Positions 1 through 64,000 are shown, counted from the first letter of the stretch. The stretch is DNA of 64,000 bases from a virus (IMGVR_UViG_3300034093_001947); one strand, 5' to 3'. The notes: a model not told the origin generated them from the sequence alone. Made by a program: numbers and translations.

Positions 1-246
1 CCAGAACTCAATCGTTATACCAAGGTAGCACCTAATGTAGGCGATGTGCCTCCTATTAGCCAAGAACTTGCTGACCAGTGCCATAAGATGTTACAATTAG
101 ACGACGCTGGAAATATTGCCTACGACATCGTGGGTATAAAAGGACATGGAGTAGTAGCTATTGATACAACACCGTGGCGTGCCTATGAGCACATAGAAAG
201 ATTAGAACATATTTGCAAGATCGTACTTGCATCAGGAAAATATTAA
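1..246 (+). CDS. partial CDS (3' end) running off the window start; stop overlaps the nrdB start
   Basis: Frame 1 is open from base 1 to the stop at 244-246. The position immediately upstream of the RNR small subunit suggests the nrdA C-terminus, but there is no recognisable motif. Confidence 0.3.
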   Translation, partial: PELNRYTKVAPNVGDVPPISQELADQCHKMLQLDDAGNIAYDIVGIKGHGVVAIDTTPWRAYEHIERLEHICKIVLASGKY

Positions 247-1346
247 TGAGCAAAGAACAATACAACTTATCAAAACAAACAAACTATCTAAAACGTACAA
301 TGTTTTTGGATCCTGCCGGTCCGGTAACAGTACAGCGTTTCGAAGAAGTCAAATATCCTAAGATTGCTAAGTATGAAGAACTGGCACGTGGATTCTTTTG
401 GGTACCAGAAGAAATCAGTCTTACCAAAGACAAGATAGATCACAAGGAAGCTAGTGATGCAGTCAAGCATATCTTTACCAGCAACTTGTTAAGACAAACG
501 GCATTGGACAGTATTCAAGGTCGTGCTCCTAATCAAGTATTCCAACCCGTAATTAGCTTGCCTGAACTCGAAGCACTTGTGAGTAACTGGAGTTTCTTTG
601 AAACTAACATTCACAGTAAGAGCTACAGTCATATTATTAGGAACGTATATGGAGTACCTAAAGAAGAGTTTAACAAGATTCACGACACGGCTGAAATTGT
701 TGGTATGGCTGCTAACATTGGTCGTTACTATGAGGATCTACATCAGCTTAACTGTCGTAAAGAGTTGGGAGAAGTCGTTGATACAATGCTTCACAAGCGA
801 GCCATTTGGATGGCATTACACGCAAGCTATGCATTGGAGGCTCTACGTTTCATGGTGAGCTTTGCTACCAGTCTGGCCATGGTCGAAAACAAGATCTATA
901 TCGGCAACGGCAATATTATCAGCTTGATCCTGCAAGACGAGTTGTTACACACAGAATGGACTGCTTGGCTTATCAACAATGTAACCAAAGATGATCCAGA
1001 CTTTGTTAAACTAGAAGAAGAATGTGCAGACGAAGTATATTCACTATACGTAGAAGTTATTCGCGAAGAAAAGGAATGGGCTGAGTTCTTATTTAAGAAA
1101 GGTGTAGTTATCGGATTGAACGCCAACATATTGAAAGACTTTGTAGATTTTACAGCGTTTACTAGACTAAAAGAAATTGGAATCAAGTACCTAGGAGAGC
1201 ATCCTAAATTTAGTCCTATCCCTTGGTTTAACAAACATGTAAACATCAACAAGAAGCAGACTGCACTACAGGAAAATGAATCAACTAACTATGTCATCGG
1301 CGTGATGTCAGACACAGTTGAGTACGAAGAACTACCTGATCTTTAA
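246..1346 (+). CDS. nrdB: ribonucleotide reductase class I small subunit (beta)
   Basis: Ferritin-like di-iron helices (…ALEALRFMVSFA…, …ELLHTEW…) and a length and layout typical of T4-type NrdB. The start was moved to the ATG at 246, which has an AGGAAAA RBS; the 213 start overlaps the upstream ORF. Confidence 0.8.
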   Translation: MSKEQYNLSKQTNYLKRTMFLDPAGPVTVQRFEEVKYPKIAKYEELARGFFWVPEEISLTKDKIDHKEASDAVKHIFTSNLLRQTALDSIQGRAPNQVFQPVISLPELEALVSNWSFFETNIHSKSYSHIIRNVYGVPKEEFNKIHDTAEIVGMAANIGRYYEDLHQLNCRKELGEVVDTMLHKRAIWMALHASYALEALRFMVSFATSLAMVENKIYIGNGNIISLILQDELLHTEWTAWLINNVTKDDPDFVKLEEECADEVYSLYVEVIREEKEWAEFLFKKGVVIGLNANILKDFVDFTAFTRLKEIGIKYLGEHPKFSPIPWFNKHVNINKKQTALQENESTNYVIGVMSDTVEYEELPDL

Positions 1347-1362
1347 TTTCACCAAAACACAA

Positions 1363-1389
1363 AAAGGCCTTGCTATGAGGCCTTTTTTC
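1363..1389 (+). terminator. rho-independent terminator after nrdB
   Basis: Hairpin AAGGCC-ttgctatg-AGGCCTT followed by a TTTTT run. Confidence 0.7.
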
Positions 1390-1419
1390 GTCTAAACTTA
1401 ACACAAAGGAATTATAACT

Positions 1420-1662
1420 ATGAAAGTAACCGTATGGAGTAAAACACCCTGTCCGATTTGTGATCAAGCTAAAGCTCTGTTAAAGCAGCGTGGCATTGAC
1501 TATGAAGAACGCAACATCACTGAAGGCACATGGACCAAAGAACAGCTATTAGAAGCTGTGCCCAATGCTAGAACAGTTCCACAGATTTTTATCAATGAAC
1601 AATTAGTAGGCGGATTTAATGAGCTCAGAAATCATTTCCAAAATCAAGCCAGTGGAGTATGA
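1420..1662 (+). CDS. glutaredoxin / NrdH-like redoxin
   Basis: CPIC active-site motif near the N-terminus, thioredoxin-fold length of 80 aa, and location next to the RNR gene. Confidence 0.7.
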   Translation: MKVTVWSKTPCPICDQAKALLKQRGIDYEERNITEGTWTKEQLLEAVPNARTVPQIFINEQLVGGFNELRNHFQNQASGV

Positions 1663-2095
1663 GTGGAAAGAGGATGATCTAACAATGAATGTTGGATTCT
1701 CAGCACAAGAAATAGATGATCTCTTAAAAACGTCCATGTCAAGTTATACCACAGGGGCTCAAGGATCGAGTCAAAATTCTTATACTATATCTACAGGTGC
1801 TGGTGCTAACGGCTCGTGGAATTCTAGTCCCTATGTTTTTACTACTAACAATACAAACATAGGAACTATTTCAAATGCAGGACTACATGTTACTAGCGAT
1901 GCGGAGTTCGATGGAGACATCAAATGGAAAGGTCGTAGTCTAGGAGACCTGCTAACTACTATTGAAAAGAGGTTAGCCATCCTAACTCCGGATCCTGCTA
2001 AGTTAGCACACTACGAGTCATTACAAAAAGCATATCAACACTACAAGACATTAGAAGCATTGTGTGAAACACCGTCAAAGAAAGAAGATAAATGA
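1619..2095 (+). CDS. hypothetical protein
   Basis: ORF with phage-like codon usage and no recognisable motif; the 5' end overlaps the glutaredoxin gene, so the start is uncertain. Confidence 0.4.
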   Translation: MSSEIISKIKPVEYEWKEDDLTMNVGFSAQEIDDLLKTSMSSYTTGAQGSSQNSYTISTGAGANGSWNSSPYVFTTNNTNIGTISNAGLHVTSDAEFDGDIKWKGRSLGDLLTTIEKRLAILTPDPAKLAHYESLQKAYQHYKTLEALCETPSKKEDK

Positions 2096-2763
2096 AAGTT
2101 AAATTAATTTCGTCAAGCAAGCCCAGTCGCGAAATGTACGACGAAGGTCTGATGGATGCACAAGAGCTGATTGCGTTCTGTGCTCGGGTTAGTAACCCCT
2201 CTAACCAATTCAACATGGATACTGCTGACAAGCTGATCCGTTATTTGATCAAGCATAAACATTGGTCGCCACTTGAAATGGTATCAGCCTGTTTAGAAAT
2301 CGAAACTACCCGTGACATTGCTCGACAGATCCTGCGTCACCGTAGTTTCAGCTTCCAGGAGTTTAGTCAACGCTATGCAGATCCAACCAAAGACCTTGAC
2401 TTTGTTATCCGTGAAGCACGACTACAGGATACAAAGAATCGCCAGAACAGTGTTACCACTGATGATCATGAATTAATGGCTGAATGGAATCGCAGACAAC
2501 ATCAGGTTATCAACCTTGTCAAAGAAAATTATGCATGGGCCATTGAAAACGGCATTGCTAAAGAGCAGGCCCGTGCTATTCTACCAGAAGGCAACACAGT
2601 CAGTCGCTTGTATATGAACGGCACACTACGCTCATGGATTCACTTTATTGATCTACGTAGCGGCAATGGTACCCAGCTAGAGCACATGGAAGTTGCACGT
2701 GAGTGTGCTCGAGTAATTGCTGAAATCTTTCCAATGGCTACTGAGTATGTCCAGCCCCAGTGA
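2092..2763 (+). CDS. thyX: FAD-dependent thymidylate synthase
   Basis: ThyX signature RHRSFSFQEFSQRY (RHR…S.RY). Confidence 0.85.
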   Translation: MKVKLISSSKPSREMYDEGLMDAQELIAFCARVSNPSNQFNMDTADKLIRYLIKHKHWSPLEMVSACLEIETTRDIARQILRHRSFSFQEFSQRYADPTKDLDFVIREARLQDTKNRQNSVTTDDHELMAEWNRRQHQVINLVKENYAWAIENGIAKEQARAILPEGNTVSRLYMNGTLRSWIHFIDLRSGNGTQLEHMEVARECARVIAEIFPMATEYVQPQ

Positions 2764-3139
2764 TACGCTGAAAAAGTTTGCGGCTGAACACAATGTTCGA
2801 GTCATTGACTCAAATAAACGTGCCTACAAACATACTCGGGCTAATGTAAATCTATTTCATTATGAGACTGACTATAACAAGTTTCTTCAAGAGCATATAA
2901 CTTTTGAAACTGAAACTCTTTACACAGTTGAGATCAGTGAAAGTGAATTAGAACGCATTGCCGAGTTTGAAAGTCAGGTGTTCAACCATATGAAAAGTAA
3001 GGGTCATTATAATATGTTCGAAACCCTTATGGAACAAAAAGAACGTGAGCGAGCACTGCGTGATACATATCCAGCAGTTCGTAAAGCGTACGAACAATAT
3101 AGTCTAATGTTAAAATTAGCTCAGTCTGGAGAACTATGA
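2717..3139 (+). CDS. hypothetical protein
   Basis: ORF only. Confidence 0.4.
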   Translation: MLKSFQWLLSMSSPSDTLKKFAAEHNVRVIDSNKRAYKHTRANVNLFHYETDYNKFLQEHITFETETLYTVEISESELERIAEFESQVFNHMKSKGHYNMFETLMEQKERERALRDTYPAVRKAYEQYSLMLKLAQSGEL

Positions 3140-3606
3140 GTAATGTATCTAAGGGAAGAAATAGTTTTGATTCGACATCAACTGACATAACTATTGCTTT
3201 CATTAATAGGAACATTACTCCGTATCCTACAGAAGCAGGTGGTCCTAAATTTGATCTTGTTCCAGTAACTAAACATAAAGATATTATGCTCAATAACGCT
3301 AGGCATTTTGCCCAGCAAGAGTATAACAGAATTATGGAATTAGTTACTGTGCTACAAAAGCAAGCAAACGAGATTAAACGAAGATTAGAAGTTACTGATG
3401 CTGTTCATGCAGCTGAATATCAGTTTCAACTAAGTATAGGTCAATGTTATTGGTTAGTGTGGGATACAAGAAAACAAAAAACACTGTTGGTTCATTTAGG
3501 ACCTACAGAATGGAGCACAGGAAAACCTGACGATTACGAATATGTAACTCAGGTCAAGTTTATGGGAGACCATACTTGGATAGAAATTAATCAAAAGGAA
3601 ACATAA
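3136..3606 (+). CDS. hypothetical protein
   Basis: ORF only; ATGA start/stop overlap with the upstream gene. Confidence 0.4.
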   Translation: MSNVSKGRNSFDSTSTDITIAFINRNITPYPTEAGGPKFDLVPVTKHKDIMLNNARHFAQQEYNRIMELVTVLQKQANEIKRRLEVTDAVHAAEYQFQLSIGQCYWLVWDTRKQKTLLVHLGPTEWSTGKPDDYEYVTQVKFMGDHTWIEINQKET

Positions 3607-3893
3607 TGTTAATCGAAAAACCAATGTCCGAAGGGGACGTAGTCAGTATCAAGTTAATCAACGGTGATGAACTAATTGCACGTTTAGAAAAAGATGACCA
3701 GCACGGTTATACCATTAATAGACCGCTTGCACTCACAATGAGTGGCGGCGGCCTAGGTATGATTCCTTGGGTATTTCTTGGTGCAAAAGAAACAATGACT
3801 TTGAAAAAAGAACATGTGTTTATTGTGATGGCAGCTAAGAAAGAAGCAGCAGATCAGTATATGCAAGGCACCACTGGCATTGCATTGATGTAA
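3606..3893 (+). CDS. hypothetical protein
   Basis: ORF only; ATAATG overlap with the upstream stop. Confidence 0.4.
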   Translation: MLIEKPMSEGDVVSIKLINGDELIARLEKDDQHGYTINRPLALTMSGGGLGMIPWVFLGAKETMTLKKEHVFIVMAAKKEAADQYMQGTTGIALM

Positions 3894-3914
3894 ATACTAG
3901 TTTAGGATATTATT

Positions 3915-4193
3915 ATGGAGCCAACAATCGTTTCTACAAGCACGGGAAGTATATCAATCGCATATGACTACAGTCCGTACCTTGAAAGAATTGCATCATC
4001 ATTAGAAAGAATTGCAACAGCATCTACTACCACTGGCATACGTCATGTCGGCCCGTACGATTGGGTGGCCCCTACAGAAATTTATGATTGGTATAGGCAA
4101 GATTTAAGTTCGTTGATTTCTTCAACTGCAACTATTAATACATTATTTGCAAATATTAGTACTATAACAAATAATTTGCCTAGATTTTTATAA
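3915..4193 (+). CDS. hypothetical protein
   Basis: ORF only. Confidence 0.35.
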   Translation: MEPTIVSTSTGSISIAYDYSPYLERIASSLERIATASTTTGIRHVGPYDWVAPTEIYDWYRQDLSSLISSTATINTLFANISTITNNLPRFL

Positions 4194-4202
4194 GGAATTG
4201 AA

Positions 4203-5024
4203 ATGCCATACGTACAAGGTGCAAGAGTTCACGGAGTAGTACACATTGCTGATGTGTATCGTAGCCCCAATGTTTTTACAAATAATGTTGCAACAGCATT
4301 ATGGTTAGAAGCTGGAACCAGTGCTGGCTTTGTTGGTATTGCTATTAATGCACCGCCATCGTTAGATCCAGCAGAGGCTGCTGCGGCAGTTGACCTTACC
4401 ACTGCCTATACCAGCAATCCTGATAGTTTTTATAATCCAGCGGCTGCGACTGACGGTGTAAAAGCTAACTTTCCCGGTACTCCTGAAGATACTACTACGT
4501 CAACTGGTATTACAGATGTTGCTACTGCTTCAGGTATTGTTCCTTTCTTAGCAGCTACTCTAGAAGAAGCAGGTCGAGGTATGTGGAGAGAAAGTGGCCA
4601 GGCTGGCGGGACCAGTAATAAAAATATCTTAAAGATATGGACAGCACTGGGGTTCTCTGGCAGTCCCTGGAATACCGACCAAACTGCATGGTGTATGGGA
4701 TTTGTTAACTTTGCATTAAAATGCTCAGGTAAACAATATGTGCAAACAGCCAGTGCAAAAGCTATTAAGCAAAATCCAGAGAGATGGGGTGCTACACAAG
4801 TTACACCTGCAACAGCACAGCCGGGTGACATTGTACTTTGGAAGTATAGTCATGTGAACTTTATCTATACCTTGAATGGTGGCAAAGCTACATTTGTTGG
4901 TGGCAATCAAACTCCTACGTCCGGCAAGAATAATAACCCCAGTGACGGAGATGTTACCATCAGTTACGCTGGTGGATCGCCATTAACTAATAACAACATT
5001 GACAGTATCTGGCGAGTAGCCTAA
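4203..5024 (+). CDS. CHAP-domain peptidoglycan hydrolase-like protein
   Basis: C-terminal region has a Cys (…TAWCMGFVNFAL…) and a downstream His (…YSHVNFIY…) spaced like the CHAP Cys-His pair. The N-terminus is Ala/Thr-rich. Confidence 0.5.
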   Translation: MPYVQGARVHGVVHIADVYRSPNVFTNNVATALWLEAGTSAGFVGIAINAPPSLDPAEAAAAVDLTTAYTSNPDSFYNPAAATDGVKANFPGTPEDTTTSTGITDVATASGIVPFLAATLEEAGRGMWRESGQAGGTSNKNILKIWTALGFSGSPWNTDQTAWCMGFVNFALKCSGKQYVQTASAKAIKQNPERWGATQVTPATAQPGDIVLWKYSHVNFIYTLNGGKATFVGGNQTPTSGKNNNPSDGDVTISYAGGSPLTNNNIDSIWRVA

Positions 5025-5560
5025 TGAAACAAAAATTTATCGATATGTATATGGATTGGGCAGAACGCACTGCTCAACTAAGCCACGCTCGTAGACTACA
5101 AGTCGGTGCTGTGATTGTTAAAGACGATAGTGTTATCAGCTACGGCTATAACGGCATGCCTTCTGGGTGGGACAACGATTGTGAAGACAAAGACTATATG
5201 AGTCGCGATGCGGGTGGCTGGTTAGACCCTGAAGAAATTTACGAAAGATGGCCTTTTGAAGAAACAGTAGTAGTCGCAAACGACAATGAAAGTTTTGAAA
5301 CATCTATGCGTTATCGACTTAAAACTAAACCAGAGGTCCTTCATGCTGAATCCAATGCAATTGCTAAGTTGGCCAAGTCTATCAACAGTGGTAACGGTGC
5401 TGGTATTTTCATTACTCATGCTCCGTGTATCGATTGTGCAAAACTCATATATCAAAGCGGTATCAGTAGTGTATACTATCGCAGTAGCTATCGTGATATT
5501 TCGGGGATCGAGTTTTTAGAAAAATCCGGAGTAAAAGTAGAACAGGTTGATAATAAATAA
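5024..5560 (+). CDS. cd: dCMP deaminase
   Basis: Cytidine/dCMP deaminase zinc motifs HAESNAI (HAE) and PCIDCA (PCxxC). Confidence 0.85.
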   Translation: MKQKFIDMYMDWAERTAQLSHARRLQVGAVIVKDDSVISYGYNGMPSGWDNDCEDKDYMSRDAGGWLDPEEIYERWPFEETVVVANDNESFETSMRYRLKTKPEVLHAESNAIAKLAKSINSGNGAGIFITHAPCIDCAKLIYQSGISSVYYRSSYRDISGIEFLEKSGVKVEQVDNK

Positions 5561-5615
5561 TTTGCCTGTCAAGCATCTGGACATAGTCCAGTTAGACATG
5601 TTGGGCGAGGACTTC

Positions 5616-5644
5616 TTGACAGCCTCGTCAAAATGTAGTATAAT
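5616..5644 (+). promoter_or_regulatory. consensus sigma70-type promoter upstream of the tmRNA
   Basis: TTGACA (5616-5621), a 17-nt spacer, then TATAAT (5639-5644). Confidence 0.65.
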
Positions 5645-5650
5645 TTAAGT

Positions 5651-6025
5651 TAAGACTGTATGAAGTAGACAGAAAAGGATTCAAGACGCGGGGGCAGTGC
5701 CCGCCAGGTCCACCATAAAACACATTAGCCTGACTGAAACGGGCATCGAGTACGTGGAACGTGGAAGAAGGTTCGATTCCTTCATACTCAATTTCAGTAG
5801 TGTGTTTTATAATGGGCCTGACACAGGATCGATTGGGTCACAAGTATTGAAATGGACAGTCCGGCAATGTAGAAGCCGTTAGGATTGGGGTGACCCGGTC
5901 GCAGAAGCAAAACAAAGTAACCGCAAACGACTCACAGTTCGCATTAGCTGCCTAAACTCAGCTTAGGGTAGTTATACCTCGTAACAGAAAATAACAGAAA
6001 GCACCTTCGGGTGCTTTTCTTTTGA
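5651..6025 (+). ncRNA. ssrA: tmRNA (SsrA), probably two-piece/permuted; tag peptide ANDSQFALAA
   Basis: In-frame tag GCA AAC GAC TCA CAG TTC GCA TTA GCT GCC TAA (5923-5955) encodes A-N-D-S-Q-F-A-L-A-A-stop. A tRNA-like 3' end, GACGCGGGGGCAGTGCCCGCCAGGTCCACCA (5686-5714), closely matches the E. coli tmRNA 3' end GACGCGGGUUCAACUCCCGCCAGCUCCACCA but lies upstream of the tag. A candidate 5' acceptor strand GGGCCTG (5814-5820) pairs with CAGGTCC. A terminator closes the gene. Confidence 0.6.
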
Positions 6026-6026
6026 C
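6000..6026 (+). terminator. rho-independent terminator ending the tmRNA transcript
   Basis: Hairpin GCACC-TTCG-GGTGC followed by TTTTCTTTT. Confidence 0.7.
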
Positions 6027-6052
6027 TAAATATTTGTCAGGAGGACACAACC

Positions 6053-6211
6053 ATGAAACAGAGAAAGCTAGTAGCTAAACTGTACAGGGCTTGCGTCGAC
6101 CACGATGCCGAGAAACAATACGAACTTCGTTTAAAAGAGTTCGCCAAAATCTTGAAACACAAGGCCGAAGGCAAACCGTTTACACACAAATGGACTTTGG
6201 TAAGGATTTAA
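6053..6211 (+). CDS. small hypothetical protein (52 aa)
   Basis: ATG preceded by AGGAGG. Encodes MKQRKLVAKLYRACVDHDAEKQYELRLKEF…, below the 60-aa cutoff of the ORF track. Confidence 0.45.
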   Translation: MKQRKLVAKLYRACVDHDAEKQYELRLKEFAKILKHKAEGKPFTHKWTLVRI

Positions 6212-6263
6212 GATTGTAATACAACTGTAATCTTTTAAACATAATACTACGATAAATATTGCT

Positions 6264-7148
6264 ATGCAAAAAACTTATCGTAGTATTTTTGTGAGTGATG
6301 TCCATTTAGGTACAAAAGACTGTAAGGCGGAACAGCTCAATAATTTTCTCAAGCATAATAGTTGTGATACACTATATCTTGTAGGCGATATCATCGACGC
6401 TTGGAAAATACAACAAAACAAATGGCGTTGGAAACAGAGCCACACTAATGTGGTACGCAGAGTACTAGGACACGCCAAGCGTGGCACCCGTGTTGTATTC
6501 ATAGCAGGCAATCACGATGAATTCTTAAGACCAATGATACCCTATGGTTTCAACTTTGGTCTAGTAGAAATACACAATCAAATAGAACATATAGGTGCAG
6601 ACGGCAAACACTATCTAGTCACTCATGGAGATCTGTTTGACGGCATTACCCGTCTTGCACCATGGATAGCATTCCTGGGAGACAAAGCCTATGACGTTGT
6701 TCTTACACTCAACAATAAGTTTAATTGGATTCGTCGCCGTATGGGTTTTGGGTACTTTAGCCTTAGCCAGTATCTTAAGTACAAGGTTAAAAAAGCAGTA
6801 GACTTCGTGTTCAAATTTGAAGAGAACTTGGCCAACTATTGCAAGAAGCGTGGCTTCGACGGAGTTATCTGCGGACACATACATCACGCAGAGATAAAAG
6901 AAATCAACGGTGTCACATACATGAATGACGGTGATTGGGTCGAGTCATGCACAGCACTTGTAGAACATTGGGACGGACGTTGGGAAATAGTTACTTGGAC
7001 CAAGGAGAAAGATGATGTGGATAATGTTATTGTTAGCGATACATTCAAAAAATCCAAACGACATCCCGGGAAGAATAACATTAATGTTTCCGGATCAGAC
7101 ATCGTGCGAATCGATCCTGAAGACAATGTCGTATCAACTAAAGTTTGA
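6264..7148 (+). CDS. LpxH-like calcineurin-type metallophosphoesterase (UDP-2,3-diacylglucosamine pyrophosphatase family)
   Basis: Motifs SDVHLG, GDIIDAW, GNHDEF, THGDLFDG, GHIHHAEI and NDGDWVES match the LpxH family motif order. Confidence 0.65.
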   Translation: MQKTYRSIFVSDVHLGTKDCKAEQLNNFLKHNSCDTLYLVGDIIDAWKIQQNKWRWKQSHTNVVRRVLGHAKRGTRVVFIAGNHDEFLRPMIPYGFNFGLVEIHNQIEHIGADGKHYLVTHGDLFDGITRLAPWIAFLGDKAYDVVLTLNNKFNWIRRRMGFGYFSLSQYLKYKVKKAVDFVFKFEENLANYCKKRGFDGVICGHIHHAEIKEINGVTYMNDGDWVESCTALVEHWDGRWEIVTWTKEKDDVDNVIVSDTFKKSKRHPGKNNINVSGSDIVRIDPEDNVVSTKV

Positions 7149-7169
7149 AAATTTTAAGGTAGTAGGCGA

Positions 7170-7892
7170 ATGCAAGAAACAATGAAATTCAGTGATAAAA
7201 TTACTATTGTAATTCCTTGTAAGAATGAGGAAAATTACATTCCGTATCTATTAACGCACTTACGTAATCAAATGATAGGTAGTACCAGAATCATTATTGC
7301 AGATTGTTCAACGGACAACACTCGTGAAGTTATTCAAGTATCCAAGGGAAATCTCAATGTTGAAGTTATTGAAGGCGGCCCTGTTTCTACTGCCAAGAAC
7401 AACGGAGCACGGCTAGTTACTACTCCATATATTTTATTCATTGATGCTGATGTACGTTTCTTTAAGGATACGGTTATCCGGGATGCTGTTGCTGAAATAG
7501 AGTCAAAGAACTTAGATCTTATCGGACTAAACCTCAAATGCTATGATCAAGACATTCGAGCAAAGATCGGATTTACACTTTTTAACGTTATAAACAATAT
7601 TCTAAAATATTTCTCACCGTTTGCTATTGGTGCATTTATGCTAACTCGTAGAGATCGTTTTGAAGAACTAGGTGGGTTTCCTGAAAAAACAGTAACATCT
7701 GAGGACTATTTTTTATCTAGGCAGTATAGCCCTAAAAAATTCAAAATATTAAATCATTATTTTGGACAAGATAGTCGAAGGTTTAAGAAGATGGGATATT
7801 TTGGAATGGGATGGTATCTCATTAAAAACTTTATCAATCGTAATAATCAAGAATATTGGGACCGGTTAGATTCGTCAAAGTACTGGAACTAA
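7170..7892 (+). CDS. family 2 glycosyltransferase
   Basis: GT-A fold N-terminus (ITIVIPCKNEENYI…), a DxD-like motif (FIDADV) and a GT2 layout. Confidence 0.7.
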   Translation: MQETMKFSDKITIVIPCKNEENYIPYLLTHLRNQMIGSTRIIIADCSTDNTREVIQVSKGNLNVEVIEGGPVSTAKNNGARLVTTPYILFIDADVRFFKDTVIRDAVAEIESKNLDLIGLNLKCYDQDIRAKIGFTLFNVINNILKYFSPFAIGAFMLTRRDRFEELGGFPEKTVTSEDYFLSRQYSPKKFKILNHYFGQDSRRFKKMGYFGMGWYLIKNFINRNNQEYWDRLDSSKYWN

Positions 7893-7941
7893 TAAGATAC
7901 TCGCCTGCTGACGGCGTACAATGTGATAAGTAGTCAGCAGT

Positions 7942-7968
7942 AAACCCGCTTTGGCGGGTTTTCTTTTG
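7942..7968 (+). terminator. rho-independent terminator
   Basis: Hairpin AAACCCGC-tttg-GCGGGTTT followed by TCTTTT. Confidence 0.65.
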
Positions 7969-7991
7969 GCAACATTAGACTCAGATTTAGT

Positions 7992-8022
7992 TGACATCGG
8001 TGCTAATACTGATATATAATAG
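7992..8022 (+). promoter_or_regulatory. sigma70-like promoter upstream of the OMP gene
   Basis: TTGACA, a spacer of about 18 nt, then TATAAT (ttgacatcggtgctaatactgatatataat). Confidence 0.5.
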
Positions 8023-8062
8023 TAGATGATGAATTAATCATCTATTTTAAAGGAAATTAAAA

Positions 8063-8512
8063 ATGAAGAAAATCGCAATCGCATCTCTAATCGCAATGGC
8101 AGCAATGTCTGCATCCGCATTAGAAGTTGGTGTAACAGCCGCACGTGAGTACACAGGTACAAACACAGACGGTATGGGTATTACACTAGGTCAGAAGTTT
8201 GGCAAAGTTGGTGTCACTGCTGGATTTGAGCGTTTCACTAAGGAAGTCAACGACCAAGATCGATTGAGCCTAACAGCTGGTTACGATGTTGCAAAATTTG
8301 GTCCTGTAACAGTTACTCCAAAAGTCGGGGTTGCTCATCTCAGAAACTCTGCCGCAGTTGACGGCTATGCTCTAACACTCGGTGTTGGTGCAAGTGTTCC
8401 GTTAAACAAAACTGTTGACCTCACAGTTGATGCTCGTCGCCAATACGGTCAAGACCGTGTTAACGCATTTGACGGTAACACAGTTACCGCCGGACTAAAA
8501 GTTAAGTTCTGA
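8063..8512 (+). CDS. outer-membrane beta-barrel protein (OmpX/Ail/Lom-like, 8-stranded)
   Basis: Signal peptide (MKKIAIASLIAMAAMSASA), alternating amphipathic beta strands, a C-terminal …KVKF ending in Phe, and a size of 149 aa. Confidence 0.6.
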   Translation: MKKIAIASLIAMAAMSASALEVGVTAAREYTGTNTDGMGITLGQKFGKVGVTAGFERFTKEVNDQDRLSLTAGYDVAKFGPVTVTPKVGVAHLRNSAAVDGYALTLGVGASVPLNKTVDLTVDARRQYGQDRVNAFDGNTVTAGLKVKF

Positions 8513-8530
8513 TCTTAACTTTAGTAACCA

Positions 8531-8557
8531 AAAGGCTACTCTGGTAGCCTTTTTTTA
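8531..8557 (+). terminator. rho-independent terminator after the OMP gene
   Basis: Hairpin AAAGGCTAC-tctg-GTAGCCTTT followed by a TTTTTT run. Confidence 0.7.
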
Positions 8558-8571
8558 TGTTATAATATTTT

Positions 8572-8877
8572 ATGATTGGTATAGATATTACAAGAATATC
8601 TAGGTTTGAAAAAATGTCAAACTTAGAACAGTTTATCAAACGATTCAATGTGGACGGTACTACTGCTCTAGCGGCCGCAAAGACCTGGGCTTGTCTTGAA
8701 GCAGTTTACAAAGCAGAAGGCGGCAATGTTAACAGTGAGCAAATCAGAGTGCTGTTTCCAAAAAATTCTGCACCCAAGATTGTGGATGTTGATAACACCT
8801 TAAAGTATAACTACACAATGACACTTAGCCATGAAGACGATCTAGTGGTAGCAGTAGCATTCGGAACAAAGGAATAA
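8572..8877 (+). CDS. acpS: holo-[acyl-carrier-protein] synthase-like (4'-phosphopantetheinyl transferase)
   Basis: N-terminus MIGIDITRISRF resembles AcpS MxILGxGxDIVEIxRI. Internal …TWACLEAVYKAEGG… and C-terminal …MTLSHEDDLVVAVAFG match the AcpS layout at about 100 aa. Confidence 0.55.
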   Translation: MIGIDITRISRFEKMSNLEQFIKRFNVDGTTALAAAKTWACLEAVYKAEGGNVNSEQIRVLFPKNSAPKIVDVDNTLKYNYTMTLSHEDDLVVAVAFGTKE

Positions 8878-8878
8878 T

Positions 8879-9124
8879 ATGGGTCACGGTGGTAAGGGCG
8901 ATAGACAACGCCCTACAGATTTAAAAGCATTTAGCACAAACTATGATGCAATTTTTAGGAAGAAAGATATGCAGGTAAGAGTTAAAGAAGATGAAAGTAA
9001 AATTGGGCAATGCGGTTGTGGTCGTAGTCCAACAGGTAAGTGCATTGGGTGGCATGGACTGAATGAAGAACAATTAAAAGCTGCACAAGAAAAATATGCA
9101 GCCGAAGGAAAAACAAATGGCTAA
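8879..9124 (+). CDS. hypothetical Cys-rich small protein
   Basis: ORF with a CGCGRSPTGKC motif (possible zinc ribbon). Confidence 0.4.
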   Translation: MGHGGKGDRQRPTDLKAFSTNYDAIFRKKDMQVRVKEDESKIGQCGCGRSPTGKCIGWHGLNEEQLKAAQEKYAAEGKTNG

Positions 9125-9278
9125 AATTCAAGAAACTATTTTTGTTATTAAACTAAGTCAATTGGTTAGAGATCGAGGTGGCGACGGCAATACATTTGCT
9201 GACTTGCCTGCAACAATAGAACAGGTCATTCAAGAGCTAGTGCCCGGCGATGTTGTTGTTGAAGTAGAACAAGCATAA
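9117..9278 (+). CDS. small hypothetical protein
   Basis: Internal ATG with a GAAGGA RBS; the longer 9096 start overlaps the upstream gene. Confidence 0.3.
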   Translation: MAKIQETIFVIKLSQLVRDRGGDGNTFADLPATIEQVIQELVPGDVVVEVEQA

Positions 9279-9952
9279 TTAGGTACAGTATATTTTGTTA
9301 GTGTTTCTTCGGAAACACTAAAATTATGTTTGTAATGTGCTATCCTAAATTTTTGTTTAACGCTGAGATGCACTATTGCAACCGGATATAATCTGTCAAC
9401 CAGTGGATGTCCTAATAGATATTTTTCTATAGATGCTACTAGACAGTCAGTGGGATGTACTATTTTATGTAGTAGCCAATAAGTTCTGTTTTCTTCACCG
9501 GAGTTAGTTTCGTGTGAATTAATGAGGCGGCATAAAGGAAGATAAGCAGTTATCTTAACACTCATAAAAATATCAAATACATTTAAACTTTCTCCAATCA
9601 TCACACCCAATGTTAATAATGCAACTGCACCAGTGTTCCTACTTTCGGGTATAGAATTATCAGTTGGCAGCGTTCCGGCTAGCATTAGAAATCCAAACTG
9701 ACTAGAGTTCGGAAACGAATAGATAGAAAATGAAATTAAAACATTAGTAGATAAATCTTCAACAGCCAAGACACGGTATTCTGAATTTTTATCTAACAAC
9801 ATGTCTATAAGTATCCTTTCGAAATCCTCGTCAGATTTGATATTTTTAAGAGAACCTTGTATATGTGATTTGGATCGATAGATAGATAAAATACTTTCGC
9901 AGTCCAAAAGAGAACATTGAAAAGCTCGAAAGTTACCATATACTAGTTCCAT
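9230..9952 (-). CDS. hypothetical protein
   Basis: 240-aa minus-strand ORF in an otherwise plus-strand region, with no motif. The 3' end overlaps the plus ORF at 9117-9278 by 49 nt. Confidence 0.45.
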   Translation of the reverse strand: MELVYGNFRAFQCSLLDCESILSIYRSKSHIQGSLKNIKSDEDFERILIDMLLDKNSEYRVLAVEDLSTNVLISFSIYSFPNSSQFGFLMLAGTLPTDNSIPESRNTGAVALLTLGVMIGESLNVFDIFMSVKITAYLPLCRLINSHETNSGEENRTYWLLHKIVHPTDCLVASIEKYLLGHPLVDRLYPVAIVHLSVKQKFRIAHYKHNFSVSEETLTKYTVPNYACSTSTTTSPGTSS

Positions 9953-9967
9953 AATAATATTTACTGT

Positions 9968-10363
9968 TTGGTAAAATCAATGGTTGCACTATTGGTTATA
10001 CCGAGTGTATACTATGTCTATAGGAGGTTCATAATGAACGCTGAATACACACTTACACAATTGAAACTATGGTGCATTAACCAATCTAAAGATGAACAGA
10101 TTTGGTTTAATAAAGATACTACATATCAATGGACTAGGGGCAAAGACACTGCTACTGGATTGATTAATGGTGTAGTACGAAAGTTAGCAGGCATTGATCC
10201 TGCTGGCAAACAAATTTGGGTAGTAGCAGGATCTCTCAAAATTGCACCTAACGGTCAAGTACTGAGATTTACTGGCATTCCTAGCAAGGTCCAAAAGTCA
10301 TTTGAACCACACGCATCGAACACTGCTAATCCTATTGACTTTCCCCAAACTGAGTTAGCATAA
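9968..10363 (+). CDS. hypothetical protein
   Basis: ORF only; an alternative start at the internal Met (MNAEYTL…). Confidence 0.4.
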   Translation: MVKSMVALLVIPSVYYVYRRFIMNAEYTLTQLKLWCINQSKDEQIWFNKDTTYQWTRGKDTATGLINGVVRKLAGIDPAGKQIWVVAGSLKIAPNGQVLRFTGIPSKVQKSFEPHASNTANPIDFPQTELA

Positions 10364-10755
10364 TGTCAATGCATCTACATCACCCTAGCCTTAGTCTCAA
10401 TGGCAAGAAGAAGGGCAAAGTTAAATTTCGTAATGCAGACGAGGCTCGTAAAGCACGTGACCTCGACGAGTCTTGGAAAGAACTTCAAAAGAAATGGGCA
10501 GTAGAAGCCGAGGACAAAAAACGTAAGCGGGCACTGTCAGCTGAACCGTTGTCCTACAAATTATCTGCACCACCGGGCAGAGAAAACACATCACGAGCCC
10601 CTAGTCGGGGTGACGGAATGGGCAGTGCAACTCTTGCACCTCCTAAAGTATATACAGGCACAAAAGTCAAGGGCATTGCAACAATGCACAAGTCTAATGC
10701 TGTTCCGGTTTTCTCAGATGAGGAAGCAGTTGCAATTTCTAACATGAGGAGATAA
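10363..10755 (+). CDS. hypothetical basic protein
   Basis: ORF only. Confidence 0.4.
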   Translation: MSMHLHHPSLSLNGKKKGKVKFRNADEARKARDLDESWKELQKKWAVEAEDKKRKRALSAEPLSYKLSAPPGRENTSRAPSRGDGMGSATLAPPKVYTGTKVKGIATMHKSNAVPVFSDEEAVAISNMRR

Positions 10756-10756
10756 T

Positions 10757-11350
10757 ATGACATTTTTTGAAAAATACGGCATGCCTAGATCTAGCGAAGA
10801 ATTACGTGAAGAATATCTACTACAGAAAGAACAAGCAAGGATTAATCCCGCGGCAGAAAACGTTGATCATTACTCAGATCTAGGTTTTAAAAAAGTATGC
10901 TCAGTTAGAAGTACTCGAGTGGGCAATTACTGGGAATATACTCATATTGATGAATCAGTAATGTATGACTCACATAGAAGTTGGGTATACGTTATTACTC
11001 AACATGGTCGTATTGTCAAGATAGGAGAAACAGGTAATCCGTTAGGAATAAAAATGTCAGATGGACAACCTAAGCTAGGCACACAGTGCCGTCTCGGTCG
11101 ATATAGGAAAGGCGGCGGCACCGATGAGGATATTCGAGATATCCTAAGGATAGAAACACAAAATAAATTTCACATTCATGCTATTGAAATATATGCTATG
11201 AAATGTCCTGAGATTGATTTTCCTATTAAGATCTGTAATGAAGAAAAAATTATCAAATCTCAAATTCACAAAGAATTAGAAAAGGCTTTGTTAGACTATT
11301 TTAAAGCTAATATAGGTAAGTATCCTGATTGTAATGCAGGACGCTGTTAA
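10757..11350 (+). CDS. hypothetical protein
   Basis: ORF only. Confidence 0.45.
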   Translation: MTFFEKYGMPRSSEELREEYLLQKEQARINPAAENVDHYSDLGFKKVCSVRSTRVGNYWEYTHIDESVMYDSHRSWVYVITQHGRIVKIGETGNPLGIKMSDGQPKLGTQCRLGRYRKGGGTDEDIRDILRIETQNKFHIHAIEIYAMKCPEIDFPIKICNEEKIIKSQIHKELEKALLDYFKANIGKYPDCNAGRC

Positions 11351-11362
11351 TAAATATCTCTT

Positions 11363-12751
11363 ATGAAACCAACATTAAATGAAAAATTTCTCGCCTACCT
11401 AGCATTACTAAGCGGTATAACTCTTTCGATTGTAGCAGAGTACTACAGTATTCTCGGCCTGACTGCAATTTTCTCAGCCGCAGTTATCCCTGTTGTTATA
11501 ATGGGTATTGCTTTAGGCATAGGAAAAGTCACTGCTACATTATGGCTAAAACAAAATTGGAACATTGCACCCTGGAGTATTCGAACTTACTTGCTGGCTG
11601 CAATCGCAGTATTGATGCTGATCACATCAATGGGTATTTTTGGATTCTTATCTAAAGCACACTCAGATCAAAGCCTAGTATCGGGTGATGTACAAAGCAA
11701 GATTGCTATCTATGACGAAAAGATTAAAACAGCCAAGGACAATATAGATGCGAACCGTAAGGCTCTTAAACAGATGGATGAGGCTGTGGACCAAGTCATG
11801 GCAAGAAGCAGTTCAGAAACGGGTGCCGACAAAGCTGTTGGGATTAGACGCTCACAACAAAAAGAACGTGCCCGCCTTCAGTCTGAGATCCAAGCCGAAC
11901 AGAAAACTGTTGCCGCTATTAGCCAAGAACGTGCTCCAATCGCGGCAGAGGTACGAAAGGTTGAAGCCGAAGTAGGGCCAATCAAATACATTGCGGCATT
12001 TGTCTATGGCGAAACAGATGAAACAATTTTAGAAAAAGCAGTTACCTGGGTAATTGTTATTTTAATCATAGTGTTTGATCCGCTGGCTGTTATTTTATTA
12101 TTATCCAGCCAAATTAGCTTTCAAAAATTCCGTGAATATGAAGAAGGTGATTTCTTATTACACAATACAGTTCCTGCGTTTGTTGCAGATGTCAGTGAAC
12201 CGCCTACTAAAGAAAAAATCAAGGACGACCTGTTTCCGACATTTGAAGAAATTACGGAGGGTGACAGCCCACCAGGACCGGTTGTTGACATAGTCTCCCC
12301 AGAATCCACTGTCACAACATCTATACTAGAACAACATCCTTATCTTAATAATGGCTTTACACATTTTGAAGGCTTAGAGCCTATGGTGTATACACCCGAG
12401 CCAGTGGTTGAAAAGCCAAAAGAATATGTTGTAGAGGCTGCATTAATTGATGCACTAGAAGGCACAGTTAATCGACTGCAACAAGAAAACGACGACTTAA
12501 AAAATCAGTTAGAAGACTTGCAAAAGGCAGACTTTGAAGCTAAACTATCTAATGCACAGAAAACTGAAATACAAAGTTTGTATAGCAAAATACATCAATT
12601 AGAAACTAAGCTAACAGGATCTAGTGAATATGTGCAGAACGAAGAACAATCTAAAAGTGGATTGTGGAGAGCTATTAATTCGAAGATCAGTGAAGAAGAA
12701 TACATAGACAAAATACGTAAGCAGAATGATAACACTGATAACGCCGCCTGA
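11363..12751 (+). CDS. membrane protein with a long coiled-coil region
   Basis: Three or four N-terminal hydrophobic helices and a further TM near residue 215, followed by heptad-rich segments (…LQQENDDLKNQLEDLQKADFEAKL…). Confidence 0.5.
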   Translation: MKPTLNEKFLAYLALLSGITLSIVAEYYSILGLTAIFSAAVIPVVIMGIALGIGKVTATLWLKQNWNIAPWSIRTYLLAAIAVLMLITSMGIFGFLSKAHSDQSLVSGDVQSKIAIYDEKIKTAKDNIDANRKALKQMDEAVDQVMARSSSETGADKAVGIRRSQQKERARLQSEIQAEQKTVAAISQERAPIAAEVRKVEAEVGPIKYIAAFVYGETDETILEKAVTWVIVILIIVFDPLAVILLLSSQISFQKFREYEEGDFLLHNTVPAFVADVSEPPTKEKIKDDLFPTFEEITEGDSPPGPVVDIVSPESTVTTSILEQHPYLNNGFTHFEGLEPMVYTPEPVVEKPKEYVVEAALIDALEGTVNRLQQENDDLKNQLEDLQKADFEAKLSNAQKTEIQSLYSKIHQLETKLTGSSEYVQNEEQSKSGLWRAINSKISEEEYIDKIRKQNDNTDNAA

Positions 12752-13106
12752 TATATTTGAAAACGAGAACGACAGTATTCTCTTTATGAATATATCAGAC
12801 CAAGAGCAAGAAGATGCAAGCAAATGGTTCTCGGATCACTTGTTAGAGAAACCTATCAACCTATATTACTATCAAGGCGAGACTGATATAGGTTGGTTGT
12901 TTCATGCAATTTCAAAATCCAAAGCAGTGTACATCAACTGTAACAATGACAGCGATGTTACTAAATGGATAACTAGTTACGTACTCGGCAAGCCGCATGT
13001 TTTTTATTCGGCTGCTGATGAGAATTTCAAAGCGTTGATGAGTTATATTAACCAACAACTCGTTAACAATATTACTAAATTTCTAGAGGTTAATTTTGGC
13101 AAATAA
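12726..13106 (+). CDS. hypothetical protein
   Basis: ORF only. Confidence 0.4.
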   Translation: MITLITPPDIFENENDSILFMNISDQEQEDASKWFSDHLLEKPINLYYYQGETDIGWLFHAISKSKAVYINCNNDSDVTKWITSYVLGKPHVFYSAADENFKALMSYINQQLVNNITKFLEVNFGK

Positions 13107-14334
13107 AGATCACACTCCCAGTTGCAGTTTCTGCGGTAAGAGTAAAGAAGAAGTTGAAAAACTAATTGTTGGCGGTGACAACATTGCAATTTGTAATGAA
13201 TGCGTTGACCTGTGTCTTGACATTCTCAAAGACGACAAGGTTAAAAAATTCCCTACAGATTCTGCTCAGTTGCTTAATCCAGTTCGAGTTAAAGAATATC
13301 TCGATGAATACGTGATCGGACAAGCTGATGCTAAAATGGCACTGGCGGTAGCAGTATGTCAGCACTTCAAACGTATTGCTAAAAATAATCGTAACATTGA
13401 AATTGACAAGACTAATGTGCTGATGATGGGTCCAACTGGCTGCGGCAAAACCATGCTGGTTAAAAAACTAGCCGAGTACTTAGATGTACCATTTGCAATC
13501 TGTGATGCTACTGGACTTACTGAAGCAGGATACGTTGGAGACGATGTCGAAAGTGTTCTTGTACGTCTAGTTGGCAATGCTGATGGTGATATCAAGAAAG
13601 CAGAGCACGGCATTATATATATTGATGAAATTGACAAGATTAGCCGCAAAGGTGAAAGTGCCAGTATCACTCGTGACGTATCAGGCGAAGGCGTCCAACA
13701 AGGGCTGTTGAAAATGATTGAAGGCAGTGTGGTTAGACTGCCAGCAGGTGAAAAACGCAAACATCCACGCGGTGAGATGAACGAAATTGATACTCAAAAT
13801 ATTCTGTTCATTTGCGGCGGTGCATTTGTGGGACTGGATAAAATTGTAGCACGTAGAACCACTACTAGCTCAGTAGGTTTTGGCAGCAAACTAAAAGGCA
13901 AAGATGAAAAGAAAGATCTTTTCAAAGAAGTTACTACTAAAGACCTAATCAGCTTTGGATTAATCCCAGAATTTGTAGGTCGTTTTGGTACAGCTACATC
14001 AGTTGATGAGCTAACAACTGAACAATTAGTGCAAATCCTTAAAGAGCCAAAAAACAGTCTATTACAACAATATCAGTATATCTTTGAACTAGACGGAGTT
14101 GAACTTCAAATTGAAGATAGTGCATTAGGTGCAATCGCCGAACAGGCAAAGTTAATGGAGACTAACGCACGTGGTCTCAAGAATATTTTGGAAAAAATAC
14201 TTTTACGTTATCAATTCGAAGCCATGGATCTTGTAGCCCGTGGTTTAACCAAAATTGTGATAAGTAAAGAAACAGTCGAAGGAAAGCCGGCTGTGCTAAT
14301 TTTTGACAAAAAAGAAAATGAAAAGAAACAATAA
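13096..14334 (+). CDS. clpX: ATP-dependent Clp protease ATP-binding subunit ClpX
   Basis: N-terminal C4 zinc finger (CSFCGK…CNEC), Walker A GPTGCGKT and the ClpX-type IGF-like region; 412 aa. Confidence 0.9.
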
Positions 14335-14548
14335 TAAAGGTCTTAGTGTTGAAGTTAAGGATGACAATGTTAACGTTGCCCTTAGAAAATTCAAAAAGAA
14401 AGTAGAAGACTCTGGAAAACTAATTGATGTAGTTAAACGTCAACACTTTGAAAAACCCACCACTGAGAAGAAACGTAAAAAAGGAGCCGCTCGAGCTCGC
14501 TGGCTTAAAAAGCTCAGAGATGAAAGTCTTCCTAAAAAAATGTATTGA
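14303..14548 (+). CDS. rpsU: 30S ribosomal protein S21
   Basis: …VEVKDDNVNVALRKFKKKVEDSGKLIDVVKRQHFEKPTTEKKRKK… aligns with bacterial S21 (…VALRRFKR…EKPT.ER…). The start is either 14303 or the ATG at 14318. Confidence 0.8.
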   Translation: MTKKKMKRNNNKGLSVEVKDDNVNVALRKFKKKVEDSGKLIDVVKRQHFEKPTTEKKRKKGAARARWLKKLRDESLPKKMY

Positions 14549-14573
14549 CACCTTCGTTATTATCTGCTACAAT
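14545..14573 (+). promoter_or_regulatory. sigma70-type promoter placed for a leaderless or very short-leader transcript
   Basis: TTGACA (14545-14550), a 17-nt spacer, then TACAAT (14568-14573). The ATG at 14580 lies only 6 nt after the -10 hexamer. Confidence 0.5.
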
Positions 14574-14579
14574 ATATAC

Positions 14580-14816
14580 ATGAGCAAAAAACTTGAAATC
14601 AAATTTGCCCCTGGATGTTTTGATAACTTCTCAGGATCCCAAGATGAGCTCGACGAGCTGATGGCCGAAATCCAAAAAATGGCAGAAACCGGAGAGCTTT
14701 TCGAACAATCGAAACCTTTAGATATTGATGAACTGATTGACGAGGATCCAGAATTTGCAGAAGCACTTCTGCGTCAGATCAACGATGTTCCGTCAGAACC
14801 AAGAAAGTTACAATAA
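14580..14816 (+). CDS. small acidic hypothetical protein
   Basis: Start reassigned to the ATG at 14580; the ORF-track start at 14448 lies inside rpsU. Very acidic C-terminus (IDELIDEDPEFAEALL). Confidence 0.45.
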   Translation: MSKKLEIKFAPGCFDNFSGSQDELDELMAEIQKMAETGELFEQSKPLDIDELIDEDPEFAEALLRQINDVPSEPRKLQ

Positions 14817-15347
14817 ATGCCAAAACACCTAATGGTCGATATGGAGACCATGGCGGTCTCACCTAATGCAGTTGTCTTAAGTCTAGGTGCTGTACACTTT
14901 AATCCACACGGCAATGGTTACGGTGATAAACTTTACTTTAAGATTAACTTAGATGATCAAGATGCATTGGGCAGAGAAATTGATCCTAACACCTTAGATT
15001 GGTGGTCTAAACAAGATCCAGTTATTATGGAAGAAGCGTTTAGTCCAGATAATCGAATTAGTCTAGTAGATGCAATGGACCAGTTTCATAAATTTGCTTG
15101 GGGCTGCGATGCATTTTGGTCACACGGTGCAACCTTTGACTTGGTTATTATTGAAAACTTGTATCGTTCATTGAACAAACCGTTGCCTTGGAACTTTTGG
15201 CAATTACGTGATACTCGTACACTGTTTGATCTAGGTGTAGACCCGGACATGCCTAAAGGCAGCAAGCACGATGCATTGCAAGATGCTATTCGTCAATCAG
15301 TGGGTGTGCAAAACTGCTATGCTAAACTAAAAATTCGTCCAAAATGA
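14817..15347 (+). CDS. DEDD-family 3'-5' exonuclease
   Basis: N-terminal …MVDMETM… motif I (D-x-E), …HGATFDLVII… and a C-terminal …HDALQDA… fitting DnaQ-like exo motifs I-III. Confidence 0.65.
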   Translation: MPKHLMVDMETMAVSPNAVVLSLGAVHFNPHGNGYGDKLYFKINLDDQDALGREIDPNTLDWWSKQDPVIMEEAFSPDNRISLVDAMDQFHKFAWGCDAFWSHGATFDLVIIENLYRSLNKPLPWNFWQLRDTRTLFDLGVDPDMPKGSKHDALQDAIRQSVGVQNCYAKLKIRPK

Positions 15348-16117
15348 ACTGCAATATTGATCGCCTGCGGGCACGTATCTTCCATGGCTTAAAAAGTCTG
15401 CTCAGTGACGGTGACACATTGCCTCCTCGATTCCTTGAAGTAGCAATTTGTGAGAGCTTTGGATTAGAACACGTAGGCGACGGTAACTTTTATGCTGACG
15501 GCGTTAAAGACAAGATGCAGGCTAGTATCAAAACTCGCATGATGAATCCTCACTTGTTAAAGCGTAAACAAGGACGAGACTTTCAAACAGACCCTGCTAT
15601 GTTTCTTGGTCCTAAACAAAACAAAAAACATAAAAAGTTTTGGGCAGGATTGGAAATTGTACAGCGTCGACAAGCATTGCCGTTTAAAGATGCTACAGCG
15701 GCAGCAGTTAAAATTGGAACTGCAACTCTCGAAGCTTTTCAAACTAACATTAAAGAAAGTTTTGAAAAGTTTGATACTGATAAGAGTTATGAGATTGTAG
15801 GTGTACACGGGTATTCAATTGAAGGCGATTACATTGTCAGCCTTTACTGGCACGAATATGCTCCTATTGATCCAGCTACTATCAAGTGGACTAAAGAAGG
15901 TTACGGAGTAACTGGCTATGCAAAAGTAGGTGATCAAAGCATGGTGGTCTGTGAGCGTATTAACGGCAATGCCAAACGCGAAGCTACTTGTTATAAAGAA
16001 TACAAAAATTTAACCAAGCTGCCTAACAGTATTCACATCAAAGTTCCATTGCCAACTCCGTGGTCTTTTAACGAGGCAGAAATTCTTAAAGAATTAAACA
16101 GTGTCAGTAATTGTTAA
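15344..16117 (+). CDS. hypothetical protein
   Basis: ORF only; ATGA overlap with the upstream gene. Confidence 0.45.
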   Translation: MNCNIDRLRARIFHGLKSLLSDGDTLPPRFLEVAICESFGLEHVGDGNFYADGVKDKMQASIKTRMMNPHLLKRKQGRDFQTDPAMFLGPKQNKKHKKFWAGLEIVQRRQALPFKDATAAAVKIGTATLEAFQTNIKESFEKFDTDKSYEIVGVHGYSIEGDYIVSLYWHEYAPIDPATIKWTKEGYGVTGYAKVGDQSMVVCERINGNAKREATCYKEYKNLTKLPNSIHIKVPLPTPWSFNEAEILKELNSVSNC

Positions 16118-16331
16118 AATTCATTGGTCTCGTGAATTTGAAAACGAGAAGATGTGGAACGAAGTATGTATATGGGCAATTGAGTACTTTGGTTTGCCCG
16201 GAGATCGATTTGAAACCCGGGCAAACGTCAATTACATGGAATTCATTTTTAAGAGCCGTAAAGATGCACTCCTTATGTCTCTTAGGTGGAACGCAGAGTT
16301 ACTTGAACCAGCCGACTTTGAGACCGTTTGA
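16101..16331 (+). CDS. small protein of the MF[LI]LRW paralog family; the outlying sixth member
   Basis: …VCIWAIEYFGLPGDRFE…MEFIFKSRKDALLMSLRWNAE… shares the W…FG…W…F.FK..KD..M..LRW module with the 21.1-22.3 kb array. GTG start, or an internal ATG at 16152. Confidence 0.45.
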   Translation: MSVIVKIHWSREFENEKMWNEVCIWAIEYFGLPGDRFETRANVNYMEFIFKSRKDALLMSLRWNAELLEPADFETV

Positions 16332-16718
16332 TATACGGTGTTGCCATTCTTCAACGCTGCCTGGATAACGCCAAGCCCACACAGCACACAGCATCATAAA
16401 CAATCCTGTGCCTGCTACCGCTTTCCAATTATAGGTAGTAAACCAAATAATTAGTAAGCTACAATCCATAGTAATGAACATGGCCCATTTGGCCTTAGTG
16501 GGGAACACACGCTTCTCGCCCCAGTTGCTCAAGAACGGTCCAAATAACTTGTGATTCATAATCCAGTTGTGCATACGTTCGCTTCCTCTAGCAAAACAGA
16601 ATGCGGCAATCACTGTGGGAGTCGACCACGGGATACCCGGAGTTACGATTCCGATGTAGGCAATGCCTAGGAATATAAATCCCAGTGTTACCCAAAATGC
16701 TTTTTTAATTTTATTCAT
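16299..16718 (-). CDS. YbaN/DUF454-like inner-membrane protein
   Basis: Four hydrophobic helices and an N-terminal FWVTLGFIFLGIAYIGIVTPGIP motif typical of the YbaN family. Confidence 0.5.
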   Translation of the reverse strand: MNKIKKAFWVTLGFIFLGIAYIGIVTPGIPWSTPTVIAAFCFARGSERMHNWIMNHKLFGPFLSNWGEKRVFPTKAKWAMFITMDCSLLIIWFTTYNWKAVAGTGLFMMLCAVWAWRYPGSVEEWQHRISNGLKVGWFK

Positions 16719-17908
16719 AATATTTCCTTTAAACTTCGTGTTAGATAATCAATGTCTGCTTCTGTGTGATTAGGAGTTGGAGTTGCACGAAGTCGTTCTG
16801 CACCCCAAGGTACCGTTGGATAGTTGATGGGCTGAAGATATATAGCACGTTCTTCTAATAGCCAGTCACTGATATGTTTGCATTTTCTAGCATCGCGAAT
16901 CATAATAGGAACAATGTGCGTATCACCTGGCATCACGTCGATATCGTTTGACAATAAATGTTCTTTAGTTTGTTGTGCTACATTAAAAATTCGTGTTCTA
17001 AGTTCAGGATGATCTGCAACGTACTTAACACTGGCCAATGCCCCGGCACATAGTACCGGGCTCATGGATGTGCTAAAGATAAAGCCTTGTGCATAACTGC
17101 GTACCATATCAATTAAGTCACGCCCGGCGGCAATATAGCCTCCTTGAACTCCGTAGGCTTTGGCCAGTGTTCCTTGAAACACGTCAACACCTTCTACGCA
17201 TCTCTGCTCTTCGGCAACTCCGGCACCGCGACTGCCATATAGTCCTACAGCATGTACTTCGTCAACATAAACCATTGCACCGTATAATCGAGCAATATCA
17301 CAAACATCACTAATCAGTCCTTTATCTCCGTCCATAGAATATACACCTTCCATTGTAATGATAGGTTGTGCGTCAATAGACATAGTCTGTAGTATTTCTT
17401 TTAAGTGTGCAAGATCATTGTGTCGCCAAACTGTAACAGGTGCTTGACTGCTTTTCATTCCTACAATCATACTGTTATGATTATTACTATCACTAATGTA
17501 ATGTGCTCCGGGTATCATGCGACCCATAACACTCAATGCAGCTTGATTGGCCACATATCCGCTAGTGAACAATAACGCACTGGTCTTGTCATGCAGCTTG
17601 GCTAACTCCCATTCAAGTGCTACATGATAATGTGTAGTTCCTGAAATGTTTCGTGTGCCTCCCGAACCTGCACCTGCTGTATCTAATGCTGTGTGCATTG
17701 CGTCCAATACTACTTTGTGCTGGCCCATGCCCAAGTAGTCATTTGAGCACCAGTTGGTTATGTGTTTGATATTGTATTTGCCATAGTAAACCGCTTTCGG
17801 AAATTCTCCTCGTTCACGAAGGATATCAGTGAATACTCGATAATTTCCTTCAGTCTTGAGTTTTTCCAAACTCTGTCCTATAGCGTCTTGTGTTTTTGGC
17901 TTTATCAT
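16715..17908 (-). CDS. hemA: 5-aminolevulinate synthase (PLP-dependent alpha-oxoamine synthase)
   Basis: The N-terminal YRVF…RERGEFPKA and NDYLGMGQH blocks, the GTLAKAYG lysine block and the DEVHAVG block align with Rhodobacter HemA (YRTF…REKGAFPKA, NDYLGMGQHP, GTLGKAYG, DEVHAVG) along the whole length. Confidence 0.75.
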   Translation of the reverse strand: MIKPKTQDAIGQSLEKLKTEGNYRVFTDILRERGEFPKAVYYGKYNIKHITNWCSNDYLGMGQHKVVLDAMHTALDTAGAGSGGTRNISGTTHYHVALEWELAKLHDKTSALLFTSGYVANQAALSVMGRMIPGAHYISDSNNHNSMIVGMKSSQAPVTVWRHNDLAHLKEILQTMSIDAQPIITMEGVYSMDGDKGLISDVCDIARLYGAMVYVDEVHAVGLYGSRGAGVAEEQRCVEGVDVFQGTLAKAYGVQGGYIAAGRDLIDMVRSYAQGFIFSTSMSPVLCAGALASVKYVADHPELRTRIFNVAQQTKEHLLSNDIDVMPGDTHIVPIMIRDARKCKHISDWLLEERAIYLQPINYPTVPWGAERLRATPTPNHTEADIDYLTRSLKEIL

Positions 17909-17949
17909 AATGTTAGTATTTAACCATATAAATATTCAAAAGGTAAGCA

Positions 17950-18978
17950 ATGGCTAAAACAACTGAAATTGAATTTGACGGTAAAGACATAGTGCTGTTA
18001 GACGACGATTTAAACTACACTACGCATACAGTAGAATCTGTATTAAGTAAAGATCTGTCATTTTGGAAGGGCTGGCATTGTGCAATTGGCCTTCGATCGC
18101 TCTATATTGATTATGAAGGAAATGTAGTACGAGGAACCTGCAGGGAAGGTGGGGTAGTTGCTAACGTATACAAGAAATCCATTCCGTTAGACATTGCAAT
18201 AGGTAATAAATGGACAGTTTGCGGAAAGCAGATATGTTCTTGCGGTGCAGATATGGCTGTGCCTAAGGTAAAGCATCAAGAAAGCATACTGAGATTTTTT
18301 GATTCTAATAAAATTAGAGAATTCGATCTTAACTACAAATTGCCCAAAGTAGACGCAGAAGTTGTATATTCAACCAACTACAATTATAAAACCATAACAT
18401 GGGCCATAGGCCGTAGATGTAACTTTGACTGCTGGTATTGTCCAGAAAGCGATCACAATAACTTTGAAGCACACAAAGATTACGACACTTTGATGTCTGC
18501 TTACAATATATTATCAACTCAATGGATCAAAGGTGAACCTACTAAGTTCAGTATGCTAGGCGGAGAACTGACTGTATATAAAGACTATCTGCCATTTGTT
18601 AAAACCTTAAGAAAAGACGGTCATGGATCTATCACTACAACAAACGGTAGTAGAGATGCTGCCTATTATGCAGAGCTGGCACAGGTTAGCGATCTATGCT
18701 TTAGTTTACATTTGAATTACTTAAAAACTTTAGGGATTGAAAAGTTTGTAAAAAGTATAGATGCTGCTATTCGAAATAAGGCTGAGAATTTTATTCGAAT
18801 CCGCTTAATGGTAGACCCGGGTAATTTGGAATATGCTAAAGAAGTACACGAAATACTATTAGAAAAGTTTAATGGTCGTTGCCTAATCGCTATCAAACCT
18901 GTCCATGACACACAAGGTAAATTATTTCCATACGAGCCAAAAGAGATCATTTGGATACAAAACCCTATTGACAAATAG
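17950..18978 (+). CDS. radical SAM domain protein
   Basis: CNFDCWYC (CxxxCxxC) cluster after about 150 residues. Confidence 0.55.
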   Translation: MAKTTEIEFDGKDIVLLDDDLNYTTHTVESVLSKDLSFWKGWHCAIGLRSLYIDYEGNVVRGTCREGGVVANVYKKSIPLDIAIGNKWTVCGKQICSCGADMAVPKVKHQESILRFFDSNKIREFDLNYKLPKVDAEVVYSTNYNYKTITWAIGRRCNFDCWYCPESDHNNFEAHKDYDTLMSAYNILSTQWIKGEPTKFSMLGGELTVYKDYLPFVKTLRKDGHGSITTTNGSRDAAYYAELAQVSDLCFSLHLNYLKTLGIEKFVKSIDAAIRNKAENFIRIRLMVDPGNLEYAKEVHEILLEKFNGRCLIAIKPVHDTQGKLFPYEPKEIIWIQNPIDK

Positions 18979-19020
18979 CATTCTTAATGCTATACTTGTT
19001 TATCAACATAGGAGAATTCC

Positions 19021-19581
19021 GTGAACAGTGAAATTATGCAACGTTGGATGGAAATGGTTCAGTTTCGAATCACTGAAGGCAGTGATTACGGTTGGCAGTG
19101 TTTTGGTTATAATGCCTATACACTATCATCATGGGATGGCGATCAAGCTGGCACTAGTTTTAATATTACCTTTGACACAAAGGATCAAACAGTTTTTATG
19201 ATAGAAGCTCACGACTTCTCAAATGATCGTGCCTATCGTTGGATTGATCCTACTCATCAATCTCAGTTTACGCAAGAAGTTTCAAATCGCGGCATAACTG
19301 ATGAGGCTTGGGAAGATGTTCAATATGTAGATCTCGAAGTAGTTGACGACTGGTTTGAAAAAGCCACTGCTATATATAACGGAGAGCCGTATGATCAACG
19401 AGTCCAGATGCCAGTTGACTTTAGTGACGAAGAGTTGTTAAAGTATATGAAGCTGGCACACGAACGTGATATGACTTTCAACCAGTTTGTAGAAGAAGCT
19501 CTGCGAGCTGCCATTGAAGATTACAATCGTGACCCGGAGGGTACGAAGCAACGGGCAAAGGATTTTGTACGTGGCAAATGA
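19021..19581 (+). CDS. hypothetical protein
   Basis: ORF only. Confidence 0.45.
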   Translation: MNSEIMQRWMEMVQFRITEGSDYGWQCFGYNAYTLSSWDGDQAGTSFNITFDTKDQTVFMIEAHDFSNDRAYRWIDPTHQSQFTQEVSNRGITDEAWEDVQYVDLEVVDDWFEKATAIYNGEPYDQRVQMPVDFSDEELLKYMKLAHERDMTFNQFVEEALRAAIEDYNRDPEGTKQRAKDFVRGK

Positions 19582-19888
19582 ACTGGCAAAATATCTAAAC
19601 AGTCGCCGACGACATAAGGACGAGTCTGCTATTAAAAAACAGACCAAGATTGCTAAACAGCACAGAGTAAGCGAATACAATCCTGGTGAAGTTAAGCAAC
19701 CACATCGTTTCAATAAACGGCATGCAATGGACTGTGGTAACCCAGAATGCTTTATGTGCGGTAATCCACGCAAAACGCACAAAGACAAATTAACTACACA
19801 AGAAAAGCGTCTATTCCAAGATGTGGAAAAGACTTCCGATCGACACAGTAACGGATTGCCTCCAGATGACAAAGAAGATATACTATGA
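19571..19888 (+). CDS. hypothetical basic Cys-rich small protein
   Basis: GTG start with an AAGGA RBS, chosen because the long ATG start overlaps the upstream gene by 68 nt. Has a CGNPECFMCGNP motif. Confidence 0.35.
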   Translation: MANELAKYLNSRRRHKDESAIKKQTKIAKQHRVSEYNPGEVKQPHRFNKRHAMDCGNPECFMCGNPRKTHKDKLTTQEKRLFQDVEKTSDRHSNGLPPDDKEDIL

Positions 19889-20330
19889 GAAAGTTGGCCG
19901 CCGGTATATTCCAGTAGCCGAATATGATAACATGTTGCTAGACAGTTTCCCGAAAGGTGACCACCTAGTTATGTGTTACCCTGGTGGATCTAGCCGCAGA
20001 TTCAACATCGATCCACACTATGCACCTATGATTGCGGCTGGCCGTGTTGCTGAAGATGCTATCAGTAAAGCAGTGGTCAAAGCCAGCGAGATGCGTCCCC
20101 ACCGTACACCCATTACTGAGAAGCAACGTAAGGCTTGGGAATCTCTGGCCAAAGCATTTGACAATGATCGCTACTACATTGAAATCCCTAGTGCAAGAGA
20201 AATTGCCGAAGCGGGAGTTAAAGCAATGATTGATGAAGCCGACAAACTAATGGAGCACGAAAGTGTACGCAAAGCCTACGATCATTTCCAACTAATGTGT
20301 AAATTGGTTAAAGAAAACGAACGTGAATGA
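19868..20330 (+). CDS. hypothetical protein
   Basis: Internal ATG chosen to reduce the overlap; no motif. Confidence 0.35.
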
Positions 20331-21103
20331 CTCGCTTTTTATTATTGATGCTAGTTTGCGGATCTGTTTGGGCTAAACCGTTACCTCAAAGTGTGTTGCT
20401 GTACAACGATACTACCGGACACCACCTAATTCAATCTAATGCAGACACTGTTCGTCCTATTGCCAGTATTACTAAACTAATGACTGCTATGGTTACGTTA
20501 GATTATGACAAAGACCTTACCCGCACATTAAAATCTGCAGGCAAAGTCGGAGGAATACTGCCTCGAGGTACGTGGACACGAGGAGAGGTGATGCACGCCA
20601 TGTTGATTCGCAGTGACAACGATGCTGCCGAAACATTAGCAGCAGATTACCCCGGAGGTCGCAGTGCCTTTTTGGCAGCTATGAACGCTAAGGCTATATT
20701 ACTCAATATGCCTAACGCTAATTTTGGAGATCCGAGTGGACTCGATTCTAAGAATGTTACAACATTGCTCGGAGTTAAACGCTTACTGTTGGCAAGTTCA
20801 GAGTATCCTATTATCCGAGAAATTAGTGTAAAGAAACAGGCATTGTTTGATCATCGATTTAAAAAGAAAATACGTAAGATCGAATTACCAAATACCAACA
20901 AAGAATTATTATTTGAGTTTGACAATATTGTTGTGACTAAAACAGGACTAACTAATCCTGCAGGTTGGTGTTTAGGTATGGTTGTAGAACAGGGTGGACA
21001 AAAATATGTCATAGTAATTTTAGGTGCTAGAAATAAATTAGAGCGACTTAAAATTGCCAAAGAAATCATGTACAATAACATAACAGATACGGATTTGCGA
21101 TGA
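20327..21103 (+). CDS. D-alanyl-D-alanine carboxypeptidase (serine peptidase S11 / low-MW PBP-like)
   Basis: Signal peptide, SITK (SxxK), SDN (SxN) and KTG motifs in the canonical order and spacing. Confidence 0.7.
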   Translation: MTRFLLLMLVCGSVWAKPLPQSVLLYNDTTGHHLIQSNADTVRPIASITKLMTAMVTLDYDKDLTRTLKSAGKVGGILPRGTWTRGEVMHAMLIRSDNDAAETLAADYPGGRSAFLAAMNAKAILLNMPNANFGDPSGLDSKNVTTLLGVKRLLLASSEYPIIREISVKKQALFDHRFKKKIRKIELPNTNKELLFEFDNIVVTKTGLTNPAGWCLGMVVEQGGQKYVIVILGARNKLERLKIAKEIMYNNITDTDLR

Positions 21104-21288
21104 TATTAGTTGATCACGAGTATCATGTTGTTGAGTTACACACATTTAAGATACCACCTGCAGAAATGTTTGAGTGGCTACAACTTAAATTCGGTCCGGG
21201 TGACGGTTACCGTTGGATGTACAAGCATCCTAAAATTTATTTTGCAGATCCAAAAGATCACATGATGTTTTTGTTGAGGTGGTCATGA
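21100..21288 (+). CDS. MF[LI]LRW-family small protein, tandem copy 1
   Basis: Ends …DPKDHMMFLLRWS; ATGA overlap with the neighbours. Confidence 0.55.
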   Translation: MILVDHEYHVVELHTFKIPPAEMFEWLQLKFGPGDGYRWMYKHPKIYFADPKDHMMFLLRWS

Positions 21289-21506
21289 ATCGTACTCACT
21301 TGGATTATGAAGTATTTCTAGACTCCGGACTACACAATAAGGCAGGACGATGGTGTGCCCAACAGTTCGGACAGCGTTGGGAAGTAATAGGTTTTCAATC
21401 CGGGCGTTGGTCAATGTTTTGGGGCGGAAGAGATAGCCCGGGCAAGTATAGATTTTGTTTTGCCCATGAGCAAGACAAGCTGATGTTTATGTTGAGGTGG
21501 TCATGA
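21279..21506 (+). CDS. MF[LI]LRW-family small protein, tandem copy 2
   Basis: …AGRWCAQQFGQRWE…HEQDKLMFMLRWS; start embedded in GAGGTGGTCATGAAT. Confidence 0.55.
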   Translation: MVMNRTHLDYEVFLDSGLHNKAGRWCAQQFGQRWEVIGFQSGRWSMFWGGRDSPGKYRFCFAHEQDKLMFMLRWS

Positions 21507-21820
21507 ATATTGAACAAAGTGTAATTAACGAAGCAGCTCGCCAAATGGCTAAAGCTATTGACGATGAGTTACTAATGACCACAATGGGGTGGCACAAACT
21601 AGAACTAAGCGAAGGTACTGTTTACGGTTCTCGATATCTAACTGTACATCCTAACAACGGCTGGCACTGGAATGAAATGATGGATTGGACAGTAAAGACA
21701 TTTGGACCCACAGCACACGACGGAGTCTGGACACCTAACATGCGTTGGTATGCTAACAATGCTAAATTTTGGTTCCGAAATGAAAAGGATCGTACAATGT
21801 TTATTCTGAGGTGGGCATAA
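21497..21820 (+). CDS. MF[LI]LRW-family small protein, tandem copy 3
   Basis: …MMDWTVKTFGPTAHDGVW…FRNEKDRTMFILRWA. Confidence 0.55.
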   Translation: MVMNIEQSVINEAARQMAKAIDDELLMTTMGWHKLELSEGTVYGSRYLTVHPNNGWHWNEMMDWTVKTFGPTAHDGVWTPNMRWYANNAKFWFRNEKDRTMFILRWA

Positions 21821-22092
21821 TGGCCAGTATTAATACTATTATTGGCAGTGCTGAAACAGAGCCCGAAATCCAGCCAATGCAAACTGGCAAGGCCAAAGGT
21901 TGGATTGGTGAGTATCATTGGGTTAGTCTTCCTGTTACTGATCAAAACAAATACGAAAACACAACTGAGTTAGCCACTGAATGGTGTCGAGATCAGTTTG
22001 GTAAGAGTGGTGCTCGTTGGTTTGAAAAAGAACGTAAATTCTATTTCAAAAGTGAGAAGGACATGACTATGTTTATTCTGAGGTGGTCGTGA
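21811..22092 (+). CDS. MF[LI]LRW-family small protein, tandem copy 4
   Basis: …LATEWCRDQFGKSGARWFEKERKFYFKSEKDMTMFILRWS. Confidence 0.55.
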   Translation: MGIMASINTIIGSAETEPEIQPMQTGKAKGWIGEYHWVSLPVTDQNKYENTTELATEWCRDQFGKSGARWFEKERKFYFKSEKDMTMFILRWS

Positions 22093-22322
22093 GTGATACA
22101 GCAAGCTGGATTACATTTGGTAAAGAACGGTATTGGCAACATCCAGACATGGAACAATGGTGCCACGAACATGTAGGAACCGGTGGTTGGTCCTATCAGA
22201 CTCCTGAAACTTGGGAAGGCATGAATGGTAAGATTTGGGTCATGCATAGTATGTTTGGTAATACTACATTTGCCTTCAAGGATGCTAAACATTTAACAAT
22301 GTTTTTATTAAGGTGGTTATAA
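22083..22322 (+). CDS. MF[LI]LRW-family small protein, tandem copy 5
   Basis: …MEQWCHEHVGTGGW…FAFKDAKHLTMFLLRWL; GTG start embedded in GAGGTGGTCGTGAGT. Confidence 0.5.
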   Translation: MVVSDTASWITFGKERYWQHPDMEQWCHEHVGTGGWSYQTPETWEGMNGKIWVMHSMFGNTTFAFKDAKHLTMFLLRWL

Positions 22323-22386
22323 TGGAGTTGACAAAATTAAAAAAATTTGTTAAAGTATTAGATAAACATACAGAAAGAATTTTATC

Positions 22387-22605
22387 ATGACTATGGATCA
22401 AGCAGCGACCTGGTTAGCAGGCAGTATTTTAACAATGTTAGGTTTTATTGTAGTAATTGGTGCAGTATTGGTAATCAACAATCTACTGCATAAGTATTGG
22501 AAACCAGTGCAATTCTTTAAATGGGCAGAACATCCTTCTACTCGTTTTATGACGGAAGAAGAAACTACAAAGATTGCACCAGTAATAGACCAACAGAATA
22601 AATGA
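22387..22605 (+). CDS. small membrane protein
   Basis: Single strongly hydrophobic helix (LAGSILTMLGFIVVIGAVLVI). Confidence 0.4.
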   Translation: MTMDQAATWLAGSILTMLGFIVVIGAVLVINNLLHKYWKPVQFFKWAEHPSTRFMTEEETTKIAPVIDQQNK

Positions 22606-22612
22606 TAAATAC

Positions 22613-22864
22613 TTGATGCAGATTTCCGAATTGCTTTTTGAACTAGACTTTCAGGGTAGCCCCTGCACTAAAGATTGTAGTGGGCACAGTGCTGGATATG
22701 CATGGTCCATGAAACACGCTAACAAAAATTGCGATTCAAAAAACGCCAGCTTTAACAATGGCTGCAACATTGCAAAAAAGCAGATTGCCAGCAAGAATAT
22801 TAAAAAGCCAGTGGTGTCACAAACTACAAAACCTAGTGATCAGCCTGCAGAGGAGCCAGTATGA
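22613..22864 (+). CDS. hypothetical protein
   Basis: ORF only. Confidence 0.35.
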   Translation: MMQISELLFELDFQGSPCTKDCSGHSAGYAWSMKHANKNCDSKNASFNNGCNIAKKQIASKNIKKPVVSQTTKPSDQPAEEPV

Positions 22865-23076
22865 AATTTGCAGTAATTCTTGCATTGATGCTAACAGGAT
22901 GTGCTTCAAATCTAGATTTAGAAAAAAGCATCAGCAGAGATCGAACAATGGGCGATATGGCAAAAACTGCATTGATCAACGAAATGCTTAATAGTCCGGA
23001 TCCAGCAGTAAGACTAGAAGGATCAAGAATAGCCAAAGAGTTCATTGTTCCAAAAAAACGTCTATTTGATTTCTAA
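22861..23076 (+). CDS. small lipoprotein
   Basis: Signal peptide with an LTGC lipobox (MKFAVILALMLTGCAS). Confidence 0.5.
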   Translation: MKFAVILALMLTGCASNLDLEKSISRDRTMGDMAKTALINEMLNSPDPAVRLEGSRIAKEFIVPKKRLFDF

Positions 23077-23112
23077 ATTGGTAAAATAATCACTTTACAA
23101 CAGGAAAGAAAA

Positions 23113-23150
23113 CCTGTATAATAAATACATACAGCAAAGAGATAGACTCG
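23113..23150 (+). promoter_or_regulatory. phage promoter motif, extended -10 TGTATAAT followed by ACATACAGCAA
   Basis: cTGTATAATaaatACATACAGCAAAGAG matches the conserved motif seen at 26866, 28052 and 32491. Confidence 0.4.
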
Positions 23151-23178
23151 TTGCGTACATTATTCAAAGGATTTTTGA

Positions 23179-24201
23179 ATGTCAAAAAAATATGATACCC
23201 TTGTCCTCATCGGACGTTTTCAACCGCTTCACTCAGCTCACTTAGAGATTATCAAGCGAGCCACAGCACTAACTGATCAACTTGTGATCATCTGCGGTAG
23301 TGCTAAACAACCCCGAACTTATAAAAACCCATTTACATTCGATGAACGTGCTCGAATGATCAAGTCAGCAACTGCTGGACTTGCTATGCAGATCTATGTT
23401 GAGCCAAATATTGACACTATCTATAACGATCAGGCATGGGCTGTTCGTGTCCAAGGTATTGTTTCTAAATACCGTGTACTAGGTGGTGCCGGAGTGGGCA
23501 TTATCGGTCATAAAAAAGATGACAGCTCATTCTACTTGGATATGTTCCCACAGTGGGGCTATGAAGATGTTGAATTAGTAGAATTCCTCAGTGCTGTAAA
23601 CATTCGCGATCTCTACTTCAAGCGTGATGTCAATATGAAGTTCATTAAAGGTGTAGTGCCAGAGTCTACTTTAGACTTTTTGGAGCAGTTCCGCACCACA
23701 GATCAATACGAACAGATCATCCGCGAACGTGAGTTCATCATAGAACACAATAAACAATATGCTGGATTGAAGTATCCTCCGATCTTCTCAACTGCTGATG
23801 CTGTGGTTATCTGCTCAGGACATGTATTAATGATTCGTCGTCGTGCTGAACCCGGTAAAGGATTGTGGGCATTGCCAGGCGGCTATGTTAACGCCAATAC
23901 GGATAAAAGCGTAGAGGATGCAGCCATTCGTGAACTGCGTGAAGAAACACTAATTAAAGTTCCTGCTCCGGTGTTGCGTGGTAGTATTAAACGTAGTAAG
24001 GTCTTTGATGCAGTTGACCGTAGTCCGCGAGGTCGTATTATCACTCACGCATTCCACATTGAACTGCCTGACGGCGAGCTGCCAAAGGTAAAAGGCGGCG
24101 ATGATGCTGAAAAAGCACGTTGGGTTCCTATTGCCGAAGTTCGCAGTGAAGAATGTTTCGAAGACCACTACGAAATCATACAACACTTCTTGGGAGCATA
24201 A
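23179..24201 (+). CDS. nadM: bifunctional NMN adenylyltransferase / Nudix hydrolase (NadM-Nudix type)
   Basis: N-terminal archaeal-type NMNAT motif LIGRFQPLHSAH, and a C-terminal Nudix box GGYVNANTDKSVEDAAIRELREETLI (G-x5-E-x7-REuxEExGu). Confidence 0.8.
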   Translation: MSKKYDTLVLIGRFQPLHSAHLEIIKRATALTDQLVIICGSAKQPRTYKNPFTFDERARMIKSATAGLAMQIYVEPNIDTIYNDQAWAVRVQGIVSKYRVLGGAGVGIIGHKKDDSSFYLDMFPQWGYEDVELVEFLSAVNIRDLYFKRDVNMKFIKGVVPESTLDFLEQFRTTDQYEQIIREREFIIEHNKQYAGLKYPPIFSTADAVVICSGHVLMIRRRAEPGKGLWALPGGYVNANTDKSVEDAAIRELREETLIKVPAPVLRGSIKRSKVFDAVDRSPRGRIITHAFHIELPDGELPKVKGGDDAEKARWVPIAEVRSEECFEDHYEIIQHFLGA

Positions 24202-24202
24202 T

Positions 24203-24379
24203 ATGAACGAACGAATTAAAGAACTTGCCGAACAGTGCCACCATCGGTATAGTGAACATAACATTGATTTGGAAAAGTTCGCCGAGTTGATTGTTCGGGA
24301 ATGTGCTAATGTTGCCGCTGATCATGATGCCTTGGACATTTACGAAGAGATTAGAGAACATTTTGGAGTTGAAGAATGA
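24203..24379 (+). CDS. small hypothetical protein, duplicate A
   Basis: MNERIKELAEQCHH…KFAELIVREC…HFGVEE; start moved to 24203 to remove the overlap with nadM. Confidence 0.45.
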   Translation: MNERIKELAEQCHHRYSEHNIDLEKFAELIVRECANVAADHDALDIYEEIREHFGVEE

Positions 24380-24612
24380 ATGGTACACCGGCAGACAAAA
24401 GCCCGGGCATAACGGGCTTTATTGAAATCTTTGAGGGCAGGCTTAACAAAATGAAGCTACACCTTAAAGAAGAATTGAGCAAGGCCAAACACGATAGAGA
24501 CCGTAAGTGGATTAAACATCAGCTGGCCGATGCTCGTAAACTCAACAAGACACTGAAAGAAATGCGTAATGCTTCAGCAAAGAAGTGTCCGCATTGTGGA
24601 GAGAAACTATGA
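24376..24612 (+). CDS. hypothetical basic protein with a C-terminal CPHCGEKL
   Basis: ORF between the two duplicates. Confidence 0.4.
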   Translation: MNGTPADKSPGITGFIEIFEGRLNKMKLHLKEELSKAKHDRDRKWIKHQLADARKLNKTLKEMRNASAKKCPHCGEKL

Positions 24613-24842
24613 ACGAACGAATTAGAGAACTTGCTGAACAGGCTGGAGTGGGCTTTATGTTTGATCCTGATGCAGTTGTATTAGCTTTTAAGATGGAAAA
24701 GTTCGCTGAACTGATTGTGAGAGAATGTATTAAAAAATGTAAGGACCATCCATCCATAATTTTTAAGAATGAATGGGATGCTGATGTTGTGGCTCCGGAC
24801 ATTGTCAGCAGATTAGAATCACATTTCGGAGTTGAAGAATGA
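24609..24842 (+). CDS. small hypothetical protein, duplicate B
   Basis: MNERIRELAEQAG…KFAELIVRECIKKC…HFGVEE is a paralog of the 24203 gene, with identical N- and C-terminal blocks. Confidence 0.45.
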   Translation: MNERIRELAEQAGVGFMFDPDAVVLAFKMEKFAELIVRECIKKCKDHPSIIFKNEWDADVVAPDIVSRLESHFGVEE

Positions 24843-25312
24843 CATTAAAACATACTAAAGGTAATCTACTCGACCTAGCAGAAGCAGGTGAGTTCGATGT
24901 TGTGGTACAAGGCTGTAATTGCTTTAACACAATGGGCGGCGGCATTGCCCGAGAGATCCGTGAACGATTTCCAATGTGTGCAGAGATCGATAATCTAACT
25001 GCCAAAGGCGATCATATGAAACTAGGTAACTGGACAGAATTTGACCAAGGTACTTTTATTATCATCAATGCCTACACTCAGTACAATATGAGTCAAGGTA
25101 CTGATGTGTTTGAGTACACTGCATTTCAATTGATACTTGAGAAATTAACATTTATGTACGGTAACAAACGTATTGGATTGCCTTACATTGGATGCGGACT
25201 TGCCGGTGGCGACCAGGAAACTATTTTGGATATGATCGAACGGTTTGCCGCCCAGATTGCTAAACGAAGTGGTCAGGTTACACTCGTTGAATTTAGCCAA
25301 AGAATTAGTTGA
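24839..25312 (+). CDS. macro domain (ADP-ribose-binding/processing) protein
   Basis: …VVVQGCNCFNTMGGGIAREI… fits the macro-domain N-x-x-N … GGG[VI]A motif; 157 aa. Confidence 0.6.
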   Translation: MTLKHTKGNLLDLAEAGEFDVVVQGCNCFNTMGGGIAREIRERFPMCAEIDNLTAKGDHMKLGNWTEFDQGTFIIINAYTQYNMSQGTDVFEYTAFQLILEKLTFMYGNKRIGLPYIGCGLAGGDQETILDMIERFAAQIAKRSGQVTLVEFSQRIS

Positions 25313-25390
25313 CGCAGAAATAGGTCTGTGTTATACTATAAACAAGTCCAAGCGATAGACGCCTGGCATAACAAGTAAAGGAACTTTACA

Positions 25391-26830
25391 ATGAAACTCG
25401 CAAAAAATCTTATCCTGAACACAGACTCGTACAAAGTCTCGATGTTCAAACAATACCCAGCAGGAACCACAGGTGTATATTCATATATTGAATCACGCGG
25501 TGGGCGTTACGATAGAACTGTATTCTTCGGACTACAGGCTTTTATCAAGGAATACCTACTTGCACCCATCACACAAGCAGATATTGACATTGCTGAAGAA
25601 ATTCTTACCCTACACGGTGAACCCTTTAACAGAGAAGGATGGCAGTATATTCTTGACCAGCACCAAGGATTCTTGCCCGTTGTTATCCGAGCAGTCCCTG
25701 AAGGAACTATTGTCCCTGTCAAAAACGTACTCGCTACCATTGAGAATACCGATCCAAAATGTTATTGGTTGACCACTTGGTTGGAAACTGCTCTGCTTCG
25801 TGCAGTGTGGTACGGTACTACTGTGGCAACACAAAGCTGGAAAATTAAACAAGTCATTCTTGACTACTTGGAGCGTACAGGTGACCCTACTACTATTGAT
25901 TTTAAACTGCACGACTTTGGTGCTCGCGGTGTATCTAGCCTCGAAAGTGCTGGGATCGGTTCTGCGGCTCACCTCGTTAACTTTATGGGAACGGATACCA
26001 TTACTGGTATTCTTTACGCTCGTGAGTATTATGGAGCTGGCATTGCTGGGTTTTCTATTCCTGCTGCCGAACATAGCACAATCACTTCTTGGGGTCGCGA
26101 CGGTGAAGTAGATGCTTACAGAAATATGCTTACTCAGTTCGCTCGTCCCGGTACTATCCTCGCTGTTGTTAGTGATAGTTACGATATCTACAACGCAGCC
26201 TCTAAGCTCTGGGGCGAAGAACTTCGCCAACAAGTTATCGATAGTGGTGCTACTGTTGTCATTCGCCCTGATAGCGGCGATCCTGTTGAAGTCAACCGTA
26301 AGCTAGTTGAGATCCTTGGATCCAAGTTCGGATACACTACTAACAGCAAAGGCTTCAAAGTCCTGAACAACGTCAGACTGATCCAAGGTGACGGTATTAA
26401 CGAACTTACTGTTCGCAGTATCCTCGGTGCGTTCATGGCCATGGGCTGGAGTGCCGATAACATTGCTTTTGGTATGGGCGGTGCTCTGTTACAGATTGTA
26501 GATCGTGATACTCAACAATTTGCAATGAAGTGCTCTGCAATGAGCCGTACTGTTAGAGTTGAAGATGGTGATCTCGGATCTGGTTTTAAAACTGAATGGT
26601 TTGATGTGATCAAAGACCCAGTCACTGATCCTGGCAAGAAGTCTAAGGCAGGCCGTGTTACACTGTGGACTAACAGTGGTGGCGAGTTTGCATCAGGGGT
26701 AACTGAACCTACTGGTTGGACTGATCGGGGAATCGGCGGGTGGACCAACGCACTGGTTCCAGTTTACTGGAACGGCAACCTGCACAAAGATTACACCTTT
26801 GAGGAAGTTCGAGCTAACGCTCGCAAATAA
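25391..26830 (+). CDS. nadV: nicotinamide phosphoribosyltransferase (Nampt/NadV)
   Basis: The N-terminal LILNTDSYKVSMFKQYP matches the Nampt N-terminus. Further Nampt-family blocks include …HDFGARGVSS… and …GGALLQ…; 479 aa. Confidence 0.85.
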   Translation: MKLAKNLILNTDSYKVSMFKQYPAGTTGVYSYIESRGGRYDRTVFFGLQAFIKEYLLAPITQADIDIAEEILTLHGEPFNREGWQYILDQHQGFLPVVIRAVPEGTIVPVKNVLATIENTDPKCYWLTTWLETALLRAVWYGTTVATQSWKIKQVILDYLERTGDPTTIDFKLHDFGARGVSSLESAGIGSAAHLVNFMGTDTITGILYAREYYGAGIAGFSIPAAEHSTITSWGRDGEVDAYRNMLTQFARPGTILAVVSDSYDIYNAASKLWGEELRQQVIDSGATVVIRPDSGDPVEVNRKLVEILGSKFGYTTNSKGFKVLNNVRLIQGDGINELTVRSILGAFMAMGWSADNIAFGMGGALLQIVDRDTQQFAMKCSAMSRTVRVEDGDLGSGFKTEWFDVIKDPVTDPGKKSKAGRVTLWTNSGGEFASGVTEPTGWTDRGIGGWTNALVPVYWNGNLHKDYTFEEVRANARK

Positions 26831-26835
26831 AAATT

Positions 26836-26866
26836 AACAAGGGGCTTTACAACCCCTTGTTTTTAT
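26836..26866 (+). terminator. rho-independent terminator after nadV
   Basis: Hairpin ACAAGGGG-ctttacaa-CCCCTTGT followed by a TTTT run. Confidence 0.7.
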
Positions 26867-26905
26867 TGTATAATTTACACATAGCAACAAACACACTGAA
26901 AGAAT
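26866..26905 (+). promoter_or_regulatory. conserved phage promoter motif (extended -10)
   Basis: TTGTATAATttacACATAGCAACAAACACACTGAAAG lies directly upstream of the ATG at 26909 and is near-identical to the motif at 28052. Confidence 0.5.
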
Positions 26906-26908
26906 GCG

Positions 26909-28000
26909 ATGTCATATTTTCTAAAGTCAGGTAATACATTCCGGGTTTCTTCAAAAGAAGCTATGGATCTTCACGATACATTACCAGCAGGTAACTACGT
27001 GGTTAAAGAGATGCCCATGGATGGTCCCCTTTACCTTGAACATATTGAATCATTTGAAATCAAAGGAAAGCGTTATGGCGACTTGGACAAGAACACTAAT
27101 CGTATTCTAAATACATTCATGGATCGCTCTGCATCTACTGGTGTTATGCTGGCAGGCGAAAAAGGTTCCGGCAAATCACTGTTGGCTAAGAATTTGGCCA
27201 TCGAAGCAGCCAAGCGTTTGAGCATTCCTACTATTGTTATCAATGCACCATGGGTCGGGGACAAGTTTAATGCATTCATGCAGATGATTGAACAGCCTTG
27301 CGTAGTCTTGTTTGACGAGTTTGAAAAAGTTTATGATTCAGATGACCAAGAGAAGGCACTGACTTTGCTTGATGGTGTATTCCCAAGCAAGAAGCTGTTC
27401 ATTCTGACTTGTAACGACAAGTGGCGTATTGATCAAAACATGCGAAACCGCCCAGGCCGCCTGTACTACATGTTGGACTACAAAGGCCTTGATGCTAACT
27501 TCATTATGGAGTATTGTGCAGACAACTTGAAATCAGAGCTTCAGCATCACGCTGAAAAGCTATGTCAAATTGCCAGCTTGTTTAATCAGTTCAACTTTGA
27601 CATGTTAAAAGCGGCTGTTGAAGAAATGAATCGATACGACGAAGAACCGCAAGATGCTCTGCGTATGTTGAACGTTAAGCCAGAATTTGACTCGGGCAAC
27701 GCTTTCACTATGAAAGTTATCAAGGACGGAGAAGAAGTCAAAACATCGGACATGGAAACTTTTGAATGGAAAGGTAATCCACTTCAAGGACAGGTCAGTA
27801 TTCATGTCAAAGAGTACGAGGAAGAAAAGGACGAAGACGGCGACTTTGATTGGAATTGGAAAAGCATTAAATTTGATCCTAGCCATATTACAAAAATTGA
27901 CAGCCAATCTGGTAAGTTTGTTTTTGCCAATTCGGAAGGCGTACAGTTGGTTTTGAGCAGGATCAAAGACCGTAGCTATAACTATATGGACGCATTCTAA
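26909..28000 (+). CDS. AAA-family ATPase
   Basis: Walker A GEKGSGKS and a Walker B-like VVLFDEFE. Confidence 0.55.
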   Translation: MSYFLKSGNTFRVSSKEAMDLHDTLPAGNYVVKEMPMDGPLYLEHIESFEIKGKRYGDLDKNTNRILNTFMDRSASTGVMLAGEKGSGKSLLAKNLAIEAAKRLSIPTIVINAPWVGDKFNAFMQMIEQPCVVLFDEFEKVYDSDDQEKALTLLDGVFPSKKLFILTCNDKWRIDQNMRNRPGRLYYMLDYKGLDANFIMEYCADNLKSELQHHAEKLCQIASLFNQFNFDMLKAAVEEMNRYDEEPQDALRMLNVKPEFDSGNAFTMKVIKDGEEVKTSDMETFEWKGNPLQGQVSIHVKEYEEEKDEDGDFDWNWKSIKFDPSHITKIDSQSGKFVFANSEGVQLVLSRIKDRSYNYMDAF

Positions 28001-28021
28001 ATAGTTTTGGACTAAATTGGA

Positions 28022-28050
28022 CAAACCAGTTCTTGACAGGACTGGTTTTT
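28022..28050 (+). terminator. rho-independent terminator
   Basis: Hairpin AAACCAGT-tcttgacagg-ACTGGTTT followed by a TT run. Confidence 0.65.
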
Positions 28051-28051
28051 C

Positions 28052-28095
28052 CTTGTATAATATATACATAGACAGCAACACACTACTGAAAGGTT
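28052..28095 (+). promoter_or_regulatory. conserved phage promoter motif upstream of rIIA
   Basis: TTGTATAATatatACATAGACAGCAACACACTACTGAAAG. Confidence 0.5.
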
Positions 28096-28099
28096 CCAA

Positions 28100-30277
28100 A
28101 TGATTCTTAACAATGCTCCACAACACGAAGCCATTGTTTCTAACGTGTCAGAAATTGGCGAGTTCCGTATTCGAAACAGTGCCAAAGCATTCTCTATTTT
28201 GAGTTCGGGCTTGTATGCTAACAAGGTCCGTGCTATTATCCGTGAATTGAGTTGTAATGCGGTGGACAGCCATGCAGCCGCAGGTTGCAAAGATACTCCC
28301 TTTGATGTGCATCTTCCAAATGCCTTGGAACCGCACTTTGCTATTCGCGACTACGGAACAGGACTATCACATGAACAAGTTACACAAATCTACACCACTT
28401 ACTTCGAAAGTACCAAAACAAACTCCAACGAGTTTATCGGAGCTCTTGGATTGGGATCTAAAAGCCCGTTTAGCTACACTGACAATTTTACAGTCACCGC
28501 TATCCAAGCCGGACGCAAAGGCATTTACTCGGCCTTTATCAACGCACAAGGGGTTCCGAGTATTGCCCTGATGATGATGGAAGTTACTGACGAGCCAGCA
28601 GGTGTTGAAGTTAAGTTCTCTGTTAATGAACGTTATGACTTTGACAAGTTCCGTCAAGAGGCTCGAGTTGTCTACAAACACTTTGCTCTGCGTCCGGTTG
28701 TTTCGGGCAGTGCTGATTTCCAGTTTGTTGATGCTGAATACGAAAGCCGCGACATTGTTCCGGGTGTGCATAGTTTCAAGAACGGCAATCACAGTGCAGC
28801 CATTATGGGCAATATTGCTTACCCTATCGAAGTGCCTAACGCTGACAGTTCTATTCCGCCCGAGTTGAAGCAGTTGTTGGGTTGCGGTTTGGAAATGCAC
28901 TTTGGTATTGGCGAACTGGACTTCCAAGCCAGCCGTGAAGGATTGAGTTACATTCCATCAACTGTTGCGGCTATCAAGGCCAAACTGGAACAGGTCAATG
29001 CGGCATTAGCAGTTGTGATTGCCAAAGAAGCAGATGCTATTGAGAACCTGTGGGACCGTGCTGTGTTTCTGTACAAGAAGAAAGAGCACCGTTTGTGGAC
29101 TGCGGCTGTGAGCAAGTATGCACAGGATACCAAACTGCCTACTTACGATGAACTGCAATACAACCGTTTGAAGAAGTTCAATTTTAAAGTTGAAGACCTT
29201 GCTACAAACTGGAACATTCAGATCCGTCAACTGCAACAAGTTCGTCATAACAAGACTGTGAGCAATGGTAAGAGTGTTACTGAGTATGCAGACAATCGTG
29301 CTAAAAATGCCAACGGGCATTACATCACTTGGCAAGAATGGCAGATCCCTGTAGATGACACTTGCCACTTTGTTGTCAACGACTTGAAGACCGGTGCAGG
29401 CGAACGTGCTCGTTACCACTACAAAGAAACTGGTTGCGATGTGTACAGCCGTGCTATCTGGATCTTGGAAAAGGTAGACAAGACCAAGGCAATGAATACT
29501 CAAGCATTCTTTGCCGCAATCCAAGAACCTCCTACTGCTCGCCGCTTTGCCGCAAGTACCTTGAAGCAACGTGAGCGTGAGAACATGGGACGGAACGTTA
29601 CCATCCTCAAGTTAGAACGTCGAGGAGGCGGTGGCCATCGTCGTGATGAGCAGGATATGGTTTGGCGTGCCGCTGGTGATACTAGCAAGTTTGTTAGTAC
29701 AGAGACCTACTACTATGTGCCATTGAGCGGCTTCACAATGCTGAGTGCCAAAGGCTACACTAGTGGTAAGGAATTGCACGACGATGTTAAGAGCCTGTCC
29801 GGTTTGTACCACGGTGAGATCTATGGTGTTCGTAAGAGCGACATCGAAGAGATCAAGAAGAAAGCAAACTGGAAGAACTTTGAAGACTATGTTGTGGACC
29901 AGCTGAACGCCAATGACAATTCCAAACTGTTGATGAGTTTGGTTAAGAGCGGGTTGGAAAAGGCTGATGTTATCAACGGTATCCACAATAAGGATGTTTT
30001 GGCAAAAATTGATGCCAATAGTCCTTACGCAAAACTGGTCACAGTGTTTGAAAAGGTTGACAAGTTTCAAGGAAACCGCTACAATATAGATAGACTGTTC
30101 CGTAAGTTTGCTCCTAGTGCCACCCTTAGCCCAGAATCACTTGTGATCAAGTATCAGAAAGAAGTTGACGAAGTGAACAGTCGTTATCCGTTGTTAAGTA
30201 AGTTGAGCACTTACCGCGTAGAGGCAAGCGATATTGCCGAATATGTTAATTTAATCGACCAAAAGAAAGGCATTTAA
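28100..30277 (+). CDS. rIIA: rIIA protector from prophage-induced early lysis
   Basis: N-terminal …[32 protein letters not shown]… and …[24 protein letters not shown]… align with T4 rIIA (…SKAFSITAS…[22 protein letters not shown]…, …[22 protein letters not shown]…). Length is 725 aa, as in T4. Confidence 0.85.
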   Translation: [725 protein letters not shown]

Positions 30278-30278
30278 A

Positions 30279-31367
30279 ATGAGTTATCCATTCCTGATCC
30301 AAGGATCAAACATTGTTGTTGTAATTGGAAATAAGTCACATACTGTTTCCAAAACCCATATTACCTATCAAAAGGTACTAGATGCCATTAAGGCCAGTGA
30401 CTGGGACACAGTTAAAGACATCATCGAACCTAAAAAGGTTGTGTTGAACTACGGTGCTGGCAATGTTACTATCCAGGGTGAGACTCTGTACTGGAAGGGC
30501 GAAGTGCTTAACACTGGTCTTGCTCGACGCATGATTGAAATGTTGCAGGAAGGCTTTCCAATTGAGCCAATGGTTAACTTTATGGAGAACTTGTATGCTA
30601 ACCCTAGCAAACGAGCCGTGACCGAACTGTATGGCTTCTTGGAAAAGAACAACTTGCCAATCACTCCGGATGGCCACTTCCTTGCTTACAAGAAAGTTCG
30701 CGACACATTCATGGACGTACACAGCAACACCATGTTGAACGCACCTGGTTGTGTTGTGGAAATGGAACGTAATGCAGTTGACGACAACAAGGATCAAACC
30801 TGTTCCACTGGCCTGCACTTCTGCGGTATGAGTTACCTGAGTCACTTTGGTGGCGAGCGTACTGTGATTGTTAAGATCAACCCACGCGATGTTGTCAGCA
30901 TTCCAAGTGACTACAACGATGCCAAAGGTCGTGCTTGCCGCTATGAAGTTATTGGCGAGTTGAACGTTGATCCAGACAAGGCTTTTGATCGATCAGTTCA
31001 AAGCGGTGCTAATGGTACTGCTGGTACACGCCAACCTATCTCAGCATTGACTCCGGAAAGTGTTCCTGCAATGGCTGCTCCGGACGTGCGAGTAGGCGAC
31101 AGTGCCTTCAAGAAAGGTTACAGCGATGGTTTTATGAATTTGGACTATCACAATCGTCGTGTTGGCAAGGACTACAACAACTACGACAACGGCTACAATT
31201 TGGGCTGTGAAGATCGTGATGACGGTGCTCCAGAACGTTGGCGTTATCAGGCCAAGGCACCAACTGCTCCGACAGGTTGGATGTTTGCCGACGGTAAGGT
31301 AAGTCCTCCTCCAGGAACTACCTTCACTGCTCAATCCGCACAGTGGCCCTTCCCAACTAAGGACTAA
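30279..31367 (+). CDS. rIIB: rIIB protein
   Basis: …ENLYANPSKRAVTELYGFL… and …KINPRDVVSIPSDYNDAKGRACRYEVIGE… match T4 rIIB blocks; the gene lies immediately downstream of rIIA. Confidence 0.85.
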   Translation: MSYPFLIQGSNIVVVIGNKSHTVSKTHITYQKVLDAIKASDWDTVKDIIEPKKVVLNYGAGNVTIQGETLYWKGEVLNTGLARRMIEMLQEGFPIEPMVNFMENLYANPSKRAVTELYGFLEKNNLPITPDGHFLAYKKVRDTFMDVHSNTMLNAPGCVVEMERNAVDDNKDQTCSTGLHFCGMSYLSHFGGERTVIVKINPRDVVSIPSDYNDAKGRACRYEVIGELNVDPDKAFDRSVQSGANGTAGTRQPISALTPESVPAMAAPDVRVGDSAFKKGYSDGFMNLDYHNRRVGKDYNNYDNGYNLGCEDRDDGAPERWRYQAKAPTAPTGWMFADGKVSPPPGTTFTAQSAQWPFPTKD

Positions 31368-31369
31368 AA

Positions 31370-31546
31370 ATGATTGGAGTAATTTTACTCTTTTTGGTCC
31401 TCGCAGTGCTGATATTTTTTGGCATTCGAGGAGTCCAAAAGATGACAGGGAGTCAGGCATTGTTCTTGACGAAAGCAGGAATGTATGCTATAATTAGTGC
31501 AACAATAGCAATGTTGCTAATGTTTGGAATTGTAATTATTTTTTAA
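31370..31546 (+). CDS. small two-helix membrane protein (58 aa)
   Basis: ATG with an AAGGA RBS; MIGVILLFLVLAVLIFFGI… and a second hydrophobic segment. Confidence 0.4.
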   Translation: MIGVILLFLVLAVLIFFGIRGVQKMTGSQALFLTKAGMYAIISATIAMLLMFGIVIIF

Positions 31547-31643
31547 GGACTTATATGATTAATGATGTGTTGCTTCGGCCACTTTATTTTGTTCTTGGGT
31601 TTAGTGTTTGTTTCTTTCTTTTTACTACTGGAGTTATTTAAAA

Positions 31644-32446
31644 TGAATCGTTTGATTAAATTGGGTTTTGTTATCGCCGCAGTTGCATTGACTTCTGCAT
31701 GTACTCGAATTGAGACTGGTGAGGTCGGTGTTCGAGTTGGTTTCGACAAGCAGGTACAGGCAGGCGAACTGTTGCCAGGTAGCTTTAACCAAAGTCTAAT
31801 TGGTACTATCTTGACGTTCCCTATCAAGGACGTCAATGTCACACTCAATGACATGACCCCTGTGGCCAAAGACAACTCAACAATGAAAGACTTTGATGCT
31901 GTGGTTGTGTATAACATCAACCCTGCTCAGGTAGCAGAGTTGTACTCAACGAAGAACAAGAGTTTCCATGCTGATTTCAAAGGCGACACTTATGTGATGT
32001 ATAACTATATTGTTCAAAATGCTCGTAATGCTATCTACAAGGCAGCACGTAAGTACGAAGCATTGGACATGGCAGACAATCGTGGTGAAATGGAAAACTT
32101 TATCAAAGAAGAAGTTATTCGTAATTTGACAGAAGAAAAGTTGGATGGTTCTATCACCATTAGTCAAGTGCTGATTCGTAACGTAGTACCTGCTGACAGT
32201 GTTGTTGCCAGTGCTAATGAATTAGTCAAATCCAAGAACGAATTGAAGCAGAAGGAAATTGAAGTTAAGACCGCCGAAGCTGAATCGCGTCGTATGGCAG
32301 CATTGGCTAATAACTCAACTAGTTCCATTGCGTTTATGCGGGCACAGGCTGAACTTAATATCTCCGAAGGTATTAAAAACGGCAAGGTACAGACTATTGT
32401 TGTTCCAAGCAATATGACTGCTCTAGGTAACATTAGCGGTCGCTGA
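31644..32446 (+). CDS. SPFH/band-7-like lipoprotein
   Basis: Start at MNRLIKLGFVIAAVALTSAC (lipobox LTSAC), then …GEVGVRVGFDKQV…DFDAVVVYNINPAQVAELY… resembling an SPFH domain. The ORF-track start at 31562 is probably too long. Confidence 0.45.
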
Positions 32447-32462
32447 TTAGATAAAAAGAAGA

Positions 32463-32490
32463 ATAAGGGCCTTGACGGCCCTTTTCTTTT
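32463..32490 (+). terminator. rho-independent terminator
   Basis: Hairpin AAGGGCC-ttgac-GGCCCTT followed by TTCTTTT. Confidence 0.7.
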
Positions 32491-32530
32491 GTGCTACAAT
32501 ATATTTTCATACACTGCTTGAAAGATTTAT
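32491..32530 (+). promoter_or_regulatory. conserved phage promoter motif
   Basis: TGCTACAATatattttcATACACTGCTTGAAAG. Confidence 0.45.
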
Positions 32531-32533
32531 AAA

Positions 32534-32836
32534 ATGTTTGATTGGTTTAAAAATATTGGTCGTCGTGAATATCCTACTGATAGTCGAACTGACATGGAAA
32601 AGATTGGCAACGACATGAGCAAGGTTATTCCATTTCCGGAACTAAAATCAGTACCGCTTGCACCTCCTGAGGAAGAAAAGCCTGCTGTTACATATTACCG
32701 GCTGGGAATGACCAATAACAACAGAGTTAGTTTTGCAATGGGCTATAGTGAAATTACCTTGAACGCAGGCGGCATTGATAATCTAATTAAACAATTGGAA
32801 GTATTCCGCGACCAACTGCAAGAGGAAGACGAATGA
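32534..32836 (+). CDS. hypothetical protein
   Basis: ORF only. Confidence 0.4.
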   Translation: MFDWFKNIGRREYPTDSRTDMEKIGNDMSKVIPFPELKSVPLAPPEEEKPAVTYYRLGMTNNNRVSFAMGYSEITLNAGGIDNLIKQLEVFRDQLQEEDE

Positions 32837-33141
32837 TCAGTTTAAATTTTAACATTCGAAATCCCTGGAGTAACACATTTAAGAATTTGTGGTGTACAAG
32901 TTTTGTCACTCTCTTTAAGAACAAATTTATTGAACTAGAAGTTACTAGAGATTCCACCCTAGTGTCTTTTATGTTTAATTGGACCATTAGGCAAAGTCAC
33001 GCAGGCTTAGATTTAGAAGTCGGCCTGTTTGGATATAATGTACATTTTCAGTTATATGACAATCGCCACTGGAATACAGAAACAGGATGTTGGGTAATGT
33101 ATGACGAAATATCCGGAGAGTCAAATGGGCAATCAAACTGA
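32833..33141 (+). CDS. hypothetical protein
   Basis: ORF only. Confidence 0.35.
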   Translation: MISLNFNIRNPWSNTFKNLWCTSFVTLFKNKFIELEVTRDSTLVSFMFNWTIRQSHAGLDLEVGLFGYNVHFQLYDNRHWNTETGCWVMYDEISGESNGQSN

Positions 33142-33370
33142 TTACTTTAATAAAATTGGATATAAACACACTTATGACATCGGTGATCGTGTCATAGGTA
33201 AATGGCATAAGATTCCATTTGTAGGAACTGTGGGTAACGACCGCTTGATTAATCATATTACTGGTCCAGAAGTAACTATACACTTAGATCTACCCTTTAA
33301 ATATCAAGACAAAATTTATAATTTTATCATTGTAAAGCATAAAGATATTAGGCGGCTTAAAGAGCTATGA
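33101..33370 (+). CDS. hypothetical protein
   Basis: ORF only. Confidence 0.35.
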   Translation: MTKYPESQMGNQTDYFNKIGYKHTYDIGDRVIGKWHKIPFVGTVGNDRLINHITGPEVTIHLDLPFKYQDKIYNFIIVKHKDIRRLKEL

Positions 33371-34062
33371 CATATGAATGGAATGATATATTAATTGTAG
33401 GGGATAGTTTTTGTGCAGACCGCACTGAGAAAAGTGACTGGCCAAATATATTTACATCTTCCCTTACAGGTCAGCTATTTCATCCTACTCTACAAGTTAG
33501 GGGTGAAGGATTCAAGGGTGCAAGCTGGTGGTCGGCTAGGAAAAAACTATTAGTAGAACTAAAACACAGACCTGTAAAAGTTTTGGTTGTTTGTCATACA
33601 GAACCTTACAGAATTCCAAACGATCGAGGACTGGGTATTAATACATTAAGTGTCGAAACTAAGAATATAACAACTCCTCCCGGTGTTGAGAAACCTTCTG
33701 AAAATTTTATCAAAGCAGCCCTTGGGTATTACGAATATATTATATCCGAAAAATATCATCTTTGGGCATACCAACAATGGTTTAATGAAATAGATAAAAT
33801 TGCCGTCGACAATAACATAGAAAAAGTTATACACTTCTTTTGTTTTCGGGGAGACTATAATAATCATACTTTTGCCAGAGGAGTTACTATAGAAACTCCG
33901 TTAATCGATCTGCAACAATATTCAGCATTGTGGAAAAAGAACGATACTAGGAATCACTTTCCACCCTTACAAAATTCAGAGTTCGGTGATAAGTTAGCAG
34001 GTATAATAAAAAACTATCCCGGAGACGGTGTAAGATTAAATATCAAGTTAATAGGAAAATGA
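33367..34062 (+). CDS. SGNH/GDSL-like hydrolase
   Basis: N-terminal ILIVGDSFCAD (GDS block). Confidence 0.4.
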   Translation: MTYEWNDILIVGDSFCADRTEKSDWPNIFTSSLTGQLFHPTLQVRGEGFKGASWWSARKKLLVELKHRPVKVLVVCHTEPYRIPNDRGLGINTLSVETKNITTPPGVEKPSENFIKAALGYYEYIISEKYHLWAYQQWFNEIDKIAVDNNIEKVIHFFCFRGDYNNHTFARGVTIETPLIDLQQYSALWKKNDTRNHFPPLQNSEFGDKLAGIIKNYPGDGVRLNIKLIGK

Positions 34063-34063
34063 A

Positions 34064-34423
34064 ATGACACAACTTAAAGGACTGGTTCCAAAAGGTTGGG
34101 GCTCGGAATTTATCTGGGCCACAAACGACAAGTATTGCGGCAAGTTTATGAACTTTAACGCGGGTGCAAAGTTCAGTATGCACTTCCATAAAGACAAAGA
34201 AGAAACTTGGTATATACAAAGTGGCAAGTTTCTTGTTCGATGGATTGATACTAAGACTGCTGAATTATACGAAAAAGAATTGCGTGATGGTGCAGTATGG
34301 CACAATACACCCTGTATGCCACATCAACTAGAGTGTATCGAAGCCGGAACTGTTATCGAAGTATCCACACCAGACAGCGTGGAAGACAACTACCGTGTAG
34401 GCAAAGGCGACAGTCAAAAATGA
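34064..34423 (+). CDS. cupin-fold protein (sugar epimerase/isomerase-like)
   Basis: …FSMHFHKDKEETWYIQSGKF…WHNTPCMPHQLE… shows cupin His motifs; adjacent to heptose-activating genes. Confidence 0.45.
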   Translation: MTQLKGLVPKGWGSEFIWATNDKYCGKFMNFNAGAKFSMHFHKDKEETWYIQSGKFLVRWIDTKTAELYEKELRDGAVWHNTPCMPHQLECIEAGTVIEVSTPDSVEDNYRVGKGDSQK

Positions 34424-34818
34424 CTCGAGTCATGGTAAATGGTACGTTTGATATTCTGCATCGCGGCCACCTCGAATTATTAAACTTTGCCAGAAGCAAA
34501 GGAGACACTCTACTAGTTGCTATTGATACTGATCGAAGAGTGAAAGAATTAAAAGGCGATGCTCGTCCCATTAACAATCAAGAAGATCGTAAATTTCATT
34601 TAGAAAATCTAAAGGCTGTTGATGGGGTAATGTTATTTGACAGCAAAGAAGAACTAATTGAGATTATGAAGGGTTGGGAGCCTGACATTTATGTAAAGGG
34701 CAGTGACTGGAAATCTAACTCTGGAACTGCACACCAATATTCAAAAGAAGTAATTTATTATGACAGAGTCGGCGAATACTCAACAACCAATATCATACAA
34801 CGTATTGCTGATCGGTGA
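34420..34818 (+). CDS. cytidylyltransferase-fold sugar-phosphate nucleotidyltransferase (HldE domain II / RfaE-like heptose-1-P adenylyltransferase)
   Basis: MVNGTFDILHRGHLELL (HxGH nucleotidyltransferase motif); start moved to the ATG at 34420 (ATGA overlap). Confidence 0.6.
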   Translation: MTRVMVNGTFDILHRGHLELLNFARSKGDTLLVAIDTDRRVKELKGDARPINNQEDRKFHLENLKAVDGVMLFDSKEELIEIMKGWEPDIYVKGSDWKSNSGTAHQYSKEVIYYDRVGEYSTTNIIQRIADR

Positions 34819-35542
34819 TAGTTGTACTGATATCTATAATATAGGTACAGTAGATAGATTGAGCCCGGAGGCTCCTGTACCTGTTGTTAAAATTGTAGAA
34901 ACATTTTCACTGCCTGGTATGAGTGCAAATGTCCATAGTAATTTAGTACATCTAAATATTGAACCAGATTTTATACACAACGAAACTTCTATTACCAAAA
35001 CTAGATTCATAGATAAAAGGTCAGGTCAACATCTGCTTAGAGTTGACGATGAAGATGATGTTGTTCAATGGTCTGGCAGAACTACTGAGCCACTAGAGTC
35101 ATATGATGCTATTGTGATCTCAGATTACAATAAAGGATTCTTAACCTATGAGCACATTGAAAGAATTATAGGGTCGGTAAAATGTCCAGTGTTTATAGAT
35201 ACAAAGAAACAAGACTTGTCAAGATTTAGGGCAGATCATTGCTATGTTAAAATTAACGAAACTGAATACAAAAATAGATTCAGTGTTCCAAAAAATTTAA
35301 TTGTTACATTAGGGGATCGCGGAGCACAATATAAAGATCAATTGTATCCAACTCAGTCAGTTGAAGTCATGGATGTGTGCGGTTGTGGGGATACATTTTT
35401 AGCCGCACTAACTGCTGAATATCTATACACAAAAGATATAGAAAAAGCTATAATATATGCAAACAAGGCGGCTAGTATTACTGTGCAACATCGCGGAAAT
35501 TATTCACCCACTTGTGAAGAAATCTCGAAAATCTCGGGATAA
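34760..35542 (+). CDS. PfkB-family carbohydrate kinase (HldE domain I-like heptose-7-P kinase)
   Basis: N-terminal VLLIGDSCTD and a C-terminal DVCGCGDTFLAAL (ribokinase-family GAGD motif). Confidence 0.6.
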   Translation: MTESANTQQPISYNVLLIGDSCTDIYNIGTVDRLSPEAPVPVVKIVETFSLPGMSANVHSNLVHLNIEPDFIHNETSITKTRFIDKRSGQHLLRVDDEDDVVQWSGRTTEPLESYDAIVISDYNKGFLTYEHIERIIGSVKCPVFIDTKKQDLSRFRADHCYVKINETEYKNRFSVPKNLIVTLGDRGAQYKDQLYPTQSVEVMDVCGCGDTFLAALTAEYLYTKDIEKAIIYANKAASITVQHRGNYSPTCEEISKISG

Positions 35543-35623
35543 ATAAATTTGTAGGACGCCGTTAGGGTTCTACAAATGGGGAATAGTTCCCCACAATGTT
35601 CTTGCTTATTAAGGAGAAAAACA

Positions 35624-36055
35624 ATGAACGCACTTTCACGCTTTGACACAACAGCTCTACAACATCTGAATAGAGCACTTATCGGATTCAATCGTATTTC
35701 AAACGATTTCGAAAACCGACACGTAAATTCCACAACAAACTATCCGCCTTATAATGTCATTCAACGTGACGAAAATAACTTTGAAATCGAAATCGCAGTA
35801 GCAGGTTTTGACAAAGAAGATATTACAGTTGCAGTTGACCAGGATCAATTAATCATCAAAGGTAACCGTACTAAAGATGAAGATTCGGAAAAGTACATTC
35901 ACCGCGGACTGGCTGCTCGTGATTTTGAACGGGCGTTTACGCTTGTAGATCACGTAGAAGTGGGCGATGCTGAGTTGACAAACGGCATTCTTCGTGTTAA
36001 ACTTACACGAGTAGTACCTGAAGCACTCAAGCCTCGTTTGATTGCCATCAAGTAA
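35624..36055 (+). CDS. small heat-shock protein (Hsp20/alpha-crystallin family, IbpA-like)
   Basis: …PPYNVIQRDENNFEIEIAVAGFDKEDITV…LIIKG… alpha-crystallin domain; start set at MNALSRFD. Confidence 0.65.
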   Translation: MNALSRFDTTALQHLNRALIGFNRISNDFENRHVNSTTNYPPYNVIQRDENNFEIEIAVAGFDKEDITVAVDQDQLIIKGNRTKDEDSEKYIHRGLAARDFERAFTLVDHVEVGDAELTNGILRVKLTRVVPEALKPRLIAIK

Positions 36056-36090
36056 GTTCAGGGGCTCCGGCCCCTTTTTAGAAAGTCTAT

Positions 36091-36399
36091 ATGGCAAATA
36101 CCAAAACTAAAGATATTGTTGATATTGAAGAAGATTTTGACATTGTAACACCCGGCATGTACAAAGTGATTGTACTAAATGATGATCACACCCCAATGGA
36201 TTTTGTCATTGCATTATTGATGCATGTGTTTAAGCACAACGAATCTAGTGCAAAAGAAATAACAATGCGAGTACATGAACAGGGTGCAGGTGTTGCCGGT
36301 GTTTATACTTACGAAGTTGCAGAACAAAAAGGTGTAGAAAGCACAATGCTTGCTAGACAAAATGGTTGGCCACTAGCTGTTAGAATCGAAGAAGAATGA
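36091..36399 (+). CDS. clpS: ATP-dependent Clp protease adaptor ClpS
   Basis: …MYKVIVLNDDHTPMDFVIALLMHVFKH…EITMRVHEQGAGVAGVYTYEVAE… is the classic ClpS core. Confidence 0.8.
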   Translation: MANTKTKDIVDIEEDFDIVTPGMYKVIVLNDDHTPMDFVIALLMHVFKHNESSAKEITMRVHEQGAGVAGVYTYEVAEQKGVESTMLARQNGWPLAVRIEEE

Positions 36400-37622
36400 A
36401 ACAATACGCCGTTACTGGAATAGGAATCATTAATGGGCTAGGTGCAAGTGTTCAAGAAAACTGGAAAAATCTGTTAGCAGGAGAAACTGCAATTAAACAG
36501 ATCAAATGGCCTGAAGATAATCCGACAAAATTTCCAAGAACACATAAATCTTTAATTGTCTCTTCTGGAGCACCGTGTCCGTTACCTGCGTTTGAAGAAG
36601 CAGAATTTGGAGGGCATCACCAGTATTGGGATCCGTGTGTTAAAATATCAATGCACACTGCTAGAGATGCTATCAGAGACAGCAATCTTACTAGCAAAAA
36701 TGTTTCAGTAGTGTTTAGTACCACTGGTGGAAGTTTACATAGTAGAGCATACATGATGCGACAACTAGAAGATGGCCGCGAAAGAGTTTCACCAAGGCAG
36801 GTAATACAAGCAACTGCGGATTACATTAGCGGATTGATTGCTAGGATATACGAATGCAACGGTGGTTCAACTTCGATGCACTCTGCATGTTCAACTGGAC
36901 TAACTGGTATTGATTATGCTATTAAGCAACTAGAATTTAATGACGATCTCGATGCTGTCATTGTGGGAGGTGCCGACGTACCCATTGAAGGCTTCCAAGT
37001 ATACTACTTTCAAAATCTCGGTGCATTAAGTTTACAACCAGCAGAAATTGCCAGTAGACCTTTTGACAAAGATAGATCAGGATTTGTAGCAGGAGAAGCT
37101 GCTGGCACACTAATTATCGAACCGTTAGATAAAGCCAAAGCACGGGGTGCAAAGATTTACGGAATAATCAAGTCTGTGGGAATTGCCACAGCTGGTAATA
37201 ATGATACTGCCCCAGATAAAAACGGTGACGCTGCAAAGTTAGCAGTAACCAGAGCAATAAAACAAGCAGGCATACAGTTAGCCGATGTCGGATATATTAA
37301 TGCACACGCTACCGGAACTAAAGTCGGAGATGACATTGAATTTTATGCCATGCGTGAGTTGTTGCCAGGCACAACAATGACGGCAAATAAAGGACAAATT
37401 GGACACACGTTGGCTGCAAGCGGAATTGTTGAAACTATCTACACTGTGTTAGCACTACGAGATCAAATATCACCCCCTACTGTAAATTTAACTAACCCAA
37501 TTGATGTAGGAATCAATATTCCTACCAAGGCCACGGTGATTGCAACTAAGTATGCAATAAAGAACAATTTTGCATTCGGCGGCAGGGCTGCTTGTGCAGT
37601 ATTAGAACGTTACGAGGATTAA
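36396..37622 (+). CDS. beta-ketoacyl-[ACP] synthase (KAS I/II-like condensing enzyme)
   Basis: Active-site Cys block …SMHSACSTGL…, His blocks …INAHATGT… and …GQIGHTLAASG…, and a thiolase fold of about 400 aa. Confidence 0.75.
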   Translation: MKQYAVTGIGIINGLGASVQENWKNLLAGETAIKQIKWPEDNPTKFPRTHKSLIVSSGAPCPLPAFEEAEFGGHHQYWDPCVKISMHTARDAIRDSNLTSKNVSVVFSTTGGSLHSRAYMMRQLEDGRERVSPRQVIQATADYISGLIARIYECNGGSTSMHSACSTGLTGIDYAIKQLEFNDDLDAVIVGGADVPIEGFQVYYFQNLGALSLQPAEIASRPFDKDRSGFVAGEAAGTLIIEPLDKAKARGAKIYGIIKSVGIATAGNNDTAPDKNGDAAKLAVTRAIKQAGIQLADVGYINAHATGTKVGDDIEFYAMRELLPGTTMTANKGQIGHTLAASGIVETIYTVLALRDQISPPTVNLTNPIDVGINIPTKATVIATKYAIKNNFAFGGRAACAVLERYED

Positions 37623-38174
37623 ATGAGTCTTAAAGAATTAACAGCAGAAAATCACGATCGTGCAGAACACACACCTTTTATGAAGGCAGTGTTTGCAAAG
37701 ACATTACCCAGAGAAATATGGACAGACTGGACTTTACAAAAGTCCTTATTTTACGGTGCAATCGAAGGTGCAGCCGGTGCTAACAGATTACTAGGCGACT
37801 TGCCCGATCTGCGTAGAGAATTTTATCTAAACATGGACTACAATGAGATGAACGGGCAAAATCCTCGTCACTCATATCGCCCATTGGTTATTGATTATTA
37901 CAACTATATATTAAGCATCAGTCAAGATCCTAATAAGGTTATGGCACATTTATATGTGTGGCATATGGGAGATATGTTCGGCGGACAAATGATTAAGAAG
38001 ATTGTTCCGGGTCCGCATCGCAATTTAGAATTTGAAGATGCTAACACATTAAAAACTAACATTCGTGCTAAGTTAGATGACAGCATGGGCGACGAAGCCA
38101 ATGTAGCTTTTGAATGGGCTATCAAAATTATGGAGTCATATAACAATGAGCTTGGTCTGGAACAGTCTAATTGA
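37623..38174 (+). CDS. heme oxygenase
   Basis: N-terminal LKELTAENHDRAEHTPFMKAVF matches the HO proximal-helix motif L…T…H…E…FMK. Confidence 0.6.
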   Translation: MSLKELTAENHDRAEHTPFMKAVFAKTLPREIWTDWTLQKSLFYGAIEGAAGANRLLGDLPDLRREFYLNMDYNEMNGQNPRHSYRPLVIDYYNYILSISQDPNKVMAHLYVWHMGDMFGGQMIKKIVPGPHRNLEFEDANTLKTNIRAKLDDSMGDEANVAFEWAIKIMESYNNELGLEQSN

Positions 38175-38826
38175 TATACAAACTGAGTTTGAAAGACAAT
38201 TCAATCTCAGTGGTACAGAAGTACAAGAGCCGGGCTTAGAAAGATTCAGTTGGTACAACAAAGTCTGGACCAGTAGCTTATATCGCAGAGCACACATCGA
38301 TGTAGTAGATGCTAGAGAAACCAAGGGCCTATGGATGATGCATTGCTGTGTGTTTCCGCATACTCATAATCCTGCACCTATCTTTGGATTTGATGTAGTA
38401 GCTGGCAAAAACAAAGTAACAGGTGCGTTTCACGACTTTAGTCCTGCTGGTGATCCAGAGCATCCGATGCTAGATTATTTTGCAGACGAAGCACAAAAAT
38501 TAGAGTGGAACAAAGTTAGACGTTTGCCCGACTGGGCAGAGCGTATCTTTACTCCTAGCATGATCAGTGCGGGAAACGTTAACGATCCAACTGAGCTTCA
38601 ACAACTGTATTTTACTGCTATTAATAACTTAAAGCATTTCATTAACACAGTAGGCGAGACAAACGGAACTGCATTAGACACTGGTCCTGCACAGGATTAC
38701 TATTGTGAAAATCAAAGACAGAATCCCCATACTCCTAAAGTAATGACTGCATTGGGTTTGAATCCAGAAGACGTTCGTGTGTTTATACAGGACTGCCTGT
38801 TTCCTAAGATAGGAACACATCAATGA
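38146..38826 (+). CDS. ferredoxin-dependent bilin reductase (PebA/PebS/PcyA family), copy 1
   Basis: …WYNKVWTSSLYRRAHIDVVDARE…LWMMHCCVFPHTHNPAPIFGFDVVAGKNKVTGAFHDFSP… FDBR core; start at MSLVWNS with a GGAG RBS. Confidence 0.65.
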   Translation: MSLVWNSLIDIQTEFERQFNLSGTEVQEPGLERFSWYNKVWTSSLYRRAHIDVVDARETKGLWMMHCCVFPHTHNPAPIFGFDVVAGKNKVTGAFHDFSPAGDPEHPMLDYFADEAQKLEWNKVRRLPDWAERIFTPSMISAGNVNDPTELQQLYFTAINNLKHFINTVGETNGTALDTGPAQDYYCENQRQNPHTPKVMTALGLNPEDVRVFIQDCLFPKIGTHQ

Positions 38827-39491
38827 GCACAGTATGGACACAGATGCAGCAGTGTGCTGAAACTATGCAGGCCATGATGGAACATGCAGGGTACAGAGCA
38901 GAAGATCCTAGTTTAGATCAATACGACTGGGAAAATCATGTATACCATAGTAATCTGTTTCGTAGAGGACACGTGGAAGTAGTAGACAAGACTACAACAC
39001 ACGGAATATACATCCTACATGCAACAGTATTCCCACACCCAGACGATCCTAGTCCTATCTGGGGTTTTGATGCTGTCTGCGGCAAGAACAAGATCACAGG
39101 TGCGTTTCATGATTTTAGTCTAGTAAGCAAAAGCCATTGGTTGCACGACTGGTTTGCAGATACTGTAAAAGACGTAACTTGGAACAAGAAACGAGAATTA
39201 CCCGGGTGGGCTCGTAATATTTTTAGCCCTGCTATGGTAGCAGCGGGTAATATTAGCGAGCAGCACGAGTTAGATAATATTATAGATCTAGGAATTAAAA
39301 CCCTAGATTACTATCTACACAATGTAGGAGATCGCATTAACGGGGTCGATGTTACTGACCAACAAAATTACTACTGTCAAAATCAGAAACAAAATCCCCA
39401 TGTGTATCGCAGCATGATTGCTATGGGAGTGCCGGAAGCAACTATCCGACAGTTTGTTGAGCAAGTGCTGTTCCCTGAAATTGGTAAATAA
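38823..39491 (+). CDS. ferredoxin-dependent bilin reductase, copy 2 (paralog)
   Basis: …WENHVYHSNLFRRGHVEVVDK…LHATVFPHPDDPSPIWGFDAVCGKNKITGAFHDFS… runs parallel to copy 1. Confidence 0.65.
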   Translation: MSTVWTQMQQCAETMQAMMEHAGYRAEDPSLDQYDWENHVYHSNLFRRGHVEVVDKTTTHGIYILHATVFPHPDDPSPIWGFDAVCGKNKITGAFHDFSLVSKSHWLHDWFADTVKDVTWNKKRELPGWARNIFSPAMVAAGNISEQHELDNIIDLGIKTLDYYLHNVGDRINGVDVTDQQNYYCQNQKQNPHVYRSMIAMGVPEATIRQFVEQVLFPEIGK

Positions 39492-39497
39492 CTTATT

Positions 39498-41186
39498 ATG
39501 CGAGCACGTGAATTTTTAAAAGAATCTTTTCTAGTTGAAAAACTAATGAGCCAGGGCGGGTCAGATAATGACTGGCTAAAAGACAAATACTATATTCTAT
39601 TTTTTGAAGGTATTTTAAACAATCAAGTTTATTCTTTCGGAGTAGGTGGTAGTACTAGTAAAAAGAATCCTAGTAGTCCAACAAACTTCATGGGTATAGT
39701 ACAAAATCCGCAAGATGTGGTTGCACAGATGAAACGTGCAATTAAGAATAAAGATTTTAGTGATGTGTATTTCGATGTAGAGGAAGTCGACGACGAAACT
39801 TTGGAACCTAATGGCGAGATTTGGGAAAATGTTAGGCCGGGTAATATTTTCAAAGATGAAAAGGTCACCGGGGTATTAAAACCTAACATGGGTAATGTTT
39901 CCGAAGCAATTCTAGGATGTGCCGTTGCTGCTAAATTTAGCAATCAAGGCGGCATGATAACCGAAGCTCAGGTTGTTAATTTAGCAAAACAGTTAGCAAA
40001 AAATAGAGGGCAACTAAATTTACAAGCAGGCAAAGATGTTTTAGAATTTAAAGTTACTATTCCTTTTATGGACAAAAAGGCGTTTTACGCCTGGCTCAAC
40101 GAGGATAGCAGAGGCAAAACTCTCAAAGACTATAAAGTTCCCGATGATAGTATAAAAATGTTCGATCAAAGACTTAAGAGTGCAATAGAGTACGCCAACA
40201 AATCAAAAAAAATATTAAGTGCAGTTAGTGAAGCAGTAGATGATCCGGGTAAAAATAAGATCGACGTTATCAGTGACGGTGCTGAAAAAGAAAATCAAAA
40301 TACAACCAAAGTTGACTTAAAAATCTTAATAGATGGTAAAGAAACTGCTAAACGATTATTAAGTGTAAAGGCCGGAAACGTTGAACAGTTTGGTCAGGCC
40401 GGTGGACATAATTTTAACAACTTAAATGAGTTTTTTACTTCAATTGTAGGATTAGGTTTACCAGAAACTTTTAGAAAGAAATTTCATGAAATTCCTAAAC
40501 AAGCACCTGCAGAATGGAATGTTAAGAAAAAAGAAAACTTTGAAAATAGTTTTGCAGTATCATACGAATTTATAGCTAAACAGTTATCTATACAGGCAAA
40601 AAGAGATCCCGACGGATTTGTTGAAAATGTTTATAGAGGGCTACTTAATCATTTAACTAGAAACGAAGCAGGAGTCGAAATGGTTATTTTAGATCCTGAT
40701 AGTAAAAAAGCATTCTCTGAATTAGAATTTGGTAAAGATTTTGAAGATGCATTACGTCAGCTTCAATTAGTAGTGGATTTTAGACAGGCAACAGGATATG
40801 CTCTTTCTGTTTACGGATTACCAAAAACTCAATTGGCTAGTAAATTTATTCCTAAAAAACAAGGTGAGCCCACAAGATTAATTGATCTAAGATCTCAATA
40901 TGATAGCAGAACTAATGCAATTAGAAATAGAATCAATATGGGTCCTTTGTTAAAGAAAATAGCAGATATCGAAAATTATCTCGAAAAGAATCCAGAAGAT
41001 ACTATGCAGCAGCCTGCACCTGTTTCAATGCCTGTTGCAAAAGCCCCAGTTGCAAAACCGCCAGTAGCTACGCCAAAACAGCCTGCACTAGCGGTAAGCA
41101 AGCCCAAAATAGGAGCACCGGTACAGCCCAAAGGCACACTGGGCTCAACTCCTGCACCCCAAACTGGTATCAAACCAGGAATTTAA
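39498..41186 (+). CDS. hypothetical protein with a Pro/Ala-rich C-terminal repeat tail
   Basis: 562 aa; the C-terminus is …PAPVSMPVAKAPVAKPPVATPKQPALAVSKPKIGAPVQPKG…. The N-terminus MRAREFLKE resembles MRAHEFINE of the 47350 ORF. Confidence 0.45.
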   Translation: MRAREFLKESFLVEKLMSQGGSDNDWLKDKYYILFFEGILNNQVYSFGVGGSTSKKNPSSPTNFMGIVQNPQDVVAQMKRAIKNKDFSDVYFDVEEVDDETLEPNGEIWENVRPGNIFKDEKVTGVLKPNMGNVSEAILGCAVAAKFSNQGGMITEAQVVNLAKQLAKNRGQLNLQAGKDVLEFKVTIPFMDKKAFYAWLNEDSRGKTLKDYKVPDDSIKMFDQRLKSAIEYANKSKKILSAVSEAVDDPGKNKIDVISDGAEKENQNTTKVDLKILIDGKETAKRLLSVKAGNVEQFGQAGGHNFNNLNEFFTSIVGLGLPETFRKKFHEIPKQAPAEWNVKKKENFENSFAVSYEFIAKQLSIQAKRDPDGFVENVYRGLLNHLTRNEAGVEMVILDPDSKKAFSELEFGKDFEDALRQLQLVVDFRQATGYALSVYGLPKTQLASKFIPKKQGEPTRLIDLRSQYDSRTNAIRNRINMGPLLKKIADIENYLEKNPEDTMQQPAPVSMPVAKAPVAKPPVATPKQPALAVSKPKIGAPVQPKGTLGSTPAPQTGIKPGI

Positions 41187-41262
41187 TCTAGATTAATAAA
41201 CTGCTATGTAAATATCGCATTCTGACCCTGTAAATACTAATACACTATACTGGGGACTTAGG

Positions 41263-41745
41263 ATGCGATTTTTAATTCTCGGCCTGGCCTTGTCTGCAAT
41301 GACGGTACAGGCTGCACCAATAAATGACTTTACTTTTAAAAGTCCGGCCTTCAACGGAGCAGGTTACAGTAGTCACGTCTTAACTATCGAAAATCAAGAA
41401 GCGACTCGTAGAAAAGCTCTACAAGATAGACTTCAAGCAGCATTAGACAAAGAGGCTGCTGACAAAAAGAACACTAACTTGGCTAAGTTTTTAAACAACT
41501 TAGAGTCTAGAATCTATGCACAAGTTAGCCAAAACGTAGCAACTGCTATGTTTTCTAATAGCGGATGCACCAGTACTACTCCTACAGCAGATTGTAAAGG
41601 TGAGGTTGATTTCCAAGGCAGCAAAATCAGCTGGCAAAAAGTTATATTAGTAGACGGCAACTTTATTCGTCTAACTGTAGTAGGTCCAGATATCAATACC
41701 ACTATTGATATTCCGTTAAGTCAATTTGTAGTTCCGGGGATATAA
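41263..41745 (+). CDS. csgF: curli assembly protein CsgF-like
   Basis: Signal peptide. The mature N-terminus …FTFKSPAFNGAGY… resembles CsgF …FQFRNPNFGGNPN…, and the later …FLNNLESRIYAQVSQNV… resembles …DNFTQAIQSQILGGL…. Confidence 0.55.
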   Translation: MRFLILGLALSAMTVQAAPINDFTFKSPAFNGAGYSSHVLTIENQEATRRKALQDRLQAALDKEAADKKNTNLAKFLNNLESRIYAQVSQNVATAMFSNSGCTSTTPTADCKGEVDFQGSKISWQKVILVDGNFIRLTVVGPDINTTIDIPLSQFVVPGI

Positions 41746-41746
41746 T

Positions 41747-42661
41747 ATGAAAAAAATATTATTAGTACTAGTCTTTACAAGTTTTCTAACAGGGTGTGCA
41801 ATACATCAAAATAATCCTTTAGTAGAGGCGGACAAGCCCGAAGTTACCGCAGTGATGATGCAGAAAGAATTTGATACTATACAGGAGCCTGCACACGGAA
41901 AACCTGTTAGTGTTGCGGTGTATAGTTTTAAAGATATGACTGGTCAGAGAAAGCCGCAGGCCAATATTGCCAGTTTAAGTTCCGCAGTTACACAAGGTGC
42001 AGAAAGCTTCTTGATCAAAGCACTGCAAGATGTAGGTCGAGGACAATGGTTTGATGTTGTTGAGCGGGTAGGTATCGATAACTTGACCAAAGAAAGATTA
42101 ATTATTCGTCAGATGCGTGAAGCATATGAAGGAGCGGCTGCAAAGCCATTAATGCCAATGCAGTTTGCTGGCATGATTATTGAAGGTGGTATAGTAGGTT
42201 ATGACAGTTCAACAAAGAGTGGCGGCATTGGTGCAAGAGTCTTTGGTATTGGAAAACAGACTCAGTGGAGTCAGGATATTGTAACCATAAGCCTAAGAGC
42301 AGTGAGTGTTAATACTGGAAAAGTATTAGCATCTGTAACTGTGCAAAAAACAATTCTTAGTTCGGCTGATGCAATAACTGCTCTTAAATTCTTTGACCTA
42401 GGCACTAGGGCATTTGAAGGCGAAGCAGGATTAACAATAAACGAGCCAGGAACATATGCTGTAAAATCAGCAATCGAAGCCGGAGTGGTTGAACTTATCA
42501 AAGAAGGAGCTCGTAAGGGGCTTTGGAATTATAAGGGAGCAAAAAATGAGTTGGTTCAAAAGAACACCGAAAGCGAAAGAGCCCCAGAAGGCCCTTCCGC
42601 AACGCCGCAGTCCAGTGTCAGAAAAGATGCTGAAGGAAGCAAAGAAGTCAGGGCCAAGTAA
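41747..42661 (+). CDS. csgG: curli secretion channel lipoprotein CsgG-like
   Basis: Lipobox LTGC. …VSVAVYSFKDMTGQ… matches CsgG …VSVYNIQDETGQ…, …GMIIEGGIVGYDSSTKSGGIGARVFGIG… matches …GSIIGYESNVKSGGVGARYFGIG…, and …KTILSS… and …GLW… continue the match. Confidence 0.8.
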   Translation: MKKILLVLVFTSFLTGCAIHQNNPLVEADKPEVTAVMMQKEFDTIQEPAHGKPVSVAVYSFKDMTGQRKPQANIASLSSAVTQGAESFLIKALQDVGRGQWFDVVERVGIDNLTKERLIIRQMREAYEGAAAKPLMPMQFAGMIIEGGIVGYDSSTKSGGIGARVFGIGKQTQWSQDIVTISLRAVSVNTGKVLASVTVQKTILSSADAITALKFFDLGTRAFEGEAGLTINEPGTYAVKSAIEAGVVELIKEGARKGLWNYKGAKNELVQKNTESERAPEGPSATPQSSVRKDAEGSKEVRAK

Positions 42662-42717
42662 GTCGGGGAGCAATACATAACACCCCAAGGAGCAGTTTCA
42701 AAAGAACTGATAAAAAC

Positions 42718-43497
42718 ATGAAGAAGCTAAATCAAGTAATGACAGCGATTGTGATGTTAGTCGCTTTACAAGTTTTCGCAGCAGACAATAGTATCTATAT
42801 TGATCAAACAGGTGACAACTCTGTTATCACTATGCTACAAGATGGTGCAACCAACCGCGTCCGCGGCATACAAGGCACGGGCACAGGCAACACTACTCCG
42901 TCAAAAATCAAAGGTGATAATTTAACTTTGATTGTTGAACAAATTGGTAGTGCTAACATTTTAAACTTGGGTGTTGTAACTGCCACAGCTAGTGGCGGCG
43001 TTGATACTAGTGTTATATATCGAGTAACAGGTAATAGCGGTATCGGTACTATCAATATGAACAATAGCGAGCAGGGTACTGCAAATAGTAATACTGTTTC
43101 TATTGATCAAACAGGCGATTATACTATTGCTAACCTTAATTTACTAGGATCTAATAACATATTCAATGCTGTTACAGACGGTAACTTGAATCAAATTGTT
43201 GCTACAATTGATGCGGATCAAGTTACTGTAAACATCAATAAGAGTAGCGGAACTGCAAATAACACTACACTAAATTTAACTGGTGCAAAAGGCACAGTAG
43301 ATTTAACCATATTAGGTGCTAGTAACGCAACGAATATTACTCAAAGTGGTGGTGGTGCCGACGGACACATTGCAACATTGAATATCAATGGATCTAATAA
43401 CAATACCACAGTTGTACAAAGTGGTACTATCAATACCAATGTTAATCTTGCTGTGGCAGGAAGCGGAAACACAGTCAGCATTACTACTGGTAATTAA
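42718..43497 (+). CDS. curlin-repeat secreted subunit (CsgA/CsgB-like)
   Basis: Signal peptide plus repeated S-x5-Q-x-G-x2-N-x-A/I units (IYIDQTGDNSVITMLQDG, VSIDQTGDYTIANLNLLG, ITQSGGGADGHIATLNINGSNN, VVQSGTINTNVNLAVAGSGN). Confidence 0.6.
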   Translation: MKKLNQVMTAIVMLVALQVFAADNSIYIDQTGDNSVITMLQDGATNRVRGIQGTGTGNTTPSKIKGDNLTLIVEQIGSANILNLGVVTATASGGVDTSVIYRVTGNSGIGTINMNNSEQGTANSNTVSIDQTGDYTIANLNLLGSNNIFNAVTDGNLNQIVATIDADQVTVNINKSSGTANNTTLNLTGAKGTVDLTILGASNATNITQSGGGADGHIATLNINGSNNNTTVVQSGTINTNVNLAVAGSGNTVSITTGN

Positions 43498-43505
43498 GGT
43501 GTGAG

Positions 43506-44621
43506 ATGTCTGTATGTCGCTTAATCTTATTAGGCTTATTGATCAGTACCTCGCTGAACAGTCAAGCCAGCATCGGAACAGTGACGGAGTTGCTGAACGC
43601 ACCTCCCAGCATACAGAGAAAGAATTCAACTCTAACAGGCAACAAGGGCACGGGAGTAGAAATGAACGACTCTGTGAAAACAGCAGCGGGCAAAGTGGGC
43701 ATAACGTTCGAGGATCAGACTCGAGTACAGGTTAATGAAAACTCTAGATTGGTCATTGACGACTTTGTATACGATTCAAAATCAAAATCCGGTAAGCTGG
43801 GTGTTAAAGTTGCATTGGGCACTGTTAGATACGCCAGTGGACAAATTGCCAAGAACTCACCGCAGAACGTTGCAGTTAACACACCCACTGCTACTATCTC
43901 AGTTCGTGGAACTGATTTTACCGCCACCGTAGATGAAATGGGTGGCAGTACTGTAATTTTGTTACCAAGTTGCCCAAATGATCGTCCTACTCGTACAAAT
44001 AGAGATATTGAAGCCAATTGTGTTGTAGGGACTATCATAGTTGAAACAGATGTTGGTCAGGTTATTCTTAATCAAGCATTCCAAGCAACCAAAGTAGCTA
44101 GCAGGGCTGCACTGCCTACTAAACCTGTTATCCTTACTCTCAGTGAAGATGCTATTAGTAATTTGTTAATCATAAGTCCTCCACAAGAACTAAAGCAGGG
44201 CGGTAAAAGAGAAACAAGTCTAAATCATAATGCATTAGATGCTGACTTCTTGAGAGAGCAAGGACTTGAAAACAAATTAGATCAACAAAATGCACAATTT
44301 TTTGAAGATAGACTTACTCGTAACTTTTTAGATAATAATTTTTTAGCTAACATATTTGATGTAATAGGTAGCGGCTTAGATGAAGATTATCTAAAAGACG
44401 AAACGGACAGCATATTGCCAGACTGGAAAAGAGCAAGCGGTATTATTGTGACTAAGGACGAGGGTCAAATTGGGTTATGTAGAGATAACGGTAGCGATAT
44501 ACAATGCGTAACAACACCGTTGACACAGAACAGTTTGATAACGCAGATACAAGGTAGTATTGAATTTAGTAACAGAGTAAATTCGGGCGGTAATACTATT
44601 ATTACCATAGTACAAAGATGA
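43506..44621 (+). CDS. secreted FecR-domain protein
   Basis: Signal peptide; …GKVGITFEDQTRVQVNENSRLVID…TATISVRGTDFTATVDE… is FecR/DUF4974-like. Confidence 0.45.
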   Translation: MSVCRLILLGLLISTSLNSQASIGTVTELLNAPPSIQRKNSTLTGNKGTGVEMNDSVKTAAGKVGITFEDQTRVQVNENSRLVIDDFVYDSKSKSGKLGVKVALGTVRYASGQIAKNSPQNVAVNTPTATISVRGTDFTATVDEMGGSTVILLPSCPNDRPTRTNRDIEANCVVGTIIVETDVGQVILNQAFQATKVASRAALPTKPVILTLSEDAISNLLIISPPQELKQGGKRETSLNHNALDADFLREQGLENKLDQQNAQFFEDRLTRNFLDNNFLANIFDVIGSGLDEDYLKDETDSILPDWKRASGIIVTKDEGQIGLCRDNGSDIQCVTTPLTQNSLITQIQGSIEFSNRVNSGGNTIITIVQR

Positions 44622-46363
44622 AGAAAATATTATTAGCATTAATGTTATTATGTTCAAATGCCTTTGGTGCTATCACTGACGGTAAGTTTGGTATCAATCA
44701 AATATTCGATGTTCAATATTACTGGAGTGGTAACACACTAAACGCCAGCAACTTTATTGCACCTTATAATAAAAACTTTCAAACAGTAACCGTAACCTCA
44801 GGACAGTACTTCCAATTCTTTGACAGCACAACCAATCCAGGTAAGCACGGATTGAAGTTAATGAACAGCAATGGAACACAACACAGCATTGTTCACGACC
44901 ACGGTGACATTACAGCACTAGGCAATGGTGCCATTTTTTATATCGGTTCGGGATTCTTTGGCAATGTTATTACTACTGCTCAGGGTTATAACTACGGTGC
45001 TAGTGCCAGTTTCACTAACATGGATACTAGTGTTACTAGCACAGACTTAAACAATTATACCTATGCGAGTTCAACTCCGTTATCAGCAGGACAAACAGCA
45101 GCCCCTCCTCCGCCTACAACTGATTGGAAAACAATCAAGACTAACAGCACGCCTGTTGTGATTAGTAACATTTACCCAACTAGTAATAACAGTCCAGCAG
45201 GCGAAGGTGCAGGCAATGCGTTCGACGGTAATACTGGTACAAAATACTTAAATTTTGATAAAAAGAATGCAGGAGTTACAGTTAAATTAAGTCAAGGTCG
45301 TGTAGTACAAAAATTTACCTTAACTACTGCTAACGACTTTGAAGGACGCGATCCTACTAGTTACAAACTCTACGGAAGCAATGACGGCGTAAATTGGGTA
45401 TTAATTAAACAGGATACCGTGTCTTTAAGCGATCAAAGATTTTGGACCAGTCCGGAGATACAAACAGGCAACACTACTGCCTATGTCTATTACTTTATTT
45501 TATTCCCTACTACTAAATCAGGAGACGGATGCGGCCTTAACTGCGACAGTATGCAGATCGCTGAAATCACTTTTTACTACGACTTAAATGACGGAGTCAC
45601 TAGCACTGCAACAGGTTCGGGCAGTACTCCAAACAATCCGGGTACTGCTGGCAGCGTCTGTGCTGACTGCGGTCCAACTGTAGTAGGCGGAACAATCACA
45701 CAGACAAATGCACCATCAAATCAAACTATACAAAGTGGCGGTACTTATGTTAATAATTCTAGTAGAGCTGCACAACAGACTAGAATCAATACTTGGGTTA
45801 ACAGTACTTCACCTTATAGTAATTCGGTGCATGTTGATCAGATAGGTGGGGACAACAATAACATAACTATCAACGTAACAGGAACAAAGAACCGAGTTGA
45901 GTTGACTTTAGACGGAGCTGGAACTAATACTATCGGCATCACACAAGTTGGTTCAAACTACGTAACAGCAGATGTTAATGGTTATCAAAATAACTTGACA
46001 TCCAGCCAGACAAATACCATTGGTACTAATTATACTGAAACTGTGATAAACGGCAATAACAACACTGCAAATCACACACAGGGCAACAGTCAGTTGTTAT
46101 TCAGCACAGTTAGCGGTAATAACAATACGCTAGTCACTAGCCAAACAGGCACGGGACAACATTATCTCGATGTTAAGATGACGGGCAACGGGCACAATGT
46201 AAATGTTAATCAATTTGGTTCCATGGCTAATAATGCAAGAATTGATGTGACCAATGCCGGCGGGGCCGCAACTGTAGATCTAGAACAAAGCGGCGGCAAG
46301 AGTTTTACTCTAATACAGAGTTGTGCAATTTTATCAGGATGTAACACCACAGTTAGACAGTAA
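44618..46363 (+). CDS. large secreted protein with an F5/8 type C (discoidin) domain and C-terminal curlin repeats
   Basis: Signal peptide; …GNAFDGNTGTKYLNFDKKNAGVTVKL…YKLYGSNDGVNWVLI… discoidin motifs; the C-terminal third has curlin-like repeats (VHVDQIGGDNNNITINVTG, ITQVGSNYVTADVNGYQNN, TSQTGTGQHYLDVKMTGNGHN, VNQFGSMANNARIDVTNAG, LEQSGGKSFTLIQS). Confidence 0.55.
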   Translation: MKKILLALMLLCSNAFGAITDGKFGINQIFDVQYYWSGNTLNASNFIAPYNKNFQTVTVTSGQYFQFFDSTTNPGKHGLKLMNSNGTQHSIVHDHGDITALGNGAIFYIGSGFFGNVITTAQGYNYGASASFTNMDTSVTSTDLNNYTYASSTPLSAGQTAAPPPPTTDWKTIKTNSTPVVISNIYPTSNNSPAGEGAGNAFDGNTGTKYLNFDKKNAGVTVKLSQGRVVQKFTLTTANDFEGRDPTSYKLYGSNDGVNWVLIKQDTVSLSDQRFWTSPEIQTGNTTAYVYYFILFPTTKSGDGCGLNCDSMQIAEITFYYDLNDGVTSTATGSGSTPNNPGTAGSVCADCGPTVVGGTITQTNAPSNQTIQSGGTYVNNSSRAAQQTRINTWVNSTSPYSNSVHVDQIGGDNNNITINVTGTKNRVELTLDGAGTNTIGITQVGSNYVTADVNGYQNNLTSSQTNTIGTNYTETVINGNNNTANHTQGNSQLLFSTVSGNNNTLVTSQTGTGQHYLDVKMTGNGHNVNVNQFGSMANNARIDVTNAGGAATVDLEQSGGKSFTLIQSCAILSGCNTTVRQ

Positions 46364-46472
46364 TAAATAGAGATATGAACTTTATCATATCTCTATTCCG
46401 TGAGTTCCAAGAGCGTAGACGCATACGTAAAAAATTAAAAGAGTTTCGTAAAAGAGACCCTTTCATTTACAA

Positions 46473-47342
46473 ATGACTGTAGTAGGAATAAACGCTCTTA
46501 ACCACGATGCTAGTATTGCGGTTGTGGACAATGGTCAAATATTGCACCATGAACGATCCCTGTGTGGAGTTGACCTTTGTCCTGAACTAGTTGATCGTGC
46601 ATTATCATACGGAGCAGTAGATGCAATTGCTTGGTACGAAAGGCCTTGGCTGAAAAAGTCACGGCAGCTATACGCAGGGCAATACAGAGATGCAGTCAGC
46701 ATTGATCAGCTACCTCATTACTATCTAAAAAAATTTAACATACCTTCTGTTCCAATTTATTATGTGCCGCATCATTTAAGTCATGCAGCCAATGCAGTAT
46801 ATGAAAGTAGATTAGCTGAGACTGCGGTCGTAGTAGCCGATGCAATTGGAGAGTGGGATACTGTGAGTATCTGGCATTATAAAGATCAAAAATTTAAAAA
46901 AGTATTTTCAAAAGGTTATCCTTATAGCCTTGGTTTGTTCTACTCAGCATTTACAGAGTTACTGGGATTTAAACCTGTCCAAGAAGAGAGCAAACTTACT
47001 ATGCTAGCAACATCTGGTGATTGGGAACCAAACTACTTAACAGTCTGCGGCTACCTAACAAAGAATCTGCATAAAGGAATCTGGGATTGGGAAGTAGCAG
47101 AAAAAGATCGTGCAGACGTAGCTGCCAGCGTACAACGTGTGTTCATGGAACAGATAAAAAATTGCTTTAAACTTGCCTCTTTTCACAGTAATTCTTGTGT
47201 TTTTACAGGCGGATGTGCCTATAATGTGCCTGCAAAAAGGCTTCTTTCATCTACATTTAAACACAGCTATGTTCCAAAAAATCCAGGCGATGCAGGGTCA
47301 AGCATGGGTGCTGCACTATACATATCGGATAAACTAAAATAA
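46473..47342 (+). CDS. ASKHA-fold carbamoyltransferase/Kae1-like protein (NodU/CmcH N-domain-like)
   Basis: N-terminal MTVVGINALNHDASIAVVDNGQILHHERS resembles the carbamoyltransferase N-terminus (ILGI…HD.S.ALV.DG). Confidence 0.4.
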   Translation: MTVVGINALNHDASIAVVDNGQILHHERSLCGVDLCPELVDRALSYGAVDAIAWYERPWLKKSRQLYAGQYRDAVSIDQLPHYYLKKFNIPSVPIYYVPHHLSHAANAVYESRLAETAVVVADAIGEWDTVSIWHYKDQKFKKVFSKGYPYSLGLFYSAFTELLGFKPVQEESKLTMLATSGDWEPNYLTVCGYLTKNLHKGIWDWEVAEKDRADVAASVQRVFMEQIKNCFKLASFHSNSCVFTGGCAYNVPAKRLLSSTFKHSYVPKNPGDAGSSMGAALYISDKLK

Positions 47343-47349
47343 ATACATC

Positions 47350-47634
47350 ATGAGAGCACACGAATTTATTAACGAAGACTGGAATAAAGTCAACAGAAAA
47401 GATAAGACTGATGGTCTAAGCCAAAAGGCAGTAAATGCTTACCGAAGAGAGAATCCGGGTAGTAAGTTAAAGACAGCAGTAACTACTAAGCCTAGCAAAT
47501 TAAAAGCAGGTAGCAAGGATGCTAAACGCCGTAAGAGTTTCTGTGCCCGTATGAGTGGCAATAAAGGTCCTATGAAAAAGCCTAACGGAAAACCTACACC
47601 AAAAGCATTAGCACTACGCCGATGGAATTGCTAA
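47350..47634 (+). CDS. small basic hypothetical protein
   Basis: ORF; Lys/Arg-rich. Confidence 0.35.
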   Translation: MRAHEFINEDWNKVNRKDKTDGLSQKAVNAYRRENPGSKLKTAVTTKPSKLKAGSKDAKRRKSFCARMSGNKGPMKKPNGKPTPKALALRRWNC

Positions 47635-47637
47635 TTT

Positions 47638-48285
47638 ATGAAACCTACCGTTGCCCTGTTTTTGTATGATCCTAAATGTAGCGTACAGTCAGGCAATGGA
47701 GTTATACGATCATTACAGTCACATTATAACTTTAAAATATTCAGCATCAATCCCTTAGAAGATAACTTCTTTGATGATGTAGACATGATAGTTATTCCTG
47801 GCGGCTTTGGTGATGCTAGTACATTTGACCGTGCATTTAAATATACTAAAGATAGAGTTAAAACATTTGTAAGCGGTGGTGGTAAGTATTTAGGTATATG
47901 CATGGGTGCGTATTGGGCCGGCCAACACTATTTTGATATACTGGACAGCGTTGATGCTGTTCAATACTCAACGCAACCCAATACAGATACACGCAGACCA
48001 CACGCTAAAAATATCAGTATAACTTGGAAAAACCAGCCAATGAATATGTTTTGGTATGATGGTTGTGCTTTAGTAGGTAACTCTGCTAAGTTTAACACCA
48101 TTGCCACATATGCAAACGGAGACGCTATGGCTATTATACAAAACAATATCGGTGTAATAGGTTGCCATCCAGAAAGTGAAAACTATTGGTACGATAGCTA
48201 CTCATGGATGGCGGGCAAGTATCACAATGGACAACATCACCGTCTGCTTTTAGACTTTGCTAACCAACTAAATACTGGATGTTGA
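47638..48285 (+). CDS. class-I glutamine amidotransferase-like fold protein
   Basis: …MIVIPGGFGDAS…GGKYLGICMGAY… (possible nucleophile elbow G-x-C-x-G). Confidence 0.4.
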   Translation: MKPTVALFLYDPKCSVQSGNGVIRSLQSHYNFKIFSINPLEDNFFDDVDMIVIPGGFGDASTFDRAFKYTKDRVKTFVSGGGKYLGICMGAYWAGQHYFDILDSVDAVQYSTQPNTDTRRPHAKNISITWKNQPMNMFWYDGCALVGNSAKFNTIATYANGDAMAIIQNNIGVIGCHPESENYWYDSYSWMAGKYHNGQHHRLLLDFANQLNTGC

Positions 48286-50333
48286 AAAAAATCCTAACAA
48301 GTCCATGGACAGCATTGCTGACATTGGCACTTATTTTAAGTATAAGAATTGCTGATCCTGTCTTTGTAGAAAGTATAAGACTACGCTATTTTGATACGCT
48401 GATTACATCTAAAGAAACTACTGTTAACAACATTGTTACAGTAAACATTGATGAAGGGAGCTTAGACAAATATGGACAATGGCCGTTACCTCGTGTTGAG
48501 TATTCCCGACTTATACGAGATTTATATCAGAGGGGAGCGGGCCTTGTGGTACTTAACGTACTCATGCCAGAAACAGATCGTACAGGTGGTGACAGTCAAC
48601 TGGGTAAAGCTCTAAAAGAATACCCAGTTGTATTAGGCAGCATTCCTGCACAGAAAACAAAGAACGAACCACGCAATCCCGGTTCGGCAGTATTAGGTCC
48701 TGAGTACTTGGATCAAATTATACAGTATCCGGGTTTGATTGCCAACGTACCTGTGTTAGAGAACGCAGCAGCAGGTGTTGGTATCGTAAACACACTGCCA
48801 GAAGTAGATGGTGTTAATCGCAGATTGCCGTTAATTGTCACAGTTGACGGTAAGTTATATCCTAGTCTAGCTATGGAAACACTCCGCGTAGCGGCAGGCG
48901 ATTCAACATTCCAAGTCAAGCTATTTGAAGGTGGAGTTGAGAAGATGCGTATACCTAAGTTTGGTCCTGTAGCAACAGATAACTTAGGTCGCATATGGAT
49001 TGATTGGAGTCAGGCAAGTCACAGCGTTAGTGCAGTAAACCTGCCAAAAGATCTAGCAGGTGCTATTGTTATCGTAGGCCCAACAGCCGCAGGTATTGCT
49101 AATCCATTACCCACTAGTAAGGGTGCAGTATTTCCACACGAAGTACAGGCCGCAGTAATAGGCACAATGATGAACAATGTAACTATCCAGCGTCCGGATT
49201 ACGCAGATGGTGTGGAAATTATTGTACTGTTAGCAGCAGGCGTACTATTATTATTTTTAACAAGGTGGGTATATGTTGGACTTGGAACAGTGGTTGCTCT
49301 TTCTATGGGTGGTGTTGCTGTCAGCATGTATGCTTATAGCCAGTATCTTTATCTGTTTGATGCTACTGCTTTTGTCAGTGGCATATTGCTTGTGGCATTA
49401 CATGCATACGGAGTTAAATTCGTAAGCGAGTTTTTACAGAAGCAGGCAATCAAGAAACAGTTTGCAGGTTACGCTAGTCCTACAGTGGTTAGATTACTGC
49501 AAGAAAATCCAGACCTTATTAAGAAGGGTGTTAAGAAAGAAGTCAGCATACTGTTTTCAGACTTACGTGGCTTTACACCCCTAGGTGAAAGCTTTGGTGA
49601 TGATGTTGCGGGGCTTACACGTATAATGAACGGCTACATGGACGCTATTACGCAACCTGTATTAGATGCAGACGGAATGATTATCAAGTACATCGGTGAT
49701 GCCAGTATGCACATACACAATGCACCCATTGAAGATCTTAATCACCCGTCAACAGCAGTTCGCACAGGATTAAAGATGCTTAGAGCTGTAGATACTTTTA
49801 ACCGAGACGTGATTGTTCCGCAAGGCAGACCACCAGTTGGTATGGGTGCAGGCATTAATACAGGATTGGGCTACATCGGTGAGATGGGCAGTACAGCTCG
49901 ACACAGTTACGATGTACTAGGCGATGCCGTTAGCACAGCCGCACGTATCGAAAGCAAGTGTAAAGAATACGGTTGCCTGTTATTAGTAGGTGGAGCAACC
50001 GTTCAACGATGTGCTGACGAGTTCTTCTTCCTTAAGATTGACGACCTAGCAGTTAAAGGTAAGAGTGTAGGAGTTGCTATCTATACAGTACTTGACCCTG
50101 ACGTAACTGTTGCCGCAGAATATTTGTTAGCACAAGAAACTCATAATGAAATGCACTCATGTTATAGACAGCAGAAATGGGACGATGCCATTACACTGTG
50201 TGAAGAACTGAAAGATGAGTTCGACGGGCAAATGAAAAAATACTACAGCATGTGGATAGAACGCTGTGAGTTTCAAAAGACTCAAATACTTCCAGCCGAC
50301 TGGAATGGCGTATTCATAGCCACAAGCAAGTAA
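48279..50333 (+). CDS. CHASE2 sensor domain-containing class III adenylate/guanylate cyclase
   Basis: N-terminal TM and a CHASE2-like region (…VNIDEGSLDKYGQWPLPR…LIRDLYQRGAGLVVLNV…), a TM cluster at about residues 300-370, then a cyclase homology domain (…ILFSDLRGFTPLGE…KYIGDASM…GINTG…). Confidence 0.7.
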   Translation: MLKKILTSPWTALLTLALILSIRIADPVFVESIRLRYFDTLITSKETTVNNIVTVNIDEGSLDKYGQWPLPRVEYSRLIRDLYQRGAGLVVLNVLMPETDRTGGDSQLGKALKEYPVVLGSIPAQKTKNEPRNPGSAVLGPEYLDQIIQYPGLIANVPVLENAAAGVGIVNTLPEVDGVNRRLPLIVTVDGKLYPSLAMETLRVAAGDSTFQVKLFEGGVEKMRIPKFGPVATDNLGRIWIDWSQASHSVSAVNLPKDLAGAIVIVGPTAAGIANPLPTSKGAVFPHEVQAAVIGTMMNNVTIQRPDYADGVEIIVLLAAGVLLLFLTRWVYVGLGTVVALSMGGVAVSMYAYSQYLYLFDATAFVSGILLVALHAYGVKFVSEFLQKQAIKKQFAGYASPTVVRLLQENPDLIKKGVKKEVSILFSDLRGFTPLGESFGDDVAGLTRIMNGYMDAITQPVLDADGMIIKYIGDASMHIHNAPIEDLNHPSTAVRTGLKMLRAVDTFNRDVIVPQGRPPVGMGAGINTGLGYIGEMGSTARHSYDVLGDAVSTAARIESKCKEYGCLLLVGGATVQRCADEFFFLKIDDLAVKGKSVGVAIYTVLDPDVTVAAEYLLAQETHNEMHSCYRQQKWDDAITLCEELKDEFDGQMKKYYSMWIERCEFQKTQILPADWNGVFIATSK

Positions 50334-50804
50334 TATCTGCAGGCCTACTATCCAAAATAGATCGCCATTTCGGTCGCAATCATTTTGGATAGCCTGTATA
50401 ATGTAAGTTACACACTTACATTCACACTCCCATTATTCGCAACTTAAGGTGAAACAGCACCGGTAATTTTCTGTTGGTCAAGGTTCTGACGTGTGACCCA
50501 ATGACCTAGCCTCATTGCGAGGGCGATTTCAATCCACTACCCGAGAGGATGCTTAAACGTCTGCCCACTGGCACGAAACGTTTGGATTGTCATAATAGTT
50601 GAAAAGATTTTCTATACTCTCATAGGAACAGTGACACCGCAGTTTCTTTAAAAGTCGTAGTAGGTTGGGTAAGGTACAGAGCCCAGAAGAGTGAAGATCA
50701 AATACCTACTGTCAAGTGTGTGCAGAGCAACTCAGCAAACATCATAAGATCACCCTCCGTAGAGGGTGTCGTATGGCTTCACAATCTAGCAAAACTTTCT
50801 CAAA

Positions 50805-51140
50805 TCAACTTTCACCTGATGTAGCTGACTTAGTATCTTCGTTACCCTCGCTTTTAGAGCGGTCTATTTTATTAATTGCTTTCTCTGCTTCTACACGTTC
50901 AAACTCAATTGTCTTACCACGTAGATGTAACACTGTATTAACTTTTTGGTTAAGTCTGATAAGGTCATTATCCAACATACGTATACGATCAATTAGTGCA
51001 ATCAAAACTGTGTTAGCATCGCTAATAACTGGTTTCACTTCCTTAGTAGCCCATTCCCACACATACTTGATAATGAATCCCATGCCTACTGCCATAACAA
51101 TAGGGAATCCGTACTTGTTAACTAATTCAACGACATCCAT
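50805..51140 (-). CDS. small membrane protein with a periplasmic coiled coil (lysis-cassette candidate)
   Basis: Start set at MDVVEL with an AGGAG RBS; TM (FPIVMAVGMGFIIKYVW), then …ALIDRIRMLDNDLIRLNQKVNTV… similar to the 51464 ORF. Confidence 0.45.
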   Translation of the reverse strand: MDVVELVNKYGFPIVMAVGMGFIIKYVWEWATKEVKPVISDANTVLIALIDRIRMLDNDLIRLNQKVNTVLHLRGKTIEFERVEAEKAINKIDRSKSEGNEDTKSATSGES

Positions 51141-51283
51141 TATAATATTACTCCTAGAATGAATCCTACTACTAATCCGAACATGCCGGCTCTCCACATG
51201 TCGCTATCGTGCCAAATTGGTTGGCTTTTTAAATAAATTTTGGTTGATTGGGGTAAACTGTCCCACCATGCTTCATACTTGCT
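51137..51283 (-). CDS. small C-terminally anchored membrane protein (48 aa)
   Basis: AAGGAG RBS, ATG, then …MFGLVVGFILGVIL; TAATG-type overlap with the downstream gene. Confidence 0.35.
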
Positions 51284-51464
51284 CATACTGTTTACTCCTT
51301 ATGAATTTTTCAAGAGGATCTATTTTGACTAGCATTTGCTTACCGTCGACATTGATAAACTTAAACATGTCGCCTGCTCGCCATCCTAATCTATCTGTAT
51401 TAAGTTCTTCATCTAAAACAATCTTGTCTGGATGTAGATCCCAACGATAATCAATGTGCAACAT
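51273..51464 (-). CDS. hypothetical protein
   Basis: ORF in the same operon; ATGA-type overlaps. Confidence 0.35.
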   Translation of the reverse strand: MLHIDYRWDLHPDKIVLDEELNTDRLGWRAGDMFKFINVDGKQMLVKIDPLEKFIRSKQYEQV

Positions 51465-51745
51465 TAATCTCTCCTTGCATCGTTTTTGCCGTCTGCACGA
51501 GCAATACGATCTGCATCAGGACGCAGACCTAGAGCATTGGATACAATTGTATCGATACGTATAACATCGTGATTCATAGTTTTTACACGATTGTCCAGTG
51601 CTGTGATAATACCAGCCATTCCTTTTATTGACCCAAGAACGCCCTGCAACAACAGCTTGATAGTTAAGTACACAAAGTACCCGCCTGCAAGTGCTGCCGC
51701 AACTGGCATACCGAGGTCGCCGATAATTTTAAAAATATCGCCCAT
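51464..51745 (-). CDS. small membrane protein, paralog of the 50805 gene (holin-like candidate)
   Basis: Two hydrophobic helices and …ALDNRVKTMNHDVIRIDTIVSNALGLR… resembling …ALIDRIRMLDNDLIRLNQKVNTVLHLR…. Confidence 0.45.
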   Translation of the reverse strand: MGDIFKIIGDLGMPVAAALAGGYFVYLTIKLLLQGVLGSIKGMAGIITALDNRVKTMNHDVIRIDTIVSNALGLRPDADRIARADGKNDARRD

Positions 51746-51953
51746 TTTTGCTCCTAGTCCTAAGTTGTGGTGTAATCGTATTTACTAGGTATATAATTTT
51801 TAAAACCTGGTACTTAATAACCTATTAGCGTTATAGGAACAATCAATGGAAAACCATGAGATTTTAGTTGATTTCTATTGTAAATATATGTACAATAACT
51901 GTACAGTACATAAGATGTACAGAAATTTTTTCATTTAACACACAGGAGATATT

Positions 51954-52493
51954 ATGAAAACAGTCGGTGACAAATTAGCCCCATTCGCAGTAACAGGCGT
52001 AAAGTTTGGACAACCAGAAGATGCATTCTTCGAAATTACAGAGAAGTCATTTCCAGGCAAGTGGAAAGTAATCGTTTACTATCCAAAAGACTTTACATTT
52101 GTTTGTCCTACAGAAATTGTAGCCTACGACAAACTAGCCGCAGATTTTGATGACCGTGACGCAGTATTGCTCACAGGGTCAACAGACAATGAGTTCTGTA
52201 AAGTCAGCTGGCAAAATGCTCACGCTGATCTAAAGAACATTCGTCATAATCAATTCGCAGACACACAGCGTGGTGAGTTGAGTTTGATTGAGCAGTTGGG
52301 CGTATTCTATGCACCTGCAGGTGCCGCACTTCGTGCAACATTCATTGTTGACCCCAACAACGAGATCCAACACGTAACTGTGAACAACTTGAACGTTGGT
52401 CGCAACCCAGAAGAAACACTTCGTGTTCTTGATGCGTTACAAACAGGCGAGCTATGTGCTTGTAACCGTACAGTTGGTGGCGAGACTCTATAA
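51954..52493 (+). CDS. ahpC: peroxiredoxin (AhpC/TSA family)
   Basis: Peroxidatic Cys motif …DFTFVCPTEI…, a thioredoxin fold, and a candidate resolving Cys near the C-terminus (…ELCAC…). Confidence 0.8.
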   Translation: MKTVGDKLAPFAVTGVKFGQPEDAFFEITEKSFPGKWKVIVYYPKDFTFVCPTEIVAYDKLAADFDDRDAVLLTGSTDNEFCKVSWQNAHADLKNIRHNQFADTQRGELSLIEQLGVFYAPAGAALRATFIVDPNNEIQHVTVNNLNVGRNPEETLRVLDALQTGELCACNRTVGGETL

Positions 52494-52888
52494 TGTTAGA
52501 ATGCCTTATCTTAGGCGATAGTATTGCTCAAGGCATTAGCACAGTTCGTAAAGAATGTGTTGCTTATGTTAAGAGCGGTATTAACAGCTACAACTGGAAC
52601 AATAGAAATATTGTCAAAGATTTATCTGCCAATACTGTGATTATCAGTCTCGGAACTAATGATCCTGATACTATAAACTCTTTTAAAGAATTGTTGTTAC
52701 TGAGGCAACAAATCTATGCAAAAAAAGTCATGTGGGTAATGCCGCCTATTAAACCAGCGGTGCAGGATATTGTTAGAATCATTGCTAACAGTTTTGGTGA
52801 TACTATTTTGACAATCCCAGAGTTATCGAAAGATAAGGTACATCCTACATATAATGGATATAAACAATTAGCGGAGATGACAAAATGA
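52493..52888 (+). CDS. SGNH/GDSL hydrolase-like protein
   Basis: N-terminal ILGDSIAQG (GDS block). Confidence 0.45.
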   Translation: MLECLILGDSIAQGISTVRKECVAYVKSGINSYNWNNRNIVKDLSANTVIISLGTNDPDTINSFKELLLLRQQIYAKKVMWVMPPIKPAVQDIVRIIANSFGDTILTIPELSKDKVHPTYNGYKQLAEMTK

Positions 52889-53391
52889 GTTTTATTGAAT
52901 CAGTAAAAGGTGCGTTGCCAGACTATGCAAAGGACACCAAGTTAAATCTTGATGCTGTTCTACTGCGTAGCACACTGGATGCAGATGTAGCCTTAGGGTG
53001 TGCTGTGGCTGCATTGGCTGCAACTGGCAACGGTAAAGTACTTAGCATCCTGTTAGCAGATGCCCCAGTACATGCAGAGTCAGCAATGACTGCGGCCAGT
53101 ATCATGGCACAGAACAATGTATGGTATCCATATGTTGAGATGGCAGATGATCCTGCCCTAAAAGGCCTGCCAGCACAGTTACGCATGAACGCCATTGCGT
53201 CACACGGCGGAACTACCAAATCAAACTTTGAAGCGTTTAGTCTTGCAGCCAGTATTGTTGGAAAATGCCACTTCTGTGTAAAAGCACATTACGAAACATT
53301 AAAGACTGAAGGCTATACAGTGGAACAACTTCGTGACATTGGCCGAATCGCTTCTGTTATGAACTCAGTAGCAAAAGTTTTAAATAGCTGA
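52885..53391 (+). CDS. ahpD: AhpD-like alkylhydroperoxidase (carboxymuconolactone decarboxylase family)
   Basis: …GKCHFCVKAHYE… gives the CxxC…H catalytic signature of the AhpD/CMD family; the gene follows the peroxiredoxin. Confidence 0.6.
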   Translation: MSFIESVKGALPDYAKDTKLNLDAVLLRSTLDADVALGCAVAALAATGNGKVLSILLADAPVHAESAMTAASIMAQNNVWYPYVEMADDPALKGLPAQLRMNAIASHGGTTKSNFEAFSLAASIVGKCHFCVKAHYETLKTEGYTVEQLRDIGRIASVMNSVAKVLNS

Positions 53392-53900
53392 TGCGAGTTG
53401 TAATCACAGGACACACAGGCGGGCTCGGGCTCGCCTTTTTCAATTACTTAACACAATCAGGTCACGAGGTTGTGGGTGTGTCTAGATCAAATGGTTATAC
53501 ACTGCCTGAAAAGTTTGAAGAAGTTGTCAACTTAGCAGAGACTGCTGATCTGTTCATTAACAATTTACACCTTCACACTATACAATATGAATTTTTAAAA
53601 CGTTTATATAATAAGACTTCTATTATAACTTGCGGATCTATGGCTGCTGACTACCCTAATCCAGACATTATTCGTTATGCTACTGCAAAAAAACTTATTG
53701 AAATTGAACATAAGAAATTAAAAAAGGAATCTCAATTTCCAATGTTGTTGCTGAAAATGGGATTCCTTGAAAACTGGACACAGTATGATTCAATTCCGTA
53801 TCAACAGATTATAAATGCTGTTGACTTTTGGATTAAGAATCCTCGTGCAAGTTTAATAGAGTTTGATAATGTTAACTACAATAACGGCTTTACCAAATAA
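53391..53900 (+). CDS. short-chain dehydrogenase/reductase-like NAD(P)-binding protein
   Basis: N-terminal VVITGHTGGLGLAF Rossmann glycine motif. Confidence 0.45.
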   Translation: MRVVITGHTGGLGLAFFNYLTQSGHEVVGVSRSNGYTLPEKFEEVVNLAETADLFINNLHLHTIQYEFLKRLYNKTSIITCGSMAADYPNPDIIRYATAKKLIEIEHKKLKKESQFPMLLLKMGFLENWTQYDSIPYQQIINAVDFWIKNPRASLIEFDNVNYNNGFTK

Positions 53901-54873
53901 AGTTTTTAGTATAATACTTAACGATACTTTTCAACTCTGAATCAAACTTAGCAACTGGTTTCCAGCCAAGGTGTTGTAATTTAGCATCGTCAATTGCATA
54001 TCGTACATCTTGACCTGGGCGTTTTTCTGTAGTGTCTAGATACTGATCTGGATCTCCCTTTAGGCCCATTGCTTTAATAATCTTCCTGGCAACTACAATA
54101 TTTTGTTCTTCGTAGTTTCCACTAATGTTATATACTTCGTTTACAACGCCTACTTCTATAATTTTAATAACTGCGGCTGCTGTATCACTGGCATGTAACC
54201 ATGTACGTCTTGGTGTGCCGTTATCGTGCAATGTTGCCTTTTTACCTAAACTCAAATATTTTATAGTGTGAGGAATAAACTTCTCAGTATATTGTCCAAT
54301 ACCGTAATTGTTAGTAGGACGAACAATTACATAAGATATACCGTAGGTACGTGCCCAAGCTGTAATTAACATGTCAGCCGATGCCTTTGTAGCAGAATAC
54401 GGGTTGCTAGGCTTTAATAGATCTTCTTCTGTATGGAATCCTTTTTCAATATCTCCATAAACTTCATCTGTAGAAAAATGTAAGAATATAGGCTGTTTTC
54501 TAGCAGCCTTTATTTTTTCTAAAATATGATGAACTCCGTTAATGTTACTTTCTAAAAATACTTTGCTACTGGTAATACTGTTATCTACATGAGTCTCGGC
54601 AGCGGTATTAATGAAATAATCACACTCATACAATTTGTCTATTTCATTTATATCTTTGTTTTCAAATATAAATCTTTTATATTTTTTTAAGTCGTCTAGC
54701 AAATTCCAATTGGCTGCATAGGTGCCTTTGTCAATGCCACGAACGTGCCATCCTCGTTCTAAACAGGCCAGTGTTACATGATAACCTATAAAACCTAAAC
54801 ACCCTGTTACATATACTGTTTTAATCATTTTAATTCCTTGATAACCATTCTGGATTGGCCAAGTACCAATCAA
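53890..54873 (-). CDS. rfbB: dTDP-glucose 4,6-dehydratase-like NAD-dependent dehydratase
   Basis: …VYVTGCLGFIGYHV… Rossmann motif, a Y…K catalytic pair and RfbB-like length. Confidence 0.7.
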   Translation of the reverse strand: MIGTWPIQNGYQGIKMIKTVYVTGCLGFIGYHVTLACLERGWHVRGIDKGTYAANWNLLDDLKKYKRFIFENKDINEIDKLYECDYFINTAAETHVDNSITSSKVFLESNINGVHHILEKIKAARKQPIFLHFSTDEVYGDIEKGFHTEEDLLKPSNPYSATKASADMLITAWARTYGISYVIVRPTNNYGIGQYTEKFIPHTIKYLSLGKKATLHDNGTPRRTWLHASDTAAAVIKIIEVGVVNEVYNISGNYEEQNIVVARKIIKAMGLKGDPDQYLDTTEKRPGQDVRYAIDDAKLQHLGWKPVAKFDSELKSIVKYYTKNFIW

Positions 54874-55771
54874 TTGTTTGTTTTAGTCTATCCTCTAAAC
54901 TCGAAGGTTCTACCCAACCTCTATCATATAACTTCCAGGGATCTACTGAAAAGCATAAATCGTGTCCAGGCCGATCGACTGGCACATATTCTAAACTAAT
55001 TTCTTTGTTCATTAGCTTGGCAATAATCTGAGCAAGGTCTGCGTTATTAACAAACTTCCTACCTGCACTATTCCATTTTTCACAAATGTCTTTTTGATTA
55101 TCTAAAATGAATCTAGTATGTAATGCAACATCTTCTGCATGAAACCATCTACGTCCGCCTATTGCTTTGCTAGGACCTACATGAATAGATAAAGGTTCTC
55201 CCTTTAAAATTTTAGACATAGCAATAACTGGAAATCTATTAGACTGGCACATTGGACCGAATGTGTTATTGATATGAATAATACTTACCGGAAGCCCAAA
55301 TGATTTACTATAAGAAACACATAATTCTTCGCCTGCTGCTTTACTTGCGGCGTAAGGACTGTTAGAATTGTATGCATCGTTTTCATAACTATCTTGCCCG
55401 ATTGGAATAGGACCAAACACTTCGCCGGAACTGTAGTAAACAAACTTTTCTACTTTTGATTTTCGAGCAAACTCTAATAAGTTTACAGTACCAATAACAT
55501 TATCTGTTACAGCACCCACCGGGTCGTTGATACTGTCGGCTGCACTAGGATTAGCACCTGCGTGTAGTATAATATCAATGTCGTGTATATTTGGTAATGG
55601 TTCTCTAATGTTATGGTTAACAAATTCAACCATACTGTATACGTCTAACAAACGATCTAAATTTTTAGATCCCGGACGAACAAGACACACCACCTTGTGA
55701 TCTTTTAAAAACTCTTTAACTAAATTGTGGCCTATAAATCCTGTGCCGCCTGTAATTAAAACTTTTTTCAT
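54830..55771 (-). CDS. NAD-dependent sugar epimerase/dehydratase (CDP-glucose 4,6-dehydratase-like)
   Basis: VLITGGTGFIGHNLV and …YAASKAAGE… (YxxxK). Confidence 0.6.
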   Translation of the reverse strand: MKKVLITGGTGFIGHNLVKEFLKDHKVVCLVRPGSKNLDRLLDVYSMVEFVNHNIREPLPNIHDIDIILHAGANPSAADSINDPVGAVTDNVIGTVNLLEFARKSKVEKFVYYSSGEVFGPIPIGQDSYENDAYNSNSPYAASKAAGEELCVSYSKSFGLPVSIIHINNTFGPMCQSNRFPVIAMSKILKGEPLSIHVGPSKAIGGRRWFHAEDVALHTRFILDNQKDICEKWNSAGRKFVNNADLAQIIAKLMNKEISLEYVPVDRPGHDLCFSVDPWKLYDRGWVEPSSLEDRLKQTIDWYLANPEWLSRN

Positions 55772-56403
55772 TTTGCTACATAAACTCTATCAGACCAGTA
55801 CTCGGTTACAAACTCATAATTCCAACGAGCTAGATATGTTTCGATCATTTCAAGCGTTACACCGTATCGATGAGCCCATTCCTCCCACCATTCGATACAA
55901 ATAACAGGTCTAAACTTTTCAATAGTTTGTTCTGCACCTAGTAGCCCAAAATACTCAAATCCTTCAGTATCTAAATGGATAGCATCGCAAGCATCTAATC
56001 CCAAGTCGTCAATGCGTAAAGTAGGTAAGATTCCCGATCCCGATACATGTGTAGCACCTACATCAGTTGCCCAATGTCCTAGTCCGTGTAATCCTCGTTC
56101 ATTTCCTAAACAGGCTTGAAACTTTACTACATTAGAGGTATCTGCATTTAGCGTGAGAGATAAAAAATTTAAAGGATCTGGTTCAAAAGTATAGACACGA
56201 TCAAACATTTCTCCGTACTTTTTAACATAGAACCCTACATTGCCGCCTGCCTGTACAAGAACGCCTTTGTTTGGAACATGTGTAGCAAACTTTTCAGGTA
56301 CATCCGGATGGCTATGCATAAAGTCCCAACAACCTTGATCGTGATTGGGCCACCAGTATTCTCCACGCTCGCCTATTAAATTTGTTAAATTTGTTTTACT
56401 CAT
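55768..56403 (-). CDS. FkbM-family methyltransferase
   Basis: …VQAGGNVGFYV…VYTFEPDPLNF… matches FkbM blocks. Confidence 0.5.
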   Translation of the reverse strand: MSKTNLTNLIGERGEYWWPNHDQGCWDFMHSHPDVPEKFATHVPNKGVLVQAGGNVGFYVKKYGEMFDRVYTFEPDPLNFLSLTLNADTSNVVKFQACLGNERGLHGLGHWATDVGATHVSGSGILPTLRIDDLGLDACDAIHLDTEGFEYFGLLGAEQTIEKFRPVICIEWWEEWAHRYGVTLEMIETYLARWNYEFVTEYWSDRVYVAK

Positions 56404-56404
56404 T

Positions 56405-56884
56405 TTATGTCCTTCTTATGTTTAGATAGCAAGGCCTGTCGTTATAAAGGAACTCTTCCCAAATATCGTTTAGCTCTTCAATGCTGTTTGGTTTATAAAT
56501 CTTAATATTAGGAAATGCTCGTAATGCATCTTCATCATCGATTGCCCAATGACTAAATCCTAAATGGCCGTAATCTTTATCTCGACCTGTACCTACTAAT
56601 TTAACAGGAGCACCTTCATGGTTGAGATAGTTACGCAACCATTCATATGGTCGGAAAATTACAAAAGGTGTGATACTGTAACAAATAGGAATTTTATTAT
56701 GGTGAGTAAGTCCTACTGCGGCTCCCAGCATAAGCTGTTCAGCGGCACCTACGTTATATGCACGATCGGGTGCAACTTCTCTAGCTTTGTTTAATACACC
56801 AAATCCTAAGTCACCTGTTAACAGCCAAAGGCGACTGTCCTTTGATATACTTTCAGCTAACAGTTCTCCAAATCTATTTCTCAT
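56405..56884 (-). CDS. transketolase-family protein, C-terminal (pyrimidine-binding) subunit
   Basis: Paired with the upstream N-terminal subunit; the layout matches split transketolases found in sugar-modification clusters. Confidence 0.5.
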   Translation of the reverse strand: MRNRFGELLAESISKDSRLWLLTGDLGFGVLNKAREVAPDRAYNVGAAEQLMLGAAVGLTHHNKIPICYSITPFVIFRPYEWLRNYLNHEGAPVKLVGTGRDKDYGHLGFSHWAIDDEDALRAFPNIKIYKPNSIEELNDIWEEFLYNDRPCYLNIRRT

Positions 56885-57489
56885 AATTGTGCATAGTCCT
56901 CTGGCTTTAATACGTAATAGTGTGTTAGAATACCTTCAGCCCATGGCCACTTAGGCGGTTCTGTTTCGCGAATGTTAATGCGTGGTAAGAAAGCACGTAA
57001 CCGATTAATGATATATTCTTTGTCAATAAAGTCGTAGGCGATCATCCCGTTGACGTTTACATATACTTCTAAGTTATCTAACTTGGCTTCGTAGATAAAA
57101 CGCAATGCTTCCCAAATACTACCTTCTCCGCATTCGCCGTCGCTGATAAGACAATGTACCTTTCGAGTTCTGTCTGCTAGGGCATAACCGGTGGCAACAG
57201 TAAGCCCCATCCCGAGACTACCTGTACTACAATAGATACCACTGCCAACATCACGATGAGGATGTACCCCATGCTTGTGGAATAAAGATTCTGCATTTTG
57301 TCCTTCATATTTTTCCAATACAACATATAACGCTAGGGCCGCATGACCAGAACTTAAAATAAAGGGCTCGTCTATCTTTTTATTTTTATAAATTTCTTCA
57401 ATGATATTAACCGCATTAAGATTAGAACTAAGATGTCCAATCTTTTCTTTGTAGCTAATATCAATTACTCTACGTTCTACGCCATTCAT
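56881..57489 (-). CDS. transketolase-family protein, N-terminal TPP-binding subunit
   Basis: …SSGHAALALYVVLE… and …DGECGEGSIWEA… TPP-binding motifs. Confidence 0.55.
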   Translation of the reverse strand: MNGVERRVIDISYKEKIGHLSSNLNAVNIIEEIYKNKKIDEPFILSSGHAALALYVVLEKYEGQNAESLFHKHGVHPHRDVGSGIYCSTGSLGMGLTVATGYALADRTRKVHCLISDGECGEGSIWEALRFIYEAKLDNLEVYVNVNGMIAYDFIDKEYIINRLRAFLPRINIRETEPPKWPWAEGILTHYYVLKPEDYAQL

Positions 57490-63871: not shown

Positions 63872-63948
63872 ACCCGCGTAACTCAGTGGACTAGAGTACT
63901 ACGCTACGAACGTAGGAGTCGGAGGTTCGAATCCTTCCGTGGGTGCCA
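63872..63948 (+). tRNA. tRNA-Arg (anticodon ACG)
   Basis: Acceptor ACCCGCG/CGTGGGT, D-arm ACTC-AGTGGACTA-GAGT, anticodon arm CTACG-CTACGAA-CGTAG, T-arm GGAGG-TTCGAAT-CCTTC, CCA encoded. Confidence 0.75.
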
Positions 63949-64000
63949 AGTACTTGGTTAGCATATTGATAGATCGTTGCATAGAGGGTCTATATACACA

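Follow-up and report, generated by a model that had tools for sequence, protein, structure and literature searches.

A CHASE2 receptor-type class III cyclase closing the curli, FecR and cyclase module of a T4-like phage

Aquatic viromes abound in phage curli (type VIII secretion, T8SS) modules, which are acknowledged to be puzzling in function (PMC7029224, PMC9004378, PMC9599517). A viral module that joins T8SS genes to a FecR gene and an adenylate cyclase gene was described by Wittmers et al. 2022 and is expressed in ocean metatranscriptomes (PMC9599517); both the family and its tie to the phage curli cassette are thus prior knowledge, published in an account that does not mention CHASE2, the topology or the catalytic residues (PMC9599517). 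What kind of protein is the cyclase of such a module, and what might it do in an infected cell? We addressed this question in a 64,000-nucleotide stretch of viral DNA (IMGVR_UViG_3300034093_001947), hereafter the window, and add to the published picture the identity of the cyclase as a CHASE2 receptor, a bacterial pairing with FecR, domain shuffling and a variant active site.

The window encodes rIIA, rIIB, an RNR small subunit, NAMPT, 14 tRNAs and a permuted tmRNA, and is a T4-like phage. Among cultured phages it is closest to Melnitz and HTVC008M, T4-like members of the Kyanoviridae, which have the same Kyanoviridae-type genome background; megablast found no near-identical DNA in cultured phages, and the relationship is at the protein level only. 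The metagenome contigs are distinct from those of the published module and come from JGI samples that we take to be freshwater. Bacterial contamination as the source of the cyclase gene was rejected because of the T4-like hallmark genes and because the gene recurs across hundreds of viral contigs. Scans for promoters and terminators gave no pattern resolving transcription units; promoter-like sites numbered 43 where 33 would be expected. The T4 late-promoter motif TATAAATA occurs twice in the 64 kb against five expected, neither copy being near the cyclase gene. In the 470-nt non-coding stretch 3' of this gene, Rfam gave only a sub-threshold match to Polynucleobacter-1.

Architecture and active site of the cyclase

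The cyclase gene (48279..50333, + strand) runs from an ATG start through a stop codon, shares its first 7 nt with the end of the gene upstream and encodes a 684-residue protein that matches PHROG 35576 over its full length (E 9e-193) and no NCBIfam family. An earlier note made from the sequence alone had proposed a phage membrane receptor-type class III cyclase with an extracytoplasmic CHASE2 domain, and the ORF, Pfam matches, hydropathy and AlphaFold2 (AF2) model bear this out; the motifs quoted there, FSDLRGFTPLGE and KYIGDASM, both lie in the protein. The sensor domain (residues 16-322; 48324..49244) matches CHASE2 PF05226 at E 1.8e-39 (136 bits against a cut-off of 26), spanning profile positions 3-256 of 257, and the catalytic domain (residues 419-596; 49533..50066) matches Guanylate_cyc PF00211 at E 8.2e-15 (55 bits against a cut-off of 22).

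A short Lys-rich N-terminus, cytoplasmic by prediction, precedes a transmembrane (TM) helix at residues ~9-29 (48303..48365; model helix 11-25), and three further TM helices at residues ~312-379 (49212..49415) are predicted to return the chain to the cytoplasm after CHASE2. In the AF2 monomer model (pLDDT 94) the long helices agree with the TM segments seen by hydropathy, those at 309-395 corresponding to the region behind CHASE2. The predicted topology is thus a cytoplasmic N-terminus, one TM helix, a periplasmic CHASE2 domain, three TM helices and a cytoplasmic catalytic domain. Behind the catalytic domain lies a three-helix C-terminal extension (50079..50330; AF2 helices 609-667) with a conserved tail, DWNGVFIATSK. 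Across 108 diverse sequences its residues Y629, R662, W675, G677 and K684 vary little or not at all, and among phages its divergence tracks that of the catalytic domain (rho 0.79). The extension is present in most bacterial CHASE2 cyclases and missing from the HTVC008M type.

Phmmer matched the catalytic domain to 43 solved cyclases, and Foldseek placed its model on Pseudomonas aeruginosa CyaB (3R5G) with a TM score of 0.90 and an rmsd of 1.6 Å. CyaB and Spirulina platensis CyaC (1WC0/1WC1; TM score 0.86), both class IIIb, are the best matches to this domain (sequence E 5e-18 and 1e-16, respectively). They share the metal Asp pair, the Lys and the Arg with the phage enzyme, but differ from it in regulatory domain (MASE2 in CyaB and none in CyaC, against CHASE2) and in having Thr at the second specificity position and a canonical Asn. 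Among the 50 best fold matches, all of them to the cyclase domain, there was no solved CHASE2 structure.

Five of the six canonical catalytic residues are kept in the window protein. The metal-binding D428 (49560-49562, motif FSDLRGFT) and D474 (49698-49700, motif YIGDASM), the substrate Lys K470 (49686-49688), the transition-state Arg R556 (49944-49946) and the VKGK Lys K593 (50055-50057) are invariant in 83 phage genes and agree with solved cyclases, the metal pair being invariant also across about 150 representatives. The sixth, the transition-state Asn, is replaced by S552 (49932-49934), with AVSTAAR in place of canonical VNLAAR in an alignment without indels. The earlier note had taken the metal Asp pair and the transition-state Asn and Arg as the marks of a working enzyme; the metal pair and the Arg are in place and the Asn is not. 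Class III cyclases of mammals and bacteria lose one to two orders of magnitude in kcat when this Asn is mutated. Activity of the phage enzyme may therefore be low or altered.

Ser552 does not stand alone. It co-varies with D545 (49911-49913), the second specificity position, and the Ser552/Asp545 combination is found in 76 of the 83 phage genes and in none of 76 bacterial genes. Ser occupies the Asn position in all 122 close homologues of the window protein, whereas Asn is retained in 76/76 bacterial cyclases and in 136 of 147 diverse representatives that were scored. Bacterial relatives carry Lys with Ser or Thr, rather than Lys with Asp, at the specificity pair. Four bacterial loci at first seemed to carry an "Ile + Ser" variant, but the sequences proved to be neighbouring CHASE2-Ser/Thr-kinase ORFs. 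By its residue pattern the Ser552/D545 site looks remodelled rather than decayed. Adenylate cyclases of class IIIa/c/d classically specify ATP by Lys with Asp; more broadly, Lys with Asp, Thr or Ser goes with ATP, and Glu with Cys or Gly with GTP. The K470/D545 pair, at the positions by which the earlier note would tell ATP from GTP, points to an ATP-type rather than a Glu/Cys guanylate-type enzyme.

Linkage to the curli and FecR cassette

The genes that precede the cyclase on the + strand encode a secretion cassette. A CsgF-like T8SS component with a signal peptide (41263..41745; PF10614, E 1.3e-6) is followed by the CsgG outer-membrane lipoprotein pore (41747..42661; PF03783, E 4.8e-49; lipobox LTGC) and by a small curlin-like repeat protein with a signal peptide, a candidate fibre subunit recognized by homology (42718..43497). 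The latter scores 10.9 bits against Curlin_rpt, below the 20.7-bit cut-off, which its homologues in Melnitz, L009, L016 and L046 exceed. Next come a secreted FecR-domain protein (43506..44621; PF04773, E 2e-11; PHROG 37870), with a signal peptide by inspection and without an anti-sigma or TM part, and a large secreted protein with an F5/8 type C (lectin-like) domain and a repeat region (44618..46363; PF00754, E 2.4e-10). By phmmer, the Asn/Gly/Thr-rich repeats at the C-terminus of the large protein are homologous to the second of the curlin-repeat proteins in Melnitz and in HTVC008M; the head of the HTVC008M counterpart is PA14 instead of F5/8-C, joined to Curlin_rpt (33 bits).

Melnitz and HTVC008M, which belong to the Pelagibacter/OM43 phages with the published module, carry it in the same order (CsgF, CsgG, curlin-like repeat, FecR, second curlin-like repeat, cyclase), and their final genes are annotated as cyclases in GenBank. 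Melnitz gp104 (QZI94833.1) and HTVC008M AGE60353.1 are 51% and 36% identical to the window protein, respectively, over nearly its full length. The Melnitz protein resembles that of the window in its D545/S552 active site and in having the C-terminal extension. The window differs from the published module in having three additional genes before the cyclase (46473..48285, + strand; carbamoyltransferase N-domain-like, DUF6321 and GATase1/BPL_N-like by Pfam), whose products lack signal peptides and are cytoplasmic by prediction. This lineage-specific insertion probably lies outside the module. The description of the cyclase as sitting just downstream of a curli-like cassette is accordingly right as to order and strand, but three unrelated genes intervene. 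The distance from cassette to cyclase varies among phages between ~0 and 3.3 kb, and the intervening content differs too.

Upstream gene order was scored only in phage loci with sufficient flank (n=61). The order CsgF, CsgG, curlin-like, FecR and, variably, a second curlin-like gene lies upstream of the cyclase in 59 of the 61, and in five further phage loci the cassette is inverted and still adjoins the cyclase. FecR follows the first curlin gene, with the cyclase last on the same strand, in the window and 58 phage loci; in the phage of P0126 the FecR stop overlaps the cyclase start. The podovirus version of the viral T8SS module has a histidine-kinase gene before CsgF (PMC9599517). No such gene was detected upstream in the window, which at this position encodes a 562-residue protein without a Pfam match at E <= 0.01 and with a marginal PglZ match in PADLOC, and the histidine-kinase gene is not universal in the myovirus version. 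The cyclase is the terminal gene of a conserved, published viral T8SS-FecR-cyclase module, not a free-standing gene for rewiring the host.

Across phages, FecR co-varies with CsgF and CsgG (rho 0.67-0.76) and only weakly with CHASE2 (0.31). In a mirror-tree comparison among the phages, nothing was left of FecR-CHASE2 co-evolution once CsgG was in the regression. Given this lack of a specific signal, we stop short of claiming that FecR and CHASE2 interact; the FecR protein is a candidate for a periplasmic partner within the module or for its output.

Bacterial relatives, selection and domain exchange

The nearest bacterial relatives are alphaproteobacterial cyclases; identity to bacterial homologues is only ~27-33%. 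FecR adjoins a CHASE2 cyclase in 23 of 80 bacterial genomes and lies within 10 kb in 35 of 80, type I secretion (T1SS) genes are nearby in 18 of 80 loci, and giant proteins combining FecR with cadherin, VWA or RTX parts also occur near bacterial CHASE2 cyclases; none of the 80 loci has a curli cassette beside the cyclase. FecR and CHASE2 cyclase are a bacterial gene pair, often beside type I secretion genes. The bacterial clusters, like the phage module, combine the cyclase with a secretion system of its own and a repeat protein that is secreted, but use type I secretion with an RTX/cadherin adhesin where the phage uses type VIII with a curlin-like protein, and their cyclases keep the canonical Ser/Thr and Asn, unlike the window protein.

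Characterized examples indicate what such receptors can do. The Sinorhizobium meliloti cyclases CyaD1, CyaD2 and CyaK, grouped here with Clr, NsrA and SMc02177, have the same TM-CHASE2-3TM-class III architecture as the window protein. The S. meliloti CHASE2 cyclases make cAMP on an extracellular protein signal perceived via an outer-membrane protein, and CyaD1 without CHASE2 is constitutively active (PMC13001267, PMC7529298, PMC5498481). A FecR-domain gene adjoins cyaD1, a likeness to the phage cassette, but this neighbour is a target of cAMP and Clr and is dispensable for signal perception (PMC5498481), making the rhizobial gene an output, not a co-sensor. The CRP-type regulator Clr is encoded beside cyaD1, whereas none was found in the phage: phmmer, a search sensitive to CRP-like sequences only, gave no CRP-like receptor in the 64-kb window (best E 0.12), and tblastn with a CRP query found no match in Melnitz or HTVC008M. 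CRP-like matches in "Acinetobacter phage MD-2021a" look like bacterial DNA, and the phage collection was otherwise negative. A Campylobacterota cluster groups a CHASE2 cyclase with phosphodiesterase, FecR and TPR genes (PMC9239204); the phage cassette showed neither a phosphodiesterase nor a TPR gene. The Burkholderia "BiofilmReg" operon encodes a CreB-like regulator, a LysM-FecR protein and a CHASE2 histidine kinase (PMC5192318). As in the phages, a secreted FecR protein is part of the set, here directly upstream of the CHASE2 sensor and with a biofilm/surface phenotype, but the system is bacterial, has a histidine-kinase output and LysM on its FecR protein, and lacks a secretion cassette.

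Relatives of the phage cyclase are encoded on at least 578 viral contigs, and the identical protein is on 22 contigs. The dN/dS is ~0.05 in the cyclase domain, 0.09 in CHASE2 and 0.08 in the C-terminal part, rising to 0.34 in the three-TM segment, the fastest-evolving part. With its exact copies, its spread and its low dN/dS, the gene is far beyond chance. Such strong purifying selection favours an active, signal-gated adenylate cyclase.

The domains have not travelled together. Window and Melnitz proteins are 76% identical in the catalytic domain but only 36% in CHASE2, a value that also holds between window and HTVC008M, and the relationships of CHASE2 among phages are discordant with those of the catalytic domain. 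Sensor and catalytic domains, as judged from these comparisons, are shuffled among phages. Canonical T/N-type and D/S-type catalytic domains both occur behind similar CHASE2 domains with the same cassette, which suggests that the two types are functionally interchangeable.

A proposed role and its alternatives

A terminal CHASE2 receptor cyclase, together with a pre-existing bacterial FecR pair tied to secretion and giant surface proteins, moves hypotheses for these modules from iron regulation or simple pore formation to envelope-to-cytoplasm signalling during infection. We hold with moderate confidence that the protein is an inner-membrane receptor-type class III adenylate cyclase forming the cytoplasmic output of a phage-borne envelope module. 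The infected cell would install the CsgG/CsgF pore, the secreted curlin-like proteins (one bearing a lectin head), the FecR protein and the cyclase. CHASE2 would keep the enzyme inactive until there is a cue from the periplasm or envelope, possibly relayed via the FecR protein or the state of the secreted fibre; a catalytic homodimer, working despite the Asn to Ser change, would then turn ATP into cAMP. The cAMP could act on a receptor of the host, either a CRP-family regulator or some other cNMP-binding protein, and so alter the physiology of the infected cell.

The variant active site admits other readings. The Asn to Ser change, with those at D545 and in IIK, could have crippled catalysis and left a low-activity or pseudo-cyclase. 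Its main service to the T8SS/FecR apparatus would then be that of a sensor or scaffold in the membrane, for instance through a bound nucleotide or contacts with other proteins, rather than second-messenger synthesis. The prevalence of Ser552 in the phage lineage, where bacteria keep Asn, and the absence of a detected cNMP receptor in the phage would fit. We nevertheless regard this as unlikely: a scaffold has no need of an intact metal site, all five remaining catalytic residues are invariant, the catalytic domain is the most constrained part of the protein, Ser is invariant in its lineage and co-varies with D545, and D/S-type and T/N-type domains substitute for each other with the same cassette. 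A pocket comprising K470, D545, S552, I469 and H478/H480 might instead yield a different cyclic nucleotide (cGMP, cCMP or cUMP) or have a substrate preference unlike that of the canonical relatives. Correlated replacement at two substrate or transition-state positions does set the clade apart from all its bacterial relatives, and Pycsar pyrimidine cyclase (PycC) profiles match the domain, which has a homologous class III-type fold (E 6e-14, PADLOC). Against this, Lys with Asp is the ATP pair, the Glu/Cys or Glu/Gly guanylate signature is absent and the PycC matches score no better than the generic Pfam model, and we think an altered product quite improbable. The same generic homology, with the earlier note's suggestion of interference with cyclic-nucleotide defence, is all that speaks for a device that makes or mimics a nucleotide signal against Pycsar, CBASS and the like. 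That suggestion found no support. Unlike PycC, the protein is phage-borne rather than encoded in a host defence island, with a periplasmic sensor, a Lys/Asp ATP signature and no adjoining cNMP-activated effector; sensor, FecR partner and secretion cassette all indicate envelope signalling, the anti-cyclic-nucleotide proteins described so far act by degrading or sequestering signals and are not known to make them, and PADLOC found no defence or counter-defence match among the neighbours beyond the marginal PglZ, and no cNMP-binding effector. We consider such a device highly implausible.

The place of the cyclase in the module can also be questioned. It could act alone, raising cAMP to reprogramme catabolite control and metabolism, with CHASE2 an inherited anchor and the curli adjacency reflecting a shared hypervariable island rather than joint function. 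The phage curli cassette is indeed located in a hypervariable region (PMC7029224), variable genes separate it from the cyclase, and the catalytic and C-terminal domains evolve independently of CsgF, CsgG and FecR (rho 0.04-0.19). Yet the linkage is kept in 59 of 61 loci whose genes are 56-97% identical, and even after cassette inversion; the FecR and CHASE2-cyclase pairing recurs independently in bacteria (PMC9239204); and a CHASE2 dN/dS of 0.09 is needless for an inert anchor. We give stand-alone action only a small chance. Also doubtful is an outside-in device, installed by the virus in the host envelope, in which a lectin-tipped curli-like fibre exported via CsgG/F would act with the FecR protein to report an extracellular or periplasmic event to CHASE2, and a cyclic-nucleotide pulse would set the timing or outcome of the infection. 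Such an event might be the touching of nearby cells or particles, a superinfection or the assembly of the fibre itself. Phages would tune the device by exchanging sensor and catalytic modules, the phage-restricted Asp545/Ser552 site would be an evolved one with altered kinetics or regulation, and the bacterial counterpart would be a general, unrecognized surface-sensing system of secreted adhesin (T1SS), FecR and CHASE2 cyclase.

For the preferred reading, a gated adenylate cyclase at the output of the envelope module, the phages offer ready natural comparisons in their D/S and T/N variants and domain chimeras, and Melnitz and HTVC008M are in culture. For cyclase enzymology, an Asn to Ser change that is natural, invariant and under strong purifying selection provides a useful way to gauge how indispensable the Asn is.

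Receptor architecture and active site of the phage cyclase

The open reading frame at 48279-50333 (+) runs from ATG to TAA and encodes 684 aa, exactly where the earlier note had placed a phage membrane cyclase with a CHASE2 sensor. That identification was correct. In Pfam, residues 16-322 match CHASE2 (E 1.8e-39) and residues 419-596 the class III cyclase family (E 8.2e-15), both far exceeding the curated cut-offs, and hydropathy analysis places one membrane segment at residues ~9-29 and three from ~312 to 379, in agreement with the proposed N-terminal helix and multi-pass segment. An AlphaFold2 model of high confidence (pLDDT 94, pTM 0.78), built on an alignment of 108 diverse sequences, folds CHASE2 as an alpha/beta domain, followed by the long helices of the membrane region, a linker that is also helical, the cyclase domain and, at the C terminus, three further helices. 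In structure comparison, the modelled catalytic domain fits P. aeruginosa CyaB (TM 0.90, 1.6 A) and also S. platensis CyaC. It is near certain that the gene encodes a membrane CHASE2 class III cyclase.

The C-terminal helices form an unnamed, conserved tail (50079-50330; residues 601-684), and Pfam holds no family spanning it. The tail, with Y629, R662, W675, G677 and K684 as its marked residues, ends in a nearly invariant W-x-G-V-x-x-A-T-x-K; it is common to most bacterial CHASE2 cyclases but missing in phage enzymes of the type found in the cultured phage HTVC008M.

To describe the active site, we used alignments with solved cyclases, 122 close homologues, 150 representatives of 50%-identity clusters and 83 phage genes. 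The metal pair D428/D474, the substrate lysine K470, the transition-state arginine R556 and the VKGK lysines are invariant in all 83 phage genes. Asp545 occupies the second specificity position, so that Lys470/Asp545 forms the ATP signature. The transition-state asparagine, however, is replaced by Ser552 (AVSTAAR versus the canonical VNLAAR, aligned without an indel). The earlier note had taken absence of the metal aspartates and the transition-state Asn/Arg as the sign of a pseudo-cyclase; that sign is half present, because the asparagine is lost while the aspartate pair and the arginine are retained.

Ser552 is invariably paired with Asp545 (the D/S type) and is also accompanied by IIK in place of the IDK, and MH in place of the MA, found elsewhere. 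The D/S type characterizes 76 of the 83 phage genes and every one of the 122 close homologues, but none of 76 bacterial cyclases recovered from genomes, all of which have S/T + Asn. Among phages, HTVC008M and six metagenomic genes have the canonical site. The most divergent placeable D/S gene (P0126, 40% identity) lies in the genome of a T4-like phage; one further gene, P0170, is on a 3.9-kb contig that may be phage or bacterial.

The curli-type cassette and its bacterial parallel

Upstream of the cyclase, all on the plus strand and all with signal peptides, are genes for CsgF (41263-41745), a CsgG lipoprotein with a lipobox (41747-42661), a small curlin-like repeat protein (42718-43497), a secreted FecR-domain protein (43506-44621) and a 581-aa secreted protein joining an F5/8 type C lectin-like domain to curlin-like C-terminal repeats (44618-46363). 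Three cytoplasmic genes (46473-48285, +) separate this cassette from the cyclase: a protein with only a carbamoyltransferase N-domain-like part (289 aa), a DUF6321 protein and a GATase1/BPL_N-like protein, whose gene shares its last 7 nt with the start of the cyclase gene. A GATase-like gene also adjoins the cyclase, on either side, in phage loci L016, L020, L027, L073, L074 and L078.

The same cassette precedes the cyclase in the cultured phages Melnitz and HTVC008M. At least 578 IMG/VR contigs encode a relative; among the 80 best loci, CsgF-CsgG-curlin-FecR lies upstream in 59 of the 61 whose upstream sequence extends 7 kb or more and is inverted, just downstream of the cyclase, in five further loci; the gap between cassette and cyclase ranges from ~0 to 3.3 kb, with variable content. 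The small repeat protein of the window scores below the Pfam Curlin_rpt threshold, which repeat proteins of related phages pass (Melnitz, L001 6122-6841 and 7900-8916; HTVC008M, L002 7598-8923, which also matches PA14). These matches contradict the Melnitz paper, according to which that phage has no csgA/csgB, and fit Wittmers et al. 2022.

The combination of T8SS, FecR and cyclase has been published before. In podo- and myoviruses of Pelagibacter, Wittmers et al. 2022 (PMC9599517) described a T8SS region ordered (HK)-CsgF-CsgG-CsgA/B-FecR-(second CsgA/B)-adenylate cyclase and detected its expression in metatranscriptomes; they considered FecR and the cyclase putatively regulatory and found both closest to alphaproteobacterial versions. 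That paper reads FecR as an iron regulator, and the words "CHASE" and "transmembrane" are absent from its text. Two other papers on phage curli genes mention neither the cyclase nor FecR. GenBank annotates the HTVC008M and Melnitz homologues as cyclases; PHROGs family 35576, which covers the cyclase, is labelled "unknown function". What our analysis adds is incremental: that the cyclase is a CHASE2 receptor, that its link to FecR and secretion has a parallel in bacteria (FecR/T1SS), that the active site is of the D/S type and that domains have been shuffled.

The nearest relatives in genomes, at ~33% identity at most, come mainly from Alphaproteobacteria (Bradyrhizobium, Tardiphaga, Methylobacterium). 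With HMMs of the phage cassette genes we searched 80 bacterial loci and found a FecR-domain gene within 10 kb of the cyclase in 35, directly adjacent in 23, and CsgF, CsgG or curlin in none. Some bacterial FecR partners are short; others, of 860-1517 aa, combine FecR with cadherin-like, Big_9, VWA and RTX repeats, and such giant proteins adjoin the cyclase in L087, L109 and L104. In 18 of the 80 loci, the cyclase is flanked by two or more components of type I secretion; clusters of HlyB-type ABC, HlyD-type MFP and TolC-like genes occur in L088, L091, L093-L095, L097-L101, L104, L109, L116, L126, L127, L133, L135 and L149, and in L171. Four betaproteobacterial loci (L131, L143, L153, L166) carry a CHASE2-Ser/Thr protein kinase gene a few kb upstream, so that two CHASE2 receptors with different outputs lie side by side.

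Published arrangements are similar. In Campylobacterota every adenylate cyclase is of the CHASE2 type and clusters with a phosphodiesterase, a FecR-domain protein and a TPR protein (PMC9239204); a Burkholderia operon combines LysM-FecR with a CHASE2 kinase (PMC5192318); and S. meliloti has the order clr-cyaD1-smc02177(FecR) (PMC5498481). Because FecR and CHASE2 cyclases pair recurrently in bacterial loci and in the literature, the phage pair is best understood as a signalling pair from bacteria that was joined to a cassette for type VIII secretion, whereas its bacterial counterparts accompany genes for type I secretion and for giant proteins resembling adhesins.

Proposed signal gating and competing explanations

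The CHASE2 cyclases of S. meliloti respond to an extracellular protein signal, sensed via the outer-membrane protein NsrA, by raising cAMP, and CyaD1 without CHASE2 is constitutively active. By analogy, this precedent supports a gated, outside-in model, in which the phage enzyme would be a signal-gated adenylate cyclase acting as the cytoplasmic output of the T8SS-FecR module. This is our preferred reading, in which we infer both activity and gating, and we hold it to be moderately probable. Some observations weaken it. The FecR-domain gene of S. meliloti is a target of cAMP/Clr and dispensable for perception; phage FecR co-varies with CsgF/CsgG (rho 0.67-0.76) but only weakly with CHASE2 (0.31); and we found no CRP-like receptor in the window or in Melnitz and HTVC008M.

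Competing explanations, all less probable, concern either the activity of the enzyme or its connection to the cassette. Ser552 would fit a low-activity scaffold in place of an active cyclase, or a cyclase with an altered product. Against a scaffold stand the catalytic residues invariant across the phage genes, and against an altered product the ATP signature. Despite Ser552, the gene is not decaying: dN/dS, taken over 48 pairs, is lowest in the cyclase domain (0.05), slightly higher in the C-terminal extension (0.08) and CHASE2 (0.09), and 0.34 in the membrane region. We interpret the D/S site as one that has been remodelled and probably not inactivated. The enzyme might also be a stand-alone cAMP generator, against which stands the presence of the cassette beside the cyclase in nearly all loci compared. 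The suggestion in the earlier note that the nucleotide product could counter host defence found no support.

Domain exchange and phage background

Among cultured phages, the cyclase has its nearest relatives in two Kyanoviridae myophages, with 51% identity at 96% coverage in Melnitz and 36% identity in HTVC008M. CHASE2 of Melnitz is 59% identical to that of HTVC008M and 36% to that of the window. For the catalytic domain the order is reversed, Melnitz sharing 76% with the window and 36% with HTVC008M. L046, with canonical residues, shares 81% of CHASE2 and 46% of the catalytic domain with the window; for L052-L055 the values are 55% and 82%. Similar CHASE2 sensors thus carry either canonical or D/S outputs, and correlations of pairwise identity resolve three units: CsgF/CsgG/FecR, CHASE2 with the membrane region, and the catalytic with the C-terminal domain. 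Because sensor and catalytic relationships are discordant, the two halves of the gene have evidently recombined repeatedly among phages.

Matches in records of "Acinetobacter phage MD-2021a" (CAKLQH02.../CAKLQF02...) were discounted as phage cyclases; with cyaA, crp and fnr among their genes, these records resemble DNA of a bacterial chromosome deposited under a phage name. The longest contig with an identical cyclase protein (380,947 bp) is ~2x the 192,832-bp IMG/VR contig of a 97%-identical relative, which suggests a concatemeric assembly rather than a 381-kb genome. The JGI samples carrying the exact protein are, we presume, lake metagenomes. No curli operon was reported for freshwater SAR11 myophages in the pelagimyophage paper (PMC7029224).

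The window is from a T4-like phage and carries rIIA, rIIB, an RNR small subunit and NAMPT. A permuted (two-piece) tmRNA of alphaproteobacterial type lies at 5612-5998 (+) (Rfam RF04321, 101 bits; RF01849, 71 bits); ARAGORN did not report it there, and Melnitz carries a phage tmRNA of the same kind. A 470-nt ORF-free stretch (50334-50810) separates the cyclase from convergent downstream genes and is kept in L007 (97%) and L033 (74% over 278 nt); Rfam gave only a sub-threshold Polynucleobacter-1 RNA match to it (15 bits, E 0.6). Host-like auxiliary genes at 36396-39491 (+) encode a beta-ketoacyl synthase-like protein, a heme-oxygenase-like protein (by eye) and two ferredoxin-dependent bilin reductases (called by PF05996 on identical metagenome genes), with Hsp20-like and ClpS-like ORFs (by eye) immediately upstream. 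At 51954-53391 (+), an AhpC-type peroxiredoxin and an AhpD/CMD-type protein lie on either side of a small GDSL-like ORF. A minus-strand sugar-nucleotide/LPS-type cluster (53890-60271) contains epimerases/dehydratases, a DegT aminotransferase, split transketolase-like genes, a methyltransferase and a glycosyltransferase, and an array of 14 tRNA genes, with Glu, Asp and Lys duplicated, occupies 61367-63948 (+).
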